A stretch of DNA of 64,000 nt. It comes from an uncultured Candidatus Saccharibacteria bacterium. Its GTDB lineage: Bacteria > Patescibacteriota > Doudnabacteria > UBA920. Shown in pieces: positions 1 to 64,000 of the stretch. Where the stretch lies: contig CAZHIA010000004.1 in assembly GCA_964532425.1 (NCBI GenBank), positions 19,740 through 83,739 of the forward strand, read 5' to 3'. The translations under genes and the position numbers were made by a program. Position 1 is the first letter of the stretch. Every line of letters begins with the position of its first letter. A model generated the notes under the pieces. That model had not been told where the DNA came from. It searched no databases and saw only the letters and a list, made by a program, of their open reading frames with translations.

Positions 1-355
1 TCCGCAACGCATCAACCGGTTCCCGGTCGATCGTGACCATCACCCGTTTGCTTCCCAGCTTGGATTTTAAATACTTCCCTTCAGCAAAAGTGAAACCGCC
101 GAAAATTTCCAGATGTTCGCCCGGCGCAAGGTATTTCCCAATATTCGGCAGTGCATCGCTTTCCAAATCCGCGTGAGGACGCTCGAGTCCGCTGGTAAAT
201 AGCACGACCCGGTCCTTCTTCACGAGTAAAAACGCCCGATTGTGCTCATCAAAAAAAGCACCTGTTAGGTATAACAGGTTCTCTTTTTTCTTGAGTAGCA
301 CCGGATGTCCGATACTGCTTTGAATTCGCTCTATTCTGTCAGGCAGTATATCCAT
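1..355 (-). CDS. Partial CDS (3' end outside window); N-terminal ~118 aa with weak resemblance to the creatinase_N domain of Xaa-Pro aminopeptidases (M24)
   Basis: Reverse-strand ORF with no stop before the window edge, ATG at 353-355. Translation MDILPDRIERIQSSIGHPVLLKKKENLLYLTGAFF... has an N-terminal pattern like M24 peptidase N-domains (LLIT...YLTGF). Confidence 0.35.
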   Translation of the reverse strand, partial: MDILPDRIERIQSSIGHPVLLKKKENLLYLTGAFFDEHNRAFLLVKKDRVVLFTSGLERPHADLESDALPNIGKYLAPGEHLEIFGGFTFAEGKYLKSKLGSKRVMVTIDREPVDALR

Positions 356-623
356 AATCTGTCTTATCTGACTGGCTTAACCTGGTAATAAGATCTTGGG
401 CTGTTACTTTGAATGACTCCAATTTCTGTGCATCCACCTGCTTACCAGCGTTTAAATCTTGCTCCATAGTATCCGCTGATGCGTAAAAAGTATTCAATTC
501 CGCCTTCAGCTCCGGTGGGAGTGTTTCGTGGCCTTGTAAATACGTAGCATACGAAGCCCTGACCTGGTTGCCAAACCAGTTCAACTGAGCAAGCTCACTC
601 GAAAATGAATGTTCGGTTTCCAT
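339..623 (-). CDS. Hypothetical protein, 94 aa
   Basis: ORF in track; no recognisable motif; tightly packed between glyQS and the downstream ORF. Confidence 0.4.
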   Translation of the reverse strand: METEHSFSSELAQLNWFGNQVRASYATYLQGHETLPPELKAELNTFYASADTMEQDLNAGKQVDAQKLESFKVTAQDLITRLSQSDKTDYGYTA

Positions 624-624
624 A

Positions 625-2037
625 TTATTTCAGTTGAGTCGTGAAATAATTGATCAGATCTGCAATGGCTACGCGAGGTTGCTCCTTGGTATCTCGGTTG
701 CGGACGGTGACGGTCCCGTCTTCCAGGGACTGGAAGTCCACGGTAATGCAGAACGGCGTACCGATTTCGTCCTGGCTATAATAACGCTTCCCAACGTTCC
801 CTCTGTCATCCCAGGCAGTGGTAAAATGCGGCGTCAGGCTTGCGTAAACTTCTTTAGCTTTTTCGACAAGCTGCGGCTTGTTGGCCAGCAGCGGAAATAC
901 GGCAACTTTATACGGAGCCAATTTTGGAGGCAAGGACAAGAACACGCGATCTTCCTCTTCTCGGTACGAGTCGAGCAGTACCATAGCCATAAGGCGATTG
1001 ATTCCAACCGCGGGTTCAATCACGTGCGGGACGAATTTCTTATTAGTATGCGGATCGGTATACTGCAAATCTGCCCCGCTGTGCTGCATATGCTGCTTTA
1101 AATCGTAATCGGTCCGGTATGCAATACCCCACAATTCCTTGAAGCCGAACGGGAACAGATATTCCATGTCTTCGGTGCGCTTGCTGTAGAACGAGCGCTC
1201 TTCATCACCATGCTCTCTCCAGCGCAAATGGTCGGCTTTGACCCCAAGAATTTCCGTAACAAACTTCCACATGTCGTTCTTCCAGGTCTCGAACAGCTCT
1301 TCCCATTTTGTCGATTCGGGATCGAAGAAGTATTCAATCTCGGCCTGCTCGAACTCGAGCGTCCGGAAAATAAAGTTCCCTTTGGTAATCTCATTGCGGA
1401 AAGATTTGCCGGTCTGACCGACACCAAACGGCAACCGCACGCGGGTGGAATCCAAAATATTTTTGAAGGACAGGAAAATACCCTGCGCGGTTTCTCCACG
1501 CAGGTATACGAGAGACTGATTCTCCGGAACAATGCCCACATGAGTCTCAAACAGCAAATTAAATTTCCTCACCGGTGTCCAATCGAACTTACCGCAGGTC
1601 GGGCACTTGATCTTGTGTTCTTGAATGATGGCGTCGAGCTCAGCCTCGGTCTTGCCTTCCACTTTCAAATCCGGCACCGCACCTTCAATGAGATGATCGG
1701 CCCGCGTGCGGGTGTGGCAGCTTTTGCATTCCACCATGGAGTCGGTCAAGCCGGCCACATGGCCGGAAGCCACCCAGGTTTTGGGATGCAGGATGATCGA
1801 AGAATCGAGTCCGACCATATCGGGCCGTGAGCGCACGAAAAATTGCCACCAGGCATCGGTGATATTCTTTTTCAATTCCACGCCGGCCGGACCGTATTCG
1901 TAGCTGTTCGCCATCCCGCCGTAAATTTCGCTGCCGGGAAAAACAAAACCGCGGCGCTTGCAGAGACTGACAATCTTTTCCATCTTGTCCGACGTAGCTT
2001 TAGCGAAGTCAGATAACTGTTCGTTTTGTTCGGCCAT
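625..2037 (-). CDS. glyQS: Glycyl-tRNA synthetase, alpha2 (GlyQS) type, class II aaRS
   Basis: Strong match to dimeric GlyRS, e.g. CKRRGFVFPGSEIYGGMANSYEYGPAGVELKKNI and FRNEI motifs, with a C-terminal anticodon-binding region. The track start (GTG at 2100) lies inside a palindromic repeat. The ATG at 2037 (MAEQNEQ...) is preferred because the conserved N-terminus begins just downstream (MEKIVSLCKRRGF). Confidence 0.88.
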   Translation of the reverse strand: MAEQNEQLSDFAKATSDKMEKIVSLCKRRGFVFPGSEIYGGMANSYEYGPAGVELKKNITDAWWQFFVRSRPDMVGLDSSIILHPKTWVASGHVAGLTDSMVECKSCHTRTRADHLIEGAVPDLKVEGKTEAELDAIIQEHKIKCPTCGKFDWTPVRKFNLLFETHVGIVPENQSLVYLRGETAQGIFLSFKNILDSTRVRLPFGVGQTGKSFRNEITKGNFIFRTLEFEQAEIEYFFDPESTKWEELFETWKNDMWKFVTEILGVKADHLRWREHGDEERSFYSKRTEDMEYLFPFGFKELWGIAYRTDYDLKQHMQHSGADLQYTDPHTNKKFVPHVIEPAVGINRLMAMVLLDSYREEEDRVFLSLPPKLAPYKVAVFPLLANKPQLVEKAKEVYASLTPHFTTAWDDRGNVGKRYYSQDEIGTPFCITVDFQSLEDGTVTVRNRDTKEQPRVAIADLINYFTTQLK

Positions 2038-2055
2038 AAGAATCCCCACATTCCT

Positions 2056-2105
2056 GTAGCGTGCCGATTCATCGGCTGACTTAAGCCCATAAATGGGCAC
2101 GCTAC
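2056..2105. repeat. Family-A palindromic repeat copy (GTAGCGTGCC-GATTCATCGGC ... GCCCATAAATGGGCACGCTAC) in the glyQS 5' leader
   Basis: Near-perfect 50-bp inverted repeat. Related copies at 13760-13817 and 50420-50476. Confidence 0.7.
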
Positions 2106-2192
2106 ACGATCTTTTTAATATAATTCCTCACCATTATACCAAAAACCGCACCCTGCTGCCAAGGTGCAGATTACCAGCCATTTACTGAGAGT

Positions 2193-2305
2193 TGTCATCG
2201 CGAGGCACCAAAGGGCTTTAGCTTTGGTACCGTGGCGATCTTGCCAAAAAAGATTGCTTCACCCTGCTATTTTATTGCTAGAAAATAGCAGGGCTCGCAA
2301 TGACA
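2193..2305. repeat. Short element bounded by 12-bp inverted repeats TGTCATCGCGAG / CTCGCAATGACA; it contains the tgt terminator hairpin
   Basis: The terminal inverted repeats match those of the element at 28442-28593 (TGTCATTGCGAG / CTCGCAATGACA). An internal AAGATTGCTTC motif is shared. Confidence 0.5.
2245..2293 (-). terminator. Rho-independent terminator of tgt
   Basis: Hairpin CCCTGCTATTTTATTGCTAGAAAATAGCAGGG, followed on the minus strand by a U-tract (TTTTTT). Confidence 0.7.
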
Positions 2306-2321
2306 ATAAAATATATCCGAT

Positions 2322-3506
2322 TTATTGATCTTTCAACAAAACCGTATAATCCCGGTACGTTTTGACCATCTCATCGAAGTTCTCGTACTGGATGGCTGTG
2401 CGGATCTTCTGCATCAAGTTCAGATAGAACTTCAAGTTGTGCATAGTAGCCAGGCGGATAGCCAGCGGTTCGCCGGTGGCAAACAGGTGGCGCAAATAGG
2501 ATTTGGAATGGTTCAGGCACAAGTAGCAGTCGCAACCGTTGTCGACTGTCGTAAAGTCTTCACGGTATTTCTCAAGCCTGATGTCGATAGTCTGATAGCC
2601 TTCGACTGTCCCATCGTTCGTTTCTATATTCCGTGCGGTGATGTAAAGCCGGCCATGCCGCGCCTCGCGCGTCGGGATGACGCAGTCAAACGTATCGCAG
2701 CCGCGCGCCGCCCCTTGGACAATATCAAACGGCGTGCCCACGCCAAGCAAATGTTTGGGTGCGGTTTCCGGCAAGAAAGGGATACAGTACTCAATAGCTT
2801 TCATCATCTCTTCGTGCGGTTCTCCTACTGCCACGCCGCCAATAGCAAAACCCTCAAAGCCAAAGTTGACCATGTCCTCGGCTGACTTTTTGCGCAGATC
2901 AGGGAAAGATGCACCTTGCACGATCCCCCACAGCTTTTGCCCCGGATTGACCGGGTCTCCGTCAATCATAATCTTCTGGTGCTCGCGAATAGCACGCTCG
3001 GCCCAGCGGTTGGTCTGCTCAATGGATTGCTTGCTGCGGCCATGTTCGAACGGGAAGCCGGGGAAGTCATCCAATATCAAAGCGATATCGCTGCCGAGGT
3101 TGGCCTGGATGTCCACGGATTTTTCCGGACTCAAAATTTCCTGCCGCCCGTCCAGATCGAACTGGAACAGCACCCCGGCTTCCATGACCTTGCGCATCTT
3201 GGAAAGTGAAAAAACCTGGAACCCGCCGCTGTCGGTAAAAATAGGACCTTTCCAGTTCATGAACTTATGGAGCCCGCCCGCTTTGTAAATGAGTGCATCC
3301 CCCGGCCGCTGCCATAAATGATAGGTATTAGCCAGCACCATCTGAGCGCCCCAAAACTTCAGTTCTTCGGTCGTAACTGATTTAATGGCACCTTTGGTAC
3401 CGATCGGCAAAAACATCGGCGTCAAGACATCGCCGTGCGCGGTGTGCAGCACGCCATTACGCGCACTGCTGCCTGCATCTTTTTTGAGAATTTCGAAGTA
3501 AGACAT
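2322..3506 (-). CDS. tgt: Queuine tRNA-ribosyltransferase (tRNA-guanine transglycosylase)
   Basis: Canonical Tgt sequence (LPIGTKGAIK, FTDSGGFQVFSL, GIVQGASFPDLR, CDCYLC zinc site). Start reassigned to the ATG at 3506 (MSYFEILKK...); the longer track ORF to 3722 is a non-conserved upstream extension. Confidence 0.92.
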   Translation of the reverse strand: MSYFEILKKDAGSSARNGVLHTAHGDVLTPMFLPIGTKGAIKSVTTEELKFWGAQMVLANTYHLWQRPGDALIYKAGGLHKFMNWKGPIFTDSGGFQVFSLSKMRKVMEAGVLFQFDLDGRQEILSPEKSVDIQANLGSDIALILDDFPGFPFEHGRSKQSIEQTNRWAERAIREHQKIMIDGDPVNPGQKLWGIVQGASFPDLRKKSAEDMVNFGFEGFAIGGVAVGEPHEEMMKAIEYCIPFLPETAPKHLLGVGTPFDIVQGAARGCDTFDCVIPTREARHGRLYITARNIETNDGTVEGYQTIDIRLEKYREDFTTVDNGCDCYLCLNHSKSYLRHLFATGEPLAIRLATMHNLKFYLNLMQKIRTAIQYENFDEMVKTYRDYTVLLKDQ

Positions 3507-3586
3507 TAGCCATAGTATACTAAATTTTCGCCATTTTGAAAATTGTATATGATATAGTACAATACCAAAAACCACCAGGAGGGTTT

Positions 3587-3784
3587 GTGAGCACTGAACT
3601 TGTAATCGAAATTGAGCAGGACACAGACGGCCGCTGGATCGGCGAAGTAATATCCATGCCCGGAGTGATGGTCTATGGTGCCAGTCCGGAGGATGCGCGG
3701 GCCCGTGCTGCAAAGCTCGCACAACAGGTCATCCAAGATCGGGAAGAAACTGCTTCTCCCTACGATCGCCCGGAATTCGAATAA
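3587..3784 (+). CDS. UPF0150/HicB-like small protein (type II antitoxin-like fold)
   Basis: Motif GRWIGEVISMPGVMVYGASPEDARARA is typical of the HicB/UPF0150 family. GTG start with a strong AGGAGG 7 nt upstream; the ATG at 3536 (track) lacks an RBS. Confidence 0.55.
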   Translation: MSTELVIEIEQDTDGRWIGEVISMPGVMVYGASPEDARARAAKLAQQVIQDREETASPYDRPEFE

Positions 3785-3823
3785 CTAAAAGACCGCTGCC
3801 ACGCTGGCCTGCGCCATTAACAC

Positions 3824-3857
3824 AAACCCCTGCTTTCGTTTGAAAGCAGGGGTTCTT
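3824..3857. terminator. Bidirectional intrinsic terminator
   Basis: CCCCTGCTTTCGTTTGAAAGCAGGGG hairpin flanked by an A-tract and a T-tract, between convergent genes. Confidence 0.7.
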
Positions 3858-3885
3858 ATAGTACCTGAGGGACAGCAGAGTGCCA

Positions 3886-4122
3886 TTACACTTCCCGAGC
3901 ACTGATCCTTCCCGAATCACGCCGTGCCAGCGCTCCCATGATGAATATGGCATACAGAGCCGCCAGGCCGACCAGCGCGTAGATAATACGCGACAGTGCC
4001 GAAAGGTTACCGAAAATGCTGGCCACCAGGTCGTACTTAAAGAATCCAACCAGTCCCCAGTTGAGCCCGCCGATGATAAGCAAGACTAGCGCCAAATAAT
4101 CAAGTCCATTGAGTTTATTCAC
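3886..4122 (-). CDS. DUF378-family small membrane protein
   Basis: Conserved GGLNWGLVGFF...DLVA motif with two TM helices. Start set to the GTG at 4122 with an AAGGAG RBS; the track ATG at 4152 has no RBS. Confidence 0.6.
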   Translation of the reverse strand: MNKLNGLDYLALVLLIIGGLNWGLVGFFKYDLVASIFGNLSALSRIIYALVGLAALYAIFIMGALARRDSGRISAREV

Positions 4123-4259
4123 ACATACTCCTTTCCAAGCCCCGCTTGGCATTAATACACCTTCTGTAATGACGACGACACAGCTACCAGCTTCTGTATC
4201 GGGTTATTTTTACTTGCTTGACCTGATAATTTTTGTAGGGGCAATACGTCAATGGTTAA

Positions 4260-4517
4260 ATGAAAAATTCACACGGAGGTACCCTTGTTGCCTTAGAGCA
4301 ACCCATTGATGTAGATTCATTGCCAGTCTCGACCGAACTCGACACCAACGCGCTATGGATAGCCGACATAGCGAACGTCCCCGGACAAGTTCCCGGATGT
4401 TCCGCCTACGGAATTTCGGAAGCTGAAGCCATTGCCAACGTCCGCTTTCTGGTCAAGAAGGCCCTGGCCAACATGTCTATGAGCGCTGCCAGAAAAGCTT
4501 CTCTCGATACGAAATGA
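4260..4517 (+). CDS. Second UPF0150/HicB-like small protein (paralog of 3587-3784)
   Basis: LWIADIANVPGQVPGCSAYGISEAEAIANVRFLV parallels the first copy, including the shared VSTEL start region. The exact start is uncertain. Confidence 0.5.
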   Translation: MKNSHGGTLVALEQPIDVDSLPVSTELDTNALWIADIANVPGQVPGCSAYGISEAEAIANVRFLVKKALANMSMSAARKASLDTK

Positions 4518-4540
4518 TGAATCAACCCGCCAACATACAA

Positions 4541-4579
4541 AAGCTCCCGCTTCATTCGAACGGGAGCTGTATTCTTTTG
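4541..4579 (+). terminator. Intrinsic terminator
   Basis: AAGCTCCCGCTTCATTCGAACGGGAGCT hairpin followed by TATTCTTTTGT. Confidence 0.65.
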
Positions 4580-4608
4580 TACGATAGATTCCACTCTCTG
4601 ATCGTTTC

Positions 4609-4697
4609 ATTAAATTACGGCAGGCCACGGGCCTGCACTACAACTCGCTGATGGTGTGATAAATGTAGTGCAGGCCCGCGGCCTGCTGCTTTAATGG
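4609..4697. repeat. Family-B palindromic element (two inverted copies of the hairpin unit GTAGTGCAGGCCnnnGGCCTGC)
   Basis: GCAGGCCACGGGCCTGCACTACA ...22 nt... TGTAGTGCAGGCCCGCGGCCTGC, with flanking CATTAAATTA / TTTAATG inverted. A related copy is at 30322-30400. Confidence 0.7.
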
Positions 4698-4840
4698 AGG
4701 GTCGGTTATCAACCGCCATGTATTTGAATATCCGCTTGGATGTGTACTATCCGCCCATACACCTTCCCCATAAGAAAGAGCCGCATCCGGGGTGGACACG
4801 GCTCAAAAGTACTGCAAGGTTTGAGATAGGACTTCTACTT

Positions 4841-5476
4841 CTAGGCGTAGTAGCCGTACTTCTGCCGACCGGAGTACTTCTTCCGTACGGTCAGGGTACA
4901 GACCGGCATTTCGCCGGTGACAAGGAGATCAATCAGCGGAGCGCGCAATGCACGCTGGTTACGTTTACGTCCGGCATTCCGTTTGCTGCGATGCCCGCGG
5001 TCCGGTGATCCGTGATACCCGCTGCGTTTGTCGCGACACTTGCCGAAGTAGCCGTTACCGTAGTACTCCAAGGCGTTCGCCCTGGATGAACCCTGCCCGA
5101 CTTCGGACAGCTCGTCTTCCGGAACGGAGGATACCACGCGGTCAATCTCCCGCCGCTCTTCGTGGGTCAAGTGCAGTGCTTCGAGTTCTGCACCCAGTGC
5201 CCCGACCGAGTTCATAGCCAGGGAAAGGCTGATCAAGCCGCCGTTGTTGGCGGCCACAGCATCGAGGTAACTATCGATCTGTTCCTGGCGTGACGGGGCA
5301 GAGGGAACGACTTCGACAGCGATAACTTCGACGACCGTGACGATTACAGCCACTTCCGGTGCCTTTTTGGTCTTCACCGGCGGACGCAGAGGTCCGCCGA
5401 TTTCCCGAATGTGATTGAGCAAACTCGTGCTGGCGGTGGCGATCATTCGGCCACCTTTTTGTCCTTCAAACCTCAA
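4841..5476 (-). CDS. Hypothetical protein with Arg/Lys-rich C-terminus
   Basis: ORF in track. TTG start at 5476 has an AGGAGG 5 nt upstream; an alternative ATG is at 5446. No family recognised. Confidence 0.45.
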   Translation of the reverse strand: MRFEGQKGGRMIATASTSLLNHIREIGGPLRPPVKTKKAPEVAVIVTVVEVIAVEVVPSAPSRQEQIDSYLDAVAANNGGLISLSLAMNSVGALGAELEALHLTHEERREIDRVVSSVPEDELSEVGQGSSRANALEYYGNGYFGKCRDKRSGYHGSPDRGHRSKRNAGRKRNQRALRAPLIDLLVTGEMPVCTLTVRKKYSGRQKYGYYA

Positions 5477-5550
5477 GTTTTCCTCCTGAAAAGATGGGTT
5501 TTGAAAACTAACCCATAATTATAGCATTTTTTAACATTTTTGTCAATATT

Positions 5551-5579
5551 AAAATCCCTAGTATTTACTAGGGATTTTA
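5551..5579 (-). terminator. Intrinsic terminator downstream of the 5595-6569 gene
   Basis: AAATCCCTAGTATTTACTAGGGATTTT perfect hairpin with a T-tract. Confidence 0.7.
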
Positions 5580-5594
5580 TAAAATATGCCTTAT

Positions 5595-6569
5595 TTACAT
5601 TACCCGCGTATGAGCGGAGTTGCCGTGCGCCATATGGGTGGGAAGCGAATCAAATTCTTCAAGAATCATTTTCAGCTCCTGAATCGGTGGGGTGCTATCT
5701 ATTTCTTCCAAAGTGTGCCCGGTCTGAACAGATTCCTGGAGCAGTGCGTCTATTTGGTTTCTCGCATAGGTAAAATATTCAGAAATTCCACGACCATCCC
5801 TCGTTCGGGTGTTTCGCGAGGCCGCATACTGTTGGAATTTTTCCAATTGCAAAGAAATCTGGCGAAGTATAATTTTTTTCATCAGACCGTTCTGGGTCAC
5901 CTTGCCCTGCTGCCAACCCCGGACCATCACTTGTGCCGCTTCTCGGTTCATCATAATCACAACACGGGGCAAATGATGAAGCCATCCCTGGTAGTCTCCC
6001 CTCTTGGAGCGGAAGTATTTGACTGAACCGAGCCTGCCGGCATCCAAATCATTCTTGATGCGGCTAAATTTATAGCTCGGGTCCTGGTTGTAGGTAATGT
6101 CAGTAGCAAGTCCCATGTGTTTGGTCGCGCCGGACTGCTCTTCAAATTCAAGGATTGAATCTACGCCGTTTTCGAAATCATCATAATCGGTCGTCATGTA
6201 CATGGTCGCGGATTCGCCGAACCACTTCAGCTCGTTCGAACAATCATACAGTGCCACTTCAAGCGTCTTGGCCAATTTTTGCAATTCCGGATCCTTCCGT
6301 TCTTCGCGATCACGCGAGCTCTGCGTGGCTTTTTTTAATTCGATATGTTCCTTATCTTCTTCAATTTGCCGTTGGTTGGAACGTCCGTTCGGCTCCACAT
6401 GAATAAAACTATCCAGGGTGGGTTTTTCCCGGTCCGCAATGGCCATGGCTCTTTCGTAAGCGGCGGCTTCAAGACTTAACGGCACATGTTCGGACTTTGG
6501 CTCCGGCACGTCCCGCGGTGGTTGAGCGGGAGCTTTGTAATTGGTATAACGTCGTGGTTGTGGATGCAT
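5595..6569 (-). CDS. Hypothetical protein, 324 aa
   Basis: Long ORF with its own terminator; charged and acidic regions; no motif recognised. Confidence 0.55.
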   Translation of the reverse strand: MHPQPRRYTNYKAPAQPPRDVPEPKSEHVPLSLEAAAYERAMAIADREKPTLDSFIHVEPNGRSNQRQIEEDKEHIELKKATQSSRDREERKDPELQKLAKTLEVALYDCSNELKWFGESATMYMTTDYDDFENGVDSILEFEEQSGATKHMGLATDITYNQDPSYKFSRIKNDLDAGRLGSVKYFRSKRGDYQGWLHHLPRVVIMMNREAAQVMVRGWQQGKVTQNGLMKKIILRQISLQLEKFQQYAASRNTRTRDGRGISEYFTYARNQIDALLQESVQTGHTLEEIDSTPPIQELKMILEEFDSLPTHMAHGNSAHTRVM

Positions 6570-6666
6570 ATTTTCACATTATCCTTCTACAATCAAAGTA
6601 TACCAAATTCCTCAAAATTAAGCAGCCCTTGGCGAGCACTATGATACAAGGAAGTATCGTAGTAGA

Positions 6667-6702
6667 TACAAAACAACCCCGTCCTCAGATTGAGGACGGG
6701 GT
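6667..6702 (-). terminator. Intrinsic terminator of pnp
   Basis: AACCCCGTCCTCAGATTGAGGACGGGGTT hairpin plus a U-tract on the minus strand. The stem is shared with the terminator at 21309-21346. Confidence 0.75.
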
Positions 6703-6755
6703 TGTGTAAATTTTGTATCACTTCTCCCTTCACACTATTGCCTTCTGCCTAAGGT

Positions 6756-9080
6756 TTAAAACCTCGGGCGGAACGGTCTCGGATGATCATCATCTCCACC
6801 GCTGCGGTGCGGGCGGAACCCGCCGTGGCCATGGCCGTTGCTTCTGCCATTGCCACCGCGCGAGCCTCCCCTGCCCCCGAAGCTGCTATGTTCGGCAGCC
6901 GCTGCCTGTTGCTCCGGAGTCGGAGCCGCGGCGAACGGCTTGTGGGTCAGGTTAATGCGCCCCTGGTCATCAATCTCCACCACTTGAACCTTGAGCGGAT
7001 CGCCAACCTTGACTACATCCTCTACCCTGCCGACGCGGTAGTTAGCCAGCTGGGAAATGTGCACCAAGCCTTCCTTACCCGGTAGCACCTCCACGAACGC
7101 ACCGAAGTCCATGAGGCGGGTAACCTTGCCGTCGTACACTTCTCCCGGCTCGACTTCCTTAACGATGTTTTGGATCCACTCGGTCGCCTTCTTGGCCATC
7201 TCGGCATCGGTAGACGTGACCATGACCAAACCGCTATCCTCAATATCAATCTTCACACCCGGACAGTTGGCAATAATTTCGTTGATGGTCTTGCCGCCAC
7301 TGCCGATGACTTCGCGGATCTTGTCCGGCTTGATCATAAAGCTCGTGATGCGAGGTGCGTACGGAGAAAGATCCGGACGCGGTGCAGGCAGGGCTTCCTT
7401 CATTTTGCCGATAATGTGAATGCGCGCAGGCTTGGCCTGATGCAAAGCCTGTTCCAGAATATCAGCGCTCAGACCTTTCAGCTTCATATCAAGCTGCAAA
7501 GCGGTCACGCCTTCTTCGCTGCCGGTAACTTTAAAGTCCATGTGGCCGTTGAAATCTTCAATACCGGCAATATCTGTCAGCACTTTGAAGTTTTGAGGAT
7601 TAGACTCGTCCATTACCAATCCCATGGCGCAACCGCCGATAATATGCTTAATCGGCACACCAGCATCCATTAACGCCAAAGTCGATCCGCAGGTGGAAGC
7701 CATGGAGGTACTGCCGTTACTGGACATGATTTCAGAAACCAAGCGCATGGTGTACGGGAACTCTTCCTGCGGAGGCAGGACAACTTCCACGGCGCGCTCA
7801 GCCAAAGCACCATGGCCGATTTCGCGGCGGCCCGGACCCCGGACCGGAGCAACTTCGCCCACGCTGTAACCGGGCATGTTGTAGTGGTGGATATAGCGCT
7901 TGGCGCGTCCTTCATACGGATCTTCCATGCCGTCGAGCATCTGCTCGTCGCCCTTGCTGCCAAGCGTGACCGTGGTCAACGCCTGGGTCTCGCCACGGGT
8001 AAACAAGGCGCTGCCGTGCGTGCGCGGCAAAACCGCGACCTCGCACGTGATGGGGCGGGTCTCGGTCAGTTTACGTCCGTCAACGCGGCGTTCATGCTCC
8101 AGAATCTGCTTCTGCTGGTATTTCTTTAAGAGCTTGTCGATAACACTGTTAACCTCTTTGTCGATGTTGATCGGCTGCACAGCGTCCTGTACGGGACGGT
8201 CGCGACCGTCCCCTACGGGGGACAACGCCTCTTTGACCTGCGCCGTGATTTCCGTAATCAATTTATTGATATTGCTCTCGCGCTCTTCCTTGCTTTTTAC
8301 ATACACGGCGGTTTCGATCTTGTCGTCGGTGAGCAATTCTTTAATCTTGGCCATCAGCTGTTCGTTCGGCTTGACGATGATCGGCTCGGCTTTTTCCTTG
8401 CCGATTTGTTTGGCAAATTCAATCTGCGTTTCGACGAGTTTGCCTAAATGCGGCTGAGCAAACCGGATTGCTTCCACGATCTGCTCTTCGGGAATGATCT
8501 GTGCGCCCATTTCAACCATAATAATGTGCTCGCCCGTGCCGCACACGATCAGATCCATGTCGGACTTCTCCTGCTGCTCATGCGTCGGGTTCACCACATA
8601 CTGCCCGTCCACCTTGCCTACACGAACGCCAGCCACCGGGCCATCGTACGGGATGCGCGAAATCGCCAACGCCATAGACGCGGCATTGACCGCAACCATA
8701 TCAGGCTCGTTGACTCCGTCGATAGATAACACGGTGGAGATAATTTGTACGTCATTGCGCATGCCTTCCGGAAACATCGGCCGGAGGGTTCGGTCTATAA
8801 CGCGCCCTTTCAAAATGGCATCGTCCGTGGCGCGGCCTTCGCGCTTGACCCAGCGGCTGCCCTTGATTTTGCCGGCAGCGTATAAACGCTCCTCGTAGTC
8901 GACCAGCAGCGGGAAGAAATCTATGCCTTCACGGGCTTTGTCGGACATAACCGCCGTGGCCAGGACGACTGTATCGCCGAGACGGGCCATAACGGCACCG
9001 TCAGCCTGTCCTGCCAACTTTCCCGTTTCAAATATAAACTCGCCCTCCCCCACGTTGCAGGTAATCTTCTTACTTTCCAT
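6756..9080 (-). CDS. pnp: Polyribonucleotide nucleotidyltransferase (PNPase) with an unusual Gly/Arg-rich C-terminal tail
   Basis: Two RNase PH domains plus KH and S1 (GEVYDGKVTRLMDFGAFVEV). Start set to the ATG at 9080 (MESKKITCNVGEGEF...). The C-terminal tail is GGRGGSRGGNGRSNGHGHGGFRPHRSGG... Confidence 0.92.
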   Translation of the reverse strand: MESKKITCNVGEGEFIFETGKLAGQADGAVMARLGDTVVLATAVMSDKAREGIDFFPLLVDYEERLYAAGKIKGSRWVKREGRATDDAILKGRVIDRTLRPMFPEGMRNDVQIISTVLSIDGVNEPDMVAVNAASMALAISRIPYDGPVAGVRVGKVDGQYVVNPTHEQQEKSDMDLIVCGTGEHIIMVEMGAQIIPEEQIVEAIRFAQPHLGKLVETQIEFAKQIGKEKAEPIIVKPNEQLMAKIKELLTDDKIETAVYVKSKEERESNINKLITEITAQVKEALSPVGDGRDRPVQDAVQPINIDKEVNSVIDKLLKKYQQKQILEHERRVDGRKLTETRPITCEVAVLPRTHGSALFTRGETQALTTVTLGSKGDEQMLDGMEDPYEGRAKRYIHHYNMPGYSVGEVAPVRGPGRREIGHGALAERAVEVVLPPQEEFPYTMRLVSEIMSSNGSTSMASTCGSTLALMDAGVPIKHIIGGCAMGLVMDESNPQNFKVLTDIAGIEDFNGHMDFKVTGSEEGVTALQLDMKLKGLSADILEQALHQAKPARIHIIGKMKEALPAPRPDLSPYAPRITSFMIKPDKIREVIGSGGKTINEIIANCPGVKIDIEDSGLVMVTSTDAEMAKKATEWIQNIVKEVEPGEVYDGKVTRLMDFGAFVEVLPGKEGLVHISQLANYRVGRVEDVVKVGDPLKVQVVEIDDQGRINLTHKPFAAAPTPEQQAAAAEHSSFGGRGGSRGGNGRSNGHGHGGFRPHRSGGDDDHPRPFRPRF

Positions 9081-9216
9081 GAATTGTCCTTTCTTGCCCC
9101 GCCCTTTGCTCACAAAGAGCGGGGTGTGTTTCAGAGTGTTATGCGTGTTGACGAGGACTTTTTTTAAAAATCCTTCGCTATACCCGCACACCACCGCTGA
9201 AACATTAATAAATTAA

Positions 9217-9320
9217 TTGACAAAATTTAAAAAATTGAACAAAATTGACAAAATTATTCAAACCAGCCTGCAATTTATTTTTGTCAATTTTGTCATTTTT
9301 GTCATTTTTGTCAATATTAC
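9217..9320. promoter_or_regulatory. Iteron-like array: about 3 forward and about 4 reverse copies of TTGACAAAAT in the pnp upstream region
   Basis: AATTGACAAAATTT..AAAATTGACAAAATTA.. then TTTTGTCAATTTTGTCATTTTTGTCATTTTTGTCAA. Each unit contains a TTGACA (-35-like) hexamer. A similar TGTCA triplet array lies upstream of the xer gene (11965-11995). Confidence 0.5.
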
Positions 9321-9721
9321 TACTTCCTCATACTTCCCAGCATCTCTTCCTCAAAATGGAGCAGGAACTGGATCGGATCCGGGGTGCTGCCAAACAAGAT
9401 GTGGTCAACACTGCTGCGCTGGCCGCGGTCCTTCATGCTTTCCACGCCCTTCTCCTGAAACCAATCCTTCCATAATAGACTAAACTGCCGGTACCCCTCT
9501 GACCCCTCTTCGCCGAACCGCTCATAGATTATCTGGTATTTCGTCGTATCACAGATATTGATGAACTCGCTTTTTTCATCCAAAGTCAAATACCCATGCT
9601 TCTGCAAAGCATCTTTTAATTCCTGAATGCGTGGCGAGGTATACACAGCTTGGCAGATTTCCCTGCCAAGCTGTGTCCATTCGGCATCGAATTTTTCAAA
9701 ATCTAGAGATCTTTCAGTCAT
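9320..9721 (-). CDS. Hypothetical protein, 133 aa, inserted between rpsO and pnp
   Basis: ORF in track; no motif. Confidence 0.5.
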   Translation of the reverse strand: MTERSLDFEKFDAEWTQLGREICQAVYTSPRIQELKDALQKHGYLTLDEKSEFINICDTTKYQIIYERFGEEGSEGYRQFSLLWKDWFQEKGVESMKDRGQRSSVDHILFGSTPDPIQFLLHFEEEMLGSMRK

Positions 9722-9786
9722 GAATCAACTGGGGGTCAGTAAAAAATCTTTCTGATATTTCCTGAATATCGGATTCGTATGCGGAG

Positions 9787-10065
9787 CTATTTATTATCCG
9801 CTATTTTTATCTTCAATTTCTCAGCAATCTTTTCCCAGCGCTTCTGGTCTTCGTTCTTGAGGTAGCGAAGCAACCGGCGGCGATTACCGACCATTTTCAA
9901 CAAACCGCGGCGGGAATGGTTATCCTTACGGTGAACCTTCAGATGCTCGGAAACCTGTTCGATTTCCTTGGTCAGGATCGCGATTTGGACTTCCGGGCTG
10001 CCGGTATCGTCCTTATGGATCTGGTACTTCTTAATGAGAGCAAGCTTCTCTTTGTTCGAGAGCAT
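9787..10065 (-). CDS. rpsO: 30S ribosomal protein S15
   Basis: [16 protein letters not shown]...[18 protein letters not shown] is canonical S15. ATG at 10065 with an AAGGA RBS. Confidence 0.9.
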
Positions 10066-10277
10066 GACTTTTTCCTTCTGCACGTCAATGGTAGCCCTGA
10101 AGCTTTATAGAACCACTGCGTGGATTAATTAAATCCCTGATAAACATCCACAGGATATTTATTCAAAGTAAAAATATTATACAGTATTTGAGAGATTGAT
10201 GCAAATTTTGCCACCCTGTCAAAGTAGTCTTCAGCCATGCGGCCTGGTGGCTAAAACCCTCCTTTAACGCCCCGTTC

Positions 10278-10306
10278 TTGACCCCATTCATCATCTTCCA
10301 TACACT
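10278..10306 (+). promoter_or_regulatory. Sigma70-type promoter for the 10376 gene
   Basis: TTGACC, 17-nt spacer, TACACT. Confidence 0.5.
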
Positions 10307-10375
10307 AGAGGGTCATTCCTGCTGTGCAAGATGACAAAAAACATCTGGAAAACCGTGTTTTCCTGAGGAGGATAT

Positions 10376-10777
10376 ATGAACACAATGTTGATCAAATTGG
10401 CTGAACTCACTTCGGCCCAGTACATCGCTTTGGTACGGTTCCTTGAAAGTGAGAAAAACAAACTCTCTCTTCCGGAATTTGCCAAGGAGCGATTCCGTTT
10501 TCAACAAGGCAGCAGCATCACCATCCCGTTCGCCGAGCTCGTAGGGGTGTCAACAAAACTGGACCAGGGTAAAATCCTGACCAACGTTGCCCTCAAGGCC
10601 GTGATCAACGCCAGGGCTGACAACTCGCCCCGCCGCACGAATCCCAACGCCGACTACGGAGCAGACCCAGATACTTCTTGTATTTCCGTATCGGGCCAAG
10701 ACAAGCTGAACGAAATGTTTGATGCTATGCAGCTCTACTTATCCGATGCTATACAGCTCTGCTCGGCACAGAGATGA
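10376..10777 (+). CDS. Hypothetical protein, 133 aa
   Basis: Strong GAGGAGG RBS 6 nt before the ATG; no family recognised. Confidence 0.55.
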   Translation: MNTMLIKLAELTSAQYIALVRFLESEKNKLSLPEFAKERFRFQQGSSITIPFAELVGVSTKLDQGKILTNVALKAVINARADNSPRRTNPNADYGADPDTSCISVSGQDKLNEMFDAMQLYLSDAIQLCSAQR

Positions 10778-10879
10778 AAAGACGGTCCATGGAGCATGCC
10801 TGATCACCGCAAGGTCCTGCTGGCAAACTGAACCTGCCCACCCCGGACGCACATCGCGCGTCCGGCTTTTATTTTGCTG

Positions 10880-11692
10880 TCAAAAGGCGCTTTTGGCACT
10901 GACAATGTATTGAATAAAATCCTTCGCTACATTATATCCCGTCAGTTGCTCGAAGGACTGAAATCCCGGCCAGCGGTTAATCTCCACTATATAAAACTTA
11001 CCGCCGGACTCTAAAATATCCACTTTAGCCAGCTCGCGACAGGTCGCCCGGGCTGCGGATTCCGCGATCTGTACCAGTTCCGGCAGCTCCGCGGAAGATA
11101 TCGTCTGGGCGGTAGCAAAATTCGGGCGCCCCGTCTTAGGGTGAGGCGCAAATCGCAGCACGACCGGCAGACTTTTGTATCCGACCGTGATGACTTTATA
11201 CTCAAATTCCACTGGCACATATTGTTGGACCAACAGTTCTGAAGTTGGGTGCTTGTGCATAGCTTTCTGCAGGCCTGCATCATCCTTTACAAGAAACACG
11301 TCCCGACCCTTCATCCCAAAATCCCATTTTACAACATAGGGATATTTTAGAGAGGTCTGTCCCAACCGGAAGGTTTGCGGGACCGGAAGTCCGGCTATCA
11401 AAGCTTTAACCAATGGCCCAAACTTATCATGGTCCACATCTCCATCTACCATGGTGGCATCTACAACTTTTTTCCCGGCTTTAACGAATTGCCGGGCCAG
11501 GGCAGTGGCCTCGTCCAGGTAAGGGTAAGGAAAACGGATATAGAGGGCTTCATAGTCTGCTACATCGATAGGTAATACGTCTTGTACCATTTGCCGCATA
11601 GATGCGGTCTTGGCGGATATTCCCAAAGCTGCCGTTTCCTCGATTAAACGCTTGGTGGAGTATACGCCCTGTGGAGAAATAAGAAGAATCAT
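10880..11692 (-). CDS. ATP-grasp family ligase (RimK / glutathione-synthetase-like)
   Basis: C-terminal FYIVEINRWPGFQ and upstream pre-ATP-grasp pattern typical of RimK-like ATP-grasp enzymes. Confidence 0.6.
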   Translation of the reverse strand: MILLISPQGVYSTKRLIEETAALGISAKTASMRQMVQDVLPIDVADYEALYIRFPYPYLDEATALARQFVKAGKKVVDATMVDGDVDHDKFGPLVKALIAGLPVPQTFRLGQTSLKYPYVVKWDFGMKGRDVFLVKDDAGLQKAMHKHPTSELLVQQYVPVEFEYKVITVGYKSLPVVLRFAPHPKTGRPNFATAQTISSAELPELVQIAESAARATCRELAKVDILESGGKFYIVEINRWPGFQSFEQLTGYNVAKDFIQYIVSAKSAF

Positions 11693-11838
11693 ACTTTACC
11701 CATGCACCAAAAATTATGATTTAGGATAACAATTGCTGGGGTGCCGGCTTTTAATGCTAAGCTTGTCAGTTATTCACAGTATTTGGTGCGCGGGTATACC
11801 AATTGTAGCGAAAATAGGCGTATAATACTAATTGAGAT

Positions 11839-11900
11839 GCGTTGTGCGACAACATATCGTCGTACAATATTATGCGGATGCGACATATGCGGCGCACAAC
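11839..11900. promoter_or_regulatory. Imperfect inverted repeat with internal direct repeats (TGCGACAACATAT / TGCGACATATG) upstream of the recombinase gene; possible recombination or regulatory site
   Basis: GCGTTGTGCGACAACATATCG ... CGACATATGCGGCGCACAAC; the arms GTTGTGCG / CGCACAAC pair. Confidence 0.3.
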
Positions 11901-12002
11901 AAAATCCATTTAAAAGATTGAGCATGATTTAAACGATTTAAAAGAATATGGACCCATGTTCTTTTAAATTTTGTCATTCATGTCAATCTTGTCAACAATA
12001 AT

Positions 12003-13043
12003 ATGCTTCGAAACAAAAACACCGCCAAACAACCACCATTGAGCGAAAATAAAAAAACCCGCCCCCTCACCCCATTACAGCGTTATATTATTGAATTTCT
12101 TGAATATTGTGAGATCGGCAAAAACCAAAGCCGGCGGACCGTGGCCAATTACCACCACTACCTGGGACGCTTTGACGGTTTTGCCGAAATGCAGGGCGTC
12201 CACAAGCCTGACCAGATCACCCTGGAATTGGTCCGGAAATACCGGCTCTATTTGAACCGTTTCGAAGAACGGGACGGCCAGCCTTTAAAGCTCATTACCC
12301 AAAACTACCATCTGATCGCGCTACGGGCATTTCTGAAATATCTGACGAAGCAGGATGTTCAAACTCTGGCTCCCGAAAAAATAGAGCTGCCAAAGAATCC
12401 TATGCGCCAAGTCGAATTCCTGGAAGAAGAAGAGCTCCAGCGGCTCATTGACGCCACGGACAAAGAACCGAGCGAATTGCTCCGGGTGCGCGATCGCGCG
12501 GTAATGGAAACGCTGTTCTCGACCGGTTTGCGCGTTTCCGAGCTGTGTAGCCTGCGCCGCGACAACATTAACTTGGACCGCGGCGAATTTACCGTGCGCG
12601 GCAAAGGTAGCAAGTTGAGGGTCGTTTTCTTGTCTGATGAGGCAACGGCTGCCATCAAACAGTACCTGGCTAAACGGCCGGATAACAACAAGGCCTTGTT
12701 CGTCGGTCATTCGACCATTGGCAACTCGATCGAGATGGAAATAGAATCCCAAGGGTTCAAGTCTGGCAAAAGCGAACCAGTAGCCGAAATACAGGGGCTC
12801 ACGCCGCGCAGCGTGCAGCGCATTATAAAAAAATACTGCCGGATTGCCGGCATTGTGAAAAAAGTTTCGCCGCACACGCTGCGGCATTCATTCGCGACCG
12901 ATCTCTTGCAAAACGGCGCGGATATCCGTTCGGTCCAGACCATGCTGGGACATGCCAGCATTACCACGACGCAAATTTATACGCATATTACCAACCAGGG
13001 ATTACGTGAGATACACAGGAAATTTCATAATAAAAAAGAATGA
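12003..13043 (+). CDS. Tyrosine site-specific recombinase, XerC/XerD family
   Basis: C-terminal catalytic region HTLRHSFATDLLQNGADIRSVQTMLGHASITTTQIYTH (R..H..R..Y pattern); N-terminal SAM-like core-binding domain. Confidence 0.85.
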   Translation: MLRNKNTAKQPPLSENKKTRPLTPLQRYIIEFLEYCEIGKNQSRRTVANYHHYLGRFDGFAEMQGVHKPDQITLELVRKYRLYLNRFEERDGQPLKLITQNYHLIALRAFLKYLTKQDVQTLAPEKIELPKNPMRQVEFLEEEELQRLIDATDKEPSELLRVRDRAVMETLFSTGLRVSELCSLRRDNINLDRGEFTVRGKGSKLRVVFLSDEATAAIKQYLAKRPDNNKALFVGHSTIGNSIEMEIESQGFKSGKSEPVAEIQGLTPRSVQRIIKKYCRIAGIVKKVSPHTLRHSFATDLLQNGADIRSVQTMLGHASITTTQIYTHITNQGLREIHRKFHNKKE

Positions 13044-13154
13044 GCATAAAATTTCAAATTCCAAATTTCAAATGTCAAATCAATTTCAAATTTGGAAATT
13101 CTGACATTAGGGTTTGATTTGAAATTTGTCATTTGATATTAGTCATTTACCTTA

Positions 13155-13184
13155 AAAGCCCCGTCGTTTCCGATCGGGGCTTTT
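13155..13184. terminator. Bidirectional intrinsic terminator
   Basis: AAAAGCCCCGTCGTTTCCGATCGGGGCTTTT. Confidence 0.75.
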
Positions 13185-13242
13185 AAGATGCACGTGCGTC
13201 AGTCATTTCCGCAATTTTAATAATCTTGTGCAAGGAGTTCGG

Positions 13243-13419
13243 CTAGATATACCAGCGAAGTTCGCTCATGCTTCGCATGGCTTCTTCCATGTCGACCTGA
13301 TACTCGCGCTCGGTCTCTTTTGTGTACTCGGTGAGCGGTGTCTGGCAATACGGGCAAACGCCTAGTTTTTCCCGGCTAAAGCCGCATCCGTCACACATGT
13401 ACATATGGAAGTTTTTCAT
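13243..13419 (-). CDS. Small zinc-ribbon protein (58 aa; CxxC..CxxC), absent from the ORF track
   Basis: MKNFHMYMCDGCGFSREKLGVCPYCQTPLTEY...; GGAGGTG RBS 7 nt upstream of the ATG; terminated by the 13155 terminator. Confidence 0.6.
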   Translation of the reverse strand: MKNFHMYMCDGCGFSREKLGVCPYCQTPLTEYTKETEREYQVDMEEAMRSMSELRWYI

Positions 13420-13726
13420 ATTTGATCACCTCCCTTATGGGAGCCGTCGTTTCCGGCGCCATACCGGAAGCACACGGCATTATTTGGTGATTACACGCTG
13501 GGTGTTTGCTGAAAACTCCTTTCGTTTTTTGTGTGATACCTGTGTCGTGTACAGGCCTTTCTACTTACGGTGTATTCCCGAAAAAATGTTCTGTCAAGAT
13601 CGTTTTTTTGCTAATAAAGTGGATAACTCAAATTCAACTTGTCTTTATACGATATTTTGAGCATGCGGTTTGTCTAAACGGTTTGGAATACGAATGAGAG
13701 AAATGATAACCGACTAGAACATGAAA

Positions 13727-13861
13727 CCTGAATCAAAAAACTAACCTGCTTATTTGAGTGTAGCGTGCCCATTTATGGGCCGAGAAGGCTTAAGTGGCCG
13801 ATAAATCGGCACGCTGCAAAACCTATGAAATCTCTAACATTTCCGAGTTTTTTGATTCAGG
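13727..13861. repeat. MITE-like element: 16-bp perfect terminal inverted repeats (CCTGAATCAAAAAACT / AGTTTTTTGATTCAGG) enclosing a family-A palindrome
   Basis: The core GTAGCGTGCCCATTTATGGGC..GGCCGATAAATCGGCACGCTGC (13760-13817) is nearly identical to the glyQS-leader repeat. Confidence 0.7.
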
Positions 13862-13966
13862 TCATGAACTATTGACAAAAGTATTTTGATGTGCTATAAT
13901 AATTGGATTTTCCTTAGATTTCTCAGTAATTTTCAGCAACTCAGCACATTACACAGGAGGTGTAAT

Positions 13967-14227
13967 ATGAACGGAAACGATAGCAGCACGCTCGAAGCCC
14001 GACCTACCCACCGGGAGGTCGTCGCCTTCTTTTGTCCGAAAGAGCCGGGGTACCGGTTCAGAACAAAAGAGGGTCTGGAATTTCAGGTAGAAAAAAAGCT
14101 GACACCGGCGGAAGCAAAGCAAGCCGACAGGCAGCTATATGATCAAATTGAGCGCAACTTCCGGAGCGTCGACATGTTATACTGGTTGGAATGCCAGCTG
14201 GTCAATCCCAACCAGAACCCTCAGTAA
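13967..14227 (+). CDS. Hypothetical protein, 86 aa
   Basis: AGGAGG RBS before the ATG at 13967; the track ORF from 13886 is an upstream extension. Confidence 0.5.
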   Translation: MNGNDSSTLEARPTHREVVAFFCPKEPGYRFRTKEGLEFQVEKKLTPAEAKQADRQLYDQIERNFRSVDMLYWLECQLVNPNQNPQ

Positions 14228-14324
14228 TGTCTGACGCGCGGCCTTCTTGGCGCGGCATCAACGATGCCGCGCCTTTCTCTTTTCATAACAGCCGATATTT
14301 GTTAGAATGTACATGGTCTCATAT

Positions 14325-14402
14325 GACCCCGTAGCTCAGTTGGATTAGAGCGAGAGCCTTCTAAGCTCTAGGTCGCAGGTTCGATCCCTGCCGGGGTCAC
14401 CA
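14325..14402 (+). tRNA. tRNA-Arg (anticodon TCT)
   Basis: Cloverleaf GACCCCG/CGGGGTC acceptor, anticodon loop CTTCTAA, T-loop TTCGATC, encoded CCA. Confidence 0.88.
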
Positions 14403-14530
14403 CGTACCAGTCGCGAACCGTTTAGGTTCGAGAATGGTACGTGCCGTGTACCCGAGTCAATTTATTGACGAGTGGTTCACGGCTTACATGGTTCGCTCCG
14501 GTACGTGGCGCAGCCATATCTCCGAATTTT

Positions 14531-14561
14531 AAATACCGCCACCGAAAGGTGGCGGTATTTT
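14531..14561. terminator. Bidirectional intrinsic terminator
   Basis: AAATACCGCCACCGAAAGGTGGCGGTATTTT. Confidence 0.75.
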
Positions 14562-14564
14562 CAT

Positions 14565-15737
14565 TTACTGCTGCGGGGAGGTATCTGGGTATAACAGTAG
14601 ATCCTGATCGCTGACAAAGGTAATATTGGTTTGAGTCGGGCTGACCCTGGCTAGAACGGTAGCATTCGGTATAGCGCTCTTGCGGCCGCTATTCGTAACA
14701 AGATAGACGGTTTCTCCGCTGCCGCGGATTAAGCTTCCGTCAGGCGCGGTCATGTACATTGGACTGATCGATTGGCTGTTCAGTTGACTCTGAGAGATCA
14801 TTTGGATTTGAGACCACTGATAGCCGCGAGCCAAAAAGATCTGCGCGGAAGTAAATGGCACGAGGACATTATTCCGAACCAGATAGACCGTCGGGTTGCC
14901 GCCAACCTGCACCAGCGAGCCGCTTATAAGCGGTGACGTCGAAGCAGTTGATCCTGGTATTGTGCCGGTCCCCGTACCTGGACTGGTAATCGTGAACGGC
15001 AGTGAATTGCTGGTACCGCTGGCAGCTGCCAAAGAAACCTGGTAGGTACCCGGGGTCAGCAAAGCTGCAAAATACGGACACGCTCCGGTACTCCATGGCG
15101 CACATGGGTTGATACTGCTTGGGATCGCAAATTGCAACACTGTTCCGGCAGTCGCTGAACTGACCGCTCCGCTAATATAACCAGGTCCAAACTGGACCGA
15201 GGTGCTCGACGAGAACCCGGAACCGCTAACCGTTACCACCGTACCCACCGGCCCTGAAGTTGGCGTGAGGCTGATGATAGAAAGTGCGGTCGAAGTCGCC
15301 CCGGCTGCCTGCGGTCCGGTCAGCGTGAATGGGCTGCTCGTGGCAAGCACTGAACCGGAACTTGCGTTGGCGAATGTCAGCGTATATTGCCCGGCCGGCA
15401 CAGTCCCACTGCCAGCCGTACTGCCGGCCATCCAGGTATAAATGCCGTTATTAGGGACGCTGGTTGCAACCGTATACACAGTCGTTGTCGCTGCCGGGCA
15501 GTTGGTGGCGCAGTACGGTACCAGAGACAGGCTCAGCAGCGTACTCGAAGAAGAAGTCGGGCTGTACCAGATAAAACTTTGACTGCTGCCCAAGTTCCAC
15601 TGTTCGCCTCCGCCCGGAGTGAGTATTTGCAAAACAGGCGCTGTGGTCGTTTGCGCCATTGCAAGACTATGGCCCCATAGCCAAGACGCGCCCACCAAGC
15701 CTATGGCGGCAAGGACAAATAAAACTTTTATTTTCAT
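14565..15737 (-). CDS. Secreted Ser/Thr-rich protein with an IPT/TIG-like domain and a C-terminal triple repeat shared with the 32445 protein
   Basis: Signal peptide MKIKVLFVLAAIGLVGA; IPT/TIG-like SIISLTPTSGPVGTVVTVSGSGF; C-terminal repeats GNPTVYLVRNNVLVPFTSAQIFLARGY / GETVYLVTNSGRKSAIPNATVLARV. Confidence 0.65.
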   Translation of the reverse strand: MKIKVLFVLAAIGLVGASWLWGHSLAMAQTTTAPVLQILTPGGGEQWNLGSSQSFIWYSPTSSSSTLLSLSLVPYCATNCPAATTTVYTVATSVPNNGIYTWMAGSTAGSGTVPAGQYTLTFANASSGSVLATSSPFTLTGPQAAGATSTALSIISLTPTSGPVGTVVTVSGSGFSSSTSVQFGPGYISGAVSSATAGTVLQFAIPSSINPCAPWSTGACPYFAALLTPGTYQVSLAAASGTSNSLPFTITSPGTGTGTIPGSTASTSPLISGSLVQVGGNPTVYLVRNNVLVPFTSAQIFLARGYQWSQIQMISQSQLNSQSISPMYMTAPDGSLIRGSGETVYLVTNSGRKSAIPNATVLARVSPTQTNITFVSDQDLLLYPDTSPQQ

Positions 15738-15865
15738 ATAGTTCGCACTATGGCGGTTAATGAATAGCTACCTGAATTGACGCATGAATATGGCAAGTAT
15801 TACTTATCAAAAAACTTTCATACTCTGTAGTATGAAAGTTTTTTGATCATATATATGAAAACCTT

Positions 15866-16471
15866 TTAAACTACCGGCTGGCTCCAGTCACCGCTGTTAT
15901 GGCGGTTACGCCCGTTGGTGTGCCAATCATGGACATTGGTTTCCATAATTTCCGTGAACAGCTTTTTGCCCGATTCAGTATAAAAGCGCGGCAGCACGTT
16001 ATCCTCACGCATGGGATGCAGTTCTTTTTCCAACGCAATACCATTGGCGGCCTGTTCATGCAGCTCCAAATCCACATCCAGCGTGTCCGCGTCTTTGACA
16101 ATCCTAGCTTCTTTGGACTCGCGCTTTTCGTATTCTTCCCAGATCTCCATCATTTCATCCTGCACTGAGGTGCCCTTAAGCATGTCTTCAATAGCCAGCC
16201 GTTCGTTGCGCGTAGTGTAGAGGCGCGACACATAATGCACGTCGCCGGTGCGACTTTCGGTAATGTCATGGATCAAGGCCATTTTAGCGATCTTGCCGGT
16301 ATCCAAATCCCCGCCCTCCATTTTAGCCAGTACGAGCGCTATCCAGGTCAAACGAAAAGTATGTTCGGCCACGTTGGCAAAATTCGTGCCGAGCATCTGC
16401 TTCCACGTCCGGGCTATGTTCCGAATACAGCCCATCTCGTATAAAAATTCAAAGTCGCGCTGTATGCTCAT
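15866..16471 (-). CDS. HD-domain phosphohydrolase (YfbR-like 5'-deoxynucleotidase family)
   Basis: H...HD...D metal-binding pattern: AEHTFRL, ALIHDITESRTGD, KDADTLD. Confidence 0.75.
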   Translation of the reverse strand: MSIQRDFEFLYEMGCIRNIARTWKQMLGTNFANVAEHTFRLTWIALVLAKMEGGDLDTGKIAKMALIHDITESRTGDVHYVSRLYTTRNERLAIEDMLKGTSVQDEMMEIWEEYEKRESKEARIVKDADTLDVDLELHEQAANGIALEKELHPMREDNVLPRFYTESGKKLFTEIMETNVHDWHTNGRNRHNSGDWSQPVV

Positions 16472-16648
16472 ACGGGATAAAATAATTATCTGAGCTCATC
16501 ATATACTATGACGATTCTTCGTTCAAATGCACATACCGGGCCAATAATGCATCAGCAATGTAGGGAACGGTCTAGACCGTTCCCTACGGAAACAAACAAC
16601 CTGCCAAAGCGTAGCCTATTTCATGCCATAAAAAAATCCCACCCTTTC

Positions 16649-16725
16649 TGGTGATCGCGGCAGGAGTCGAACCTGCGACCTTCAGCTCCGCAAGCTGACG
16701 CTCTATCCAACTGAGCTACGCGACC
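16649..16725 (-). tRNA. tRNA-Arg (anticodon GCG)
   Basis: Reverse complement GGTCGCGTAGCTCAGTTGGATAGAGCGTCAGCTTGCGGAGCTGAAGGTCGCAGGTTCGACTCCTGCCGCGATCACCA. Anticodon loop TTGCGGA with U33 and G37, encoded CCA. Confidence 0.8.
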
Positions 16726-16982
16726 ACAAGAAAAAATAGGAATTTTGGTACAGCTTTTGTATTTTAGCATAAACCAGTAGCTTTTTCAAGCCTTTTTCGG
16801 TATACTAAAACATAAGGACTTACGCGCTTGACCAAGTACGAGACAAAACGCGAGGATTGGCCGAGGCGTAGTCCACTACGGTGAGGCCGACCGGAGCGTT
16901 TTAACGAAGTAATTGGTCAAGCCCCTTGCGGGTTTCGCCCTGCATTTTGTGCCGGGCGAAACGCATAAGTCCTATCAAAATT

Positions 16983-17669
16983 ATGGAAGAACGCGTACAA
17001 AAATATATCAGTCAGCAGGGAGTGGCCAGCCGAAGAAAAGCCGAAGATTTCATCAAGTCCGGCCAGGTCTTTATTAATGGTAAAAAAGCCCGCCTGGGTG
17101 ATAAAATCGACCCGGAGAAGGACGAAATCAAGGTTTACGGGAAAATCATCAAGCCGTCATTCAAACCCGTCTATATCGCACTCAATAAGCCCAAAGGCTA
17201 TGTGGTAACCAAGAAGGACCCCTACGGACGCAAAACCGTGTTTTCACTGCTCCCGGACGACCTGCGCAGCAAGGTCTGGAATGTCGGCCGCCTCGACCAC
17301 GATACTGAAGGATTGATCATTTTGACCAATGATGGGGAACTGACGCAGCAACTCGCCCATCCCCGATATGAGCATGACAAGGAATATGAAGTCGCAACCC
17401 AGGAAGAACCAACCGACCACCAGCTTGAACTGCTGCGTGAAGGCGTGGAAATAGCCACCGGCATGACCTATCCGGCCAAAGTAAAAACGAGAAGCAATAA
17501 AATCTATATTATTATTCACGAAGGCAAGAAGCGGCAGGTGCGCCGCATGTTCTCCGCGGTCGGCCTGACCGTGACCAATCTCAAGCGCATCCGGATCAAC
17601 AAACTTACCCTGCCGAAAGACTTGTTGCTCGGGCAGTACCGATTGATCAAAAAAGAAGAAATTCTTTGA
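16983..17669 (+). CDS. rRNA pseudouridine synthase, RsuA/RluB family (S4 domain plus catalytic domain)
   Basis: S4 RNA-binding N-terminus (GVASRRKAEDFIKSGQVFINGKK) and catalytic NVGRLDHDTEGLIILTNDGEL motif. ATG at 16983; the track extension from 16926 was rejected. Confidence 0.85.
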   Translation: MEERVQKYISQQGVASRRKAEDFIKSGQVFINGKKARLGDKIDPEKDEIKVYGKIIKPSFKPVYIALNKPKGYVVTKKDPYGRKTVFSLLPDDLRSKVWNVGRLDHDTEGLIILTNDGELTQQLAHPRYEHDKEYEVATQEEPTDHQLELLREGVEIATGMTYPAKVKTRSNKIYIIIHEGKKRQVRRMFSAVGLTVTNLKRIRINKLTLPKDLLLGQYRLIKKEEIL

Positions 17670-18554
17670 TTGAACAAAATTGACCAACATTGTTCAAGGC
17701 TGATCAAGAATATGGAATCTAAAACTCGCTCCGGAAAAAAAATTATATTGGCAGCTATTACACTGGCAATAACAGTTACTGTTATTGCCGTGTTTTATTT
17801 CAGACCGACAAAGATAGCGGAAGAGATTATCCCGCCTCGTAAATCACCACCTCAACTATCAACCACCGACAGCACCGCCTCCCCCACTTCATTTTCCCAA
17901 ACAAACGACCAAAATCTGACCCAGTCAAAAGGCGGGGTCACCCAGTCGAATGACCGGGCGCAATCCGAAATCTTATTGAAGGCTCCCTTCACTCCCCAGG
18001 CCCCTACTGCCAACTGGGACCAACTGCACAACGAAGCGTGCGAGGAAGCCGCGGCTATTATGGCGGACGCTTACTTTAATAACAATAACGATAATAATAA
18101 CAATAATAGGAGCACGCTGGATCCAAAACGAGTGGAAGCGGAGATAGCAAAATTGACCCAGTGGCAAGACGAACACTTCGGGTACCACCTGGACACCACT
18201 TCCGCGGAAACCGCGGAAATGATAGAGAAGGTCTACGGCCTTCATACCAAGCTCATCACAGATTTTTCCGAAGATGATATCAAAGCCGAATTGAACCAAG
18301 ACCACCTCGTCATCATTTCCGAAAATGGCCGATTGTTGGGAAATCCTAATTACAAACGCCCGGGCCCCATTCACCACATGCTGCTGGTAAAAGGATATAC
18401 GACCGCACAACTGGTCACCAACGACCCCGGAACCAGGAAGGGCCTTAGTTATCCTTATGACTTTTCCACGATCTATACGGCAGCTGCCGATTGGAGCCAT
18501 GCGGCAGGCAGCGTGGACAGCGGCAAAAAGATTGCCATTGTCGTATGGGAATAA
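17670..18554 (+). CDS. Membrane-anchored protein with a C-terminal C39-like (papain-fold) peptidase domain and an internal poly-Asn tract
   Basis: N-terminal TM helix (IILAAITLAITVTVIAVFYF); TPQAPTANWDQLHNEACEEAAAIMADAYF and later HHMLLVKGY resemble the Gln/Cys/His arrangement of Peptidase_C39_2. Alternative start at 17712 (MESKTRSGKK). Confidence 0.45.
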   Translation: MNKIDQHCSRLIKNMESKTRSGKKIILAAITLAITVTVIAVFYFRPTKIAEEIIPPRKSPPQLSTTDSTASPTSFSQTNDQNLTQSKGGVTQSNDRAQSEILLKAPFTPQAPTANWDQLHNEACEEAAAIMADAYFNNNNDNNNNNRSTLDPKRVEAEIAKLTQWQDEHFGYHLDTTSAETAEMIEKVYGLHTKLITDFSEDDIKAELNQDHLVIISENGRLLGNPNYKRPGPIHHMLLVKGYTTAQLVTNDPGTRKGLSYPYDFSTIYTAAADWSHAAGSVDSGKKIAIVVWE

Positions 18555-18576
18555 AGTGCTCAAGCAATTACAATAT

Positions 18577-18612
18577 AAAAACCCGCCCAGTCGACTGACA
18601 AGGCGGGTTTGT
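18577..18612. terminator. Bidirectional terminator between convergent genes
   Basis: AAAAACCCGCCCAGTCGACTGACAAGGCGGGTTTGTC. Confidence 0.65.
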
Positions 18613-18635
18613 CGCATCGGCACCTGTACGCCGAA

Positions 18636-20861
18636 TTATTCCTCCTCTCTTTCATTGAGTTCCTTATCGCGAAGCTGCTCCCAGCTGCTGACCGTGCGGT
18701 AAATGCGGGTGTTCAACCGCTTCTGGCGGCGCTTCATATCGCGCTCGATATGCTCGATTGCATCCTTCATGGCCAACCGTGCAGCTTCCTGGTTCAATGC
18801 CCCATGAAGCTCTTCGATGGTCCAATTCAGAACGGCCGGATATTCCACCGCCACCCCGGCTAGGCGCAAGAAGAACTTCTTGAAGAATCGATACTTCGAT
18901 AGCAAGTGACCTGAGGCAGCGGCTTTTTGCCGGAATTCTTCGGCATGGAGCACATAGCAGGCGAAATGGTCGCAAAAATCATCGCGCTCATGCTTGGCAT
19001 GGCTGTACCATGTCAGGAAGTGTCCATCAAGATTCTCCGGCTTCCCGCCGGACCAGCTGATGCTTCGATATTCCTCCCGCTCATCTGCCGTCAGTTCGTT
19101 CCAGAGCGATTCGGCTACTTCATGGATAAAGACAAATCCATAAAATGCCTGGCGCGATGGAGGCAGCTCATTGTATGGCTCGTCATACTGGTGGTACAGT
19201 TCTACGCACTTCGTCTCCGCTACGTACTGGCCGATATTGAACATGCCTGACATGACCATATCCAAAGGCAAGATAGCGATATTGTATTTGACCACCGATT
19301 TGATATTGCGAAACATCACCGGCGGCAGCAAGCGGACCAAATTTTGTATGTCCTGCGCCTGTTTGAAGCTGAACTTAATATTCAGTCTGACTCGGTGGTG
19401 TTTGGGGCTTATACCCACAGCCCCCATGTCCCTTACGAAATCATGTATCCCCTTGATATTTTCGCGGGTCGCAATTTCCAGGCGGAACCCGTACTTCAGC
19501 CACAGATCGTGGTGGATATCCTCCAATAATGAAAGATCCAACCCTTGCTCAAAAGTCGCGGATACCACCTGCTCTTCCGCCTGCCGCTTCAACCGGTCAA
19601 AAAACATGGACACTGTCCGGTTGTCGCGTCCGAGATCATCCACCTCACCATGAAAAAGAACGACGGATTCTCGAATGTACCAGGAGCTGTATGGTATATA
19701 CTCAACCACGGTTCCCGACTGATCGATGAATTTGAGACCTGTCCCGTACGGCGAAACGTACCCGAAAAATGGAACCTCTCCGTCCGCCAGGCAGCGCGGA
19801 ATTTTTTGCAAGATCGCAACCAGGCGAAACAGCTCATCTTTCCGCATGGTAACGCCCCGTACCAAGTCGAAGACCGTCGCTGAAAAAACTTGCCGTTCCA
19901 AACGATCGCGACGCGATTCGAACCGGTCACGTTCCCGAGGACCGAGTCTATTCAGATGCAAAGCGAAATCAGGCACGTCGCGGAGCGAGTCAGGACCAAA
20001 CTCCTGTCGATAGGCTTCGGCGGAGACTTTTCCGAACCCCACTTGCAGCCCTTCCTGGCAGCTGTGCCATAAACATTCATACAAACGACCATTACTGATC
20101 ATGAGCGGCACTAAGGCGCGAATTTGCCGGCGTACAGCCGCTTTCCATGGTACATGCTCCAGGTAATCATCCACGCCGGTCATGCCCAGGTACGAATGCG
20201 GACCCACCGAAAGCAGCCCGGAATACACTCGGTCGGTTTCCACCGTATCCGTGCAAAAAATCATACTGTGCGTGTTTGATGAAAAATGCATGGGCACCAG
20301 ATTCCGCACACACGCTCCGGTATCTTCATCATTTTTGCTTTCGGCGGAATCCGTTCCGCACGTTATGAATGTCGCCGGTACGCGTTTCAGCAACGGCAAC
20401 AATGCTATCTCCAGCATTGTCAGTTCCGGAAAGACCTCATTCACTTCCCGAATGTTCGCAAACTTTCGGCCAAGGGCACCCAACACCGCCCGATTAAACA
20501 TGGCGAGACCATCTGCAAAACTGACACGCTTGAGAATGGCAGCTTCTAATTCTTCGCGCAGCTCATCCAAACCGAGCTTCTGCCTAAGTTCTTCAAAAGC
20601 ATCCTGCGTGTTGCGAGCGGCAATAGCGCGGCTGTTACTTGCCAGAGCCGGCAATGATTGTCCGGGTGCTGCGGAGGCATCCGCTTCCAATTGTTCAAGC
20701 CGATTATACGCTTCCGCCCGGCTGGCCGTGATGTATCCGTACAATTCCTGGCGCTCCCGGGCAACGTCGGCTGCCAGTTGCGACGGTTTATACGGCAGCA
20801 TGTCGGTAACACTGACCCTGCGCAGTTCCTGGCTTTCTTGATCCTTATCATTCTTCGACAT
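18636..20861 (-). CDS. Large hypothetical cytoplasmic protein, 741 aa, no recognisable family
   Basis: Continuous ORF with coiled-coil-like termini and several conserved-looking Cys/His positions; FIHEVAESLW is not a true HExxH. Confidence 0.65.
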   Translation of the reverse strand: MSKNDKDQESQELRRVSVTDMLPYKPSQLAADVARERQELYGYITASRAEAYNRLEQLEADASAAPGQSLPALASNSRAIAARNTQDAFEELRQKLGLDELREELEAAILKRVSFADGLAMFNRAVLGALGRKFANIREVNEVFPELTMLEIALLPLLKRVPATFITCGTDSAESKNDEDTGACVRNLVPMHFSSNTHSMIFCTDTVETDRVYSGLLSVGPHSYLGMTGVDDYLEHVPWKAAVRRQIRALVPLMISNGRLYECLWHSCQEGLQVGFGKVSAEAYRQEFGPDSLRDVPDFALHLNRLGPRERDRFESRRDRLERQVFSATVFDLVRGVTMRKDELFRLVAILQKIPRCLADGEVPFFGYVSPYGTGLKFIDQSGTVVEYIPYSSWYIRESVVLFHGEVDDLGRDNRTVSMFFDRLKRQAEEQVVSATFEQGLDLSLLEDIHHDLWLKYGFRLEIATRENIKGIHDFVRDMGAVGISPKHHRVRLNIKFSFKQAQDIQNLVRLLPPVMFRNIKSVVKYNIAILPLDMVMSGMFNIGQYVAETKCVELYHQYDEPYNELPPSRQAFYGFVFIHEVAESLWNELTADEREEYRSISWSGGKPENLDGHFLTWYSHAKHERDDFCDHFACYVLHAEEFRQKAAASGHLLSKYRFFKKFFLRLAGVAVEYPAVLNWTIEELHGALNQEAARLAMKDAIEHIERDMKRRQKRLNTRIYRTVSSWEQLRDKELNEREEE

Positions 20862-20964
20862 ATACCCTCCTGCAAACTCGCCAATGTGCTATCTTTGGGA
20901 GTATTCACACTATGATACCAATCCGGATTGCTTTGTGCAATATTAAAAAATATTAAAACTGCCA

Positions 20965-20993
20965 TTGAAACCATAGTCTCAAGCTGGTATACT
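20965..20993 (+). promoter_or_regulatory. Near-consensus sigma70 promoter for the 21015 gene
   Basis: TTGAAA, 17-nt spacer, TATACT; CAGGAGG RBS follows, then ATG at 21015. Confidence 0.6.
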
Positions 20994-21014
20994 GCCCCAT
21001 GTACAGGAGGCTCT

Positions 21015-21290
21015 ATGACTACGCATACCGGCGGGGCCACTACCCCCAAGATCGTGTCTCGCAAAGAAGGAAATCGCACCATTGTACGGATCGGTAATCA
21101 GGAAATGAGCCTGGATGATTTCCGGCAAGCGGTACTGCACGTCATGTGCAATACTACCCTGGATGGTCCCCATGATCCGCGCCGCGAACTCTTTCGCGAC
21201 TTCAGCTCTATGAGCGAGTGGAATGATGGCAACGGTCCCCGTTTCGTGGGCATCCGCCCTTCGGTCCGCAGCCACTGCGACGCGTTTTGA
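21015..21290 (+). CDS. Hypothetical protein, 91 aa
   Basis: RBS CAGGAGG 5 nt before the ATG; the track ORF from 20928 is an upstream extension. Confidence 0.5.
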   Translation: MTTHTGGATTPKIVSRKEGNRTIVRIGNQEMSLDDFRQAVLHVMCNTTLDGPHDPRRELFRDFSSMSEWNDGNGPRFVGIRPSVRSHCDAF

Positions 21291-21308
21291 CGGAACGCTG
21301 CATGCACG

Positions 21309-21346
21309 AAAAACCCCGTCCTGCACTGTGCAGGACGGGGTTTCTT
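21309..21346. terminator. Bidirectional terminator
   Basis: AAAAACCCCGTCCTGCACTGTGCAGGACGGGGTTTCTT. The stem is identical to that of the pnp terminator, with a different loop. Confidence 0.75.
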
Positions 21347-21359
21347 ATATCAAAACCGG

Positions 21360-23267
21360 TCAGGCTTCCACGGTCTCCTGGAGCACTTCTTCCGCGTGGC
21401 GGCGCTGGGTCTGTAAATTGTATATACGGGCATACTCCCCGTTTGTCGCCAGCAATTGATTGTGTGTACCGCGCTCTACGACTGCACCGCCGACAAGCAG
21501 GAGAATTTCGTCGCTATCAATGACCGTAGCAAATCGATGTGCAACCGTAATTGAGGTCACGCCTTTGGATACCTCCAATATGCTCTTCCGAATCTGTTCT
21601 TCAGTACTGCTATCGAGCGCTGAGGTAGCTTCGTCGAAAATGAGAACGTCGGGCCGCTTAATGATCGATCGGGCAATGGCAATGCGCTGTTTTTCGCCGC
21701 CCGAAACCATCAATCCCCGCTCTCCGACTTTTGTCAGCAATCCGTCGGACAGTTTGGCCAAAAACGGCTGCAGACTGGCGCGCTGCGCCGCATCCGCTAC
21801 CGCTTCTTCCGGCGCGGCAAAGCTGCCATAGCGGATATTGTCCGCGATGGTGGTATTGAATAGGACGTTATCCTGCAACACAAGCCCGATGCGCTTGTGC
21901 AGGGACTCGATGTCATAGTCTTGAATGGGGCGGCCGTCAATAAGGATCTCGCCCGAAGTCGGCTCATAGAACCGCAACAGTAGTTTGACGATGGTCGATT
22001 TACCGCTGCCGGTCTGCCCGACCAGGGCCAACTTCTTCCCGGGTTCGACCGTAAAAGAGATGTTCTGAAGTATGGGCCGAGGTTTTTGATTGGCGTCATC
22101 CTGAGCCGTGAGTGCATCCGAACGGCGAAGGATCCCATTTCTGGTGCCATCCGTAAATTGAGATGCTTCGTCGGATGCACTCCTCAGCATGACGCCAAAA
22201 GAAGGGCCATAGTCAAAGCTGACATTTTTAAATTCCACCTTCCCGCGCAACTTTTCCACTTTCGTCGCCCCCGGTTTGCTCCGAATCGTGACCGGTTCAT
22301 TGAGCACGCTCTGCAGCCGGTCGACTGCCGCAACACCTTCGCTGTATTTGGTGTAGATATCACCCAGATCGTATAACGGTTGGTATACGGCAAACGAATA
22401 GAAGTTGAACAGGATGACATTAGCAAAAGACAGCAGTCCGCGGAAACTCAACACCGCGCCCCACCACAGAAGTACCACGCGCGCCAGATTCACGACCGTA
22501 CCTTGGGCAAATCCTAAAGCCTGATACGAGACGGTTTTCTTCTTGAGCCGCACATGTGACAGCTGGTTGTCATGGTGCAAATTCTCCTCTTCGTGTTGTT
22601 CGGAGGAAAAAGCTTTGACCAACTCGATATGGCTAACTGCTTCAAACGAAGAGCCGAACAATTGTTCATTGATCTTATTAATCTCAACCTGGGTCCGCTT
22701 AATGCGGCGGGTGAAAACCCAGGTCACTAAAAAGAACAATGGAATGAATCCGAACAGGGCAACACCCATGCGCCAGGATTTCCAAAAAACAATCCCAAAC
22801 ACGACCACGATGGAAAAAGAGTTCTGGAAAATCTTATCGAATATGACCGAGAATAGGGACGTAATGTCATCGCGCGCCTTAGAAAGCTTGCGGAAGACTT
22901 CCCCGGCTTTTTCCTGGCTGTGAAAAGCCATGGGTAGTTGCAGGACATGGCTGTAGGCGTGTTCCAGGACGCGAATGCCGATGCGGTCAGCCACGGTAGA
23001 TACGAAGTAGGACTGCAGATTCTTAAAGGTGCGCGCGCCGAAGGCCACGCCAATCCAAGACAACACTACAAGCGTCAGGCTTCTGAAAAAATTCTGCGGA
23101 CTGCCGAAGCTGTACGGATTAGCCATGTACTTGCTGATGATCGTGGCGAAAAAGAACGGCTCTACCAACGACAATGACTGGCTTAAAATAACGAATAAAA
23201 AAATGAGGGCTATTTTGCCCTTTTCCTGCTGCCAATAATGGGAGAGAAAACGTAAATAAGGGAACAT
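21360..23267 (-). CDS. ABC transporter, fused permease/ATPase (MsbA-like exporter) carrying a 35-aa in-frame insertion in the NBD
   Basis: Six-TM N-terminal domain; Walker A GQTGSGKST, signature LSGGEKQRIAIARS, Walker B VLIFDEATSALD. Insertion GVMLRSASDEASQFTDGTRNGILRRSDALTAQDDA lies between the FDYGPSF and NQKPRPILQNISF segments. Confidence 0.9.
   Translation of the reverse strand: MFPYLRFLSHYWQQEKGKIALIFLFVILSQSLSLVEPFFFATIISKYMANPYSFGSPQNFFRSLTLVVLSWIGVAFGARTFKNLQSYFVSTVADRIGIRVLEHAYSHVLQLPMAFHSQEKAGEVFRKLSKARDDITSLFSVIFDKIFQNSFSIVVVFGIVFWKSWRMGVALFGFIPLFFLVTWVFTRRIKRTQVEINKINEQLFGSSFEAVSHIELVKAFSSEQHEEENLHHDNQLSHVRLKKKTVSYQALGFAQGTVVNLARVVLLWWGAVLSFRGLLSFANVILFNFYSFAVYQPLYDLGDIYTKYSEGVAAVDRLQSVLNEPVTIRSKPGATKVEKLRGKVEFKNVSFDYGPSFGVMLRSASDEASQFTDGTRNGILRRSDALTAQDDANQKPRPILQNISFTVEPGKKLALVGQTGSGKSTIVKLLLRFYEPTSGEILIDGRPIQDYDIESLHKRIGLVLQDNVLFNTTIADNIRYGSFAAPEEAVADAAQRASLQPFLAKLSDGLLTKVGERGLMVSGGEKQRIAIARSIIKRPDVLIFDEATSALDSSTEEQIRKSILEVSKGVTSITVAHRFATVIDSDEILLLVGGAVVERGTHNQLLATNGEYARIYNLQTQRRHAEEVLQETVEA
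22092..22196. repeat. 105-bp imperfect palindromic element inserted in-frame and codon-aligned (codons 358-392) in the ABC transporter gene
   Basis: Arms GGCGTCATCCTGAGCCGTGAGTGCATCCGAACGG and (reverse complement) GGCGTCATGCTGAGGAGTGCATCCGACGAAGCAT. A related partial copy is intergenic at 28505-28560, and a related arm lies at 30322-30345. Confidence 0.75.
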
Positions 23268-23507
23268 ATGATATTATAGTTTCTAATGCTTCAATCTATG
23301 TATCTTATAGACGTATAGTATCACGAATTTTTAAAGTTTGGATAATGAGGCTAGACTTAACCAGTTTATGTAACTCGTTATTCGGTACGCGAAGGCGCAT
23401 AGTAAGCCGCTTACCGCGAGACATTAGCCGATACGCTCAGCGCTACCGAATAACGTAAAACGTATACAAACAATGACTTTCCCCCAACATTTTGCTACAA
23501 TTAAGCC

Positions 23508-24830
23508 ATGAAAAATGCTATATATAAAAGCTTTATCTATCTGTTTCTGGCTTTTAACCTGGTACTCATCGGCATGCTCTGGTGGCATGGTTCCGGCAGC
23601 TTATTCATGTTTGACGGCACCGGCCGGATGATTGCGCTCGGCAGGCTCACTGGCTTGCTGGCAGAAGCTTGCATCGCCCTGCAGCTCGTGCTTATCGGGC
23701 GCATTAGCTGGATCGAACAAGTGTTCGGCCACGACCGCATGAACAAGCTTCACCGGATCATTGGCTACTCTACAGCTGCGGTACTGGTCCTGCATCCGGT
23801 CTTGCTGACCATCGGGTATGCACGCCAAAATGAAACCGGCCTGGTCCAACAATTTCTCAATTTCCTCAACAATTGGGAAGATGTCTTTAAAGCCTTGATC
23901 GGCGTAGTGCTGATTTTGGGGACTATCGTCATCTCCCTCGCTATCATCCGAAAACGCCTGCGATACGAAACCTGGCATTTCGCCCACCTCATCGTCTATG
24001 TGGCAGTACTACTCGCTCTGGGCCACCAGACTAACTTTGGCGATTTTATGGACGAAAACCCGCAGGTCGCGTACTGGTACGTACTCAATTACGGCGCTCT
24101 GGGATTGCTTATCCTGTACCGGTTCCTGCGGCCGCTCTATAACTTTTGGCGATATCGCTTCGCTGTAGAAAAGGTCACACCAGAAAACGCCGACACTGCA
24201 TCCGTTTATATTACCGGCCGCAATATGCCTAAGTTCAAATTCCAGGCTGGGCAATTCGCTAACCTCACGTTCCTGCAAAAGGGCATGTGGTTTACCCATC
24301 CATTCTCATTTTCTGCCGCACCCGGCAATAGTGTACGATTCACCATCAAAGCTTCCGGTGATTTTACGAACACGGTCCGGGACTTAAAGCCAGGGACCCG
24401 TGTCATCATTGACGGCCCTCTCGGACGATTCACCGAAGCTTCATCCCGAGGCGACAAATATCTCTTCTTGGCCGGTGGCATCGGCATTACCCCAATCCGC
24501 GCGCTCATGGAATCACTGTCCGCCGAACATAAGGACATTGTTTTGCTTTATGCGGCCAAAACCCCAGATGACATAGTTTTCCGGCAAGAATTGGAACAGC
24601 TCCAACACCGGTATCATTTTGTCATGTCCCAAATTTCGGAAGCTTCAGCCGGAGGGGCATTCGAAACAGGACGGATAGACGAAGAAAAAGTCAGGCGATT
24701 GGTTCCTGATTTTTCGCAACGGGAAGCGTACATCTGCGGGCCAGAACCCATGATTAATGCAATGCAAAGATTGATGCTGTCGCTGGGCACCGACAAATCG
24801 CGGATACATTTTGAGAAGTTTGAATACTGA
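23508..24830 (+). CDS. Ferric-reductase-like transmembrane domain fused to an FAD/NAD(P)-binding (FNR-like) domain
   Basis: Multi-TM N-terminus with conserved His residues; C-terminal RFTIKASGDFT and YLFLAGGIGITPIRAL (FNR NAD-binding fold). Confidence 0.75.
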   Translation: MKNAIYKSFIYLFLAFNLVLIGMLWWHGSGSLFMFDGTGRMIALGRLTGLLAEACIALQLVLIGRISWIEQVFGHDRMNKLHRIIGYSTAAVLVLHPVLLTIGYARQNETGLVQQFLNFLNNWEDVFKALIGVVLILGTIVISLAIIRKRLRYETWHFAHLIVYVAVLLALGHQTNFGDFMDENPQVAYWYVLNYGALGLLILYRFLRPLYNFWRYRFAVEKVTPENADTASVYITGRNMPKFKFQAGQFANLTFLQKGMWFTHPFSFSAAPGNSVRFTIKASGDFTNTVRDLKPGTRVIIDGPLGRFTEASSRGDKYLFLAGGIGITPIRALMESLSAEHKDIVLLYAAKTPDDIVFRQELEQLQHRYHFVMSQISEASAGGAFETGRIDEEKVRRLVPDFSQREAYICGPEPMINAMQRLMLSLGTDKSRIHFEKFEY

Positions 24831-24925
24831 TAGTCCTTTAGTCCTGTGATCGTGTAGAGATAGCATGTGAAGACAGGAACTGCTCGCAATGCTTCGACAA
24901 ACATCATAATGCGACTATTGCAACG

Positions 24926-25127
24926 GGCGCCTGACAGCAGCCCCTACACTGCAATGATCCCTGTAGGGGCAAGCGACAGCTGCCCGTTCACCAACAAGTG
25001 GCACTCTCCTTGAATCTCCGAGGCGGGCGCCTGTCGGCGGCCCCTACGCTGCAGTTGTCTTCTGTAGGGGCTAGCGATCCTGTCCGCCGAAGCCTTGGCG
25101 AAGGCGGAAGCTGCCCGCCAATTGAAA
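24926..25127. repeat. Two tandem ~100-bp structured repeat units, each containing the hairpin CCCCTACRCTGCA..TGTAGGGG
   Basis: GGCGCCTGACAGCAGCCCCTACACTGCAATGATCCCTGTAGGGGC... and GGCGCCTGTCGGCGGCCCCTACGCTGCAGTTGTCTTCTGTAGGGGC... Confidence 0.6.
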
Positions 25128-25179
25128 ATCGAAATTCTAAATACAATTTGCAAAACGGGAAGTTCGTATGCGTCACACA

Positions 25180-25204
25180 CACTGTCTGTAAAGACAGTTT
25201 TTTA
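25180..25204 (+). terminator. Intrinsic terminator ending 1 nt before the M23 peptidase start codon
   Basis: CTGTCTGTAAAGACAG followed by TTTTTTAT. Confidence 0.55.
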
Positions 25205-25205
25205 T

Positions 25206-25901
25206 ATGCAAACAAAGAAAATCCTTTCAACTATCATCATTCTCGTCGCTGCTGCCGGAGTGTCCACCTATTTGCTCCACCGCCCGAGCGCGACCCGTAT
25301 TCCGCAGAACGAGAGCAAGGCCGCGACGGATACCAGCCAATCTGCAGCCACAACAAGCCCGTCTACGGCATTAGATAACACTCCGACGATCACCCAAAGT
25401 TCGGGTCTTGTTGATCCCATTGCCGGCGGAAAATCCCGCGTCACCAAAAAACCGTTCGGCATATACGTTTCTCCCGGCCACTCCCCCATCTCGCCCGAGC
25501 GATTCACCGGATTCCATACCGGAGCGGATTTCGAAACCACACCCGAAGAACAGAATGCGGATGTGGCGATTTCTGCAATTTGTAACGGTCCGCTGTTGTT
25601 AAAGGAGTACGTCAACGGTTATGGTGGAGTTGCGGTGCAGTCATGTACGATCAGCAGCGAAAAAGCCACAGTGCTTTACGGCCATCTGCGTCTGGCGAGC
25701 ATTACCCCTGCCGTCGGAGACCAGCTGAAGGCTGGTCAGACGTTCGCCGTGCTCGGTACTGGTTACAGCACCGAAACTGATGGCGAACGGAAACATTTGC
25801 ATCTATCGATCCACAAAGGCCCATCAGTTGTCCTGCTTGGTTATGTTCAAAAACAGTCGGAGCTTTCGACATGGATCGATCCGGAGACGGTACTGCCGTA
25901 G
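25206..25901 (+). CDS. M23 family (LytM-like) metallopeptidase, secreted or membrane-anchored
   Basis: N-terminal TM/signal (ILSTIIILVAAAGVS); HTGADF...GYGGVAVQ...YGHL...HLHLSIH is canonical M23. Start at the ATG at 25206; the track ORF from 25095 was rejected. Confidence 0.8.
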   Translation: MQTKKILSTIIILVAAAGVSTYLLHRPSATRIPQNESKAATDTSQSAATTSPSTALDNTPTITQSSGLVDPIAGGKSRVTKKPFGIYVSPGHSPISPERFTGFHTGADFETTPEEQNADVAISAICNGPLLLKEYVNGYGGVAVQSCTISSEKATVLYGHLRLASITPAVGDQLKAGQTFAVLGTGYSTETDGERKHLHLSIHKGPSVVLLGYVQKQSELSTWIDPETVLP

Positions 25902-26027
25902 AGATGGCTATAGAAAAATAAAAAGATAAAAAAATAGAAAAATTGGAAAAATTTTGGGCTAATCTTTTTATTTATCTATTTTCTATTTTTCTATAGTCGT
26001 TATGCGGTTTTCTGGTATACTATATAT

Positions 26028-28376
26028 ATGGGAAAAATGGCAAATTTTATCGCCACATACCAGGTCGTTAAGAAACATTTTAAAAAAGTTGCGTTTCAAA
26101 ATGCCGTGACTCTGGTCAACGGGATCTTTTTTGTGGTCTGCCTGCTCCTGCTCGTATTTCTGGAATTTCACGAGGCGCTGTTTTTAGCCATCGTTTTGTT
26201 CCTCAACATCATTATCGGCATTATTCAAGATTTACGCGCCAAGGTTGCCCTGGAGCGGTTACAGATTCTCATGACCCCCAAAATTACGCGATTGCACAAG
26301 AACGGGCTCGAAGAGACTGTCCGGTTGGAGGACGTTACCATGGGAGACGTACTCAAGGTTTCGCTCGGCGACCAAATTCCGGCTGACGGCGTGATAGTGG
26401 AAAGCCGCGGCCTTGAAGTAAACGAAGCGCTCATTACCGGAGAATCCAATAGCGTAGCCAAAACCGTGGGAAGCAAGACACTCGCCGGCAGCATTGCCAC
26501 AGCCGGATGGGGTAGTCTGCAAGTTACCGTTCCCCCGTCAGAGAGCTTTGTCTCGCAGATGACCAACAAGATCAAGCAGTACACGATCAACCTGAGTCCT
26601 ATTCAGCAGACACTCAACACGTTCATCACGTACATGACTTATCTCCTGCTGGCCGTGGTCATATACGTCATTTACCACGGACTAACCGTCCATGAACTGC
26701 TCGTCTCAATAGTCAAAGATATTGCCGCACTGACCGGTACGCTCGTCCCACAAGGATTAATATTGGCCACCACCGTATTCTTCGCTTATGGCGCCGTTCG
26801 CTTATTCCGCAAGCAAGTTCTGCTCCAAGAGATCAATGCCACGGAAAAGCTGGGACGGATAAAGAACCTTTGCATAGACAAGACCGGCACACTGACCGAG
26901 AATAAGCCCACACTCGAATCAATCGAGCTATACGGAGGTACCACGCAGGATCAGGCATTGCAGTTGATCGATGGATACATCCAAGCCAACAATGACGCTT
27001 CGGAGACTACCAAGGCCATACAGGCGGGACGCAAACCAACCTTCCAAGGTTCAGTCAGTGATTCCCTCCCTTTTTCTTCTACCCGGAAATTTGGCACAGC
27101 CACTCTTCTGCAACCGGGTGGAACATTTGTCACCATTACTGTGGGAGCCCCTGATGTTCTCCTGACGCGCCTGGGACTGGCTGCCGAACAGGAATGGTTG
27201 AATGCCGTGATCAACCATTACGCCACCCAAGCCAAACGTTTAGTCTTGCTGGCTATGGCTGACCAGAATATGCTGGAGGCGCCGGTCCAAGAGTCCGTAC
27301 TCCACCCGGTTGCCGTGTTCGTGCTATCCAATCCCCTCCGTACCGGCACGACAGATATCATCAACTTCTTCCAGAACCGCGGGGTCAGTATCCGCGTCAT
27401 TTCCGGTGACAACCCGAAGACTGTCCAAGCAATAGCCGTACAAGCGGGTATTAAGCACGCAGACATAATTGTCACCGGTCCGGAAATTGAGCGTTGGGAT
27501 AGCGAGGAATTCCAGGAACGTATTCCGGCCTACCACTTATTCGCCCGCATCAAACCGGAACAAAAAGAACGTATTGTCGAATTGTTCAAAACCCAAGGAT
27601 TCACGGCCATGGTCGGCGACGGAGCCAATGACGCACTTGCCATTAAAAAATCCGACCTCGGGATTGCCATGTTCGACGGCGCCGGCGCCACAAGGCAGAT
27701 TGCCCAAGTCGTGCTCATGAACAACAGTTTTGCCGCGCTTCCCACCGGAGTCAATCTGGCCGAGACCATCATCACGAACATCGAACTGGTCGCCAGCGCA
27801 TTCTTCTACTCGGTCACTGTTGGATTGTCATTGTTTCTCATCCTCGCAATCCTCGGCTACACCTACCCGCTCTCTCCCCGCAACACCACCATTATCAACT
27901 ATTTCATTGTCTGGCTGCCCATGGTCTACTGGACCGTATTCCCTGCCCACCAGGAAAGCACAGAGGAAAATCGGTCATTTCTCAGACGAGTGCTGCCTTA
28001 TTCCATCCTGAATGGCGTTTTGACCGCGTTTGCGGCTACTTTGGCCTTTGCCTTGGGACCGGAAGCTTTGCGCTTTTCCGGCTCGCATATACTGGTGGTA
28101 CTAACCGTGGCCGCTCTTGGATTTTGGTTCTTCGTGCTCACCCCTATTGCACACCGTATCCCGGTCACGAAGCAGCAAAAGAAGGTTATTTACCTGCTGG
28201 CCGGCATTGGCGCGGTGTTTCTTATCTTTGTTATGTTCCACCCGGGGCTCTCTGAATTCTTCGATCTGCAACGGCCAACCCTGCTCCCGCTCATTTCCGC
28301 CCTCAGCATCAGCTTCCTCGTGGGATGGCTGCAGTTTCAGCTTGTCAAACGATTCTTTGCCAGGCCAAAAACCTAA
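26028..28376 (+). CDS. Cation-transporting P-type ATPase (HAD-type; probable P2/P3-like)
   Basis: DKTGTLTENKP phosphorylation site, TGES actuator motif, GDGANDALAIKKSDLGIAM hinge, 8-10 TM helices. Confidence 0.88.
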   Translation: MGKMANFIATYQVVKKHFKKVAFQNAVTLVNGIFFVVCLLLLVFLEFHEALFLAIVLFLNIIIGIIQDLRAKVALERLQILMTPKITRLHKNGLEETVRLEDVTMGDVLKVSLGDQIPADGVIVESRGLEVNEALITGESNSVAKTVGSKTLAGSIATAGWGSLQVTVPPSESFVSQMTNKIKQYTINLSPIQQTLNTFITYMTYLLLAVVIYVIYHGLTVHELLVSIVKDIAALTGTLVPQGLILATTVFFAYGAVRLFRKQVLLQEINATEKLGRIKNLCIDKTGTLTENKPTLESIELYGGTTQDQALQLIDGYIQANNDASETTKAIQAGRKPTFQGSVSDSLPFSSTRKFGTATLLQPGGTFVTITVGAPDVLLTRLGLAAEQEWLNAVINHYATQAKRLVLLAMADQNMLEAPVQESVLHPVAVFVLSNPLRTGTTDIINFFQNRGVSIRVISGDNPKTVQAIAVQAGIKHADIIVTGPEIERWDSEEFQERIPAYHLFARIKPEQKERIVELFKTQGFTAMVGDGANDALAIKKSDLGIAMFDGAGATRQIAQVVLMNNSFAALPTGVNLAETIITNIELVASAFFYSVTVGLSLFLILAILGYTYPLSPRNTTIINYFIVWLPMVYWTVFPAHQESTEENRSFLRRVLPYSILNGVLTAFAATLAFALGPEALRFSGSHILVVLTVAALGFWFFVLTPIAHRIPVTKQQKKVIYLLAGIGAVFLIFVMFHPGLSEFFDLQRPTLLPLISALSISFLVGWLQFQLVKRFFARPKT

Positions 28377-28441
28377 ACAAGGACTCTCATAAACCCCCTT
28401 TTACATTTGATTCCACCAGTCCGCAATGGCATGCTCTTGTT

Positions 28442-28593
28442 TGTCATTGCGAGCCAAGAAAATTTCAATGTTAAATTTTCTTGGCGAAGCAATCTTATGT
28501 GTACGGCGTCATCCTGAGTGCATCCGAAGGATCTCAATGCCAGGAAAGATTGCTTCGTCAAAAAGATAAAGCCCTTTTCTCCTCGCAATGACA
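28442..28593. repeat. Composite palindromic element with 12-bp terminal inverted repeats TGTCATTGCGAG / CTCGCAATGACA; the right TIR contains the start codon of the pentapeptide-repeat gene
   Basis: Contains the nested palindrome CCAAGAAAATTTCAATGTTAAATTTTCTTGG and a partial copy of the ABC-gene insertion element (GGCGTCATCCTGAGTGCATCCGAAGGATC). Confidence 0.6.
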
Positions 28594-29235
28594 TCAAACT
28601 TGCATAAAATCTATTCCGATCTGCCGAAAGGGCTCCAGCCGGTTCCAGAGTTTCAACTGACCAGCGACAGCGAGTATGAATTGCTCGACATTACGGGAGG
28701 ATCCGCAGCAGGACAAACACTGGAACAACTCAAGTTCCTGGAGTGTCATGTAAAAAATTTTTCCCTCGGGCAGGCAACCGTTACCGATATCCGCATCACG
28801 AACTCCAAGTTCGAAGATTGCGACCTGGCCAATGCAAAATGCACGAAAGCACTGGCAGAACGGACCGAGTTCATCAAATGCCGAATGACCGGCTTTAAGT
28901 CGCCTGAGGCGGTCTTTAAGAATGTCCTATTTAAAAACTGCCAGTGCAAGCTCTCCCAATTCCGATTCTGCAAATTCAAAAATGTCACATTCGAGCATTG
29001 TATCCTCGAAGAAGCGGATTTTTACGGAGCCGACCTGACCGGGGCCGTATTTTCCGACTGCGACCTGCTCAAGGCAGACTTTTCATCCGCACGGATGCAT
29101 GAGACCGATCTCAGAACCAGCAAGATAGCAGGTATAAGCGTTAACATCGAAAGCCTCAAAGGCGCGATCATCGACGTTTCCCAGGTCAATGACCTGGCTT
29201 GGCTGCTCGGAGTAAAAATTGAGTGGAAAGAATAA
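28588..29235 (+). CDS. Pentapeptide-repeat protein
   Basis: Tandem A(D/N)LxG-type pentapeptide repeats (ADFYGADLTGAVFSDCDLLKADFSSARMHETDL). Confidence 0.8.
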   Translation: MTSNLHKIYSDLPKGLQPVPEFQLTSDSEYELLDITGGSAAGQTLEQLKFLECHVKNFSLGQATVTDIRITNSKFEDCDLANAKCTKALAERTEFIKCRMTGFKSPEAVFKNVLFKNCQCKLSQFRFCKFKNVTFEHCILEEADFYGADLTGAVFSDCDLLKADFSSARMHETDLRTSKIAGISVNIESLKGAIIDVSQVNDLAWLLGVKIEWKE

Positions 29236-29275
29236 CCTGTTATAATCAAAACGAAAATAAGAATATTATAATCTT

Positions 29276-29572
29276 ATGAGCATCGAAAATCGCGAGCAGA
29301 CTCCCCGGCCGGGAGTGCATAGTTATCGCATTGATCGAGAGGAGTATGTGGTTGAGGTCGTCTGGAAAGACGGCACCCATACGACATCCCATTTCCCGGT
29401 CGAAGGCTTTGATGTGGTCAATCCAAATGACAAAGAGCACCAAAAGCTTGGACACATTAAAGGATCTCGTGTTTTGCAAGTTCTCCAGGAACAAGCTGCC
29501 AATTTCAATTACGGAGACTTAGACTGGCGCAACTTTCTCAACCACTCCAACAATAACTCTCATGGAAAATAA
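29276..29572 (+). CDS. Hypothetical protein, 98 aa, overlapping the downstream nucleotidyltransferase gene by 11 nt
   Basis: ORF in track with translational-coupling geometry. Confidence 0.45.
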   Translation: MSIENREQTPRPGVHSYRIDREEYVVEVVWKDGTHTTSHFPVEGFDVVNPNDKEHQKLGHIKGSRVLQVLQEQAANFNYGDLDWRNFLNHSNNNSHGK

Positions 29573-30314
29573 CAAAAAATTCACCACCCCCGCCATCCCG
29601 GCCTCCATACAGAAAGAATTCCAGAAGCTCAATGGCTGCCAGGCCGTGCTCCTGACCGGTTCCCGGGCCATCGGCAAAGCCGGCAAGAATGCCGACTGGG
29701 ATTTTTTTGTTATTTTAAAAGACGGCATGCCGCGCTGGAGAAAGACCTGGAAGGTCGGTGGGCAATGGCTGGAAATTTTCTGCAATGACAAAAAGCAGAT
29801 TGAAAAAGAATTGAAAGAAGACCTCAAGGAAGGCCGCGGCGTTACCACATTTATGTTCGCATCCGGGGTAATCATCCAAGATAGCAAATCAAAAATTCTC
29901 GAAAAGCTGGTCCGCCGAGCTACAGCCAATTGGGAAAAAGGGCCGACTCCCCTCTCTAGGCAAGAGATTGCCTGGAAGGATTACGACATGGCAACGTACC
30001 TGCAGGATATCGAAGATTGTTTGGAAGACGGCAATCCTGCTTTGCTTTTAACTAATTATGCGGTCAATGAGTTCGTAAATGACTACTACCGGCTCAACAA
30101 CACATGGCTGCCGCGGCCAAAGGACAGACTGAACGATCTGGCAATCCGAGACAAACACCTTTTCCAGATGGTTTCTAAGTTCAATACCGCAGTAGCATGG
30201 AAGAACAAAGCAGCGCTCGCGATCGATATTGGAAAATATGTCGGAACATCAACCCATTTGAAGCTGGATGGAAATTTACATATTCCGCCCCATAGCGGTT
30301 CGTTCCATTCGTAA
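29562..30314 (+). CDS. Nucleotidyltransferase (Pol-beta superfamily; ANT/Lnu-like architecture with a C-terminal helical domain)
   Basis: LLTGSRAIGKAGKNADWDFFVIL matches the GS-X9-13-DxD NTase motif. Confidence 0.6.
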   Translation: MENNKKFTTPAIPASIQKEFQKLNGCQAVLLTGSRAIGKAGKNADWDFFVILKDGMPRWRKTWKVGGQWLEIFCNDKKQIEKELKEDLKEGRGVTTFMFASGVIIQDSKSKILEKLVRRATANWEKGPTPLSRQEIAWKDYDMATYLQDIEDCLEDGNPALLLTNYAVNEFVNDYYRLNNTWLPRPKDRLNDLAIRDKHLFQMVSKFNTAVAWKNKAALAIDIGKYVGTSTHLKLDGNLHIPPHSGSFHS

Positions 30315-30321
30315 CCTGTCG

Positions 30322-30400
30322 ACGTCGTTCTGAGCCGTAGTGCAGGCCCTTGGCCTGCCCAGATGCTCGGATATTTGAGCAGGGCACGGCCCTGCACTAC
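30322..30400. repeat. Family-B palindromic element copy 2 (inverted pair of GTAGTGCAGGCCnnnGGCCTGC hairpins) with a family-C-like left arm
   Basis: GACGTCGTTCTGAGCCGTAGTGCAGGCCCTTGGCCTGC ... GCAGGGCACGGCCCTGCACTAC. The left flank resembles GGCGTCATCCTGAGCCGTGAGTGCA of the ABC-gene element. Confidence 0.65.
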
Positions 30401-30456
30401 ATCCACTTTTGATTCAAAGGTGATGTCGATTAACAAAATATAATTATAATAGAATC

Positions 30457-31044
30457 ATGCTCAAAGCAATTATTTTCGATCTCAACGGCATCTTCTTGCA
30501 AAGTCCAAAACTATCCGAAAGGTTCGCGAAGGATTTTGGCGTACCCATAGAAATATTTGTACCCCGTCTTTCCGAGATAATGGATCAGGTCAGAAAACCA
30601 GGCGCGGACAAGGCATGGAGCTTTTGGCAGCCTGCTTTGCAGCAGTGGAACATTAACATTACTGAACAGAAATTCTGGGATTATTGGTTCAAGGCCGAAG
30701 TACCGTCCGAACGGATGATCGCCTTTGCCGAAGAATTGCGAAACCGCGGAATCAAGGTCCTTATCCTCTCCAACAACTTTAAAGAGCGCGCGGAATATTA
30801 TGGCCACTACCCGTGGATAGCAGGTGCCGTAGACAAGGTCTACTACTCCTGGCAGACGGGATTTGTGAAGCCTGACCCCAAAGCATGGGAATTGGTGCTG
30901 ACAGAAAACAATCTTAAGCCCGATGAATGTCTCTATTTCGACGACCAAGAAAAGAACCTTAAGGCCGCTGAGAGCTTAGGAATAAAGTCGTTCATGTTCA
31001 CGAATGAACAGGAGTTGGAACGAACGGTATCCGAATACTTGTGA
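30457..31044 (+). CDS. HAD-superfamily hydrolase
   Basis: N-terminal DxD-type motif IIFDLNG, motif II/III LILSNN and C-terminal FDD. Confidence 0.78.
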   Translation: MLKAIIFDLNGIFLQSPKLSERFAKDFGVPIEIFVPRLSEIMDQVRKPGADKAWSFWQPALQQWNINITEQKFWDYWFKAEVPSERMIAFAEELRNRGIKVLILSNNFKERAEYYGHYPWIAGAVDKVYYSWQTGFVKPDPKAWELVLTENNLKPDECLYFDDQEKNLKAAESLGIKSFMFTNEQELERTVSEYL

Positions 31045-31568
31045 AATCAATGCAGCTCATAAAGACCCTCAATCCCGAAGATGCGACCGAGCAGGAAATT
31101 GCTTCGTTTAAAACCCGAACTGCAGCCCGGGCTGTTGTGTATGACAATGACGGGCACGTGGCAATATTGAACGTCTCCAACAAAAACTATCATAAGCTAC
31201 CGGGCGGCGGCGTAGAAGATGGCGAAGACGAATTGAGCGCACTCAAGCGCGAATGCCGAGAAGAACTCGGGTGCGAGATCGAAGTTTTTGGCGAGGTCGG
31301 GCAGATTGTAGAATACCGAAAAATCTTCCACCTCAAACAAATTTCCCTTTGCTATCTGGCAAACGTAACAGGACAAAAGGGAAGCCCCGCATTTACGCAG
31401 GATGAAACGGAAGACGGGTTCCAAATTCTGTGGCTGCCCATTCAGCAAGCAATGCAAATTTTAGCCGATGACCAACCTGAAAACGATGAAGGCAGATTAT
31501 ACATTGTCCCAAGAGATATGACATTTTTAGAGGCTGCAAATATCCAGCATAATACGACCGGAGCATGA
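31041..31568 (+). CDS. NUDIX hydrolase
   Basis: Nudix box GGGVEDGEDELSALKRECREELG. Overlaps both flanking HAD genes by 4 nt. Confidence 0.85.
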   Translation: MKSMQLIKTLNPEDATEQEIASFKTRTAARAVVYDNDGHVAILNVSNKNYHKLPGGGVEDGEDELSALKRECREELGCEIEVFGEVGQIVEYRKIFHLKQISLCYLANVTGQKGSPAFTQDETEDGFQILWLPIQQAMQILADDQPENDEGRLYIVPRDMTFLEAANIQHNTTGA

Positions 31569-32164
31569 TCAAAGCAATTATCTTCGACATTGGCGGGGTG
31601 ATAACGTTTACCGATTTTCAGGCACTGTATGCCAACTTCGCGAATCGCATCGGCATTTCGTCCGATATCGTATCGCAATATCACAAAGACCATTGGGCAG
31701 ACCTGCTGCTTGCCAACATCACCCTAGAACAATTCTTTCAAGACATGCAAGAAGCCGGAGCCAAGCCCGGATTAGATTTGCCTATCATCTGGCTGGAAGA
31801 AGCCTTGAAAATCAGAAAGGTAAATACTGAACTGCTCAGTTTTATCGACGAACTCCGAAAACACTACGCTGTAGGCGTTCTGTCCAACCTGACCAGTACC
31901 AGATTGGTCGTAGATGAAGCCTTGCATTTATATGACCACTTTGATTTTGTTGTACTCTCCTGTAAAGAGCATATCAAAAAACCGGATCCTAAGTTCTATG
32001 AACAGGCTCTTATTTACGCAGATGCAGCCGCATCTGAGGTGATCTTCATTGACGACAACGAACGGAATGTCGCGGCGGCCAAAAATATCGGCCTGAATGA
32101 TATCACCTATACCGATAACGAACAGCTTCGTAAAGACTTGGCGAATTTGGGTGTTATGGCATAA
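31565..32164 (+). CDS. HAD-superfamily hydrolase
   Basis: IIFDIGGVI motif I and FIDDNERN motif IV. Confidence 0.78.
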   Translation: MIKAIIFDIGGVITFTDFQALYANFANRIGISSDIVSQYHKDHWADLLLANITLEQFFQDMQEAGAKPGLDLPIIWLEEALKIRKVNTELLSFIDELRKHYAVGVLSNLTSTRLVVDEALHLYDHFDFVVLSCKEHIKKPDPKFYEQALIYADAAASEVIFIDDNERNVAAAKNIGLNDITYTDNEQLRKDLANLGVMA

Positions 32165-32353
32165 TTTATCTTATCGTAATACCCCCTCCCCCTTCGACAA
32201 GCTCAGGGTACTCCCCCTATGTTAGAGGGAGAGTAACTGCAGGCTGCAGTGGAATCCTTCCCTTATAGGGAAGGTGCCGAGCACGAGCGAGGCGGAAAGG
32301 TATTGAAACTTTAACAGCCTCCATCTCTTCATATACAAATCACCATTTTCCCA

Positions 32354-32375
32354 CCCCGGTTAGCCCGGGGTTTTT
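32354..32375 (+). terminator. Candidate intrinsic terminator within the structured intergenic region
   Basis: CCCCGGTTAGCCCGGGG followed by TTTTTC. Confidence 0.4.
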
Positions 32376-32444
32376 CAAATGAAACACAAAGCAGTTTTGG
32401 TCGTTTAACTCTATAGAACTGCCAATCATTAACAAAAAACAAGC

Positions 32445-33950
32445 ATGAATATCAAGAAAAGATCCCTGCTCGTGGCAATGGCGACCATGGGCATGATCCT
32501 CGGTAGCATTCCGTCCGCTTTTGCGGCCACCATTTCACAGAGTGCCACCTCTGTGACCTCAGACAGTGTTTCGGGAAACTCTGTGGCCTTACCCGCTATT
32601 ACCGTTACAGAAACGGCAGCCGGTGATATCCCAGCCGGAACCTTTACTTTGGCGTTGCCTTCGGGGTATGCCTTTGATACGGCGTCCGTTGCCAATGTCA
32701 ACGTCAGCGGCCTCAACGCTTCCAGCACTGTTGCGTTCCCAGATGCCGCGCATGTGGCCATAACGGTCACCGGAACCTCGACCACTGCAGGAAGCCTCAC
32801 AATCGGATCCTCCACACCGCTTAAAGTCAAAGCGACCAGCGGCACGCCGTTGGCTAGCACGGGAACCCTGGCATTAAGCGCCGGCACTATCACTGGTATT
32901 ACAGCCACCAGCAGCTTCGGCTCGCTCAGTCAAATCCCCGGAGCTGCCAGCAAGCTCGTTTTCTCCACTCAGCCGCCGACAACTGCCACCACCAGTACCT
33001 CCTTCGGCCCCGTGACAGTAGCAACTCAAGACCAGTTCGGTAATCCGGTCACGTCCGATTCAGGACGTACGGTTAGCCTGTCTATCTCGGCTATAAACCC
33101 GACCTCAACCACCGGCAGTCTGGGCGGATCAACCTCGGCTACGACAAACAGCGGACTGGCCCAGTTTAATACTTTGAACTTTTCTCAGCCGGGTACCATT
33201 GCCCTGGTTGCCAGCTCAACCGGCTTGTTGACCGCGACCAGCAATTCGATAGTCATTTCCAATGCGCCTACTACCACCCCGACCCCGACACCGACCACTA
33301 CGCCTTCCACATCGTGCAATCTGCAGAACGGCATGCTGGTTAGAGTCGGTAATTCATCCACCGTCTACATGGTTGTAAATTGCGTATTGCGCCCGTTCAC
33401 TTCTGCCGCCATCTTCCATGCGCGCGGCAAAAAGTTCCAGGATATCCGGGACATAAAAGATGGAGATGAGCACCACTTCTCAATTGGACGACCTGTAGGC
33501 CAGGGAAACGATGATGACACCACCGTGGTCACCCCGCCTGTGACGTTTCCGGTTCCAGTGAGTACCTCAACCGTTCCTAGCTTGTCCAGTTTACCGGAAG
33601 GATCGATCGTACAAGTTCCAGGCAATCCGACCGTATATCTGGTCTCCGGCGGCGTACTCAAGCCGGTTACTTCCATGCAAGTGTTGAATTCCTACAAAAA
33701 AGACCTCAAACACTTAAAACAGATTTCGGCTGCTGATCTCGCTTCGATGCAACTTGGTTCTCCGGCAACCTTTGCCGATGGCACGCTCCTGAAAGGTTCT
33801 AACAATACCATCTACGTGGTCAGAAATGGACAACTCTTTGGTATTCCCAACATGAAGACCATGTCCAAGCATGGCTGGTCTGCTAAAAACGTCATCAAGG
33901 TATCCGATGGCGATCTCCGCCTTCACCAGATCGGCGGAATGCAAGACTAA
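32445..33950 (+). CDS. Secreted Ser/Thr-rich surface protein with Ig-like regions and a C-terminal triple ~40-aa repeat (same repeat type as the 14565 protein)
   Basis: Signal peptide MNIKKRSLLVAMATMGMILGSIPSAFA; repeats GNSSTVYMVVNCVLRPFTSAAIF, GNPTVYLVSGGVLKPVTSMQVL, NNTIYVVRNGQLFGIPNMKTM. Confidence 0.65.
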   Translation: MNIKKRSLLVAMATMGMILGSIPSAFAATISQSATSVTSDSVSGNSVALPAITVTETAAGDIPAGTFTLALPSGYAFDTASVANVNVSGLNASSTVAFPDAAHVAITVTGTSTTAGSLTIGSSTPLKVKATSGTPLASTGTLALSAGTITGITATSSFGSLSQIPGAASKLVFSTQPPTTATTSTSFGPVTVATQDQFGNPVTSDSGRTVSLSISAINPTSTTGSLGGSTSATTNSGLAQFNTLNFSQPGTIALVASSTGLLTATSNSIVISNAPTTTPTPTPTTTPSTSCNLQNGMLVRVGNSSTVYMVVNCVLRPFTSAAIFHARGKKFQDIRDIKDGDEHHFSIGRPVGQGNDDDTTVVTPPVTFPVPVSTSTVPSLSSLPEGSIVQVPGNPTVYLVSGGVLKPVTSMQVLNSYKKDLKHLKQISAADLASMQLGSPATFADGTLLKGSNNTIYVVRNGQLFGIPNMKTMSKHGWSAKNVIKVSDGDLRLHQIGGMQD

Positions 33951-34085
33951 GCAATAGTTATACCAAACTCCAGTTGTTCCAAAGATCCGCACCCGAGAGG
34001 GTGCGGATCTTTCTGTGTTCGGGCAGCTAAAGCGAGCCCCTACGGGGAACTGATAACAATTCGCAATTAACAAACGATTACATAA

Positions 34086-37000
34086 TCAATTCCTCACAAA
34101 ATCTTCCGTGACATAGTGGAAACTGTCGAGCGATGTCTTCGTTTCCGGCAACACTCCGGCAATAACGACGCTATTCCCAAAAAAGTTCTCGATGGTATCC
34201 CCTTCTTTTTTGAATAAGTTCTCGGCTTTCATCATGGCCGCCTCACGGCTGCCAATATATACCGGCAAATACTTTTTCGTGCCGAAGACCACCGGAACTA
34301 GTCCATCGCGACTGATGCTTCCCGCAAAGACTGCCGGAATGTTATTCTCGTTGATTCCATAAAAGAGTTTTATATTCCCTTTGGCATCTATAGCTGCACC
34401 GCTAGCAACGGAACTAATCCCGGTTTCAGATCGTATAATGTGGGCGTTGTCCAAAAACGTGCCCGTCGGCTTTAAGATGCCGACTATTTTCATGCTCGGT
34501 ATCCCGAAGAAGTTCTGCAAGCTGTCCCCCGGTTTTTCGAACAGTTTTTCCTTGCGCATCATTTCTGCCTCAACGGAGCCGATGATCATTTCATCTTTGC
34601 CAAGACTGCCAGTCCCTTCGGCCATGGGCAGGCTTATATTCCCCTGCCCGATCTGGACAAAGAACTTCGGGTTCGTTTCGGCAAAATTGATTTTTATAGT
34701 GGACTGCTTGAGCAGGTCCTGGCTTTGTCTGACTATCTCCGGAGAAACTTTGACCACAGCCATGGCACTCGCCGGCTCGGCCATGCGGGTACTGAAACGA
34801 GCGAACTCGAAGAACGCTAGGGTAAAAACCAGTGCCATAACGATCGGAGCCAAAGCGGATATCCAATTGCGCTTTGCCGGACGGAAGAATCGCAAGGTTA
34901 GAGAATTGGCTACTACGGAAACCGAACTCAATGCCATAGCCAGACCTGCTAGCTCGGGCTTAAGCACCAACCCGAAGCTCGCAAAAACGCGGGCGGCAAT
35001 CGGTATTCCAATCACGTTATAGAACAAGGCGAAGAACATGTTCTGTTTGATCTTGCCCATAGTCTCGCGGGACAGTTGAATGGAATTAACCACGTCGTTC
35101 AAATCATTCTTCATAATAACGATGCCGCCGGTTTCCATGGCCACGTCCGTGCCGCTACCCATGGCAACACCTAAGTCTGCCTGAGCCAGGGCAGGTGCGT
35201 CATTAATACCATCCCCCACCATCGCGACTTTCTTCCCGAGCTCCTGCAACTTTTTAACCTCGCCAGCCTTATCTTCCGGCAGCACGTCTGCAATCACATT
35301 GGTTATTCCACACTGGCTGGCAATGGCTTTTGCCGTACGCTCGTTATCGCCAGTAACCATATAGACCTCAATACCCATCTTTTGTAGTTTTTCAACAGCG
35401 GCCTTTGTTGTCGGTTTAACAGTATCAGCTACGGCGATTATGCCTATAACCTCACCCCCGCCCTCTCCTTTGAAAGGAGAGGGAGCGGAACCAAGCAACA
35501 TGGCGGTCTTACCAGCTTCTTCTAGCTTAGACTGTTTGCGATCAACACGTTCAACGTTCACGTCCGCATGCACTGCCATCATTTTGCGGTTGCCAAAATA
35601 GTAGGTCACGCCATTTATCTCGCCCTGCACGCCATGGCCCGGAATAGCTTTGAAATTTTTTACATCAAGCAACCCCACCCCATTTTCCTGGGCGTGTGCA
35701 TAGATGGCTTCAGCAAGCGGATGCTCGGACATCCGCTCCAGGGAAGCCGCGATCTGCATGATATCAGCTTCATCCATAGCCCCCAATGAAACGACATCAG
35801 TCACCTCCGGCTTGCCGTGAGTCAATGTTCCGGTCTTGTCAAAAATGATTGTACTGATCTTGCATGCTGCTTCCAGCGGCTCCCCACCTTTTACCAGAAT
35901 ACCATTTTCCGCACCCTTGCCAGTGCCAACCATGAGTGCGGTCGGCGTGGCCAAACCTAATGCACATGGACACGCGATCACGATCACGGAGGTAAAAGCC
36001 ATTAAGGCAAAACTGAGCGAAGAGTGAAGAGCGAAAAGCCAAATTACAAAAGTCAATATTGCTAATCCAATGACCGCTGGCACAAACCATGCGGAGATCC
36101 GATCAGCAAACGCCTGGATAGGCGCCTTGCTGCCTTGGGCTTCTTCTACCAGACGGATGATTTGGGCCAGCACGGTCTCGTTGCCTATTTTGGTCACTTC
36201 AAATTCAAAGCTGCCGGTCTTGTTGATGGTACCTCCGGCGACGGTATCCCCGATCTTCTTTTCTACGGGCAAACTTTCGCCGGTAAGCATGGACTCGTCC
36301 ACAGACGAGGACCCTTTCGTGATTACACCATCGATCGGCACTTTCTCGCCCGGCCTCACAATTACAATATCCTTCTTGGCTACCTGCTCGACCGGAATGT
36401 CTATGGTTTGCCCGCCGCGTATAACGCGGGCAGTCTTGGCCTGCAAGCCCATAAGTTTTTTGATGGAATCCGAGGTCTTGCCTTTGGTCCGTACTTCCAG
36501 CCACTTGCCCAAGGTCACGAATGTGATTAGGAACGCTGCGGTTTCAAAGTACAAATTCGGCACTTTACCGCCGGACAATCCCAGCACCGTTTTGTTCGCA
36601 GCGGCATACAAAACCAAATTCACCAGGCTGTACACGTAGGCCGTGGAAGTACCAATGGCTATCAGGCTATCCATATTGAATGTCTTCATGCGCAAACTCG
36701 ACCACATGCCTTTGTAAAACCCCTTACCTATAATGAACTGAACAGGTGTCGCCAAAATCAGCGAGACGATCCCCACATAGGGTAACAACCCCACGCCAGG
36801 AAGGGTTGAAAAAAAATCGATCATCATGAAATACAATAGCGGTGCGCTCAGTGCGGCGCTGGCTATTAATCTGTTCCTGATGGCTCGAAGTTCAGCCTGC
36901 CGTAAGCGCGATTCGGCTTCCGCATCTTCCTTCGTGGCTTCGTCGGCATCGTATCCGGCTTTTTTCACAGCCGTAATGAGATCAGAAATACCGGCCTGCG

Positions 37001-37148
37001 TTTCATCGAATCGTATAGAGGCCTTTTCCGCCCCGAAGTTGACTGTGGCAGTTTTGACGCCGGCAACCTTGTTGAGTGACTGCTCTATAAGCAATGCACA
37101 AGACGCGCAATGCATTCCATGCACGCGTAATTGAGTACGAGTATCCAT
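34086..37148 (-). CDS. copA: Copper-translocating P1B-type ATPase with an N-terminal HMA domain and an unusual ~270-aa C-terminal extension containing a tandem duplicated ~100-aa module
   Basis: GMHCASCA (HMA CxxC), CPC in TM6 ([11 protein letters not shown]), [17 protein letters not shown]. Extension repeats [33 protein letters not shown]... and [32 protein letters not shown]... Confidence 0.88.
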
Positions 37149-37157
37149 AGTTTCAGT

Positions 37158-38489
37158 TTAATCAGTGACAATAAACTTTCCGCGGTACATCCCCATAGAA
37201 CAAGAAAAATCGATTTCTCCCGTTTGCGTAGGCGTGAATTCAATTACATTCTCGCCAAGTTTGAGAGGCTGAGCAATACCGAACGCCGGCATACTCAGGG
37301 TGCTTGCACAGGTGTATTGACTGGTAGAGTTAATGACCCACCTGACCTTCGCGCCTTTTTTGACAGTGAATTGGTTAGGGCTATATCCCGTTCCGCTTTG
37401 AACCATCTTTACTTCCTGTACGGGACCTACGGCATCCTGGCTGCCCTGCTGAGTCACAGCGCTCCCTACGCGGTGAGGAAACACGACACGGCTGGCGTTT
37501 GCGATATTAAAAATTCCGAGGAATATCACGGCAACTCCCGCTGCGGAAAAAAATATTCGGGCTTTGGAACCCTTAAATACACTGGAGAGTCCGCCTATGC
37601 TAAGCATGCCAGGCGCTGTACCCAAGGCGAACAACGACATAACCAGCGCACCCTGGACAAAACTGCCGGTCGAAATGGCATATAATTGCATAGCTTGGGT
37701 AAAACCGCATGGCAGGAAGAAAGTCATGACCCCGCCGACAAAAGCACTGGTGTTACTATATCCCTTGTCACCAGACTTGATCCCGAGTATACGAGACACG
37801 GACTTCGGGATCGTGATATTGACCCGTTGCAAGGCTGGGAATATTTCGATCAATTTCAAGCCCAAGAGCACCATTACCGCGCCAACAATAAGCGTCAGCA
37901 CGCCCATCAACCTTGCTGAAGGCTGCAGTACTCCTCCGATCAAGCCAATGAGGCCGCCGAGCACGGCAAAACCGATAATTCTCCCTAGATTGAAAAATAT
38001 ATGCGGACGGAATTTTTGCATGCGGGAAGCTTCCGGGTGGGTTTCCGAGTACCGCGCTGAGAAGGCCAACACTAAGCCGCCGACGAGAGCCATGCATGTT
38101 GATATTCCGGCAACAAGGCCAACGAGCACCGCCACCGCTAAACCTTTCTGATTAAAGTCAGCTGAAATGCCGGAGAATCCGAACAACTGGGCGGAGATAT
38201 ACAACAGCGCCAGGATAACAACGGCATTGGCTAAATAGTAATAATCCCTGAAATTCTTTGAGACCCAACCATCTTCACGGCTTGCACTGACATGGTAACC
38301 GGCATCTTCTACCACGCGGCTTATCTCATGCAACGATGGCTGTTTTTGTTCATACCAAATTTTCGCCTTCTTGGAAGACTGGCTCACTTCGACTTTCTTT
38401 ACCCCTTCGATCTTACCGATATTGTTCTCCAGGAGAACTTCACACGACTTACAGTGCATTCCCTCAACGGGGATGGTTATTTTTTCCAT
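37158..38489 (-). CDS. HMA domain fused to a CcdA/DsbD-like thiol-disulfide membrane domain and a C-terminal cupredoxin-like domain
   Basis: GMHCKSCE (HMA); conserved TM cysteines (ISTCMALVGG, FFLPCGF) as in CcdA/DsbD; C-terminal YTCASTLSMP...FSCSMGMYRGKFIV resembles a cupredoxin_1-like metal site. Confidence 0.65.
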   Translation of the reverse strand: MEKITIPVEGMHCKSCEVLLENNIGKIEGVKKVEVSQSSKKAKIWYEQKQPSLHEISRVVEDAGYHVSASREDGWVSKNFRDYYYLANAVVILALLYISAQLFGFSGISADFNQKGLAVAVLVGLVAGISTCMALVGGLVLAFSARYSETHPEASRMQKFRPHIFFNLGRIIGFAVLGGLIGLIGGVLQPSARLMGVLTLIVGAVMVLLGLKLIEIFPALQRVNITIPKSVSRILGIKSGDKGYSNTSAFVGGVMTFFLPCGFTQAMQLYAISTGSFVQGALVMSLFALGTAPGMLSIGGLSSVFKGSKARIFFSAAGVAVIFLGIFNIANASRVVFPHRVGSAVTQQGSQDAVGPVQEVKMVQSGTGYSPNQFTVKKGAKVRWVINSTSQYTCASTLSMPAFGIAQPLKLGENVIEFTPTQTGEIDFSCSMGMYRGKFIVTD

Positions 38490-38500
38490 GTTTATATTTA

Positions 38501-38767
38501 TTATTTGTTGTGAAGATCGTAAATCTTGAGCAACTCAGCGACCGCCTTGGAGGTATGACCTCCGCTAAACTGGTGAGCCACGTGCTCCTCCAAATGGTTT
38601 TTAAGCAACGAGGCATCGAAGCTCTCGAGCGAGCGCTGAATAGCGCGGGATTGAGTAATAATGTCCACGCAGTACTTGTTATCCTCAAGCATACGTTCAA
38701 TTCCCGCCATCTGGCCTTGAATGCGGTGGATTCGGTTAATGAGATCTTTTTGGCACTTTGCTTGCAT
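38501..38767 (-). CDS. csoR: CsoR/RcnR/FrmR-family metal-sensing transcriptional repressor
   Basis: DUF156 fold: IHRIQGQMAGIERMLEDNKYCVDIITQSRAIQ with conserved Cys/His ligands (C..H...H). Confidence 0.8.
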   Translation of the reverse strand: MQAKCQKDLINRIHRIQGQMAGIERMLEDNKYCVDIITQSRAIQRSLESFDASLLKNHLEEHVAHQFSGGHTSKAVAELLKIYDLHNK

Positions 38768-38799
38768 TGGATATTAGTAATTAGTAATTTGATATTTCT

Positions 38800-38828
38800 A
38801 TCATATACCCCCTGGGGGTATATGTCAA
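38800..38828 (-). promoter_or_regulatory. Promoter of the csoR-copA operon with a CsoR-type operator palindrome as its spacer
   Basis: On the minus strand: TTGACA - TATACCCCCTGGGGGTA (17 nt; palindrome ATACCCCCTGGGGGTAT) - TATGAT. Confidence 0.7.
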
Positions 38829-38941
38829 TGTGGATAAGTCGATCATGATTCTCACGGCTCCGTGTAGAAATTTCCGCTTGCTTCCGGCTTATTTGTATGG
38901 TATTCTGCCCTATTACAGCTGCAGAACACCAAGGAGGACCT

Positions 38942-40510
38942 ATGACCGAAGAACTGCAATATATCAGTTCCGACCGTATCACGGTGGAAATTTCCAGCCG
39001 GACTTTCGGGACCACTACCAAGGCACATCAAAAATACTTGCAGGATGTGCCGCCGGAATTCTCACCTCTCGCCGGACAGCTGCGCAAACAGTCGGCCTTG
39101 CTCGCACTCCATCCCGACCACGCCACCCGGGAGCAGGTCTGGGCTGCCTATGGGACAGACCTAAAACTGCTCCAGGAGCATAGCAGCCAGTTCCAAGCTT
39201 TCATGCGGGCGGCGATCAAATGCTCGGTAAAGACCAAAGCCTCTGCCGGGAACGACCGGGATGCGGTTGCCAGCGATACGTATGCCATGCTGGAAAAGAA
39301 CATTCCTGCCATTGGCAATGCTCCCCTGCTGGAACTGTCCCACATTCGGGCAGCCAAGCCGGCTGACGAACAATTGTTCGAACTCCAGGAAGAATTCGAG
39401 GAAGGCATCGGCAGACTGCTCAGGTTGTTTTCCTTCTGGCTGCAAATGCTGGTGGAAGCCGAACTTGTCGGCCTGGCAGAATGGAGCACGGACGACGTCT
39501 GCCGCTACCATTACTTCCGGCATTCGATGGAAGAGAAGGTCGTTTCGGAAAAAATCAAGAAGGAAACCGAGACGAAAGACAATGGCTGGTTCAAGGTCAC
39601 AGAGATCGCTGACGAAACGATCACGCAGACCCTGTTCAAAGAGCGCCACATCCATACCGTGGTAGCCGCCAAATGCTGGAGCCTGCCGGACTATCCCAGG
39701 CCGGTTCCCAAACGCATCGCCGCGCTGCTTGACGAAGTACCGAAGTGGCTCATGCCGCTTATCCGCATCGTGGACGGCCAGATGACCATGGAAGAAGTCG
39801 TCCGCATTAACCAGGAAGAGCGGACCATTGAGCGTTCCGAAATCCGCGGCGTCTACGAGTATGAGCCCGGAATCCTTCTTGGGACGTTCAATCTGGCAGG
39901 GTTTACCCTCGCCGAATCGGCCAATGCCTACTACGATAGTCAAAGCTGTGCGGAAGCAGTCAGAAATGCCGAAGCTCAACACCAACGCTCCGCACAGCGA
40001 AAGGCAGTTATCCGTGGTACCATCACAACAGCGCTCGTCATCACCGCCATCCTGCTCGCAGGGCTAGTTGTCTATCGCGGGATGGAAAGAGGCGCCGAAC
40101 GTGACCGTGCCGCATATCGCGCATATACCGCCGAGCACTCAACGGGAGAGGTTCTTCTGGCTAAACCTGGTGACCTGATTCCACTCAAAAACCGGGTGTA
40201 CCTGAAATACAATGGAGCCGATCCGTTGAACCGGTCTATTCAGTTCTCTCCGGTCAAAGGCGTGAAGCTGCCGCTTGACGGCGCAGCCGTTAGCGACCCG
40301 GCGGATACGCAGATTCACCAAGCGCCAAATCCGTACATGTTCGTCCTGATGCAGAGTGCAGAAAGCGCTTATTACGGAGACATTGACCTCGGACCGTCTC
40401 TGGGGATCTTCGTCAAGCTGCACATTTTGTCCATCAAAGACTCGAGTCACGAGATGAAGTACTCGTATACAGCGTACGCTGACGGGCAGTGGAACCAACC
40501 AGCGCAATAG
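38942..40510 (+). CDS. Hypothetical protein, 522 aa, with a single TM helix (~aa 370-390)
   Basis: AGGAGG RBS before the ATG at 38942; the track ORF from 38897 is an extension. No family recognised. Confidence 0.6.
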   Translation: MTEELQYISSDRITVEISSRTFGTTTKAHQKYLQDVPPEFSPLAGQLRKQSALLALHPDHATREQVWAAYGTDLKLLQEHSSQFQAFMRAAIKCSVKTKASAGNDRDAVASDTYAMLEKNIPAIGNAPLLELSHIRAAKPADEQLFELQEEFEEGIGRLLRLFSFWLQMLVEAELVGLAEWSTDDVCRYHYFRHSMEEKVVSEKIKKETETKDNGWFKVTEIADETITQTLFKERHIHTVVAAKCWSLPDYPRPVPKRIAALLDEVPKWLMPLIRIVDGQMTMEEVVRINQEERTIERSEIRGVYEYEPGILLGTFNLAGFTLAESANAYYDSQSCAEAVRNAEAQHQRSAQRKAVIRGTITTALVITAILLAGLVVYRGMERGAERDRAAYRAYTAEHSTGEVLLAKPGDLIPLKNRVYLKYNGADPLNRSIQFSPVKGVKLPLDGAAVSDPADTQIHQAPNPYMFVLMQSAESAYYGDIDLGPSLGIFVKLHILSIKDSSHEMKYSYTAYADGQWNQPAQ

Positions 40511-40593
40511 CGCTCGCATTCTCAGCCAAACCTTCTCAAGGTTTGGCTGTTTTTAATACGTTACTGATCTATCAAAATCAAATGTTCCTTCCA

Positions 40594-40629
40594 TTCTACA
40601 AATTACTGCATATGCAGTAATTTGTAGAA
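40594..40629. terminator. Perfect 36-bp palindrome TTCTACAAATTACTGCATATGCAGTAATTTGTAGAA
   Basis: Perfect inverted repeat; a variant with the same ACTGCATATGCAGT core lies at 41813-41848. Confidence 0.55.
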
Positions 40630-40748
40630 TACAATATTTGGATATCAATAATTGCCAACTACTTCGCAGTACAAGATGAGATACATCGCGGACACGAGAA
40701 CTCATTTCTGCTATAATTGAGGCGTAAATTCAAAAGTACCCATCCAAT

Positions 40749-41750
40749 ATGGAAAACAAGCCACTGCTGCAAACTGAGATCAGCGACCCTCTTAACATCC
40801 TCAGCTCTACCAAACAGGTAGCGGATAGTTTCCAATTTGTTTCGATCAATGAAGAGTCTTTGGAGAATTTGTCTCAAGAGATTATCAAGCGCTTTGGCCA
40901 GGGGCTCAGTAACCAGGAATTGGGTTTTACCGTTTCGGGGGACTTGGAACGGGACCTGCAAACCATATTCGTGGAAGACGCAGTGAATTTCTGTTTTTGG
41001 GCAAGCAAAGGGCAGTCCAAGTGGCAAATAGAACTGCCGGATGGCGGCAAAACGGAAGGCGGTTGGTTTGGGCTGCAAGCCTGCTTTGAACGAGCACTTT
41101 TAGAACACGTGCCAATCTTTGAGGCTGACCATCTGGCGCAATTGAATAGGACTGATGCCGAACATTTTTTCCGAGGTGTAGGCGGTGTGACGATTCCCCT
41201 ACTGGACGAACGCATAAATAATCTGCGCGAGACTGGGAAAATCCTGTTAGAAAAATTTGATGGACAATTTTCAAATGTTGTGCAGACTGCTAATGGTGAC
41301 GCCATAGAATTAGTTAAGATCATAGCCAAAAATTTTCCCTCTTTCCGTGATGTTTCGCAGTTTGATGGTATTGAAGTTAGTTTCCTCAAGCGGGCACAGA
41401 TCTGCGCCAATGATACTATACGCATCCTGAAAGACCATCATCAAAATATGGCAGGGCTAGAATTACTCACTGCCTTTGCCGACTACAAGCTCCCTCAAAT
41501 CTTGCGCATGTTCGGGGTATTGCAATACGAACCATCTCTTGCGAAGCGGATAGATATTTATGAGGAGATTCCGCACGACAGCCGTGAGGAAATCGAAATC
41601 CGGGCTGCTACTATTTGGGCGGTCGAACTACTGAGACAACGGACCCCTCACCTGACTGCCAGTGACATCGACAACACCCTCTGGCTGTTAAGCCAGGACA
41701 TCCAAAATGAAGCCAAACCATACCACCGGACAAGAACGATCTATTATTAG
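40749..41750 (+). CDS. DUF2419-like protein (putative queuosine salvage / Qng1-like)
   Basis: FCFW motif and C-terminal RTRTIYY resemble the DUF2419/Qng1 family; tgt is also present in the window. Confidence 0.5.
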   Translation: MENKPLLQTEISDPLNILSSTKQVADSFQFVSINEESLENLSQEIIKRFGQGLSNQELGFTVSGDLERDLQTIFVEDAVNFCFWASKGQSKWQIELPDGGKTEGGWFGLQACFERALLEHVPIFEADHLAQLNRTDAEHFFRGVGGVTIPLLDERINNLRETGKILLEKFDGQFSNVVQTANGDAIELVKIIAKNFPSFRDVSQFDGIEVSFLKRAQICANDTIRILKDHHQNMAGLELLTAFADYKLPQILRMFGVLQYEPSLAKRIDIYEEIPHDSREEIEIRAATIWAVELLRQRTPHLTASDIDNTLWLLSQDIQNEAKPYHRTRTIYY

Positions 41751-41812
41751 AGCGCTTTCCTGCTGCAAACTTTCCAACTTTACTTGGAACCTATAGCAAA
41801 CTCATGACCTTA

Positions 41813-41848
41813 TTCAACAAAAAACTGCATATGCAGTTTTTTGTTGAA
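41813..41848. terminator. Perfect 36-bp palindrome TTCAACAAAAAACTGCATATGCAGTTTTTTGTTGAA (bidirectional terminator-like)
   Basis: A-tract, stem, T-tract; between convergent genes. Confidence 0.6.
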
Positions 41849-41855
41849 TAACTAA

Positions 41856-42131
41856 TTAGAAGTCAAACAAATCTCCAATAATACTGCTTTTTCTTTTCTG
41901 GTGCGGTTGGCCGGAGTAGCCATGTTTGTCCTCATGATGATGGCCGTCATCGCCATAACTCTCCTGCTGCGATCTGGAAGGGGCTTCGTAACCGCCACCG
42001 ACCGATTTTTCAATAATTTTATCCAGCTCCCCGCGGTCAAGCCAGACACCTCGGCACTTGGGACAGTAGTCTATTTCCACACCCTGACGCTCGGCCATTT
42101 GTAAATCGACTTCGCAAATTGGACATTTCAT
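41856..42131 (-). CDS. Zinc-ribbon protein (zf-TFIIB-like, PF13453-like) with a His-rich tail
   Basis: MKCPICEVDL...IDYCPKCRGVWLDRGELDKI. Confidence 0.6.
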   Translation of the reverse strand: MKCPICEVDLQMAERQGVEIDYCPKCRGVWLDRGELDKIIEKSVGGGYEAPSRSQQESYGDDGHHHEDKHGYSGQPHQKRKSSIIGDLFDF

Positions 42132-42142
42132 ATATGTGCTGT

Positions 42143-43069
42143 TTAATTATTTAATGTTTTTAGAAAAACTTTTTGGTCTTGGATAATCTGGTCAATATAT
42201 GGGGTCAAATAAGCCTCAAAGTGGCTGATGGGGTAATGTTTAATTACGGCATTCGGCGCCTTTGATGCGACCTCTACTGCAAATGACGCAGAGGCTTCAG
42301 TATCCTTGTCGGCAACGCACATAAGAAGCGGCATAGTTAATTTCTCCGCCGTTCCCTCGACATATCTTGGCAAACCCTTCAAAACCATTTTGAAAAAGAA
42401 ACGGGGAGCAAGGGCATTCTTCCAGCCAGACGCCTCTCCGCCCATGGCCTCAAACGCTTCTTTCGCTTTCGGATCAATGAAAGCAGCCAAACCGCCTGGT
42501 TCTGTAGGATACACAGGGACAAAATAGGGAGACCTGCCAAACCAAGAACCGAGCATGTCAACTGCAGCAGCTCCGATATAATGAAATTTTAATTTCATTA
42601 TTTTCCAGCTACGGTCTTCTTCTTGGCTCCGGCCGCGATGCTGAATGTCTATTAATGGGGCCTGGGAAATGACAGCCGCAATCCTCACGTCTTTTGCGGC
42701 TACAGCCAGCACATGCCCTCCGCTGAAAGATGTTCCCCACAGTGCGATCTTGTCAGGATTAATCTTCGGGTGAGAGCGCACAAAGGAAATAGCGGCTTGA
42801 TAGTCTTCCCGCTGGTTTTCTATATCAAGCAGCTGCCGGGGCTCTCCCCCGCTTCGGCCAAACGACCGATAATCGAAAGCGAATACCGCAATACCAAGTT
42901 CGACAAATTTTTCAGCATACTGGGCAAGCCCCAGGCGCTTGGTTCCACTGCCGCCATGACCCATAACAAGACAAGGAATTTGTCCGGACAAATTCTGCGG
43001 CCAATAAAAATCTCCGGCACACGTAACATTATTTGATTCGAAGAAAACTTCTTCAATTTCCATATTCAT
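42143..43069 (-). CDS. Alpha/beta hydrolase (dienelactone hydrolase / S9-like)
   Basis: GxSxG nucleophile elbow GTSFSGGHV; HG oxyanion motif (LVMGHGGSG). Confidence 0.72.
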   Translation of the reverse strand: MNMEIEEVFFESNNVTCAGDFYWPQNLSGQIPCLVMGHGGSGTKRLGLAQYAEKFVELGIAVFAFDYRSFGRSGGEPRQLLDIENQREDYQAAISFVRSHPKINPDKIALWGTSFSGGHVLAVAAKDVRIAAVISQAPLIDIQHRGRSQEEDRSWKIMKLKFHYIGAAAVDMLGSWFGRSPYFVPVYPTEPGGLAAFIDPKAKEAFEAMGGEASGWKNALAPRFFFKMVLKGLPRYVEGTAEKLTMPLLMCVADKDTEASASFAVEVASKAPNAVIKHYPISHFEAYLTPYIDQIIQDQKVFLKTLNN

Positions 43070-43123
43070 GGTTTTAACTAATGCACTTCATACCCAGAAA
43101 GGTACTTTGTCGAACTCTATACA

Positions 43124-43582
43124 TTATTCCACGGGTATATATATTTCCGTCAGCGCATTCTCCATACCAACCTCCTGGGGATTGTTCATATAGACCTCCC
43201 TGGTTGGGCCGTGAGGTTTCTTGCCTTGTTCCGCAATCCAGGCTAGAAGCTGTCCGTACACCGGAACCATTTGGTCATATGACCCTTTATGCGTGACTTT
43301 GGCCATCTGTCCGCCTGGCAATTCATAGCATTTCATTTCTTCGGTTTCCGTGATTTTTTGGGCAATAGGCCACGCAACTTCCAAATCACCTTCGGATAAT
43401 TTTTCGTTTTCCCGACCGAACTCGTGATACTGGTATATCGGCGCTCCGGCAGGACCAACTCCCTGGCTCTGTAAATACCCAAAGCTCTCCATGATCAGCT
43501 GAGGTATTTGTTTATATGGCGCATGCCTTGTTATTCCCAAAACTAATTGTGGTTGTACTTCTACGATTGTAGGTTGTTCCAT
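43124..43582 (-). CDS. GyrI-like small-molecule-binding domain protein
   Basis: Size and pattern of AraC-effector-binding/GyrI-like proteins (CYELPGGQMAKVTHKGSYD...). Confidence 0.65.
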   Translation of the reverse strand: MEQPTIVEVQPQLVLGITRHAPYKQIPQLIMESFGYLQSQGVGPAGAPIYQYHEFGRENEKLSEGDLEVAWPIAQKITETEEMKCYELPGGQMAKVTHKGSYDQMVPVYGQLLAWIAEQGKKPHGPTREVYMNNPQEVGMENALTEIYIPVE

Positions 43583-43604
43583 AAAATTTAGACAATAGGT
43601 TTAA

Positions 43605-43904
43605 TTATTGTGCTGTTTGCTGAGCAGCAGATGGAGTTTCGGCCCTCTTGGGAGCAACCAGCCAGTTATACAGCAACGCCAGAAAACCAAAATGCACAAA
43701 CCCTTCCACAAAACCCATCACAGCTCCGGTAAAGATACCAATTACCGATACCGAGTAGCCCCAGGGTCCATAGAACGGGATAAGGAAATTGGCAAAATCC
43801 TTTACCCCCGGAATGCCTATCAGGGCTCCTATTGTCCAAAGCACCGCACCCAGCCCCAGCCAGATGCCGGCGGCAATAGCAAATTTTAATGCATTGATTT
43901 TCAT
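43605..43904 (-). CDS. Small hydrophobic membrane protein, 99 aa
   Basis: Three predicted TM helices. Confidence 0.5.
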   Translation of the reverse strand: MKINALKFAIAAGIWLGLGAVLWTIGALIGIPGVKDFANFLIPFYGPWGYSVSVIGIFTGAVMGFVEGFVHFGFLALLYNWLVAPKRAETPSAAQQTAQ

Positions 43905-43933
43905 ATGTTCCTTTCTTTTACGAATTTTATTAA

Positions 43934-44617
43934 TTAATAGATAAAAGGGATCAATCTATACCTCACATGCTTGGCATAATTGGCATACCCTGACAGCTCC
44001 TGCAACAAGGTCCGGTCTTCAAAAGATGTCCGCACCACCAACAAAGCAGCCGCGGCACATGCCGGCACTATCGACCACGCCCAGGCAGACCCCAGCACAA
44101 AGGGCGTCACTGATGTAAATAGCATCCCACCAACATATCCCGGATGGCGGACAATTGCATACGGGCCGGTTGTGCAGACCTGCTGATTGCGGTCTGTTTG
44201 TATCCTGACCACGCTGGAAAAAAATCTGTTTGCATATTTTGCCCAAAGGAAAATGGCGTGGGCAATAAGGAATATAGCTATGGCTGTTGTGTAAGAGGTG
44301 TGGGATAACGGAACCGAAACATGGAAGCGCCCCCTATCCAGAGCAGCCAAGACAATGGAAATGAAACTCAAAGGCGTAGACACAGCAAAATATACCTTAT
44401 CCCACCATTTCATGCCTTTACCCGGACTCAATCGTTCCCGAATCAGATCCTTTTTATCGGCTAACAACCAGACTGTAAAAAACAAAATGATTACTGACAA
44501 AAGGACATATACCCATCCTTGCCAATAATTCCACGTCCCTGCCGGCACAAAGACAAGAAGCAGGAGAAGGAACGGAGAAGCCAGGCCTTTTAATATGGTT
44601 GTGTGCGTTTCCTTCAT
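43934..44617 (-). CDS. Isoprenylcysteine carboxyl methyltransferase (ICMT/PEMT) family membrane methyltransferase
   Basis: VTTGPYAIVRHPGYVG...FEDRTL C-terminal SAM-binding signature. Confidence 0.72.
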   Translation of the reverse strand: MKETHTTILKGLASPFLLLLLVFVPAGTWNYWQGWVYVLLSVIILFFTVWLLADKKDLIRERLSPGKGMKWWDKVYFAVSTPLSFISIVLAALDRGRFHVSVPLSHTSYTTAIAIFLIAHAIFLWAKYANRFFSSVVRIQTDRNQQVCTTGPYAIVRHPGYVGGMLFTSVTPFVLGSAWAWSIVPACAAAALLVVRTSFEDRTLLQELSGYANYAKHVRYRLIPFIY

Positions 44618-44840
44618 ATAAACAAAAAACCGAACCTAAAATAGGCCGGTTGTAATTGATAGTGGCTCAACGCTTCAAACGTTCACCTGCATAGGCGAAA
44701 CCCTTCGTTTGTCGCTCCCCACTATCCAAGGCTGTATCTATTATAGCACCAAATCTGAGAAAGCCATATTCTGTTTGTCCCCACAAATTTTCGTGCCTCA
44801 AAAACCGCGTTAAAGCTCCAAACGCCGGATGGCAGCATCC

Positions 44841-44872
44841 CAACAGAAAAGAGAGGCTGCTAGCCTCTCTTT
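44841..44872 (-). terminator. Intrinsic terminator overlapping the stop codon of the 44860-45759 gene
   Basis: AAAGAGAGGCTAGCAGCCTCTCTTTTCTG on the minus strand. Confidence 0.65.
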
Positions 44873-45759
44873 AGGTACACTTTAACGAAACTGCTTTTTA
44901 AGTCAGCGCCTTTGTCCGAAAGGCCGTCGCTATTCCCGCTTTTGGCCATATCCAGCAAGCCATCGAGTTGGAGGCGTATCTGCTTCACCGAATCATCATT
45001 CAGTTCCGCCTCTACGGCTTGTAATTTACCATCGGCATCACCATAGGCACCCATTACTCCGACCGCGTCCTTTTTGGCTGCGGCATCGAGCATCACCTCC
45101 ATCGAATCGTGGAAGTCCACCAAGGCTACCGACAGGGGCGAGAAACGATTGCGTTTTAAGATATCCTGAAACACCGGCCTGACCTTTTCCAATTCCTTAT
45201 GAGAGGCGGTCAAGTCGCCGCTTCCTACGGCATCCCGTTGGCTTTCGACGAGCACCCAAACAGTCTGCAAATCAGCGGTAAGGTTCCTGTCGTCCCGAAT
45301 GGCGAACGGTCTGTACGCGGAATACTTCTGTTGAAATGCCGGGTACGCTGCTACGAGCTGCGCATAATTCTGCTTCGCTTCATCCCGTTTGTTTTGTCCG
45401 GTAAAGAATAATGTCTGCTTGTAATAATTATTCACCTTGCCGAAGTCTTCCAGAAAGATTTTCTTGGAAAAAAAATTACTGTAGTACGAACCGGCAACAG
45501 GCAACGCGACAGCCAACAGACTGAGGACGGACACTACTATTCTACGTTTGACCGTTCCGGCCAGGCTCAATGTCGTTATGCCGAGGAGGCGGTAGATCAG
45601 GCAAATACCCGTCACCGCTGTTACGGCCAGTACAGTTGCAAGCACATAAGCAGCAATTTGCCACGCTCCCCATAACCAGAAGAAGCCAGCCAGAAACGTC
45701 GCTTCAGCGGCAAGGAATCTGGTTATCCTGTCCACCGGACCCTCATTTTTCCAATGCAT
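44860..45759 (-). CDS. Membrane protein with an N-terminal DUF2892 (YgaP-like) domain and a C-terminal soluble domain
   Basis: VDRITRFLAAEATFLAGFFWLWG is the DUF2892 hallmark. Confidence 0.6.
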   Translation of the reverse strand: MHWKNEGPVDRITRFLAAEATFLAGFFWLWGAWQIAAYVLATVLAVTAVTGICLIYRLLGITTLSLAGTVKRRIVVSVLSLLAVALPVAGSYYSNFFSKKIFLEDFGKVNNYYKQTLFFTGQNKRDEAKQNYAQLVAAYPAFQQKYSAYRPFAIRDDRNLTADLQTVWVLVESQRDAVGSGDLTASHKELEKVRPVFQDILKRNRFSPLSVALVDFHDSMEVMLDAAAKKDAVGVMGAYGDADGKLQAVEAELNDDSVKQIRLQLDGLLDMAKSGNSDGLSDKGADLKSSFVKVYLKRG

Positions 45760-45782
45760 ATTGGTTTTAATGTATCGTTAAT

Positions 45783-46403
45783 TTATACTGACAAAATCTG
45801 CTCCAATTTCGGACGGTCAAAGCCGACAATATATTCCGGCTCGCTGTCCTCATATTCGATCTCGGTCACCGGTACGCCCATCTGCCCGGTTTTTTGAACC
45901 ATGGCTTCAGCCGCTTTCTGGTCACGGTCGACATAGACCACCTCATGCGGGATCTTCTTGCCTTCGAGCCACTTCTTTTCCATAACGCAATACGGGCAGG
46001 TCTGGGTAGAATAAAGCTTCACGCTTTTCGGCTGCAACGCGCCCACGCCTGCCGCTTCGTGCACCAACCCTTTAATGGTACTATCGGCTTTGGCGGCCAG
46101 TTCGGAAAGCTGGGGGTATTGGGCAAACGACTGCAAAATGGCGGTCTGGCCGGTGCCGACTAAAATATCATCGCCCTTCTTGATAATCGAAACCGCGCAC
46201 GGCAGGAAACCGACCAAATTATGGTCAATGTCCAACAGCTGTTTGAGCCAATCGGTACGGCAGATGAGTACGGTTTTCCCGGCTCCATCCGGCAGCTCGA
46301 TTTCCCCTAACACTTTAAAGCTTTGTCGTTCGGCTTGGTCTTTCAACTCACGCTCGGTCTCCGAAAGCGACCGAGTGCTTTTTCTAAAATATGCTAAGTT
46401 CAT
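45783..46403 (-). CDS. DUF302 domain fused to a glutaredoxin/NrdH-like domain
   Basis: N-terminal DUF302 (FKVLGEIEL...LPCAVSI); C-terminal VKLYSTQTCPYCVMEKKWLEGKKIPHEVVYVD...GVPVTEI (CPYC active site). Confidence 0.7.
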   Translation of the reverse strand: MNLAYFRKSTRSLSETERELKDQAERQSFKVLGEIELPDGAGKTVLICRTDWLKQLLDIDHNLVGFLPCAVSIIKKGDDILVGTGQTAILQSFAQYPQLSELAAKADSTIKGLVHEAAGVGALQPKSVKLYSTQTCPYCVMEKKWLEGKKIPHEVVYVDRDQKAAEAMVQKTGQMGVPVTEIEYEDSEPEYIVGFDRPKLEQILSV

Positions 46404-46421
46404 AATTGTATTATGGCTTAA

Positions 46422-46625
46422 TTATTTTATTGTCTTAAAATTGAACAATGGATACAGGGCACAGTAGCCCGACAGCGAAGTAAATAAGGCAGCGGCAGAA
46501 AGTACATATACAACATCCTTCCACACTTCTTTTAACACAAAAAAAGCCAGAAAGAACAACACTGCTGAAAGCAAAAAACGGACAATACGGTCAGTTCTGC
46601 TTTCGTTCGGTAACGGGCAAGTCAT
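46422..46625 (-). CDS. Small DUF2892 (YgaP-like) membrane protein
   Basis: DRIVRFLLSAVLF...LSGYCALYPLF. Confidence 0.65.
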   Translation of the reverse strand: MTCPLPNESRTDRIVRFLLSAVLFFLAFFVLKEVWKDVVYVLSAAALFTSLSGYCALYPLFNFKTIK

Positions 46626-46629
46626 ATAT

Positions 46630-46938
46630 TTAATCCTTGTGGCAGATAAACTGCCTGATATATTTAATCAATGGGGTTTTGTGCAAAGAGTAACAAATTT
46701 TCTTCCCCTCTCGCCTCGTACTGACGATGTCAAATTCCTGAAGCATTTGGAGATGATGGGAAACGGCTGCCACGCTCATCTTGAGACAGCCGGCAATATC
46801 GGAAACACAGATGTCTGTATGCTCAAAAAGAGCGCACAGAATGCGGATTCTCGTCTCATCCCCTGCCAGCTCCAAGATCTTGGCCTTCTTGGCCAAATCC
46901 TGAGTCAGCAGCTTAGGTTTGATGGCTGTTTGTTCCAT
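46630..46938 (-). CDS. arsR: ArsR/SmtB-family metalloregulatory transcriptional repressor
   Basis: HTH LAGDETRIRILCAL and a sensing CVSDIAGC. Start at the ATG at 46938; the track extension to 47025 was rejected. Confidence 0.8.
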   Translation of the reverse strand: MEQTAIKPKLLTQDLAKKAKILELAGDETRIRILCALFEHTDICVSDIAGCLKMSVAAVSHHLQMLQEFDIVSTRREGKKICYSLHKTPLIKYIRQFICHKD

Positions 46939-46945
46939 ATGTAAA

Positions 46946-46975
46946 ATATCATTCAAATAACTGTTTGAATGATAT
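46946..46975. promoter_or_regulatory. Candidate ArsR operator: perfect 12-6-12 inverted repeat ATATCATTCAAA-TAACTG-TTTGAATGATAT in the divergent arsR / trx-arsP promoter region
   Basis: Perfect palindrome starting 8 nt upstream of the arsR ATG. Confidence 0.55.
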
Positions 46976-47072
46976 ACCGATAATATTTTTCTGTCAAGCC
47001 GGCATACCAGACTCGATGTTGCCAAAAAGACCGGATGAATATATCATAATAACAGCAATTATTCTTGCCGAT

Positions 47073-47315
47073 ATGAAAATCCAAGTTTTAGGCGCAGGCT
47101 GCCCCACGTGCAAAAAACTCTATGAAATAACTCAACAGGCGGTTTCTCAGTTACACCTTCCCGAAGAGGTGGAATATGTTACCGACATTCAGCAGGTATT
47201 GGATATGGGGCTTATGTCCAGTCCCGTGCTGGCTGTAAACGGCAAACCCGTGTTAGTCGGTTTCATTCCCGACATAGAAAAAATCAAATCAGCCATACAG
47301 AAACACATTGCTTAA
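47073..47315 (+). CDS. Thioredoxin-family redox-active disulfide protein (Thioredoxin_3 / TIGR00412-like)
   Basis: MKIQVLGAGCPTCKKL...SSPVLAVNGKPV. Start at the ATG at 47073; the track extension from 46965 was rejected. Confidence 0.75.
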   Translation: MKIQVLGAGCPTCKKLYEITQQAVSQLHLPEEVEYVTDIQQVLDMGLMSSPVLAVNGKPVLVGFIPDIEKIKSAIQKHIA

Positions 47316-48278
47316 ATGAATATCTTTTATCCGCTCCAAGCCCTAGCCGACTGGCTGGCATACCACGCCTTTCGCCTGCCCCACGAAAAGCTGGGTGAAG
47401 CCGTTAGCTATTTTATTTTTGATTCAGTCAAAATCCTGTTGCTGCTGGCAGTAATCGTTTTTGCGGTCTCGTTGCTCCGCACGTTTCTGCCGCCAGAAAA
47501 GACACGCAAGCTCCTGTCCGGTACAGGCACATACACAAGCAATGTTCTGGCTGCCGCTTTGGGCATTTTTACCCCTTTCTGCTCCTGCAGCGCTATCCCC
47601 TTATTTTTAGGGTTCGTGCAGGCAGGCGTACCGCTTGGCGCCACCTTTTCCTTTTTGGTAGCCTCCCCGATGATAAACGAAGTAGCGTTAGTGCTGCTGC
47701 TTGGCTTATTTGGCTGGAAAATTGCTCTTCTGTATATTATGAGCGGCTATATTATTGCTGTTCTTGCCGGTGTGATTATCGGCAAATTAAAACCGGAAAA
47801 TTTACTGGAATCCTTTGTAATACAAAACTCTATCACTACTGACGTCGAACTGCCGGACCTGACGTGGTCAGACAGACTGATCTACGCCAAAACCTATACA
47901 TCAGATACCGTAAAGAAAGTTTGGGTGTATATTTTAATCGGTATCGGCATTGGCGCTTTTATCCACGGGTACGTGCCTGCCGATTTTCTGGTCCGATATG
48001 CCGGCAGCGGCAACTGGTACAGCGTACCACTGGCCGTACTGATCGGCATCCCACTCTACTCCAATGCCGCCGGTATCGTGCCGCTCGTGAGCGCTCTGAC
48101 GGAAAAGGGCGTAGCCATGGGCACCACCCTGGCCTTTATGATGTCGGTCACTTCCCTCTCCTTGCCGGAGTTTATGATCTTAAAAAGGGTCATGAAAGTT
48201 AAACTGATCGTAATTTTTGCCGGGGTAGTGGGAGCAGGTATTATGCTTACCGGTTTTCTGTTTAATTGGGTGTTATGA
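47316..48278 (+). CDS. ArsP/DUF318-family permease (organoarsenical-efflux-like)
   Basis: Hallmark TPFCSCS motif (GIFTPFCSCSAIPLF); 8 TM helices. Confidence 0.75.
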   Translation: MNIFYPLQALADWLAYHAFRLPHEKLGEAVSYFIFDSVKILLLLAVIVFAVSLLRTFLPPEKTRKLLSGTGTYTSNVLAAALGIFTPFCSCSAIPLFLGFVQAGVPLGATFSFLVASPMINEVALVLLLGLFGWKIALLYIMSGYIIAVLAGVIIGKLKPENLLESFVIQNSITTDVELPDLTWSDRLIYAKTYTSDTVKKVWVYILIGIGIGAFIHGYVPADFLVRYAGSGNWYSVPLAVLIGIPLYSNAAGIVPLVSALTEKGVAMGTTLAFMMSVTSLSLPEFMILKRVMKVKLIVIFAGVVGAGIMLTGFLFNWVL

Positions 48279-48452
48279 GCAGCATTGACGCGTGTGTCCT
48301 TTTCCTCTATAATTCCTATGCAATTGAATAAATTGACTGCCTGACACAGCAGGCAGGAATTGGACTCTTACCAAATCTGTGTAAGAGTTTTTAGATACAT
48401 CACTGATACGCAGATTACACAGATAATACAACTTGGGGCCACGGCCATATAT

Positions 48453-48528
48453 GGCGGCTATGGTATAATGGTTATTACGCTGCTCTGTGGAAGCGGAAAT
48501 ACGGGTTCAATTCCCGTTAGCCGCCCCA
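48453..48528 (+). tRNA. tRNA-His (anticodon GTG) with G-1 and encoded CCA
   Basis: G(-1)GCGGCTA acceptor pairing with TAGCCGC plus discriminator C; anticodon loop CTGTGGA; T-loop TTCAATT. Confidence 0.88.
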
Positions 48529-48532
48529 TGAC

Positions 48533-48561
48533 AAAATCCCTGCCTGAAAGGCAGGGATTTT
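48533..48561. terminator. Bidirectional intrinsic terminator (tRNA-His and convergent sensor-kinase gene)
   Basis: AAAATCCCTGCCTGAAAGGCAGGGATTTT. Confidence 0.75.
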
Positions 48562-48575
48562 GATTTGGGAAAATA

Positions 48576-50399
48576 TCAGGCAACAGGCGGCTTCAGCGGC
48601 AGGTGGACGGTTACCGTTGTCCCCTTGCCCAGTGTCGATTCCAGAGAGATGGTACCGCCATGCCCGGTAATGATCGTTTTACAAATGTACAAACCAAGGC
48701 CGGTGCCGACATTTTTCATATCGATGGCGTTCGTAGCGCGGAAGAACTGGGTAAACAAAAGATCCTTGTCCTTGTCCGGTATGCCGATGCCGGTGTCTGT
48801 TATGCGGATATGAGCCTGCGTTTCGTCCGCGTTTAGATCAATATCAATAGTCCCGTTCTGTGGGGTGTACGTCACGGCGTTGTCAACGAGGTTTTCAAAC
48901 ACCGATATCAGGTACAATGAATTACCTAACAGCACCGGCATGTTAGCCTTACTGGTACAATTCCACACTAAGTGCTTTTCGGTAATTATCTGCAGACGCT
49001 TATCATGGAGCTGTTTGAACACAGTCGGGAGATCGACGGGCATCTTGAGGGCATTCTTATAATCAAAACCCAAGTCAGAAACCGTAATAAGATCGCGAAT
49101 GATCGCACCAAGCTGCTCGAGACCCGCGCCCAGATCCTGTTTGAGTTGGGCTTCTTCCTCGATCTTCGTTGTTTTTTTCAAGAGGTCAAAATTCCATCGT
49201 GCAATAGACATGGGCGTGCGCAACTGGTGGGAGGTATTTTTGATGAGCTGCTCTTTAATGCGCGATACTTCCTGTTCCTTGCGCAAAGACTCAGCCAAAG
49301 CCTTCTCGCGTATCTCTATGGCTTTGAGTTCCTGCAGGCGCTTGAGATCATCCCCCATCCGGTTGAAAACCAACCCCAGCTCTTCCAGTTCGTCATGCGT
49401 CGGAATGTCGATCTTATACTCGAAATGACCTTGTCCGATCCTGGTCGCACCAGCCTGCAAAATCCGCAGCGGGGAAAGGATCCTCCGTCCTGCCAGCCAG
49501 CCCAGAAACGCAGCCAACAGTATGGCGATCGTTGAGAACAGCAACACTTGATATTGAATATCCTTCACGATCTGGAACGCATCGGCCTTCGGCCATTCCG
49601 CAACGAGCGCCCACTTGAAATTGTTCAGCGGCAATCCGGCCGCTAATACGGTCTCGCCGAGCACGCCGGGGCGCTGGTCATCACCAAGCAGCCCGTCATG
49701 CTGCTGTCCAGCAAGAAGTCCTTTTGTCCATTGCCAATCCCCTATATTTTTTCCCTGGAGGGATGGATTAGCACTGGCAAAGATGGTGCCCGACGCGTCG
49801 ATAACATACACGTAGTTGGTCTGCCCCAGACCGGCACGGCTGATTGTGCGCACCAACGGATCCAAATTAATAATCCCAGAAATAACCATGACCACCTCAC
49901 CGCTCTTATTCGTGACCGGACCGGCAATGGTCATTAATGTTCCGGATTCCGTATATTGCAGGGGTCCGAAATACAGTTTTCCGGTCTTGGCGCGCTGAAA
50001 ATATGGTAACCGGCTGACATCCTGCTTATTGATTCCGCTGGCATCCTGCACCTGCGAAAGTTTGAAGGTCTCCTTACCGGAAGCGTCAATGAGCGAGGCC
50101 TCGATGATATTCTTATTCTCGGTGAGCAAGTCTTCAAGCAGCGATTCCTGGTCGGCGGCACTGATACTTAAAAACTGAGTGTACCCGACGTGCACATCGA
50201 ACAAACCCGCCGTATCTTCCAGAAAGCGATTAATCTCTGCGCTCTGCTGCTTGAGCAGCTGCGTTTCCATCATCGCAACGTCCTGGCGGTGGGTGTACGT
50301 AATATAGTACTGAGCCACGATCCCCAGCATGACCAGCGGGAGCAGCCCAAGCAGGACGAAGGCAATGGTTAATTTTGTACCGAGACTAATGATGCGCAT
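48576..50399 (-). CDS. Sensor histidine kinase with an extracytoplasmic Cache-like domain, HAMP, HisKA and HATPase_c
   Basis: Two TM helices flanking a ~270-aa periplasmic domain; H-box NTSHQLRTPMS; G-boxes GTGLGLYICK and GKGTTVTVHLP. Confidence 0.85.
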   Translation of the reverse strand: MRIISLGTKLTIAFVLLGLLPLVMLGIVAQYYITYTHRQDVAMMETQLLKQQSAEINRFLEDTAGLFDVHVGYTQFLSISAADQESLLEDLLTENKNIIEASLIDASGKETFKLSQVQDASGINKQDVSRLPYFQRAKTGKLYFGPLQYTESGTLMTIAGPVTNKSGEVVMVISGIINLDPLVRTISRAGLGQTNYVYVIDASGTIFASANPSLQGKNIGDWQWTKGLLAGQQHDGLLGDDQRPGVLGETVLAAGLPLNNFKWALVAEWPKADAFQIVKDIQYQVLLFSTIAILLAAFLGWLAGRRILSPLRILQAGATRIGQGHFEYKIDIPTHDELEELGLVFNRMGDDLKRLQELKAIEIREKALAESLRKEQEVSRIKEQLIKNTSHQLRTPMSIARWNFDLLKKTTKIEEEAQLKQDLGAGLEQLGAIIRDLITVSDLGFDYKNALKMPVDLPTVFKQLHDKRLQIITEKHLVWNCTSKANMPVLLGNSLYLISVFENLVDNAVTYTPQNGTIDIDLNADETQAHIRITDTGIGIPDKDKDLLFTQFFRATNAIDMKNVGTGLGLYICKTIITGHGGTISLESTLGKGTTVTVHLPLKPPVA

Positions 50400-50419
50400 G
50401 ATTTACACTCAATCAATGA

Positions 50420-50476
50420 GGCCGATAAATCGGCACGCTACATTATTTATAAAAAGAATCGGCACACTACACGATC
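50420..50476. repeat. Family-A repeat copy 3 (GGCCGATAAATCGGCACGCTAC ... CGGCACACTACACGATC)
   Basis: Matches half-sites of the repeats at 2056-2105 and 13760-13817. Confidence 0.6.
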
Positions 50477-50498
50477 ATAATCAATGCGACACGCTCCA

Positions 50499-51371
50499 TT
50501 AATACCTCAACCCTAAACTCTTTTTCGCTTCTTCCGAAAGGTACGTATACTGAAGCGGCCGGAACCTGCCGCTCCCCATTAAATCAGTGCTCGTGGGCTG
50601 GCTCATCGGACCGGCATACTGGTCTTTGAGGCCGAATGTGTGGCCAAGTTCATGGGCAAAGACCGTGACTCCGTAATCCTGGTACGTGTCATTGGATAAG
50701 TAATCGCGAGAGACTAAAAAAGCCGGCCAGCTGTTGTCAGGCAATGAGACCAAATCACTTTCCGGCTGAGCCTCATTCCCCACCAGCAACGTCGCCGAAC
50801 TGCCGACACCCTCATAGAGAATGGCAATGACCGTGTAAGTATCCGTGTTCTGTTGTTCCAGGGAAGGGTCATACAACAGCGAAGCCTTGTCCTGCATGCG
50901 GGCTACCAGCTCCTGGCGCACGGCAAGCAAACCATGCGGATTGCCGCGGTTCGTATCAGCGCCATCATATTGGGAACTCGCACGCTCGCCAATGACCGGC
51001 TGCGCATGTACATCTACGGTAAAACTGCTCGCGCCGTGAAATTGCAAGGTGTAAAACTTTACCACCTCGGCCAACGCTTTCTCATAAGCCGGCTGCCAAT
51101 TGTCCATGGTCCGGGACACCGCGTCTTTCGGGATGAAATAAAAGGCTTTGATCCTCACCGTCGACAGCGGTACCTGGCCATTGTTAGCGTAGTGCAGTTG
51201 CACCGCTTCACTCCTTAACCCGATTCTCTTTACCTGATTGCGAATAACCAAAAAGACACCTGCTCCGATAAGAAGCAACAACAAAACTCCTAATAATAAC
51301 TTTTGATTCGTATATATTTTCACTTGTATCCGGCAGTAGTTACCATAATTCGAATGACCCGAATAACTCAA
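50499..51371 (-). CDS. Membrane-anchored zinc metalloprotease (HExxHxxGxxD zincin/metzincin-like)
   Basis: N-terminal TM (LLLGVLLLLLIGAGVFLVI); VFAHELGHTFGLKDQY. Confidence 0.6.
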   Translation of the reverse strand: MSYSGHSNYGNYCRIQVKIYTNQKLLLGVLLLLLIGAGVFLVIRNQVKRIGLRSEAVQLHYANNGQVPLSTVRIKAFYFIPKDAVSRTMDNWQPAYEKALAEVVKFYTLQFHGASSFTVDVHAQPVIGERASSQYDGADTNRGNPHGLLAVRQELVARMQDKASLLYDPSLEQQNTDTYTVIAILYEGVGSSATLLVGNEAQPESDLVSLPDNSWPAFLVSRDYLSNDTYQDYGVTVFAHELGHTFGLKDQYAGPMSQPTSTDLMGSGRFRPLQYTYLSEEAKKSLGLRY

Positions 51372-51374
51372 TCC

Positions 51375-51505
51375 AAATGCCCCAAATGAGGACTATTCGG
51401 GGCATTTGCCTGCCTGCCCCGGCACCATCATATGGTGCTCGGGCCTGCCGGTAGGCAGGGATGTGATTCGTGGACCTGCCTGCCGGTAGGCAGGTTCGGA
51501 TTATT
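51375..51505. repeat. Cluster of palindromic hairpins, including two copies of CCTGCCGGTAGGCAGG
   Basis: GCACCATCATATGGTGC; GGGCCTGCCGGTAGGCAGGG ... CCTGCCTGCCGGTAGGCAGG. Confidence 0.5.
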
Positions 51506-51508
51506 ACT

Positions 51509-54500
51509 CTATACCTTATTCAAAGCCTTGCGGGTCAGCGTATCGAGCACCCCGCTCTGCTTTAACCCCTGTGACTGCTGATACTGTTTGACCGCAAGTA
51601 CGGTCGCATCGTCAAACGTCCCTGTCACTTCGCTTGAAACCGGCAGGAAGCCGAGCGTCTGCAGGGTCTGCTGGAGATATTTTACTTCGGTGTCTTTCCG
51701 TCCTTTACTGAGATACTTGGTAAACGCCGTGTTCTTGGGTGGCTGCGGCAGCTTCTTTATTGCACCACTGACCCGTACGGACAGAGCAGCCGTAAATCCT
51801 GACTCGTTACCAGCAGCATCAACGGCCACCAAGCGATAGTAGTAACGTTTGTTGGCCTTAACGGCAGCGTCCTGAAAGAACGAACCGGTTTCCATGGAAG
51901 CAATCGGCGAGCCGATATCTTTAGCCGACTCCGAACGATAGACCTTGGTGTGGTGGAAATCGACTTTGGGGTCGGTCCAGGTCAAGGTAACTTGGGTTTT
52001 ACCGGTGCGGTACCCTTTCACGTTCAGCGGAGTCAGAGGCGGCGTTACATCAGCCGGGGCAACCAGCGCAAACCTGGTAAAATGCCTGACATGAAGAATA
52101 ATCCGATGGTTTTGCTTATCGACGGTGTAATTATCGATCTTAACCCAGGCGCCGACTGACTCATCAAAATAACTTGGCGCCAAACGGTCCTCCGAAACAC
52201 CGAGTTTGAGCAAGTCTTCCCGGGTATATGGCAAAGTGATTTCCACATCGTTTGCCAAAGCAGTGACCGGTTTTTCCGACTGATCCTTCATGCTAATATC
52301 GTACACCGTACCAATAACCCTGGCGGTTTGTTGCGTAGGAACTTCAACAGTCGGCTTGACATCAACCTGAACACTCTGAGCAGCCGGAGCAGCACCCGCA
52401 GGTACCACCACGCCTGCGCCGCTGCTGGATTGTACGATGACAGGTTCGGTAGTCGAACTGGTTGCCGATACCGCTTCCGGAAGCGGTTTAGAAGAAACTT
52501 GCAAGAGAATAACGGATATCATCGCTGGCTGGGAGGAAGTGTCAACGACTGTTTCCGCAGACTTGTATGCGTACCCAGCGACCACTTTTCCCGCTCCGAT
52601 ATGCCAGCGCTGGCCAACGGCAAGCGTCAAAGCGAATAATCCGTCCGCGTCCGTACTGGCGCTGGCTGTCCCGCCCTGTTCCGACCAGGCCCACACGGCC
52701 GCTTCCGCTATTGCAGTACCGTTGGACATCTTCGTGTTTCCGCTCACCGTGACCGTAGTCGCAGCTTGAGGTTTTTTGAAAACAACCGTTACTGATTTGT
52801 CTTCACCAATCACAACAGTGAAATTTTGATCAATGGGATTCACAAAACCTTCCCCTGCTGGCGCATAAAAGTGCAAAGCATAATTTCCTGGCACGACCAT
52901 AAAGCTCACCGCACCCACGGAGTCCGTCTTTTTGAATTGGGATGGGAGTGCCGCAGAAGCACCCGCGACCGGAGAGATCCCGATACCTGCGCCAGCCATG
53001 GGCTTCCCCTGCTCATCTGTGGCAGCAACGGTAACCTTGGCAGTCAGCACGGTAACCGAAAAGTTCAATGTGGCCGTTTCCGCTATGGAATTGTCTGCTA
53101 GCGTAATCACTTGCGGCTGGTTCTGCCAGACCCAGGTTGCAGCCGTCGTGGTCGCGGGCAGAATACTGATATTCCACACGCCAGGACTAAGCTTTAGATA
53201 ATATGTTCCGTCACCGGCAACCGGCGCAGTCAGCCACTGCCCCGTGGTCTGACTCACCGCTTTCACGACTGCATCGGCAACCGCTTTGCCGTCGCCCGTC
53301 CGAACCGTTCCAGAAACAGCCTTACTAGCCGCTGCCAAAGCCTTTAACTGGAATGACTGATCCAACATTTGACCTGCAGTGACGGTAATACTTGCCGGCG
53401 CCGGTTTGACCAAATCATTCCGGTCGCTCGGCAGCAACACCTCGACAGAGTAACTACCGGGAGCCAACGTAATGGAATACGTGCCGGTAAAGCCGGTTAC
53501 TGCCTGGGTGTTCACGCTGAAGTCGGCGTTATACGCATGGATCCCGACTTTTGCCACTGGTTGCCCACTCTCGTCTGTTATGGTTCCGGTTACGATTGCC
53601 AGTGTAACGGCGGTAGTGCTCGGAGCCGCAGTCTCTGCGGTCGTAGTCGATACAGAAGAATTCGGCGCTACTTGATTTACTCCGACAAGCGGCGAAATAT
53701 TCGTTTTCCCGGGTACAACGCTCACAATATTCGAGACCGCTGAATAGAGCGGATAAGCCCCCGGGGCTGGCTGTGCAAACGCCTGAACTTTGTAATAATA
53801 GTAGACCCCTGCAGAGACATTCGTGTCCGTATACTCCGTCGTATTGGCTGACACGTTACCAATATCAGTCCAGCCTCCCGAAATAAGTTTGTACAACTTA
53901 AAACCCGTCTCGTTCGTAGAATTATCGGTCCACCTCAAACTCACATAACTCGTACTTGCCATAACTACTGCAAGGTTTGAAGGCGCGGCAGGTGCCGTAA
54001 TTGACGGCGAAGTCGTCGTCGGAGCAGTGACAACACTCGAGGATGTAGTCGTGGTAGAAGCTGCCGGAGGGGCAGTACTCGTACTGGCAGTAACCGTGAC
54101 GGTCGCTGTATTCGATACCGGCGAATACGCAATCGAATTCGCTGACTGGATAAAAGACTGTACGCGGTAGTTGTAGGTCTGCCCAGCGGTCACGGAAGTG
54201 TCAGTATATGTAGTCACACCCGCACCCACATTCGTAAGTTCGGTCCACAGACCGCTTTTTATTTTGTACAGTTTGAACCCGGACTCATTCGTTGAATTAC
54301 TGACCCAAGTCAGTTTTACAGAACCACCAACTACGGTAGCAGCCATACCACTCGGGGCATATGGCGGCGTAAGGGAGGATGAGCCGGTTCCAGAGGTGGT
54401 GGAGGTAGAAGGCGCGACCACATTCACTACTACGCTGTCAGTGGCTGTCCCATTCGCTCCAGTACAGGTCATTCCATACGTATTTTGCGCGACTACCGAT

Positions 54501-55708
54501 ACGCTATTAAACTGCCAGCTGCCAGAAGTTCCCTTGTTTGTATTGCCCCATGTTCCCGATGTCACACAACTGGTAGCGTTAGAGGAAGTCCACGTAGCGG
54601 TATAATTTGTCGGGGCGGTCAGGGTCAGCGGACCGTCTTGATTATTTATCTTAATATCAACCGTGACCGGGTTGTTAGAGGTAACACCCGAACCGGTGCC
54701 AGCAGTCGATGCTGCCGCAACTACCGTCACGACATTGGAAACACCCGAGTATATAGGGTAATTATTTCCCTGCTGATTATAGGCTTGAACTTTATAGTCA
54801 TTGCTCACCCCTGGCGTAACACTGGAATCAGTATACGTTGTGACATTCGCCCCCACGGTGCCGATCTCCGTCCAAAGTCCGGTAATGGTCTTGTAAATCT
54901 TGAAGTTGGTTTCGTTCGATGAATTATCGGTCCAGCTCAGGACATTCTTACCAACAGCGGCAGATACCGAAAGACCGGTCGGGGCGGCCGGTGTAACCAC
55001 TGAGCAGGATTGAGCAAAGCCCGCTGAGGCACCGCTGGCATTCGCATATGTATTGTTAGCATCATACAAAACCGCTTCAAACGTGACCGGATTCTGGTAG
55101 CGGCCGCAGTACATTCCTAAGAGAGTCATAAAATCGGAATCAGTACACTGCGAGAGCAGAGCGGCCATGGTCGACACCGTCCCCTTGTTGATTTTAGCGT
55201 AATCCCTCCCTGAGTCCGCAAACGGCAGCATCGTAGGCAGGGCAACATCAGGCCGGCGAACCACGCACATGCCAGTATACTGTGTCGTAGGCTGGGTTTG
55301 CTGCTGGGTTGCCTGAATTACATGGATTATCACAGAGTCACTGGCACCATCACAGCTGATGGTAAAGGTGTAATCTGCGGCTAATAGTCCTGAAACCTGC
55401 TGGGTGCCGTTACCGGAAGCAATGGGTTGGCCCATAGTGCTGCCCATAGTCCCGGAGACCTGGCAATTTGCCGTGTCGGACGAGGTCCAGCTCACCGTAA
55501 ATGTTGCCGGCGCAGTCATGGTTACCGGGCCATCACTGTTATCCGCCTTAATGTCCGCCACAGCTGCCGTTTGCGCAGTCACGCTCAATAACGGGACAGT
55601 CGCGGCTACAATCAAAACAGCAATAAAACCCGCACAAAAAAATGCCGGGTTTAAAAAAAATCCGAGAGAGCGCCTGGAGGGCCTGCGCAGGCTTGAGAGC
55701 TTGCTCAT
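51509..55708 (-). CDS. Giant cell-surface protein (1399 aa): N-terminal anchor/signal, multiple fibronectin-III-like and Ig/CarboxypepD_reg-like domains, C-terminal peptidoglycan-binding (PG_binding_1) domain
   Basis: FN3-like units (NLAVVMASTSYVSLRWTDNSTNETGFKLYK...YYYYKVQAF, three copies); C-terminal YLQQTLQTLGFLPVSSEVTGTFDDATVLAVKQYQ matches PG_binding_1. Confidence 0.8.
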   Translation of the reverse strand: MSKLSSLRRPSRRSLGFFLNPAFFCAGFIAVLIVAATVPLLSVTAQTAAVADIKADNSDGPVTMTAPATFTVSWTSSDTANCQVSGTMGSTMGQPIASGNGTQQVSGLLAADYTFTISCDGASDSVIIHVIQATQQQTQPTTQYTGMCVVRRPDVALPTMLPFADSGRDYAKINKGTVSTMAALLSQCTDSDFMTLLGMYCGRYQNPVTFEAVLYDANNTYANASGASAGFAQSCSVVTPAAPTGLSVSAAVGKNVLSWTDNSSNETNFKIYKTITGLWTEIGTVGANVTTYTDSSVTPGVSNDYKVQAYNQQGNNYPIYSGVSNVVTVVAAASTAGTGSGVTSNNPVTVDIKINNQDGPLTLTAPTNYTATWTSSNATSCVTSGTWGNTNKGTSGSWQFNSVSVVAQNTYGMTCTGANGTATDSVVVNVVAPSTSTTSGTGSSSLTPPYAPSGMAATVVGGSVKLTWVSNSTNESGFKLYKIKSGLWTELTNVGAGVTTYTDTSVTAGQTYNYRVQSFIQSANSIAYSPVSNTATVTVTASTSTAPPAASTTTTSSSVVTAPTTTSPSITAPAAPSNLAVVMASTSYVSLRWTDNSTNETGFKLYKLISGGWTDIGNVSANTTEYTDTNVSAGVYYYYKVQAFAQPAPGAYPLYSAVSNIVSVVPGKTNISPLVGVNQVAPNSSVSTTTAETAAPSTTAVTLAIVTGTITDESGQPVAKVGIHAYNADFSVNTQAVTGFTGTYSITLAPGSYSVEVLLPSDRNDLVKPAPASITVTAGQMLDQSFQLKALAAASKAVSGTVRTGDGKAVADAVVKAVSQTTGQWLTAPVAGDGTYYLKLSPGVWNISILPATTTAATWVWQNQPQVITLADNSIAETATLNFSVTVLTAKVTVAATDEQGKPMAGAGIGISPVAGASAALPSQFKKTDSVGAVSFMVVPGNYALHFYAPAGEGFVNPIDQNFTVVIGEDKSVTVVFKKPQAATTVTVSGNTKMSNGTAIAEAAVWAWSEQGGTASASTDADGLFALTLAVGQRWHIGAGKVVAGYAYKSAETVVDTSSQPAMISVILLQVSSKPLPEAVSATSSTTEPVIVQSSSGAGVVVPAGAAPAAQSVQVDVKPTVEVPTQQTARVIGTVYDISMKDQSEKPVTALANDVEITLPYTREDLLKLGVSEDRLAPSYFDESVGAWVKIDNYTVDKQNHRIILHVRHFTRFALVAPADVTPPLTPLNVKGYRTGKTQVTLTWTDPKVDFHHTKVYRSESAKDIGSPIASMETGSFFQDAAVKANKRYYYRLVAVDAAGNESGFTAALSVRVSGAIKKLPQPPKNTAFTKYLSKGRKDTEVKYLQQTLQTLGFLPVSSEVTGTFDDATVLAVKQYQQSQGLKQSGVLDTLTRKALNKV

Positions 55709-55743
55709 ATAGCTATAAATTATATTTTTATTTATTTGAAATT

Positions 55744-56133
55744 TTATCCTACGTTGAAATAATGCCTGACCGATCCCAGCACATCGTCCAGGTGGATTGA
55801 AGCTTTCACGAGGTAATCAGAAGCACCAAGTGCTTTTCCTTTTTCTACTTCCTGGGGTCCACCAAGGTTGGAGACAATAAGAACCGGAACATTTTTCCAT
55901 GCCGGCAGCGTTTTGATGTGTTCCAGGACTTCAAATCCGGTCATACCGGGAAGCATCAGGTCCAGCAGGACAATATCTGCAGGCTCATGACTATCAACGT
56001 ACTTTACCGCGTCTTCGCCCGTGACGGAGAACTCCACGTCAAAATTCTCTTTTTTGAAGATAAAATCGTACGCCTTATCCAGATACGTATCATCTTCAAC
56101 GATATAGATTTTTCTCTTTTTTTCTGTTTCCAC
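55744..56133 (-). CDS. Stand-alone response-regulator receiver (CheY-like) protein
   Basis: KIYIVEDD...DIVLLDLMLPGMTGFEV...VLIVSN...K; conserved phospho-acceptor Asp and Lys. Confidence 0.85.
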   Translation of the reverse strand: METEKKRKIYIVEDDTYLDKAYDFIFKKENFDVEFSVTGEDAVKYVDSHEPADIVLLDLMLPGMTGFEVLEHIKTLPAWKNVPVLIVSNLGGPQEVEKGKALGASDYLVKASIHLDDVLGSVRHYFNVG

Positions 56134-56218
56134 GCCTTTGAAATATTAACAACAGCCAGAAGACCAGCCATTGTCCTTACCAATATTAATTATGACACGA
56201 ATCATAAAAAACACCAAA

Positions 56219-57004
56219 TCACAGTGTTAATGTCACTTGCCCGTCTTTCCGCTTCATTCCGCGGTTGGGTAGGGTAAAACGAAACACCGAGCCTTTACCC
56301 AATTCCGATTCCACCCAAATCCGCCCGCCCCAGCTCTCCACAAGGGACTGGGCAAGGGACAAACCAAGACCTGAACCCTGACTATCGAATTTCCGAGCAT
56401 TCGTCGCCCGGTAAAACATGCTAAAAATCTTATCTTGTTCGTCATGCGGTATGCCGATTCCCTGGTCCCGTACGGAAAACATGATGTTATCCTTCGTATA
56501 TTCGATGGAAAGAGTAATGCACGTATTCGGTGGGGAATAATTGATGGCGTTCGTGAGCAGGATCTGGAGCAGTTGCCACAGAAATTCCGGGTCAGCCGGG
56601 ACTTTCGGGAGCTGTTCAGGAACCGAATACAGGCACACGGTCAGATGCTTGCCCATAACAAAAGGCTTTAGGGCGTCTACGGCTCCGCGCACTGTCAGCA
56701 ACAAATCCAGCGGCTCCGGCTGGACAATGACTCGGCCGGAATCCAGCCGACCAACGCGCAGCAGCACCTCCTCCAGTTTTTTTAGATGATCAAGGATCTC
56801 GGAAAGATTTCCGACAAGAAACTTTTGGTCATCGTTCAACGGGCCAGCCGAACCGTTTCCCAGCATATCCAAAAACCACCGCAACGAAACCAGCGGTGCC
56901 CGCAATTGGTGGGCCATGAGCGAAATAAAGTCTACCCGCCCGCCACCTGAGTGGCCGGCATTTTTTATCGATTTTTGTTTCATTTGAGACTGTTTTGAAA
57001 TCAC
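56219..57004 (-). CDS. Cytoplasmic histidine kinase (HisKA plus HATPase_c)
   Basis: H-box MAHQLRAPLVSL; G-boxes GSGLGLSLAQ and GKGSVFRFTLP. Confidence 0.85.
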   Translation of the reverse strand: MISKQSQMKQKSIKNAGHSGGGRVDFISLMAHQLRAPLVSLRWFLDMLGNGSAGPLNDDQKFLVGNLSEILDHLKKLEEVLLRVGRLDSGRVIVQPEPLDLLLTVRGAVDALKPFVMGKHLTVCLYSVPEQLPKVPADPEFLWQLLQILLTNAINYSPPNTCITLSIEYTKDNIMFSVRDQGIGIPHDEQDKIFSMFYRATNARKFDSQGSGLGLSLAQSLVESWGGRIWVESELGKGSVFRFTLPNRGMKRKDGQVTLTL

Positions 57005-57185
57005 CTCTAGTATACCAGATTTCCCCTTATTTTGGCCAACCGAAGCCAGACTACGTCCAACGCAGCAAATATCTTACCCTCTCTGTTTGCCTGGCGCGTG
57101 GCAAGGTGCCGTCCATCTACGGCCCCTCAACTGACTATCCGGGGCAATAGTCAATACAATTAGGACAAAAAGTTTGAGGCGTACC

Positions 57186-57863
57186 TCAAGATTTTTCTGG
57201 CTGTTCATTTTTCGTTAAGAGATCCTCACACACGCGATACCACTCACCAATCAGTTCCTTCCTTTTTTGTTCACCGCCCTCCCCGACCTCCTCCCGGACT
57301 TCGCGCGTCAAAAAATCTGCCAATAGGCTCACTATCGCCTGGAAGCCGAAAGCTTCCACTATAGGGCGGACGCGCGCTTCGTCGTAGAGGTCCCCCAAGT
57401 GTTCCTGGGCGTAGACCAGACAGGTCTGCAGGCGCTCTTGCCGATCCTGGTCACGAATCCGCTGCTGCTCTTCAGGATCGACCTTATCATTCTTGTGAGC
57501 CACTGCATACTCATACCCCTCGTACCATTCGGCAATGACCTGGTCCCGGGTCATCGTTTCACCTTCTGTGGGATAATCTTCGACAAGTATCAATTTTTGC
57601 CCCAGACTCTGTACAGCCGCGTACCCGAACGCGAGCAGGATCGGGCGGACCCGGGCCTCATCAAATGCATCCTTCAAATACTCCCGGGCGTATCGCATAT
57701 TCACCGGCAGACGCCGCTCCCGTTGAGATTGTTCCCGCTCATTCTCCTTCTGGCGCTGCATCTCCAGCATTCTCTCTGCCGCTTGTCGTTCGCGCTCAGG
57801 CCGGTTTAACTCGTCTTGCAGATCCGCCAGCCGCGTGTAATGGTCCGGTATTTCTATACTCAT
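57186..57863 (-). CDS. Hypothetical coiled-coil protein with an internal tandem duplication
   Basis: Repeats ARVRPILLAFGYAAVQSLGQKLILVEDYPTEGE... and ARVRPIVEAFGFQAIVSLLADFLTREVREEVGE... Confidence 0.55.
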   Translation of the reverse strand: MSIEIPDHYTRLADLQDELNRPERERQAAERMLEMQRQKENEREQSQRERRLPVNMRYAREYLKDAFDEARVRPILLAFGYAAVQSLGQKLILVEDYPTEGETMTRDQVIAEWYEGYEYAVAHKNDKVDPEEQQRIRDQDRQERLQTCLVYAQEHLGDLYDEARVRPIVEAFGFQAIVSLLADFLTREVREEVGEGGEQKRKELIGEWYRVCEDLLTKNEQPEKS

Positions 57864-57903
57864 ATTTGAAATTTATTTACTGTTTACAATAAAATTTTTA
57901 AAC

Positions 57904-59373
57904 TTATTGCCTTTTATGATCTACCTTCGTCGTTTCGGAAAACTCTTTCAGCAATAGAGAATCAATGAGCAATTCGTGTTTGCGTAGCTGAATTAATATT
58001 TTCGCCTCTTCCTTGGTTAGCGGGATGTTCAGTTGTTTTTTCTCCAGAATGCGAATGTCCTGGCCGAGCTGCTTTTTGAGCGCCATAAAGTCACGGGAGA
58101 TCTGGTGGTACAAGTCATACGGTACGATATCGCGACCGAGCCTGCAAGAGCGGCGGCTTTTGACTAACAGCCAGAGCAAAAGAACAGCGAGCAGGAGCAG
58201 GAGCAGGCACATGCCACTGAGCACGATCACGAGCGTCTGGTTTCCAGCAGCGGCAGGAGCGGCGATTACAACCGGTACTTGCTGCTGTGGCGCGGACTGC
58301 ACGGGTTCACGTACGGTAAATGCAAGTTCCTTGGAGGATTTATTTCCCGCCTTATCCACTGCCTGTACACTCAGAACGTGACCACCCTTCGTTACATCTG
58401 CAAGAGCGTACAATTGCGAGCCGGTCTTAATCCAACTCACTGGCGGGTTGCCGTCGAGCGATACCTCAAAATGGTCGATGCCGGACGGCGTATCGGTCGC
58501 TTCAAAATCAAAAGCATTCTGGGAAAGATCAGGTTGTGTCAAACTCTGCCATGTGGGGCGCTCGGTATCGATCTGGAAGCGCACATGCTGCGTCGCGCTC
58601 CAACCGGCTCGGGAATAATATTTGATATGGAAATACCAAATCCCATCAGCCACGTTTTTATAGGTATGATATCTGTACAGCCCATACCCGGAACTACCAG
58701 GTACGGTGTCAGGGTTCCTGTCAGCAGTAAATGAGACTTGCGTGGCCGCGGGCGGTACGGTCCATTCGAAACGAACGGCATTGCCGCTGTACCACTGGGC
58801 AGGATCCGGATGAGTTGTGGAACGCACGGCAAATTCACCCTGGACTGGCAACGGCGAAGTCTCCGTTTGAGACGCGGCTGCGATTGTAATATTGGCCGAA
58901 CGGGCTCCCGCGTAAATATTGGTGCCGCTGCCGTCTGCCAGCAGAATCCTACCGCTTGAAATTGAGACTGCCGCGGCCCCCTCCTGCAGGGCTTTAAAAG
59001 TCACCGCCAGCACAGCAGTGCCGCTACCACTATAGCCTTTGGGTGAACCGCCGGCAAAAGAAACTGCTGAACCACTGATCGTTGGTTCTTGCGGCCAGTA
59101 GGAAAAAACACTGCCCTTTGAAACGCTTACGGCTTTGAGCAGATTCCCATCGAACGTAATCGACCCTTCTGCAGCATTGACCGAGCTGCTGCCGGTATCT
59201 ATGACAAGTGAGAGCTTGACACTCTCCCCGATTCTGACGGTTTTTTGTGCCGGGGAGAATCCAAAAAAAGCGCTCTCGGCCTGTGCAGGCACAGGGCCGA
59301 CTGCTACCCAAAGAATAACAGCGACTAAAAGCGCACTGAAGAATTTAGTGATGTGTTTTATGTTTCCTGGCAT
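57904..59373 (-). CDS. Secreted, C-terminally membrane-anchored protein with an N-terminal cohesin-like domain
   Basis: Signal peptide; cohesin-like pattern (ITFDGNLLKAVSVSKGSV...GSGTAVLAVTFKALQEGAAAVSIS...LADGSGTNI); C-terminal TM plus cytoplasmic tail. Homologous to the 59345 protein. Confidence 0.55.
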   Translation of the reverse strand: MPGNIKHITKFFSALLVAVILWVAVGPVPAQAESAFFGFSPAQKTVRIGESVKLSLVIDTGSSSVNAAEGSITFDGNLLKAVSVSKGSVFSYWPQEPTISGSAVSFAGGSPKGYSGSGTAVLAVTFKALQEGAAAVSISSGRILLADGSGTNIYAGARSANITIAAASQTETSPLPVQGEFAVRSTTHPDPAQWYSGNAVRFEWTVPPAATQVSFTADRNPDTVPGSSGYGLYRYHTYKNVADGIWYFHIKYYSRAGWSATQHVRFQIDTERPTWQSLTQPDLSQNAFDFEATDTPSGIDHFEVSLDGNPPVSWIKTGSQLYALADVTKGGHVLSVQAVDKAGNKSSKELAFTVREPVQSAPQQQVPVVIAAPAAAGNQTLVIVLSGMCLLLLLLAVLLLWLLVKSRRSCRLGRDIVPYDLYHQISRDFMALKKQLGQDIRILEKKQLNIPLTKEEAKILIQLRKHELLIDSLLLKEFSETTKVDHKRQ

Positions 59374-60283
59374 GTCGTTTCTTTACTGTCAGTATGGCAA
59401 AAATTACCGCGAGCAGCAACAACGCCACGGCCAACCAACCAAACCGTCGGTTGTCCGGAAATGCGAATACCTGTGACGCAATCCGCTCATTGCCCGCGCG
59501 GTCAACTGCCTTAACCAGCACTGTCACGGTTCCCTGTTGATGCTGCAGCACAACAGGGCTACTGACCAGCTTCCACGCACCAGGCTGGCCAGTACCGGGT
59601 CGGCTATTACCGTCCAGCTCCTGCATCTGGTAATAGGATATTCCGGAATCTTTATCAAGCGCCTGGAATGAGGCAAAATACTTGCCGCCGAACATTTCCG
59701 GGTTCCGGCTGATGGAAATTATAAAGGGTTCAGGCGGGGTGGAATCCTGCGTGCTTGCGTACTGTTTAGGCGCATACTGTGATGGCGCCGGTAGAATGAC
59801 CGCTTTTGCCGGCACGAGGCCAGGCGAAATACGCGTACCAGCGCCATCGTTCAAGTAGACGGCACTTGAGGTATTGAATGCGAATTCTGCCGTACCCGCA
59901 GAGACAGCTTTGGCCACCACTGTTCCGACCAGGCCACCACTGCCGGAAAATCCGGGATTCGGCAACCCACCGGCAGCAGACACCACGGACAAATAGGGGG
60001 AATGTGCTAGGGGTGATGTCCAGAGCTGGACGATAGAACCGGCACTGTCAACGGCCTGCACCTCTACGCTATCGCCGGAGTATAGCAAATCCATCCTGAC
60101 AGCATTTACCGGCTTTTCCGCATCAAGATAGACGCGAACCGGAAACACGTCCCCGGCATACAGCGGGCCGTCCGGCAATACCACGCGCAATGCCGCAGCT
60201 TGGACCAGCAATGGTATGCCAAAAAGCAAAATTACCAATACGATTTTAGCTGTTTTATATATATTCATTACTCCGTCCACCAA
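59345..60283 (-). CDS. Secreted, membrane-anchored protein with a cohesin-like domain (paralog of the 57904 protein)
   Basis: VRMDLLYSGDSVEVQAVDSAGSIV...GSGGLVGTVVAKAVSAGTAEFAFNTSSAVYLNDGAGTRI; C-terminal TM plus basic tail. Overlaps the upstream gene. Confidence 0.55.
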   Translation of the reverse strand: MVDGVMNIYKTAKIVLVILLFGIPLLVQAAALRVVLPDGPLYAGDVFPVRVYLDAEKPVNAVRMDLLYSGDSVEVQAVDSAGSIVQLWTSPLAHSPYLSVVSAAGGLPNPGFSGSGGLVGTVVAKAVSAGTAEFAFNTSSAVYLNDGAGTRISPGLVPAKAVILPAPSQYAPKQYASTQDSTPPEPFIISISRNPEMFGGKYFASFQALDKDSGISYYQMQELDGNSRPGTGQPGAWKLVSSPVVLQHQQGTVTVLVKAVDRAGNERIASQVFAFPDNRRFGWLAVALLLLAVIFAILTVKKRHARKHKTHH

Positions 60284-61617
60284 TACATCATAATGCTAAA
60301 ATCAACCAGGTCGACGCTCCCATCCTGGTTCAAATCCGCTGCGGGATTTTTTGGCGTACCCCAGTTGAACATCAAAATACTGAAGTCAACCAGATCTACC
60401 CTGCCATCGCAGTTAATATCAGCTATTCCGCATTTTCGGTCAGGGCTTATTGGGTTGATTTTAGTGCCGAAAACGCCGAACATGCTCAAACGATCCTGAG
60501 CAGTACTTATAATCCTGAGTGTGGTATTCCGGCTACCGCCGCTCTCTAACCAGCCCACCGGGGGATCCTGCAGACGGTATAAAACGAATGTGGATTCCTC
60601 ATGACTTGCCACCTGGGCCGCGGTATACCCGAACGTGTATTGCAACGGCTTTAAAAATGTATCTACGGTCTTCCCCGCTCCATCCTGGGCCATAACACTA
60701 AAAGCGTACGATCCGCTCAAATCCAAACTATCAGGCGGCATGACTAATGCGTTGACCGTGGCTTTGGGCAAAGCCGCGATCACAAAAGTAACCACCGAGG
60801 CATAAAAGTTCCGCGGGATACTTATTTTCAATGTCTGGCCGTCCGGTGCGACGAAATTAATTTCGTTGTCGGTTTCGGGATCCACCGTGTAGGTACCCAA
60901 AGGACTTGGCGGAAACCTGAGCCCCCCGCTCGCGGGCTGGGGCGGAGCCGGCGGCTGAGGCGGTTGTGACGGCTCACCGCTCTTACCGCCGCCGACGGAA
61001 ACTTGATTAACCATGGCAACCATGGCAGCGCTTTCGTCGATAACCTCGCTGCCCGCTAACTTGGTCTGGAGGGATATTGTATAAGACCCCTCTGCAGCGG
61101 CGTTGATCACCTGGTGCGTTCCGGTTCCTCCATATGTTGCATTGCTGCCGATTCGAATGGAAAGTTGGGTTTGAGCAGGAAGGATGTCAGTGTCATTCAA
61201 CGTGAGTACGAGCGATTGCCCGGCAACCGCAAATCCCCACGGACTTCCGGCACCTGTTCCTGCGATAGTCGCAAGCGGTTGCTGCCTGCCGTTTATAAGC
61301 ACATCAACATCTTGGAAATCCAGAGCAGCCGGAACGACAAGCTGGTTCGAAAATAGAACCTCAAGTTGACCGGAAGGAAGAACGGGTTGGGTTGTCGTAA
61401 AACGTATCTCATGGTCAGCTCCCCGCCCCGGCGCCGAGGTCGATATCGTGTCACTGACAACAGTCAGGTCTCGCACATGACCCGAAACAAATACAGGCTG
61501 GCCAAAAAACAAGAGACTGCAAGTCAGCAGGCATGCAAAAGCAGGCCGGAACAGTCCGGAATGTCTGCGTACGATTCCAGCCAGATGCAGAAAAACCTGC
61601 CCTGCCTTGTGCTGCAT
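60268..61617 (-). CDS. Secreted protein with a C-terminal type-I dockerin-like domain
   Basis: Duplicated Ca-binding loops DINCDGRVDLVDFSILMFNW and DLNQDGSVDLVDFSIMMYWW; Pro-rich linker PPQPPAPPQP. Confidence 0.65.
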   Translation of the reverse strand: MQHKAGQVFLHLAGIVRRHSGLFRPAFACLLTCSLLFFGQPVFVSGHVRDLTVVSDTISTSAPGRGADHEIRFTTTQPVLPSGQLEVLFSNQLVVPAALDFQDVDVLINGRQQPLATIAGTGAGSPWGFAVAGQSLVLTLNDTDILPAQTQLSIRIGSNATYGGTGTHQVINAAAEGSYTISLQTKLAGSEVIDESAAMVAMVNQVSVGGGKSGEPSQPPQPPAPPQPASGGLRFPPSPLGTYTVDPETDNEINFVAPDGQTLKISIPRNFYASVVTFVIAALPKATVNALVMPPDSLDLSGSYAFSVMAQDGAGKTVDTFLKPLQYTFGYTAAQVASHEESTFVLYRLQDPPVGWLESGGSRNTTLRIISTAQDRLSMFGVFGTKINPISPDRKCGIADINCDGRVDLVDFSILMFNWGTPKNPAADLNQDGSVDLVDFSIMMYWWTE

Positions 61618-61621
61618 GATA

Positions 61622-62002
61622 TTAGCGATACCCTAACTGTTTTTTATTTCTTTTAAAGTCCAAATAAAAATTTATTCCAAGCAGGAAAAATAAAGCCAGC
61701 TCCAACAGGAAAATAACCTGTAGCATCATGCTCTTCCGGGAATTAATCCTCTCGAGCTGGTTCGCTTGCATCTCAAGCTGCCGCTCTTTCTGTGCCAATT
61801 CACGGTCTTTAGCCTGGATCTGCTCCACGGCGGAATTCACCGGATTTGGCAGCACTTCCGCTGAGGTGTTCACTCCAGCTACCGCGCCATACTCCGGCAC
61901 TGACGGCTTTAAGAAGCCAGGTGTCACAAAACCGGCAGCCAAAAGTATTGCCCCCGCAATGAATAGCATCCCATACACTTTCGTAGGCCATGAGAATTTC
62001 AT
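61622..62002 (-). CDS. Small membrane protein with a coiled-coil region
   Basis: N-terminal and C-terminal TM helices. Confidence 0.5.
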   Translation of the reverse strand: MKFSWPTKVYGMLFIAGAILLAAGFVTPGFLKPSVPEYGAVAGVNTSAEVLPNPVNSAVEQIQAKDRELAQKERQLEMQANQLERINSRKSMMLQVIFLLELALFFLLGINFYLDFKRNKKQLGYR

Positions 62003-62016
62003 ATCACCCTTCGAAT

Positions 62017-63087
62017 TTACGCCAACAGCGAAACAACGAGCATCACCAGTGCGCCAACCACTGCGACAATGACAATTGCAATCATCGCCATCATGAGTAA
62101 CGAAGGCGACGCAGGCATTGTCCGGGAGACTGCCTGAGCCCGCGCCGACCCTGCTGCACTACCAATCTTCGAACGGATATACAATCTTACGCCGATGACT
62201 AACATAAGAAAGATTCCGAGCAGTGTTCCTAAAACGGTAAAGATGATTCCCTTCGGTAGAACCCAAAACCCGGTCTCGCCGCTTAATGTCTTTTTCCCCT
62301 GGTCGCCGTAGGAAAGTATCAAGCGGGCTTTGTAATTGCCAAAGACCAAACCTTCGCCCTTCCAGTTTTGCGTGAACTGGCGAATGGATTTCGGGAAGAC
62401 ACCCGCACCGCTGTCATTGACCGGCAGTGTTGCCACTTTCTTGCCGAACATATCTGAAATCTCGATGAAGCCCACGGGCTGGACCAGCGTATTGCCCACA
62501 TTTTCGATACGGGCCGTAAAATTCACCTCTGGCGTACCGTAAAGGCTGCGGTCAGTACGAAATTCGCGGATCTGCGCCTCATCATCGGCATCCCCGCTAA
62601 TGCGAATGCTGACTATGGAAGCAACTTCAAAGCCGACACCGGTGCCATTTGGCGTGTTTTGAGGAGGTTGCTGGGTGAAAAAGATAGCCCCAAAATGACC
62701 GCCCGGCTGCGCATCAGCCGGCACCGCAACGGTAAACGGCACTTCCTTGCTGGCCCCGCTCTGCAGGGTTACCGAAGTCACTGGCAGTTGGATCCAGGAA
62801 GCCAGCCCGTATTCGTTCGCCCCGGTTTGTTCTGAAAATTGTGGCTGCCCTGTTTCGGTCAGGCCGCTGATATTCCTTTTCTGAATATAATACGTCTGTT
62901 GCTGCTGGCTGACGTTGGTGACGGTCAGCGTTCCGGAAAAAGTCTTGCCGGGATCCACGCGCTGCTGCGTGATCGCAGGCTTAACTTTTATTCCTGCCAC
63001 ATCGGTTTGCGCGGTAGCCGGTACGCTTAAAACTAACATCAGGAAGGCTAATGCTGCGCCGGCCGCGTACTTTGCGATTCTCTTCAT
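62017..63087 (-). CDS. Cell-surface protein with signal peptide and C-terminal TM anchor (DUF916/DUF3324-like architecture)
   Basis: Signal peptide, beta-rich ectodomain, C-terminal hydrophobic anchor; the architecture recalls DUF916 proteins of WxL loci. Confidence 0.45.
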   Translation of the reverse strand: MKRIAKYAAGAALAFLMLVLSVPATAQTDVAGIKVKPAITQQRVDPGKTFSGTLTVTNVSQQQQTYYIQKRNISGLTETGQPQFSEQTGANEYGLASWIQLPVTSVTLQSGASKEVPFTVAVPADAQPGGHFGAIFFTQQPPQNTPNGTGVGFEVASIVSIRISGDADDEAQIREFRTDRSLYGTPEVNFTARIENVGNTLVQPVGFIEISDMFGKKVATLPVNDSGAGVFPKSIRQFTQNWKGEGLVFGNYKARLILSYGDQGKKTLSGETGFWVLPKGIIFTVLGTLLGIFLMLVIGVRLYIRSKIGSAAGSARAQAVSRTMPASPSLLMMAMIAIVIVAVVGALVMLVVSLLA

Positions 63088-63142
63088 ATAGTTTGTACGA
63101 AAACTCCCGCGTTAAAAACGCGGGAGCCTGGTTAATACGTTT

Positions 63143-64000
63143 TTAGAAAACTGGAGTTGCGACATACGTTAAGGTATTGGTGTAATCCTTGGCAGCTTGC
63201 TGCAGCGAAGTCACGCGAATGCGGATACCGACCCTGGTCGCACCCTTGTCAGCTGTCGAGCCGTCAGCGGGACCATTGTTGCTGAATACCGGTCTGGCCG
63301 TCAAGATGTTTCCCGCATACTTTGGCGTACCATGGCCGAATTCATTCGTATTAATGTCGTCTTCCGAAGTGATACCGTAATGTCCCCAGGTCGTCGTCGA
63401 GGAAAGAGAACCGGTGGGGTTAGCCCAGGCTGCTGGCGTGCTGGTTGCGTCATCATTGTAGAACATGTGGATCTGGGCTCCGTTACTGCTGGTTAACCGC
63501 TGGTTTTCCTGGACTGTTACCGTAAATCCATTCACTGCGTTCGTGGTCACTGCCAAACTCTGTCCTGCGACATAGTCCGTATTCGGTGCCAATGTGCCAA
63601 AATTAATTGCCGTAGCCGTGGTGGTCGTGCTCGTGTTCACTGCCTCGCCGTTAATCGACTGGCCGGAAGCCACGCCGCTCACCGTAAAGGTGAATGACGT
63701 GTCCACTGCAGCGCTCATCGTGACCTGACTGACAATCGCCACCATGGTATCAGCCGCATCAGCCATTGTTCCGCCAATATTAATCTTGTACGACCCAACT
63801 GCCGGATTGACTATTTGATGAGCCCCGCCGATTGTGATCTGCAGGGTGGCCCCGGCGGCGGCCGGAGTGCCGCTGGTGGGGGCGGTCAAAGTAACCGTAC
63901 TGCCCGACGAACCGACTCCCCAGGCTGATGACGAATTGGATGCCGCGGTCGTGGTAGCGACGCTATTCACAGTCATCGTCACATCAGAAAAGACGATTGC
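63143..64000 (-). CDS. Partial CDS (5' end beyond window): Thr/Ser-rich surface protein with a WxL-like C-terminus
   Basis: ORF remains open to the window edge. The C-terminus ...KDYTNTLTYVATPVF resembles the YxxTLTWxL..P end of WxL-domain proteins. An N-terminal signal peptide is not visible in the window. Confidence 0.45.
   Translation of the reverse strand, partial: AIVFSDVTMTVNSVATTTAASNSSSAWGVGSSGSTVTLTAPTSGTPAAAGATLQITIGGAHQIVNPAVGSYKINIGGTMADAADTMVAIVSQVTMSAAVDTSFTFTVSGVASGQSINGEAVNTSTTTTATAINFGTLAPNTDYVAGQSLAVTTNAVNGFTVTVQENQRLTSSNGAQIHMFYNDDATSTPAAWANPTGSLSSTTTWGHYGITSEDDINTNEFGHGTPKYAGNILTARPVFSNNGPADGSTADKGATRVGIRIRVTSLQQAAKDYTNTLTYVATPVF

Follow-up and report, generated by a model that had tools for sequence, protein, structure and literature searches.

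A ninth transmembrane helix and a duplicated domain, probably extracytoplasmic, fused to the copper pump CopA in many CPR/Patescibacteria lineages

RESULTS

A CsoR-controlled copper operon with an extended copA

The window, which is the whole 64-kb stretch of DNA that was analyzed, carries a CsoR-controlled copper operon on the minus strand, formed by csoR, a 443-aa gene, and a copA gene with a C-terminal extension (copA-tail). The features are given in the direction of transcription, with the basis of each assignment in parentheses.

38800..38828, minus strand, sigma-70-like promoter TTGACA-17-TATGAT, 11/12 matches (sequence)
38501..38767, minus strand, CsoR-family copper-sensing repressor, 88 aa, first operon gene (Pfam Trns_repr_metal, E = 8e-24)
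37158..38489, minus strand, gene upstream of copA, 443 aa, with an HMA domain, a DsbD_2 membrane domain, and a C-terminal Cupredoxin_1 domain (Pfam)
34884..37148, minus strand, P1B-1 Cu(I) ATPase core, aa 1-755 (Pfam, TIGR01511, motifs in the translation)
34866..34892, minus strand, basic loop joining TM8 to TM9, predicted to be cytoplasmic, aa 753-761, RFFRPAKRN (sequence, conservation)
34782..34865, minus strand, TM9 and juxtamembrane FSSxM motif, aa 762-789 (hydrophobicity, AF2, conservation)
34701..34781, minus strand, flexible linker, aa 790-802, followed by a short helix, aa 803-815 (AF2 models)
34431..34700, minus strand, repeat 1, aa 817-906 (repeat statistics, AF2 pLDDT above 90, conservation)
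34110..34406, minus strand, repeat 2, aa 915-1013 (repeat statistics, AF2, conservation)

The promoter was the sole strong one found. A perfect palindrome within its spacer, CATATACCCCC-a-GGGGGTATATG (38802-38824), is a putative CsoR-type operator, judged by its resemblance to published CsoR operators. The position of csoR was conserved across related loci, and the gene with HMA, DsbD_2, and Cupredoxin_1 domains precedes the copA-tail gene in most of them. In the window, the 443-aa protein has the C terminus FSCSMGMY, and its gene ends 9 bp before the start of copA.

The pump core belongs to the P1B-1 class

A single unbroken ORF (34086..37148, minus strand) encodes the 1020-aa CopA of a CPR bacterium, a genuine Cu(I) ATPase of the P1B-1 class. 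Its core comprises an N-terminal HMA domain (aa 7-67, motif GMHCASCA) and eight TM helices. Pfam detected HMA, E1-E2_ATPase, and Hydrolase domains in the protein, and the TIGR01511 model (copper P-type ATPase) scored 622 bits against a cutoff of 397. The translation shows DKTGT, CPC in TM6, N-x6-YN-x4-P in TM7, M-x2-SS (as MALSS) in TM8, and GDGxNDxP. CPC, N-x6-YN-x4-P, and M-x2-SS form the established P1B-1 transmembrane metal-site signature.

The TIGR01511 match spans aa 141 to 753 and the E. coli CopA equivalog profile stops at aa 758 (profile position 837 of 838), and thus the protein extends about 265 aa (nt 34089-34883) beyond canonical CopA. A previous sequence-only reading of this DNA had placed an extension absent from canonical CopA at 34086-34900; the extension is real and part of one ORF, and these coordinates were accurate. 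The core is a member of the P1B-1 CopA group and the topology is a variant, with a ninth helix and a predicted external tail in place of the eight TM helices and cytoplasmic C terminus of that class.

A ninth helix probably carries the tail out of the cytoplasm

The basic loop RFFRPAKRN is kept in frame between TM8 and TM9, and its residues P757 and N761 were invariant among 59 fused homologues. Directly after the last canonical helix and this loop lies TM9, with a Kyte-Doolittle value of 2.23 over 19 residues, and AF2 modelled residues 762-789 as a helix. The conserved residues of TM9 (S764, A767, P768, M771, F775, F779, F782, A783, and S786) lie along one helical face, with a helical moment of 9.3 compared with 4.1 in permutations (p = 0.014, 59 fused homologues). 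Moreover, TM9 had a pLDDT of 68-79 when the full-length protein was modelled, up from 44-63 for the tail in isolation. Residues 791-798 of the linker, with AF2 pLDDT below 50, are predicted to be disordered. No hydrophobic segment was found past repeat 2, where the protein ends.

Stand-alone homologues of the module showed a signal-anchor layout, in which a short N terminus is followed by one TM helix and then the domain. An excess of K+R on the N-terminal side was present in 36 of 55 such homologues, and a deficit in only 3. Because TM9 follows the basic loop, the stand-alone homologues have a signal-anchor layout with a positive-inside bias, and the predicted fold resembles that of periplasmic domains (see below), the tail is probably extracytoplasmic, a topology that is strongly supported. 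The extension had been described in the sequence-only reading as soluble and cytoplasmic. The ninth hydrophobic helix (aa 762-789) was overlooked there and indicates that the extension is not merely a soluble continuation on the cytoplasmic side; a domain does follow TM9, and the evidence places it on the opposite side of the membrane.

The module is fused to or encoded beside CopA in many lineages

CopA and the module formed one protein in 51 of 54 species-level representative genomes, in all 120 of the best full-length database matches (clusters), and in 16 further metagenome loci; the genomes and database matches are almost all labelled Patescibacteria/CPR. For the metagenome scan, patterns were built from 11 closer sequences, as the alignment of 55 sequences was too diverse. 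An unbroken copA-tail ORF was also present on an independently assembled Logan contig. In the split form, a one-TM gene adjoined copA, upstream or downstream, in each of 15 split metagenome loci; P0012, paired with the 725-aa CopA of L002, is a further example, and in a split arrangement a 265-aa gene starts 10 bp after copA. Cupredoxin-domain genes were consistently near in fused and split operons alike. In addition, tail-less CopA paralogues (about 745-758 aa) were found in loci L013, L043, L046, L054, L057, and L058.

A tail-only search with a word prefilter yielded 12 matches, and exhaustive profile and full-length searches revealed a much larger family, with about 200 clusters of the domain at 50% identity. 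Because the module is fused to or encoded beside CopA in well over a hundred related lineages, it is a genuine accessory part of the pump and not an error. The fusion is concentrated in CPR/Patescibacteria and recurs throughout the genomes and database matches described above, and the earlier description of the extension as novel does not hold in the sense of unique. Its description as uncharacterized stands: the tail lies outside every Pfam and NCBIfam model, and a full-text literature search found no description of a CopA-tail fusion. The CPR copies are now labelled only "copper-translocating P-type ATPase."

The tail contains two repeats with conserved Met, His, Glu, and Asp residues

When aligned locally, aa 823-905 and aa 922-1013 scored 138, compared with 26.6 +/- 4.8 in 1000 shuffles (z = 23), which bears out the claim in the sequence-only reading of two repeats of about 100 aa. 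The repeats are about 95 aa long. Repeat 1 consists, in order, of a beta-hairpin, two strands, a helix bearing E860-A-x-M863-M864-x-x-E867, another beta-hairpin, and the motif TGTxxD900xxH903. Repeat 2 has the same order of secondary structure and carries E969-A-x-M972-M973-x-x-E976 and D1008-x-x-H1011.

The tail had also been said to contain no Cys/His metal ligands. This is correct for Cys, of which the tail has none, but the tail has two His residues (H903 and H1011), one per repeat at equivalent positions, as well as conserved Met, Glu, and Asp residues in each repeat. The two His positions were conserved in 86-89% of 100 family members, and conservation of the E/M/D/H candidate ligand positions ranged from 86 to 100% over 100 domains. 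Single-repeat variants keep these positions. Loss of Met coincided with loss of His more often than chance would predict (Fisher p = 7e-5 and 2e-7), in a comparison that is uncorrected for phylogeny and in which some of the "losses" are alignment gaps. The conserved Glu, Asp, and His residues could alternatively be structural, bind another ion, or form a protein-protein interface.

A probable remote relationship of the repeat unit to MacB-type periplasmic domains

The tail had pLDDT above 90 in two independent AlphaFold (AF2) models, one of the isolated tail and one of the full-length protein. In a Foldseek search against the PDB, the top 12 matches were all periplasmic domains of MacB-type ABC transporters (YbbP, LolC, and LolE), including YbbP (9ge7_A; E = 0.028, probability 0.99) and the LolC periplasmic domain (6f49; probability 0.92-0.96, rmsd 3.7-5.4 over about 100 columns). 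These were the best and only consistent structural matches, with weak E-values (0.03-0.4) and a query-normalized TM-score of only about 0.25. The full-length AF2 model had a pTM of 0.58 and a disordered linker, and gave no prediction of the placement of the tail relative to the pump.

At the sequence level, the tail of the window protein gave no Pfam match at E <= 10, MacB_PCD included, and no meaningful NCBIfam match. MacB_PCD was the most frequent Pfam match among relatives, in 14 of 67 at E <= 1, all sub-threshold, with a best E of 7e-6; the best score for PF12704 in detailed scans was 23 bits against a cutoff of 27. The first 10 relatives scanned in detail against Pfam gave no MacB_PCD match; the second batch did. 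Both repeats align to profile positions about 131-195 of 207, and the sub-threshold matches sit on the motif IG..A..LF..GD..G...I.GIL in both. A PDB sequence-profile search with the family alignment returned only a chance capsid match (E = 1), and a comparison of the family profile with E. coli LolC by hhalign aligned the TM helix alone (probability 0.1). The four-helix TM domain of FtsX was absent after the tail, as judged by Pfam and the hydrophobicity of the window protein, and no ORF with Walker A and LSGGQ motifs, as expected of a cognate ABC ATPase, was found in the 64-kb window. Such an ORF occurred in only 3 of 108 related loci, two of them being ORFs of about 940 aa.

Altogether, the repeat unit appears to be a remote relative of the MacB/LolC/FtsX periplasmic core domain, by fold and, more weakly, by sequence. 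Like MacB_PCD (PF12704; MacB, LolC/LolE, FtsX, and YbbP), the tail is an alpha/beta domain, predicted to be extracytoplasmic, that follows a TM helix. In contrast to the MacB type, it is tandemly duplicated, and conserved E/MM/E and D..H residues occur only in the tail family.

DISCUSSION

A possible exit-side module of the copper pump

We propose that the tail is an accessory module, tethered to the membrane on the exit side of the Cu(I) pump, that probably accepts or relays exported Cu(I), a reading to which we give a probability of about 0.5. After TM8, the chain would form a short basic cytoplasmic loop and recross the membrane as TM9, which would pack on the pump via its one conserved face. 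A flexible tether of about 10-25 residues would lead to a compact domain of two alpha/beta units, each of about 95 aa, positioned close to the pump's outer opening. As it leaves the exit site, Cu(I) could be taken up by E860, M863/M864, E867, D900, and H903 in repeat 1 and by E969, M973, D1008, and H1011 in repeat 2, and M771 and M789, on or near TM9, may assist in this uptake. The domain might then buffer Cu(I) or pass copper on, one candidate recipient being the cupredoxin domain that the upstream gene encodes, and such buffering or relay would stop copper from rebinding the membrane face or re-entering the cell. Copper binding or relay by the tail is a hypothesis. Contact between the tail and the pump is moderately supported, and the evidence for their association is genetic, namely fusion, adjacency, and the conserved face of TM9.

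The leading alternative, which we consider possible but clearly less probable, is that the tail has a structural or regulatory role without metal binding, comparable to that of the Na,K-ATPase beta subunit, KdpC, and CDC50, and that it stabilizes, matures, or gates the pump via TM9 and the external domain, the polar residues serving as an interface or a structural ion site. The stand-alone module resembles these subunits, to which it has no homology, in having one TM helix and an ectodomain, and it is obligately adjacent or fused to CopA. The conserved face of TM9 and its gain in confidence in the full-length model also favor a beta-like subunit, as do the MacB-type domains that the tail resembles, which are modules of protein interaction and mechanotransmission and not metal sites. 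However, the tail-less CopA paralogues that coexist in six loci indicate that the module is dispensable for the pump fold. Moreover, the conservation and co-loss of the Met-Met and His residues are typical of extracytoplasmic Cu(I) sites, and disorder is predicted for the tether that joins TM9 to the domain.

It is unlikely that the tail acts as a MacB-like device for mechanotransmission or partner recruitment, in which E1/E2 motion via TM9 would act on or dock another protein outside the cell, for instance a cell wall factor or the cupredoxin domain that the upstream gene encodes, by analogy with FtsX-EnvC and LolC-LolA. The fold similarity and weak profile similarity to MacB_PCD and the constant proximity of cupredoxin-domain genes are consistent with this role. 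Nevertheless, the likeness is confined to about one-third of the MacB_PCD profile, the FtsX TM domain is missing, an ABC ATPase was detected in neither the window nor 105 of the 108 related loci, and a flexible linker is a poor transmitter of force.

A cytoplasmic soluble appendage with a regulatory or metal-binding role, similar to the cytoplasmic metal-binding domain at the C terminus of certain archaeal CopA proteins, is very improbable. The location after the last canonical helix would suit it, and other P1B ATPases are known to carry cytoplasmic C-terminal domains, but the tail has no Cys and no HMA-like motif, and its predicted fold resembles a domain that is always periplasmic. A cytoplasmic location is contradicted by TM9 with its positive-inside flanks, the basic loop, and the signal-anchor homologues with their charge bias. 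Finally, a frameshift or assembly artefact that joined CopA to an independent downstream gene, a concern raised in the sequence-only reading, is ruled out by the recurrence of the continuous ORF in independent genomes and the Logan contig and by the in-frame loop with its invariant residues; a separate downstream ORF does exist in some lineages, as an evolutionary counterpart of the fused form and not as a sequencing error in the window.

Comparison with known copper export systems

Canonical CopA proteins (E. coli, Legionella, and Archaeoglobus) share with the window CopA the HMA CxxC motif, the metal motifs of TM6 to TM8, DKTGT, GDGxNDxP, and a CsoR-regulated operon. Canonical CopA has eight TM helices and a cytoplasmic end shortly after TM8 (review PMC7558416), whereas the window protein adds a ninth TM helix and a predicted external domain of about 230 aa.

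The proposed exit-side module has its nearest functional parallels in CusF and CueP. These periplasmic partners accept Cu(I) from CopA on the outer face of the membrane; CusF receives it by hand-over and has Met and His ligands, and CueP is found in association with CopA (PMC7558416). The tail is likewise linked to CopA, predicted to face outward, and equipped with conserved Met and His residues. In contrast to these soluble proteins, it is tethered or fused to the pump, and its candidate ligand set of one or two Met and one His per repeat is thin beside that of CusF (His, Met, Met, and Trp). Pfam, Foldseek against the PDB, and the PDB profile search found no similarity in sequence or fold between the tail and CusF or CueP. 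The Streptococcus pneumoniae CupA protein is a membrane-anchored cupredoxin that serves one CopA on the cytoplasmic entry side (PMC7558416). The tail resembles CupA in being a membrane-anchored domain, with a proposed role in copper handling, that is devoted to a single CopA, and Cupredoxin_1 domains with a C...CxMxM-like motif are encoded in the window operon and related ones. The tail differs from CupA in its fold and in its predicted position on the exit side.

Significance

The exit of Cu(I) from P1B pumps and its receiver are poorly understood, particularly in cells without an outer membrane, and the host probably lacks both an outer membrane and a CusCBA-type system. To our knowledge and in the literature searched, no single-pass accessory subunit has been described for P1B pumps. 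A broader and more doubtful proposal makes the tail the first known accessory module of a P1B heavy-metal pump. An ancient unit resembling the MacB periplasmic domain would have been recruited, either as its own subunit or by fusion, to the exit side of CopA across much of the CPR; it would accept or relay Cu(I) as an integral part of the pump, might feed an external cupredoxin, and would take the place of the periplasmic chaperone and RND machinery of diderms. A conserved external domain tethered to the pump would put pump and acceptor on one polypeptide, a tractable system for cryo-EM and transfer assays of exit-side hand-off; P1B pumps would join the P-type ATPases that use single-pass accessory subunits, and the MacB-type periplasmic fold would be at work outside ABC transporters. 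In addition, the unannotated domain family of about 200 clusters could enter Pfam/NCBIfam, which would improve the annotation of CPR genomes.

A CopA pump with a ninth helix and a duplicated C-terminal domain

The following features of the tailed pump were assigned from translation and Pfam matches.

34086..37148, minus strand: CopA with tail, 1020 aa, uninterrupted ORF (translation)
aa 7-67: HMA domain (Pfam)
aa 235-414: E1-E2_ATPase domain (Pfam)
aa 431-658: HAD hydrolase domain (Pfam)

The pump part of this protein is an ordinary CopA. The P1B-1 Cu(I) signature motifs, MALSS among them, were read in the translation, and the NCBIfam profile for copper-translocating P-type ATPases (TIGR01511) matched with 622 bits (cut-off, 397). 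Because this match stops at aa 753, and the E. coli CopA equivalog profile is exhausted but for its last position at aa 758, the protein runs about 265 residues (nt 34089-34883) past canonical CopA, in agreement with the sequence-only reading. The two tandem repeats described in that reading were also recovered, as self-alignment of aa 823-905 with aa 922-1013 scored 138, compared with 26.6 ± 4.8 for 1000 shuffles (z ≈ 23). Its statement that the tail lacks Cys and His ligands was half correct: the tail contains no Cys, but two His are present, one in each repeat. A ninth hydrophobic helix (TM9, aa 762-789, Kyte-Doolittle 2.23), which that reading had not included, follows TM8 and the basic loop RFFRPAKRN.

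Distribution of the fused form

A sequence-pattern scan covering a single genome for each GTDB species yielded 54 loci, and 51 of them encode the CopA core and the tail in a single stop-to-stop ORF of about 1015-1245 aa; the remaining 3 are interrupted by contig ends. In addition, an independently assembled Logan contig carries an identical copy of the window protein. These results rule out an assembly or frameshift artefact, and the extension is genuine rather than a fused downstream gene. It is also not unique to this CopA, since the best 120 clusters of a full-length search carry the same fusion (all 1010-1229 aa, query coverage of 99-100%, identity of 61-75%). Where given, their names were "copper-translocating" or "heavy metal translocating P-type ATPase", from Doudnabacteria, Daviesbacteria, Parcubacteria, and the Patescibacteria group, and no Pfam domain was found on the tail in any of the 120. 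When 1.84 billion representatives were searched exhaustively with an HMMER profile, only 197 clusters reached E ≤ 1e-3, which points to a small tail family confined to certain lineages.

In eight loci of relatives (L080, L089, L090, L098, L100, L103, L105, and L107), the CopA-tail gene is divided into many ORFs under table 11. All in-frame stops checked (11/11) were TGA, so these loci are read as fused proteins, which fits lineages with UGA recoding (code 25), for instance Gracilibacteria or Absconditabacteria. Among the homologous proteins, P0005, P0008, and P0010 were rejected as separate genes because they are contig-end fragments with in-frame read-through from TM8/TM9, and P0003 was rejected as a true split because a run of Ns alone causes the break.

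Taxonomic labels on many TPA or "binchicken" MAG records with the fusion read Bdellovibrionales, Gammaproteobacteria, or Pseudomonadales (L014, L017-L019, L021-L026, L032, L039-L040, L042, L044-L046, L057, L059, and L063), and that of L048 reads Actinomycetota. The CopA-tail proteins of these records resemble the window protein as closely as do those of named candidate phyla radiation (CPR) genomes; the alternatives are that such labels cannot be trusted or that the module also exists outside CPR. In L013, L043, L046, L054, L057, and L058, another CopA paralogue, about 745-758 aa long and without a tail, is encoded within a few kb downstream of the tailed copA, and that of L058 has its own HMA-DsbD_2-cupredoxin gene. 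The presence of both pumps in one locus suggests a division of labour.

Stand-alone and single-repeat forms

Stand-alone proteins of 245-280 aa make up about 55 clusters; they have a short N-terminus, one TM helix bearing a recurring G(T/S)xxYF motif, and the two-repeat domain. The gene for one of these, P0012, follows a 725-aa CopA gene at a distance of 10 bp, in an operon that also contains HMA and cupredoxin genes. In all 15 metagenome loci with usable flanks, the stand-alone gene directly adjoins copA, mostly just downstream (L064-L070, L072, L076, L078, and L085) and in the others just upstream (L071 and L073-L075), with CopZ-like genes and one to three small cupredoxin-like genes nearby. 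Adjacency kept despite variable gene order, together with recurrent fusion, is a classical signature of physical and functional partnership, which these gene arrangements indicate for the tail and CopA. Single-repeat tails were also found, in which the repeat-1-like unit (L057 and L109) or the repeat-2-like unit (L058, L059, L061, and L063) is kept; all retain the conserved motifs. Since either repeat can be the one kept, the losses appear to be independent, and in some lineages a single repeat evidently suffices.

Predicted fold and topology

Fold prediction and structure search, which the sequence-only reading had proposed, related the tail to MacB-type domains. The AlphaFold2 model of the tail (13-sequence alignment) had a mean pLDDT of 84.5 and a pTM of 0.74, with the globular part above 90, and the full-length model showed the same order of secondary structure. 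Each repeat is predicted to consist of a β-hairpin, two strands, a helix, a second β-hairpin, a short helix, and a final strand. In Foldseek searches against the PDB, the top 12 matches were all periplasmic domains of type VII (MacB-type) ABC transporters, and the rest were noise. The matches included the following.

YbbP (9ge7_A): E = 0.028, prob 0.99
LolE and LolC: in LolCDE complexes
Isolated LolC periplasmic domain (6f49): prob 0.92-0.96, rmsd 3.7-5.4 Å over about 100 columns

The MacB-like periplasmic core domain (MacB_PCD, PF12704) was by far the commonest Pfam match, found in 14 of 67 family members scanned singly, with a best E of 7e-6 but scores that fall short of the Pfam threshold; in P0088 repeat 1 and P0089 repeat 2, it covered profile positions ~131-195 of 207. 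The tail of the window protein itself had no Pfam match, and a PDB sequence-profile search with the tail family and hhalign of its profile against E. coli LolC were negative. The relation is one of remote similarity, not membership, and on the models the fold is probably MacB-PCD-like.

The sequence-only reading placed the extension in the cytoplasm, which three independent lines contradict. In the fused form, the loop before TM9 contains 4-5 K/R residues, with P757 and N761 invariant, and the segment after it, E-F-A-(K/R)-F-S-S-x-M, is near-neutral. In the stand-alone form, K+R flanking the TM helix is higher on the N-terminal side in 36/55 proteins and lower in only 3/55. The structural relatives in the PDB are domains that are always periplasmic. 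Because TM8 ends in the cytoplasm and TM9 crosses the membrane, the tail is very likely extracytoplasmic.

The conserved residues of TM9 (S764, A767/P768, M771, F775, F779, F782/A783, and S786) share one helical face (helical moment, 9.3 versus 4.1 for permutations; p = 0.014), and its pLDDT, 44-63 when the tail is modelled alone, reaches 68-79 in the full-length model, a level close to that of TM7/TM8. Both observations favour packing of TM9 against the pump. The low confidence of residues 791-798 (pLDDT < 50) suggests a flexible tether.

Conserved candidate ligands

Extracytoplasmic copper sites use Met, His, and carboxylate residues as ligand types. Glycines aside, conservation across 100 complete domains was highest (86-100%) at E860, M864, D900, and H903 in repeat 1 and at E969, A970, M973, D984, D1008, and H1011 in repeat 2. 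All six sites of the pattern E-M-M-E…D-H are retained in 61% of the first repeats and 50% of the second, and joint loss of Met and His was commoner than independence predicts (Fisher p = 7e-5 and 2e-7, uncorrected for phylogeny). Further conserved Met residues are M771 in TM9 and M789 and M796 just outside the membrane.

Operon and promoter

The copA-tail gene closes a tight three-gene unit, in which the intergenic gaps are 11 and 9 bp.

38800-38828, minus strand: σ70-like promoter TTGACA-17-TATGAT, just upstream of csoR, the only strong one in 33900-39000
38501..38767, minus strand: csoR, first gene
37158..38489, minus strand: 443-aa HMA–DsbD_2–Cupredoxin_1 protein, second gene (Pfam)

This order is repeated in most related loci, with the HMA–DsbD_2–Cupredoxin_1 gene immediately upstream of CopA-tail. 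The promoter spacer contains a perfect 11+11 palindrome, CATATACCCCC-a-GGGGGTATATG, which we take to resemble CsoR operators; by this analogy, it is probably a CsoR operator controlling the whole unit. Together, csoR, the operator-like palindrome, and the gene order place expression of the tail module within a copper-responsive system.

In the 443-aa protein, DsbD_2 is a CcdA-like membrane domain whose TM helices contain Cys, and the C-terminal Cupredoxin_1 ends in FSCSMGMY, resembling the C-x-M-x-M motif of CupA. With six strong and one weak hydrophobic peak, its cupredoxin domain may be outward-facing.

Other genes were observed nearby. A plus-strand gene (26028-28376) encodes a 782-aa P-type ATPase (E1-E2_ATPase, Hydrolase, and weak Cation_ATPase_C; motifs CIDKTGTLT and VGDGANDA), which is a P2-like cation pump and has no bearing on the tailed CopA. 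Convergent with copA, a plus-strand gene (32445-33950; GC of 0.54-0.58 versus about 0.47-0.50 nearby) encodes an Ala/Thr/Ser-rich protein of 501 aa whose N-terminus is signal-like; it has no Pfam match and may be a surface protein. Divergent from the operon, a 537-aa plus-strand ORF (38897-40510; elevated GC, about 0.55-0.57) has a single predicted TM segment, in its later part, and no significant Pfam match.

Proposed role of the tail

The ninth helix with its external duplicated domain and the stand-alone equivalent are not covered in Pfam (2025 copy) or NCBIfam (2026), and a full-text literature search found no description of either form. The sequences are not new, being already public under generic CopA names; no earlier description seems to exist of the domain family, its topology, how it relates to MacB-type domains, or its obligate link to CopA.

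The best-supported reading is that the tail is an exit-side accessory module. TM9 would anchor it to the pump, a flexible linker would tether the domain, and one or two MacB-PCD-like units would offer a Met/His/carboxylate site to copper leaving the pump. This tethered acceptor or relay would perhaps hand copper to the co-encoded cupredoxin domain. CopA is known to pass Cu(I) to CusF rather than simply releasing it, and it associates with CueP (PMC7558416). We place the architecture of the tail and its linkage to CopA at a probability of roughly 0.9; an acceptor or relay function, suggested by the conserved residues, is more tentative, at somewhat less than even odds. The chief alternative is a structural or regulatory partner of the β-subunit type that binds no metal. 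A MacB-style mechanotransmission or partner-docking role is possible; type VII ABC permeases possess an FtsX TM domain and an ABC ATPase partner, whereas the tail has neither.

The general view of CPR bacteria is that they have neither an outer membrane nor tripartite efflux systems. In such cells, an exit-side module serving as a tethered copper acceptor or relay would make functional sense.

Follow-up and report, generated by a model that had tools for sequence, protein, structure and literature searches.

A putative non-cellulosomal cohesin-dockerin operon for cell-surface display in a Patescibacteria bacterium

The 64-kb window, that is, the whole stretch of DNA analysed here, carries an operon which we consider probably to be a non-cellulosomal cohesin-dockerin system for cell-surface display in a bacterium of the Patescibacteria (CPR). 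Its core is a trio formed by a dockerin gene and two cohesin genes, Coh2 and Coh1, all three present on the minus strand, and as an operon this trio is conserved in Patescibacteria.

Cohesin-bearing membrane anchors

Two adjacent paralogous genes for secreted, C-terminally anchored proteins with cohesin-like N-terminal domains had been noticed in the original prediction, and both the topology and the domain assignment held. The long anchor, Coh1 (489 aa; 57904..59373, minus strand), is composed of a signal peptide, a cohesin, a beta domain with the signature 'THPD..WYFHI', a Big_13 Ig domain, a linker, a TM helix and a conserved, helical cytoplasmic tail of ~90 aa, as delineated with Pfam, an AF2 model and hydrophobic segments. 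The short anchor, Coh2 (312 aa; 59345..60283, minus strand), consists of a signal peptide, a cohesin, a Big_13/OmpL47-like Ig domain, a TM helix and a short basic tail. In either protein a hydrophobic signal segment stands at the N-terminus and a TM segment at the C-terminus, and each holds one cohesin, not an array.

The cohesin domain of Coh1 (58873..59280, minus strand) matches Pfam Cohesin (PF00963) over profile positions 9-130 of 139 with 24.8 bits against a cut-off of 24.1 (E 2.8e-5), a thin margin of 0.7 bits. The AF2 model of Coh1 (mean pLDDT 82.7, 82-96 in the cohesin region, with a helix at 377-413) displays a nine-stranded beta-sandwich (jelly-roll) superimposable on solved cohesins. 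In Foldseek comparisons, cohesins (types I, II and III) make up almost all of the compact single-domain matches in the PDB, with TMt up to 0.79, 0.76-0.79 for the best of them, and rmsd of 2.2-3.0 A (1g1k, 6kge and 6kgc at TMt 0.78 and rmsd 2.2-2.3 A, 2vo8 at 0.79, 2xdh at 0.75). The best structural match is 2w1n from C. perfringens (E 6e-12), accompanied by 2jh2 and 2vo8. The cohesin jelly-roll is a common type of beta-sandwich. The sequence profile of the Coh1 family retrieves no PDB cohesin at E<=1, so the cohesin call depends on the fold and one marginal profile match.

The cohesin-like domain of Coh2 (59795..60202, minus strand) was recognised through its paralog. Coh1 and Coh2 are 32% identical over 138 aa (BLASTP, E 8e-9), the Coh1-family cohesin HMM matches Coh2 with E 1.2e-24, and the two ortholog families align in hhalign with a probability of 100% and E 6.5e-46. 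A direct Pfam Cohesin match was found neither in Coh2 nor in its 7 orthologs, and we infer the cohesin fold of Coh2 from its homology to Coh1. The cohesin family as a whole comprises 495 clusters at 50% identity when collected at E<=1e-30.

The dockerin-bearing cargo

The adjacent gene (60268..61617, minus strand) encodes a secreted protein of 449 aa, hereafter the cargo, which is built of a signal sequence, a beta-sandwich at ~aa 48-206, a Pro/Gly linker, a second beta-sandwich at ~aa 240-388 and a C-terminal dockerin (aa 395-449; 60271..60435, minus strand). As had been predicted, the protein ends in a duplicated Ca-binding motif, DINCDGRVDLVD...DLNQDGSVDLVD, with two 12-residue loops, D400-I-N-C-D-G-R-V-D-L-V-D411 and D428-L-N-Q-D-G-S-V-D-L-V-D439. 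The loop DINCDGRVDLVD is followed by the helix FSILMFNW and the loop DLNQDGSVDLVD by FSIMMYWW, the two halves being identical at 14 of 21 positions. The Dockerin_1 profile (PF00404) matches in two stretches (aa 399-443) and scores 25.2 bits, only 2.3 bits above its cut-off of 22.9, and AF2 places helices at 409-417 and 437-448 with pLDDT ~90. The module thus has the tandem ~22-residue segments of a type I dockerin, each with a 12-residue EF-hand-like Ca loop that has D or N at positions 1, 3, 5, 9 and 12, and then a helix. Profile searches with PF00963 and PF00404 and structure prediction of the cohesin domains had been named as ways to check the cohesin and dockerin identities, the profile searches also as what could refute them, and both identities withstood them.

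Among 32 homologs, D400, D411, N430 and D439 never vary, while D404, D428 and D432 are kept in at least 90%; the Ca-ligand positions 1, 3, 5 and 12 of the loops are invariant or at least 90% conserved. In six-frame translations of the whole window, no other dockerin-type Ca loops than these two were found. In the PDB, the sequence of the module is matched best by the dockerin of C. perfringens NagH (2jnk/2ozn, phmmer E 6e-4), with weaker matches to 5lxv, 2y3n, 2mte and 1daq, and relatives of the cargo in Patescibacteria are already named 'dockerin type I repeat-containing protein' by NCBI. Positions 10 and 11 specify recognition in clostridial dockerins; here they are L-V, differing from the characterised types, and the clostridial interface is therefore not transferable.

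In regard to the remainder of the cargo, neither Pfam nor Foldseek revealed a catalytic or carbohydrate-binding module in it. Its AF2 model (mean pLDDT 86.7) was matched by Foldseek to BslA/YweA and to ZU5/GAIN-type sandwiches, weakly (TMt 0.5-0.64, rmsd 4-6 A) and with the matching domain not specified by the tool. BslA/YweA of Bacillus subtilis (4bhu, 5mkd) gave the best fold match (E 3e-6, TMt ~0.6) and, like the cargo, are secreted Ig-like proteins without enzymatic function, but at an rmsd of 5-6 A and 13% identity this is a resemblance only. We propose that the beta-sandwich domains of the modelled cargo may be of adhesin or surface-coat type.

Operon organisation and neighbouring genes

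The likelier start of Coh2 is the ATG at 60268 rather than the ORF start at 60283, and it overlaps the stop codon of the dockerin gene by 1 nt (TAATG). The start of Coh1 overlaps the 3' end of Coh2 by 29 nt, and similar overlaps are present in the relatives. Because the gene ends overlap, the genes would be co-transcribed and probably translationally coupled. The unit probably ends with a gene 40 nt downstream of Coh1, which encodes an internally duplicated, charged cytoplasmic protein of 225 aa (57186..57863, minus strand) and for which no counterpart was found in the related loci. A terminator-like hairpin (57174..57189, minus strand) at its stop codon and the 181-nt gap that follows likely mark the 3' end of the operon; the hairpin was recognised by its consensus only, and shuffled sequence yields matches of this kind just as often as the sequence here.

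On the other side of the trio lies a gene for a small TM - coiled-coil - TM protein of 126 aa (61622..62002, minus strand; homology, TM segments). The closest relative, L028, contains a homolog of it (1819-2229, E 1.1e-11), and L006 has a gene of 136 aa that looks similar. Next to it, further upstream, is the gene for a DUF916/WxLIP-like protein (62017..63087, minus strand), which has a signal peptide, two Ig-like domains, a C-terminal TM anchor and, only in this genome, another hydrophobic segment near the C-terminus. The DUF916-like label assigned earlier has some support from its orthologs, 4 of 5 of which match WxLIP_PGBD (best E 1.6e-7), and by tblastn, which reaches plasmid genes annotated as DUF916 at 28-32% identity; the window protein itself stays just under the Pfam cut-off for WxLIP_PGBD (25.9 against 27.3 bits).

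The ORF at 63143..64000 (minus strand) reaches the end of the window still open, so only the 3' part of this gene is covered. In its orthologs (349-362 aa), a signal peptide precedes an N-terminal beta-sandwich, and the C-terminal domain is beta-rich and ends in ...LTYVATxxF. The N-terminal beta-sandwich is common to this secreted two-domain protein and the cargo: the orthologs at L001 5615-6703 and L010 7053-8129 match the N-domain of the dockerin protein with E ~1e-13 and, with an HMM, E 1e-21.

The trio had also been placed in a dedicated, possibly regulated module of ~15 kb. The neighbours are largely as described: the 1399-aa giant protein has 3 fn3, 4 CarboxypepD_reg and a PG_binding_1 domain in Pfam, the two-component system is represented by a histidine kinase and a receiver, and the membrane metalloprotease corresponds to a zincin-like protein with sub-threshold matches only. 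As conserved parts of one module, however, they find no support. The hairpin and the 181-nt gap lie between the operon and the genes for the giant protein and the metalloprotease, neither of which has a counterpart in the related loci, and a two-component system adjoins only one other locus, L007.

Conservation among Patescibacteria

Upstream context was available for 12 loci, namely the window and L001, L003, L005, L006, L007, L009, L010, L028, L031, L032 and L033. A gene with a C-terminal dockerin adjoins the cohesin genes in all 12, directly upstream in 11 of them and with one gene between in L031. What recurs is the dockerin gene and two cohesin genes, often joined by the DUF916-like gene (8/12 loci) and the upstream secreted protein. 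Apart from the dockerin, the adjacent protein varies, between 175 aa and 1836 aa. For the 11 related loci, beta-sandwich domains are the only modules that six domain models recognise in these proteins, most of the 1836-aa protein of L007 lying outside the six models. The operon relatives are all Patescibacteria MAGs. Separately, the PNPase encoded in the window shares 77-84% identity with proteins that bear the names Patescibacteria or Candidatus Doudnabacteria.

Two arrangements bring dockerin and cohesin into one polypeptide. In L028 (P0029) the dockerin protein is fused to Coh2, and since this Doc-Coh2 protein has no Coh2 signal peptide, it is a real fusion, not a read-through. In L031, a 265-aa adaptor-like protein holds both a cohesin and a dockerin. 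Taken together with the adjacency in 12 of 12 loci, the fusion and the adaptor argue, at the level of sequence, that dockerin and cohesins are cognate partners.

Alternative explanations

Gene adjacency could also result from co-secretion or co-regulation without direct contact. According to such a scenario, the folds are real but not partners: the cohesin-like domains would be stalk-tip adhesins binding a host or matrix ligand, and the dockerin of a co-secreted neighbour would be a Ca2+-stabilised C-terminal module or bind something else. The marginal Pfam scores, recognition residues unlike those of characterised pairs, and stalk domains resembling adhesin Ig domains such as those of SiiE and Bap are all compatible with this. 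So is the commonness of orphan modules, the survey of Peer et al. 2009 having reportedly found orphan cohesins or dockerins in many genomes. Nevertheless, the dockerin is the sole invariant feature of the neighbouring gene across the 12 loci, where the cargo changes completely, and a binding network would be expected to give rise to proteins such as the Doc-Coh2 fusion and the Coh+Doc adaptor. We therefore regard the non-partner explanation as rather unlikely, though it is the strongest of the alternatives.

Less likely still is a WxL/Csc-type cluster, known from lactobacilli and enterococci, that was carried over to CPR; the organising pair on peptidoglycan would then be a DUF916/WxLIP protein and a secreted protein of WxL type, with cohesin and dockerin as accessories. 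The product of the DUF916-like gene, present in 8 of the 12 loci, is indeed organised like a WxLIP protein, with two Ig-like domains and then a C-terminal TM helix, and the gene before it encodes, as in WxL clusters, a secreted protein whose C-terminal domain is of beta type. Such clusters are defined by two or more proteins whose WxL domain has a twofold Trp-x-Leu motif (PMC10599100, PMC9772566), and a WxLIP protein combines DUF916 (PGBD), DUF3324 (HBD) and a C-terminal TM helix. The secreted protein, earlier called WxL-like, gives no support for that label: the window fragment and 4 orthologs gave no Pfam match at E<=1, the W-x-L motif is absent from the C-terminal domain in the window and in the orthologs, and hhalign against genes upstream of bona fide DUF916 genes returned a probability below 1%. 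In addition, WxLIP_PGBD is below threshold and HBD (DUF3324) was not detected by Pfam in the window's DUF916-like protein, and the cohesin/dockerin trio (12/12) is more constant than the DUF916-like gene.

A miniature cellulosome, with the cohesin proteins as scaffoldins organising dockerin-bearing carbohydrate-active enzymes for polysaccharide degradation, is very improbable: cohesin and dockerin are the modules by which cellulosomes are defined, and some metagenome surveys score any of them as a polysaccharide-degradation marker (one mentions CPR taxa such as Dojkabacteria), but here there is a single cohesin per anchor, no CBM and no multi-cohesin primary scaffoldin, the window's only dockerin sits on a protein without a catalytic or carbohydrate-binding module, the six domain models find only beta-sandwiches in the dockerin proteins of the 11 related loci, and no glycoside hydrolase occurs among the Pfam-scanned window proteins (operon, neighbours and ten long ORFs).

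Relation to known systems and proposed function

Cohesin-dockerin pairs outside cellulolytic clostridia had been called poorly characterised, which has to be qualified, as structures have been solved for pairs or modules of Clostridium perfringens and Archaeoglobus fulgidus that are among the best structural matches here. The C. perfringens NagH/NagJ family (2ozn, 2jnk, 2w1n, 2jh2, 2vo8) likewise uses single cohesin and dockerin modules outside cellulose degradation; there, in the glycoside-hydrolase toxins, they join secreted enzymes together, whereas in the present operon integral membrane anchors bear the cohesins, the cargo is enzyme-free and the genes form a conserved Patescibacteria operon. 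The A. fulgidus cohesin 2xdh is non-cellulosomal and from a non-cellulolytic organism, and differs from Coh1 in domain context; to our knowledge, no conserved operon with membrane anchors has been described for it.

Among cellulosome components, the anchoring scaffoldins, which have one or few cohesins and include OlpC of C. thermocellum (4dh2) and ScaE of R. flavefaciens (2zf9), are structural matches of Coh1, and in them a cell-bound cohesin captures a dockerin partner, the same arrangement as proposed here. Cellulosome adaptors with both modules also exist, comparable to the Coh+Doc protein of L031. In contrast, these scaffoldins are held by SLH domains or attached to the wall by sortase, while the anchors here have a C-terminal TM helix, to which Coh1 adds its conserved cytoplasmic helical tail, and enzymes and CBMs are lacking. 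The 'Csc' clusters of Firmicutes (WxL/WxLIP, DUF916-DUF3324) combine secreted surface proteins with a two-Ig, TM-anchored DUF916-type protein and are proposed to form a non-covalent surface complex. A DUF916-like gene is present here too, with its PGBD below threshold and no HBD detected; a cohesin-dockerin pair is not a component of the known WxL clusters, and no WxL domain or motif was found in the operon.

In the display system that we favour, Coh1 and Coh2 would be exported by Sec and retained in the membrane by their C-terminal TM helices, and Ig-like stalks of two lengths would carry a single cohesin at the distal tip. The cargo, secreted without an anchor of its own, would be caught non-covalently by these cohesins through its C-terminal Ca2+-binding dockerin, presumably in a Ca2+-dependent manner and with both Coh1 and Coh2 as candidate partners. 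The second secreted protein, which shares the N-domain of the cargo, would probably be held by the DUF916/WxLIP-like membrane protein. The absence of an enzyme in the cargo, its beta-sandwich domains and this shared N-domain suggest that the output would be a layer or fibril on the surface, structural or adhesive in nature, and not polysaccharide breakdown. It seems that a cellulosome-style "plug and socket" has been reused in this operon for mounting structural or adhesive proteins on the surface of an ultra-small bacterium, where it may plausibly serve the organisation of the envelope or attachment to a host cell.

Cohesin and dockerin modules

Two adjacent genes on the minus strand encode Coh1 (57904-59373, 489 aa) and Coh2 (59345-60283, 312 aa), type-I membrane proteins whose Ig-like stalks, unequal in length, each expose one cohesin at the distal end, while the co-encoded secreted protein of 449 aa (60268-61617) has no anchor and carries a canonical dockerin. 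We consider it very likely that these modules are a true cohesin and a true dockerin. In accordance with the original prediction of paralogous, secreted and C-terminally anchored proteins, both Coh1 and Coh2 carry a signal-like segment at the N-terminus and a TM segment towards the C-terminus, and BLASTP relates them across the N-terminal domain (E 8e-9), where the cohesin occupies aa 32-167 of Coh1 and aa about 28-163 of Coh2. Comparison of their ortholog families by hhalign (probability 100%, E 6.5e-46) indicates that Coh2 corresponds to Coh1 with one internal domain removed. The predicted cohesin in Coh1 exceeded the Pfam Cohesin cut-off by a thin margin (24.8 vs 24.1 bits), and Big_13 was matched as well. 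Coh2 had no direct match to Pfam Cohesin; the cohesin HMM of the Coh1 family matches it with E 1.2e-24.

The AF2 model of Coh1 (mean pLDDT 82.7) consists of three beta domains, a disordered linker, a long TM helix and two further helices. Compact single-domain PDB matches of this model were almost all cohesins, including 1g1k, 6kge and 6kgc (Foldseek TM score, TMt, 0.78; rmsd 2.2-2.3 A), C. perfringens 2w1n (E 6e-12) and 2vo8 (TMt 0.79), and A. fulgidus 2xdh (TMt 0.75). Sequence-only PDB searches, whether started from Coh1 or from the profiles of the Coh1 family and of Coh2, gave no significant cohesin match, and the cohesin membership therefore rests on the fold and one marginal profile match. 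NCBIfam added nothing except OmpL47-type and Big_13-like stalk domains.

Between the cohesin and Big_13, Coh1 contains a beta domain with the pattern 'S.THPD..WY...DG.WYFHI...QIDT' (58564-58834, aa about 180-270). This THPD domain belongs to no Pfam family and is repeated 7-16 times in tandem in giant proteins (1,700-5,800 aa) from the representative library (P0139-P0148). The cytoplasmic tail of Coh1 (57904-58150, aa about 408-489) is a helical, coiled-coil-like segment of ~90 aa, conserved throughout the family alignment, which is unusual for a mere surface anchor.

In regard to the dockerin protein, its last 50 residues match Pfam Dockerin_1, again above the threshold by a thin margin (25.2 vs 22.9 bits), and the two Ca loops predicted there are the only such motifs in the six-frame translations of the window. 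Within the dockerin module (aa 395-449), the positions of the Ca ligands, which include D400, D411, D428 and D439, are invariant or nearly so among 32 homologs. Read from the sequence, the two dockerin halves are identical at 14/21 residues, a symmetry that probably accompanies the dual binding mode in clostridial type I dockerins.

The AF2 model of the dockerin protein (mean pLDDT 86.7) presents two beta-sandwich domains with a Pro/Gly-rich linker between them, and two helices in the dockerin. The sandwiches showed weak fold matches to BslA/YweA (E 3e-6, TMt about 0.6) and to ZU5/GAIN-type domains (E 6e-5, TMt 0.62-0.64), the matches not being assigned to individual domains of the protein. 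No catalytic domain was detected in this protein with Pfam or NCBIfam. In the 1399-aa fn3/CarboxypepD_reg/PG_binding_1 protein (51509-55708), a beta domain at aa about 1180-1240 ends with '...HVRHFTRFALVAPAD', which resembles the last strand of the second sandwich of the dockerin protein ('...LSMFGVFG') and also the H-F-S/T autoproteolysis-type motif of ZU5/GAIN-like domains. The presence of the second sandwich itself in the 1399-aa protein, suggested by the like strand ...HFTRFALVA, is not supported: the domain HMM matches nothing else in the window.

Organization of the operon

The cohesin and dockerin genes belong to a series of seven close-packed genes, all on the minus strand. In the order of transcription, the series starts with the gene of a secreted protein (63143 to beyond 64000), truncated by the window because its reading frame is open to the window end. 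After 55 nt it is followed by the gene of a DUF916-like membrane protein (62017-63087), after a further 14 nt by that of a TM-coiled-coil-TM protein of 126 aa (61622-62002), and, only 4 nt on, by the dockerin gene, which overlaps with Coh2. The most plausible start of Coh2 is the ATG at 60268, having one base in common with the TAA stop of the dockerin gene (TAATG), while Coh1 starts 29 nt within Coh2. A gap of 40 nt separates Coh1 from the last gene (57186-57863), encoding a cytoplasmic protein of 225 aa, with a terminator-like hairpin at its stop codon and a subsequent gap of 181 nt. The hairpin represents weak evidence, as such matches are no commoner here than in shuffled sequence. Based on the gene spacing, the overlaps, and the hairpin with the following gap, we read these seven genes as one operon, and the histidine kinase, the receiver, the 1399-aa protein and the zincin-like protein as separate units. 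The two-component system, the giant protein and the metalloprotease had been proposed as members of the module, which has to be rejected, as they are not conserved in related loci.

The 225-aa protein is highly charged and internally duplicated, with 'Y A R/Q E. L. D.. D E A R V R P I.. A F G' found in two copies; no Pfam family matches the protein, and none of the related loci has a counterpart. Elsewhere in the window, and unrelated to the cohesin-dockerin genes, translations read by eye at 46630-48278 look like an ArsR/SmtB-type HTH regulator, a small CxxC thioredoxin-fold protein and a 320-aa permease in series, adjoining tRNA-His (48454-48528) and a Cache/HAMP histidine kinase (48576-50399).

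Conservation in related loci

Synteny was inspected with domain HMMs made from the family alignments and run on all fetched loci, 12 of which have a neighbourhood (the window, L001, L003, L005, L006, L007, L009, L010, L028, L031, L032 and L033). A gene with a C-terminal dockerin (...DFSI[LM].YWTG) adjoins the cohesin genes in all 12, being directly upstream in 11 and separated by one gene in L031. The commonest order is dockerin, short Coh2-type and long Coh1-type gene, often with overlapping ends. The dockerin gene and the two cohesin genes of the window are co-oriented and overlapping, and their neighbourhood is conserved. The rest of the dockerin protein varies, with 175 aa in L033, 1836 aa in L007 and about 300-450 aa in the majority of loci, and it is the dockerin itself that is its conserved feature.

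In the closest relative, L028, the dockerin protein and Coh2 form a single in-frame fusion. The fusion (2602-4824; P0029, 740 aa, GCA_038249015.1) comprises the N-domain, the second sandwich, the dockerin and the Coh2-type anchor, with a short 'GDAPATLPGPA' linker in place of the Coh2 signal peptide, and the same contig holds close homologs of the DUF916-like protein (E 4.8e-100) and the 126-aa protein of the window. In the metagenome contig L031, the gene just downstream of the Coh1-type gene (9364-10158) encodes a protein of about 250-265 aa that combines a cohesin with a C-terminal dockerin, much like an adaptor scaffoldin. The 1836-aa protein of L007 (4440-9950) ends in a dockerin (E 1.3e-10) directly upstream of the Coh1-type gene, after which response regulators and a histidine kinase come next. 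Further giant proteins, none of them homologous to the 1399-aa protein of the window, adjoin the cluster in L003 (1623 aa), L006 (1375 aa) and L010 (2310 aa). Five tandem cohesin-anchor paralogs, one Coh2-type and four Coh1-type, are found on a Candidatus Portnoybacteria contig (L004, 5-6455), whose start cuts off the region preceding them.

The DUF916-like gene is present in 8 of the 12 loci. The upstream secreted protein, which shares its N-terminal domain with the dockerin protein of the window, is also found in L001, L005, L009, L010 and L031. Two more conserved secreted proteins, with the motifs '...ATPNPGH.W.EVG...' and '...LSCSITTAAACTS...', lie upstream of the cluster in L001 (3479-5518), L005 (3998-6068) and L009 (2571-6104). 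In the present genome their equivalents would be located past the end of the window, and seven or more conserved genes may therefore make up the full operon.

The PNPase of the window shares 77-84% identity with proteins that carry the names Patescibacteria group or Candidatus Doudnabacteria. Close Coh1 relatives, searched with a single protein as query in a one-genome-per-species collection, all come from MAGs of Patescibacteria, Parcubacteria, Paceibacterota or Portnoybacteria. When 1.84 billion representative proteins were scanned in full with the cohesin and THPD region, 495 clusters were obtained at E<=1e-30, rising to 2,737 at E<=1e-10 and to 6,079 at E<=1e-3; the majority have 400-600 aa and the same architecture.

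Comparison with known systems and proposed mechanism

Cohesins and dockerins outside cellulosomes are known from all domains of life, and automated annotation already labels relatives of the present proteins as dockerin repeat proteins. In the searchable literature, this operon is not described in CPR; the works found there for cohesin or dockerin together with Patescibacteria, CPR, Parcubacteria or Saccharibacteria were CAZyme surveys and Omnitrophota papers only. The system would work like the anchoring scaffoldin of the cellulosome and like the toxin complexes of C. perfringens, but it differs from a cellulosome in having, within the window, no cohesin array, no CBM and no enzyme cargo. Affiliation with WxL clusters fares no better: the secreted protein previously named WxL-like has no WxL domain or motif, and in the DUF916-like (WxLIP-like) protein the PGBD is sub-threshold and the HBD undetected. 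PDB profile searches with the families of these two proteins gave no match.

Cohesins and dockerin are probably cognate partners that form a display complex. The dockerin would dock in a Ca2+-dependent manner on one or both cohesins, thus tethering the cargo, while the second secreted protein with the same N-terminal domain could be held by the DUF916-like anchor, and the assembled product may be a structural or adhesive surface array. More tentatively, and with considerable doubt, a Patescibacteria-wide 'plug-and-display' platform can be envisaged, in which a constant pair of membrane cohesin sockets would receive interchangeable dockerin-tagged cargo of 175 to about 1800 aa, with chains built via cohesin and dockerin adaptors or fusions. 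Such a platform might serve as a host-attachment or envelope scaffold of an episymbiont, and the tail of Coh1 may relay cargo or host engagement inward.

Patescibacteria/CPR represent a large share of bacterial diversity and mostly live attached to other cells, and most of their surface machinery is without annotation. As a small, conserved operon whose products include a recognisable protein-protein coupling pair, the locus offers a concrete, testable handle. Confirmed binding would give a function to CPR surface proteins now labelled 'hypothetical' in their thousands, place cohesin-dockerin in non-enzymatic surface display with membrane-helix anchoring, provide new orthogonal pairs for protein engineering, and call for caution when metagenome cohesin or dockerin matches are counted as cellulose-degradation markers. 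Should the platform exist as envisaged, cohesin-dockerin would be a general principle of bacterial surface assembly, with its largest reservoir in CPR and not in cellulolytic clostridia.
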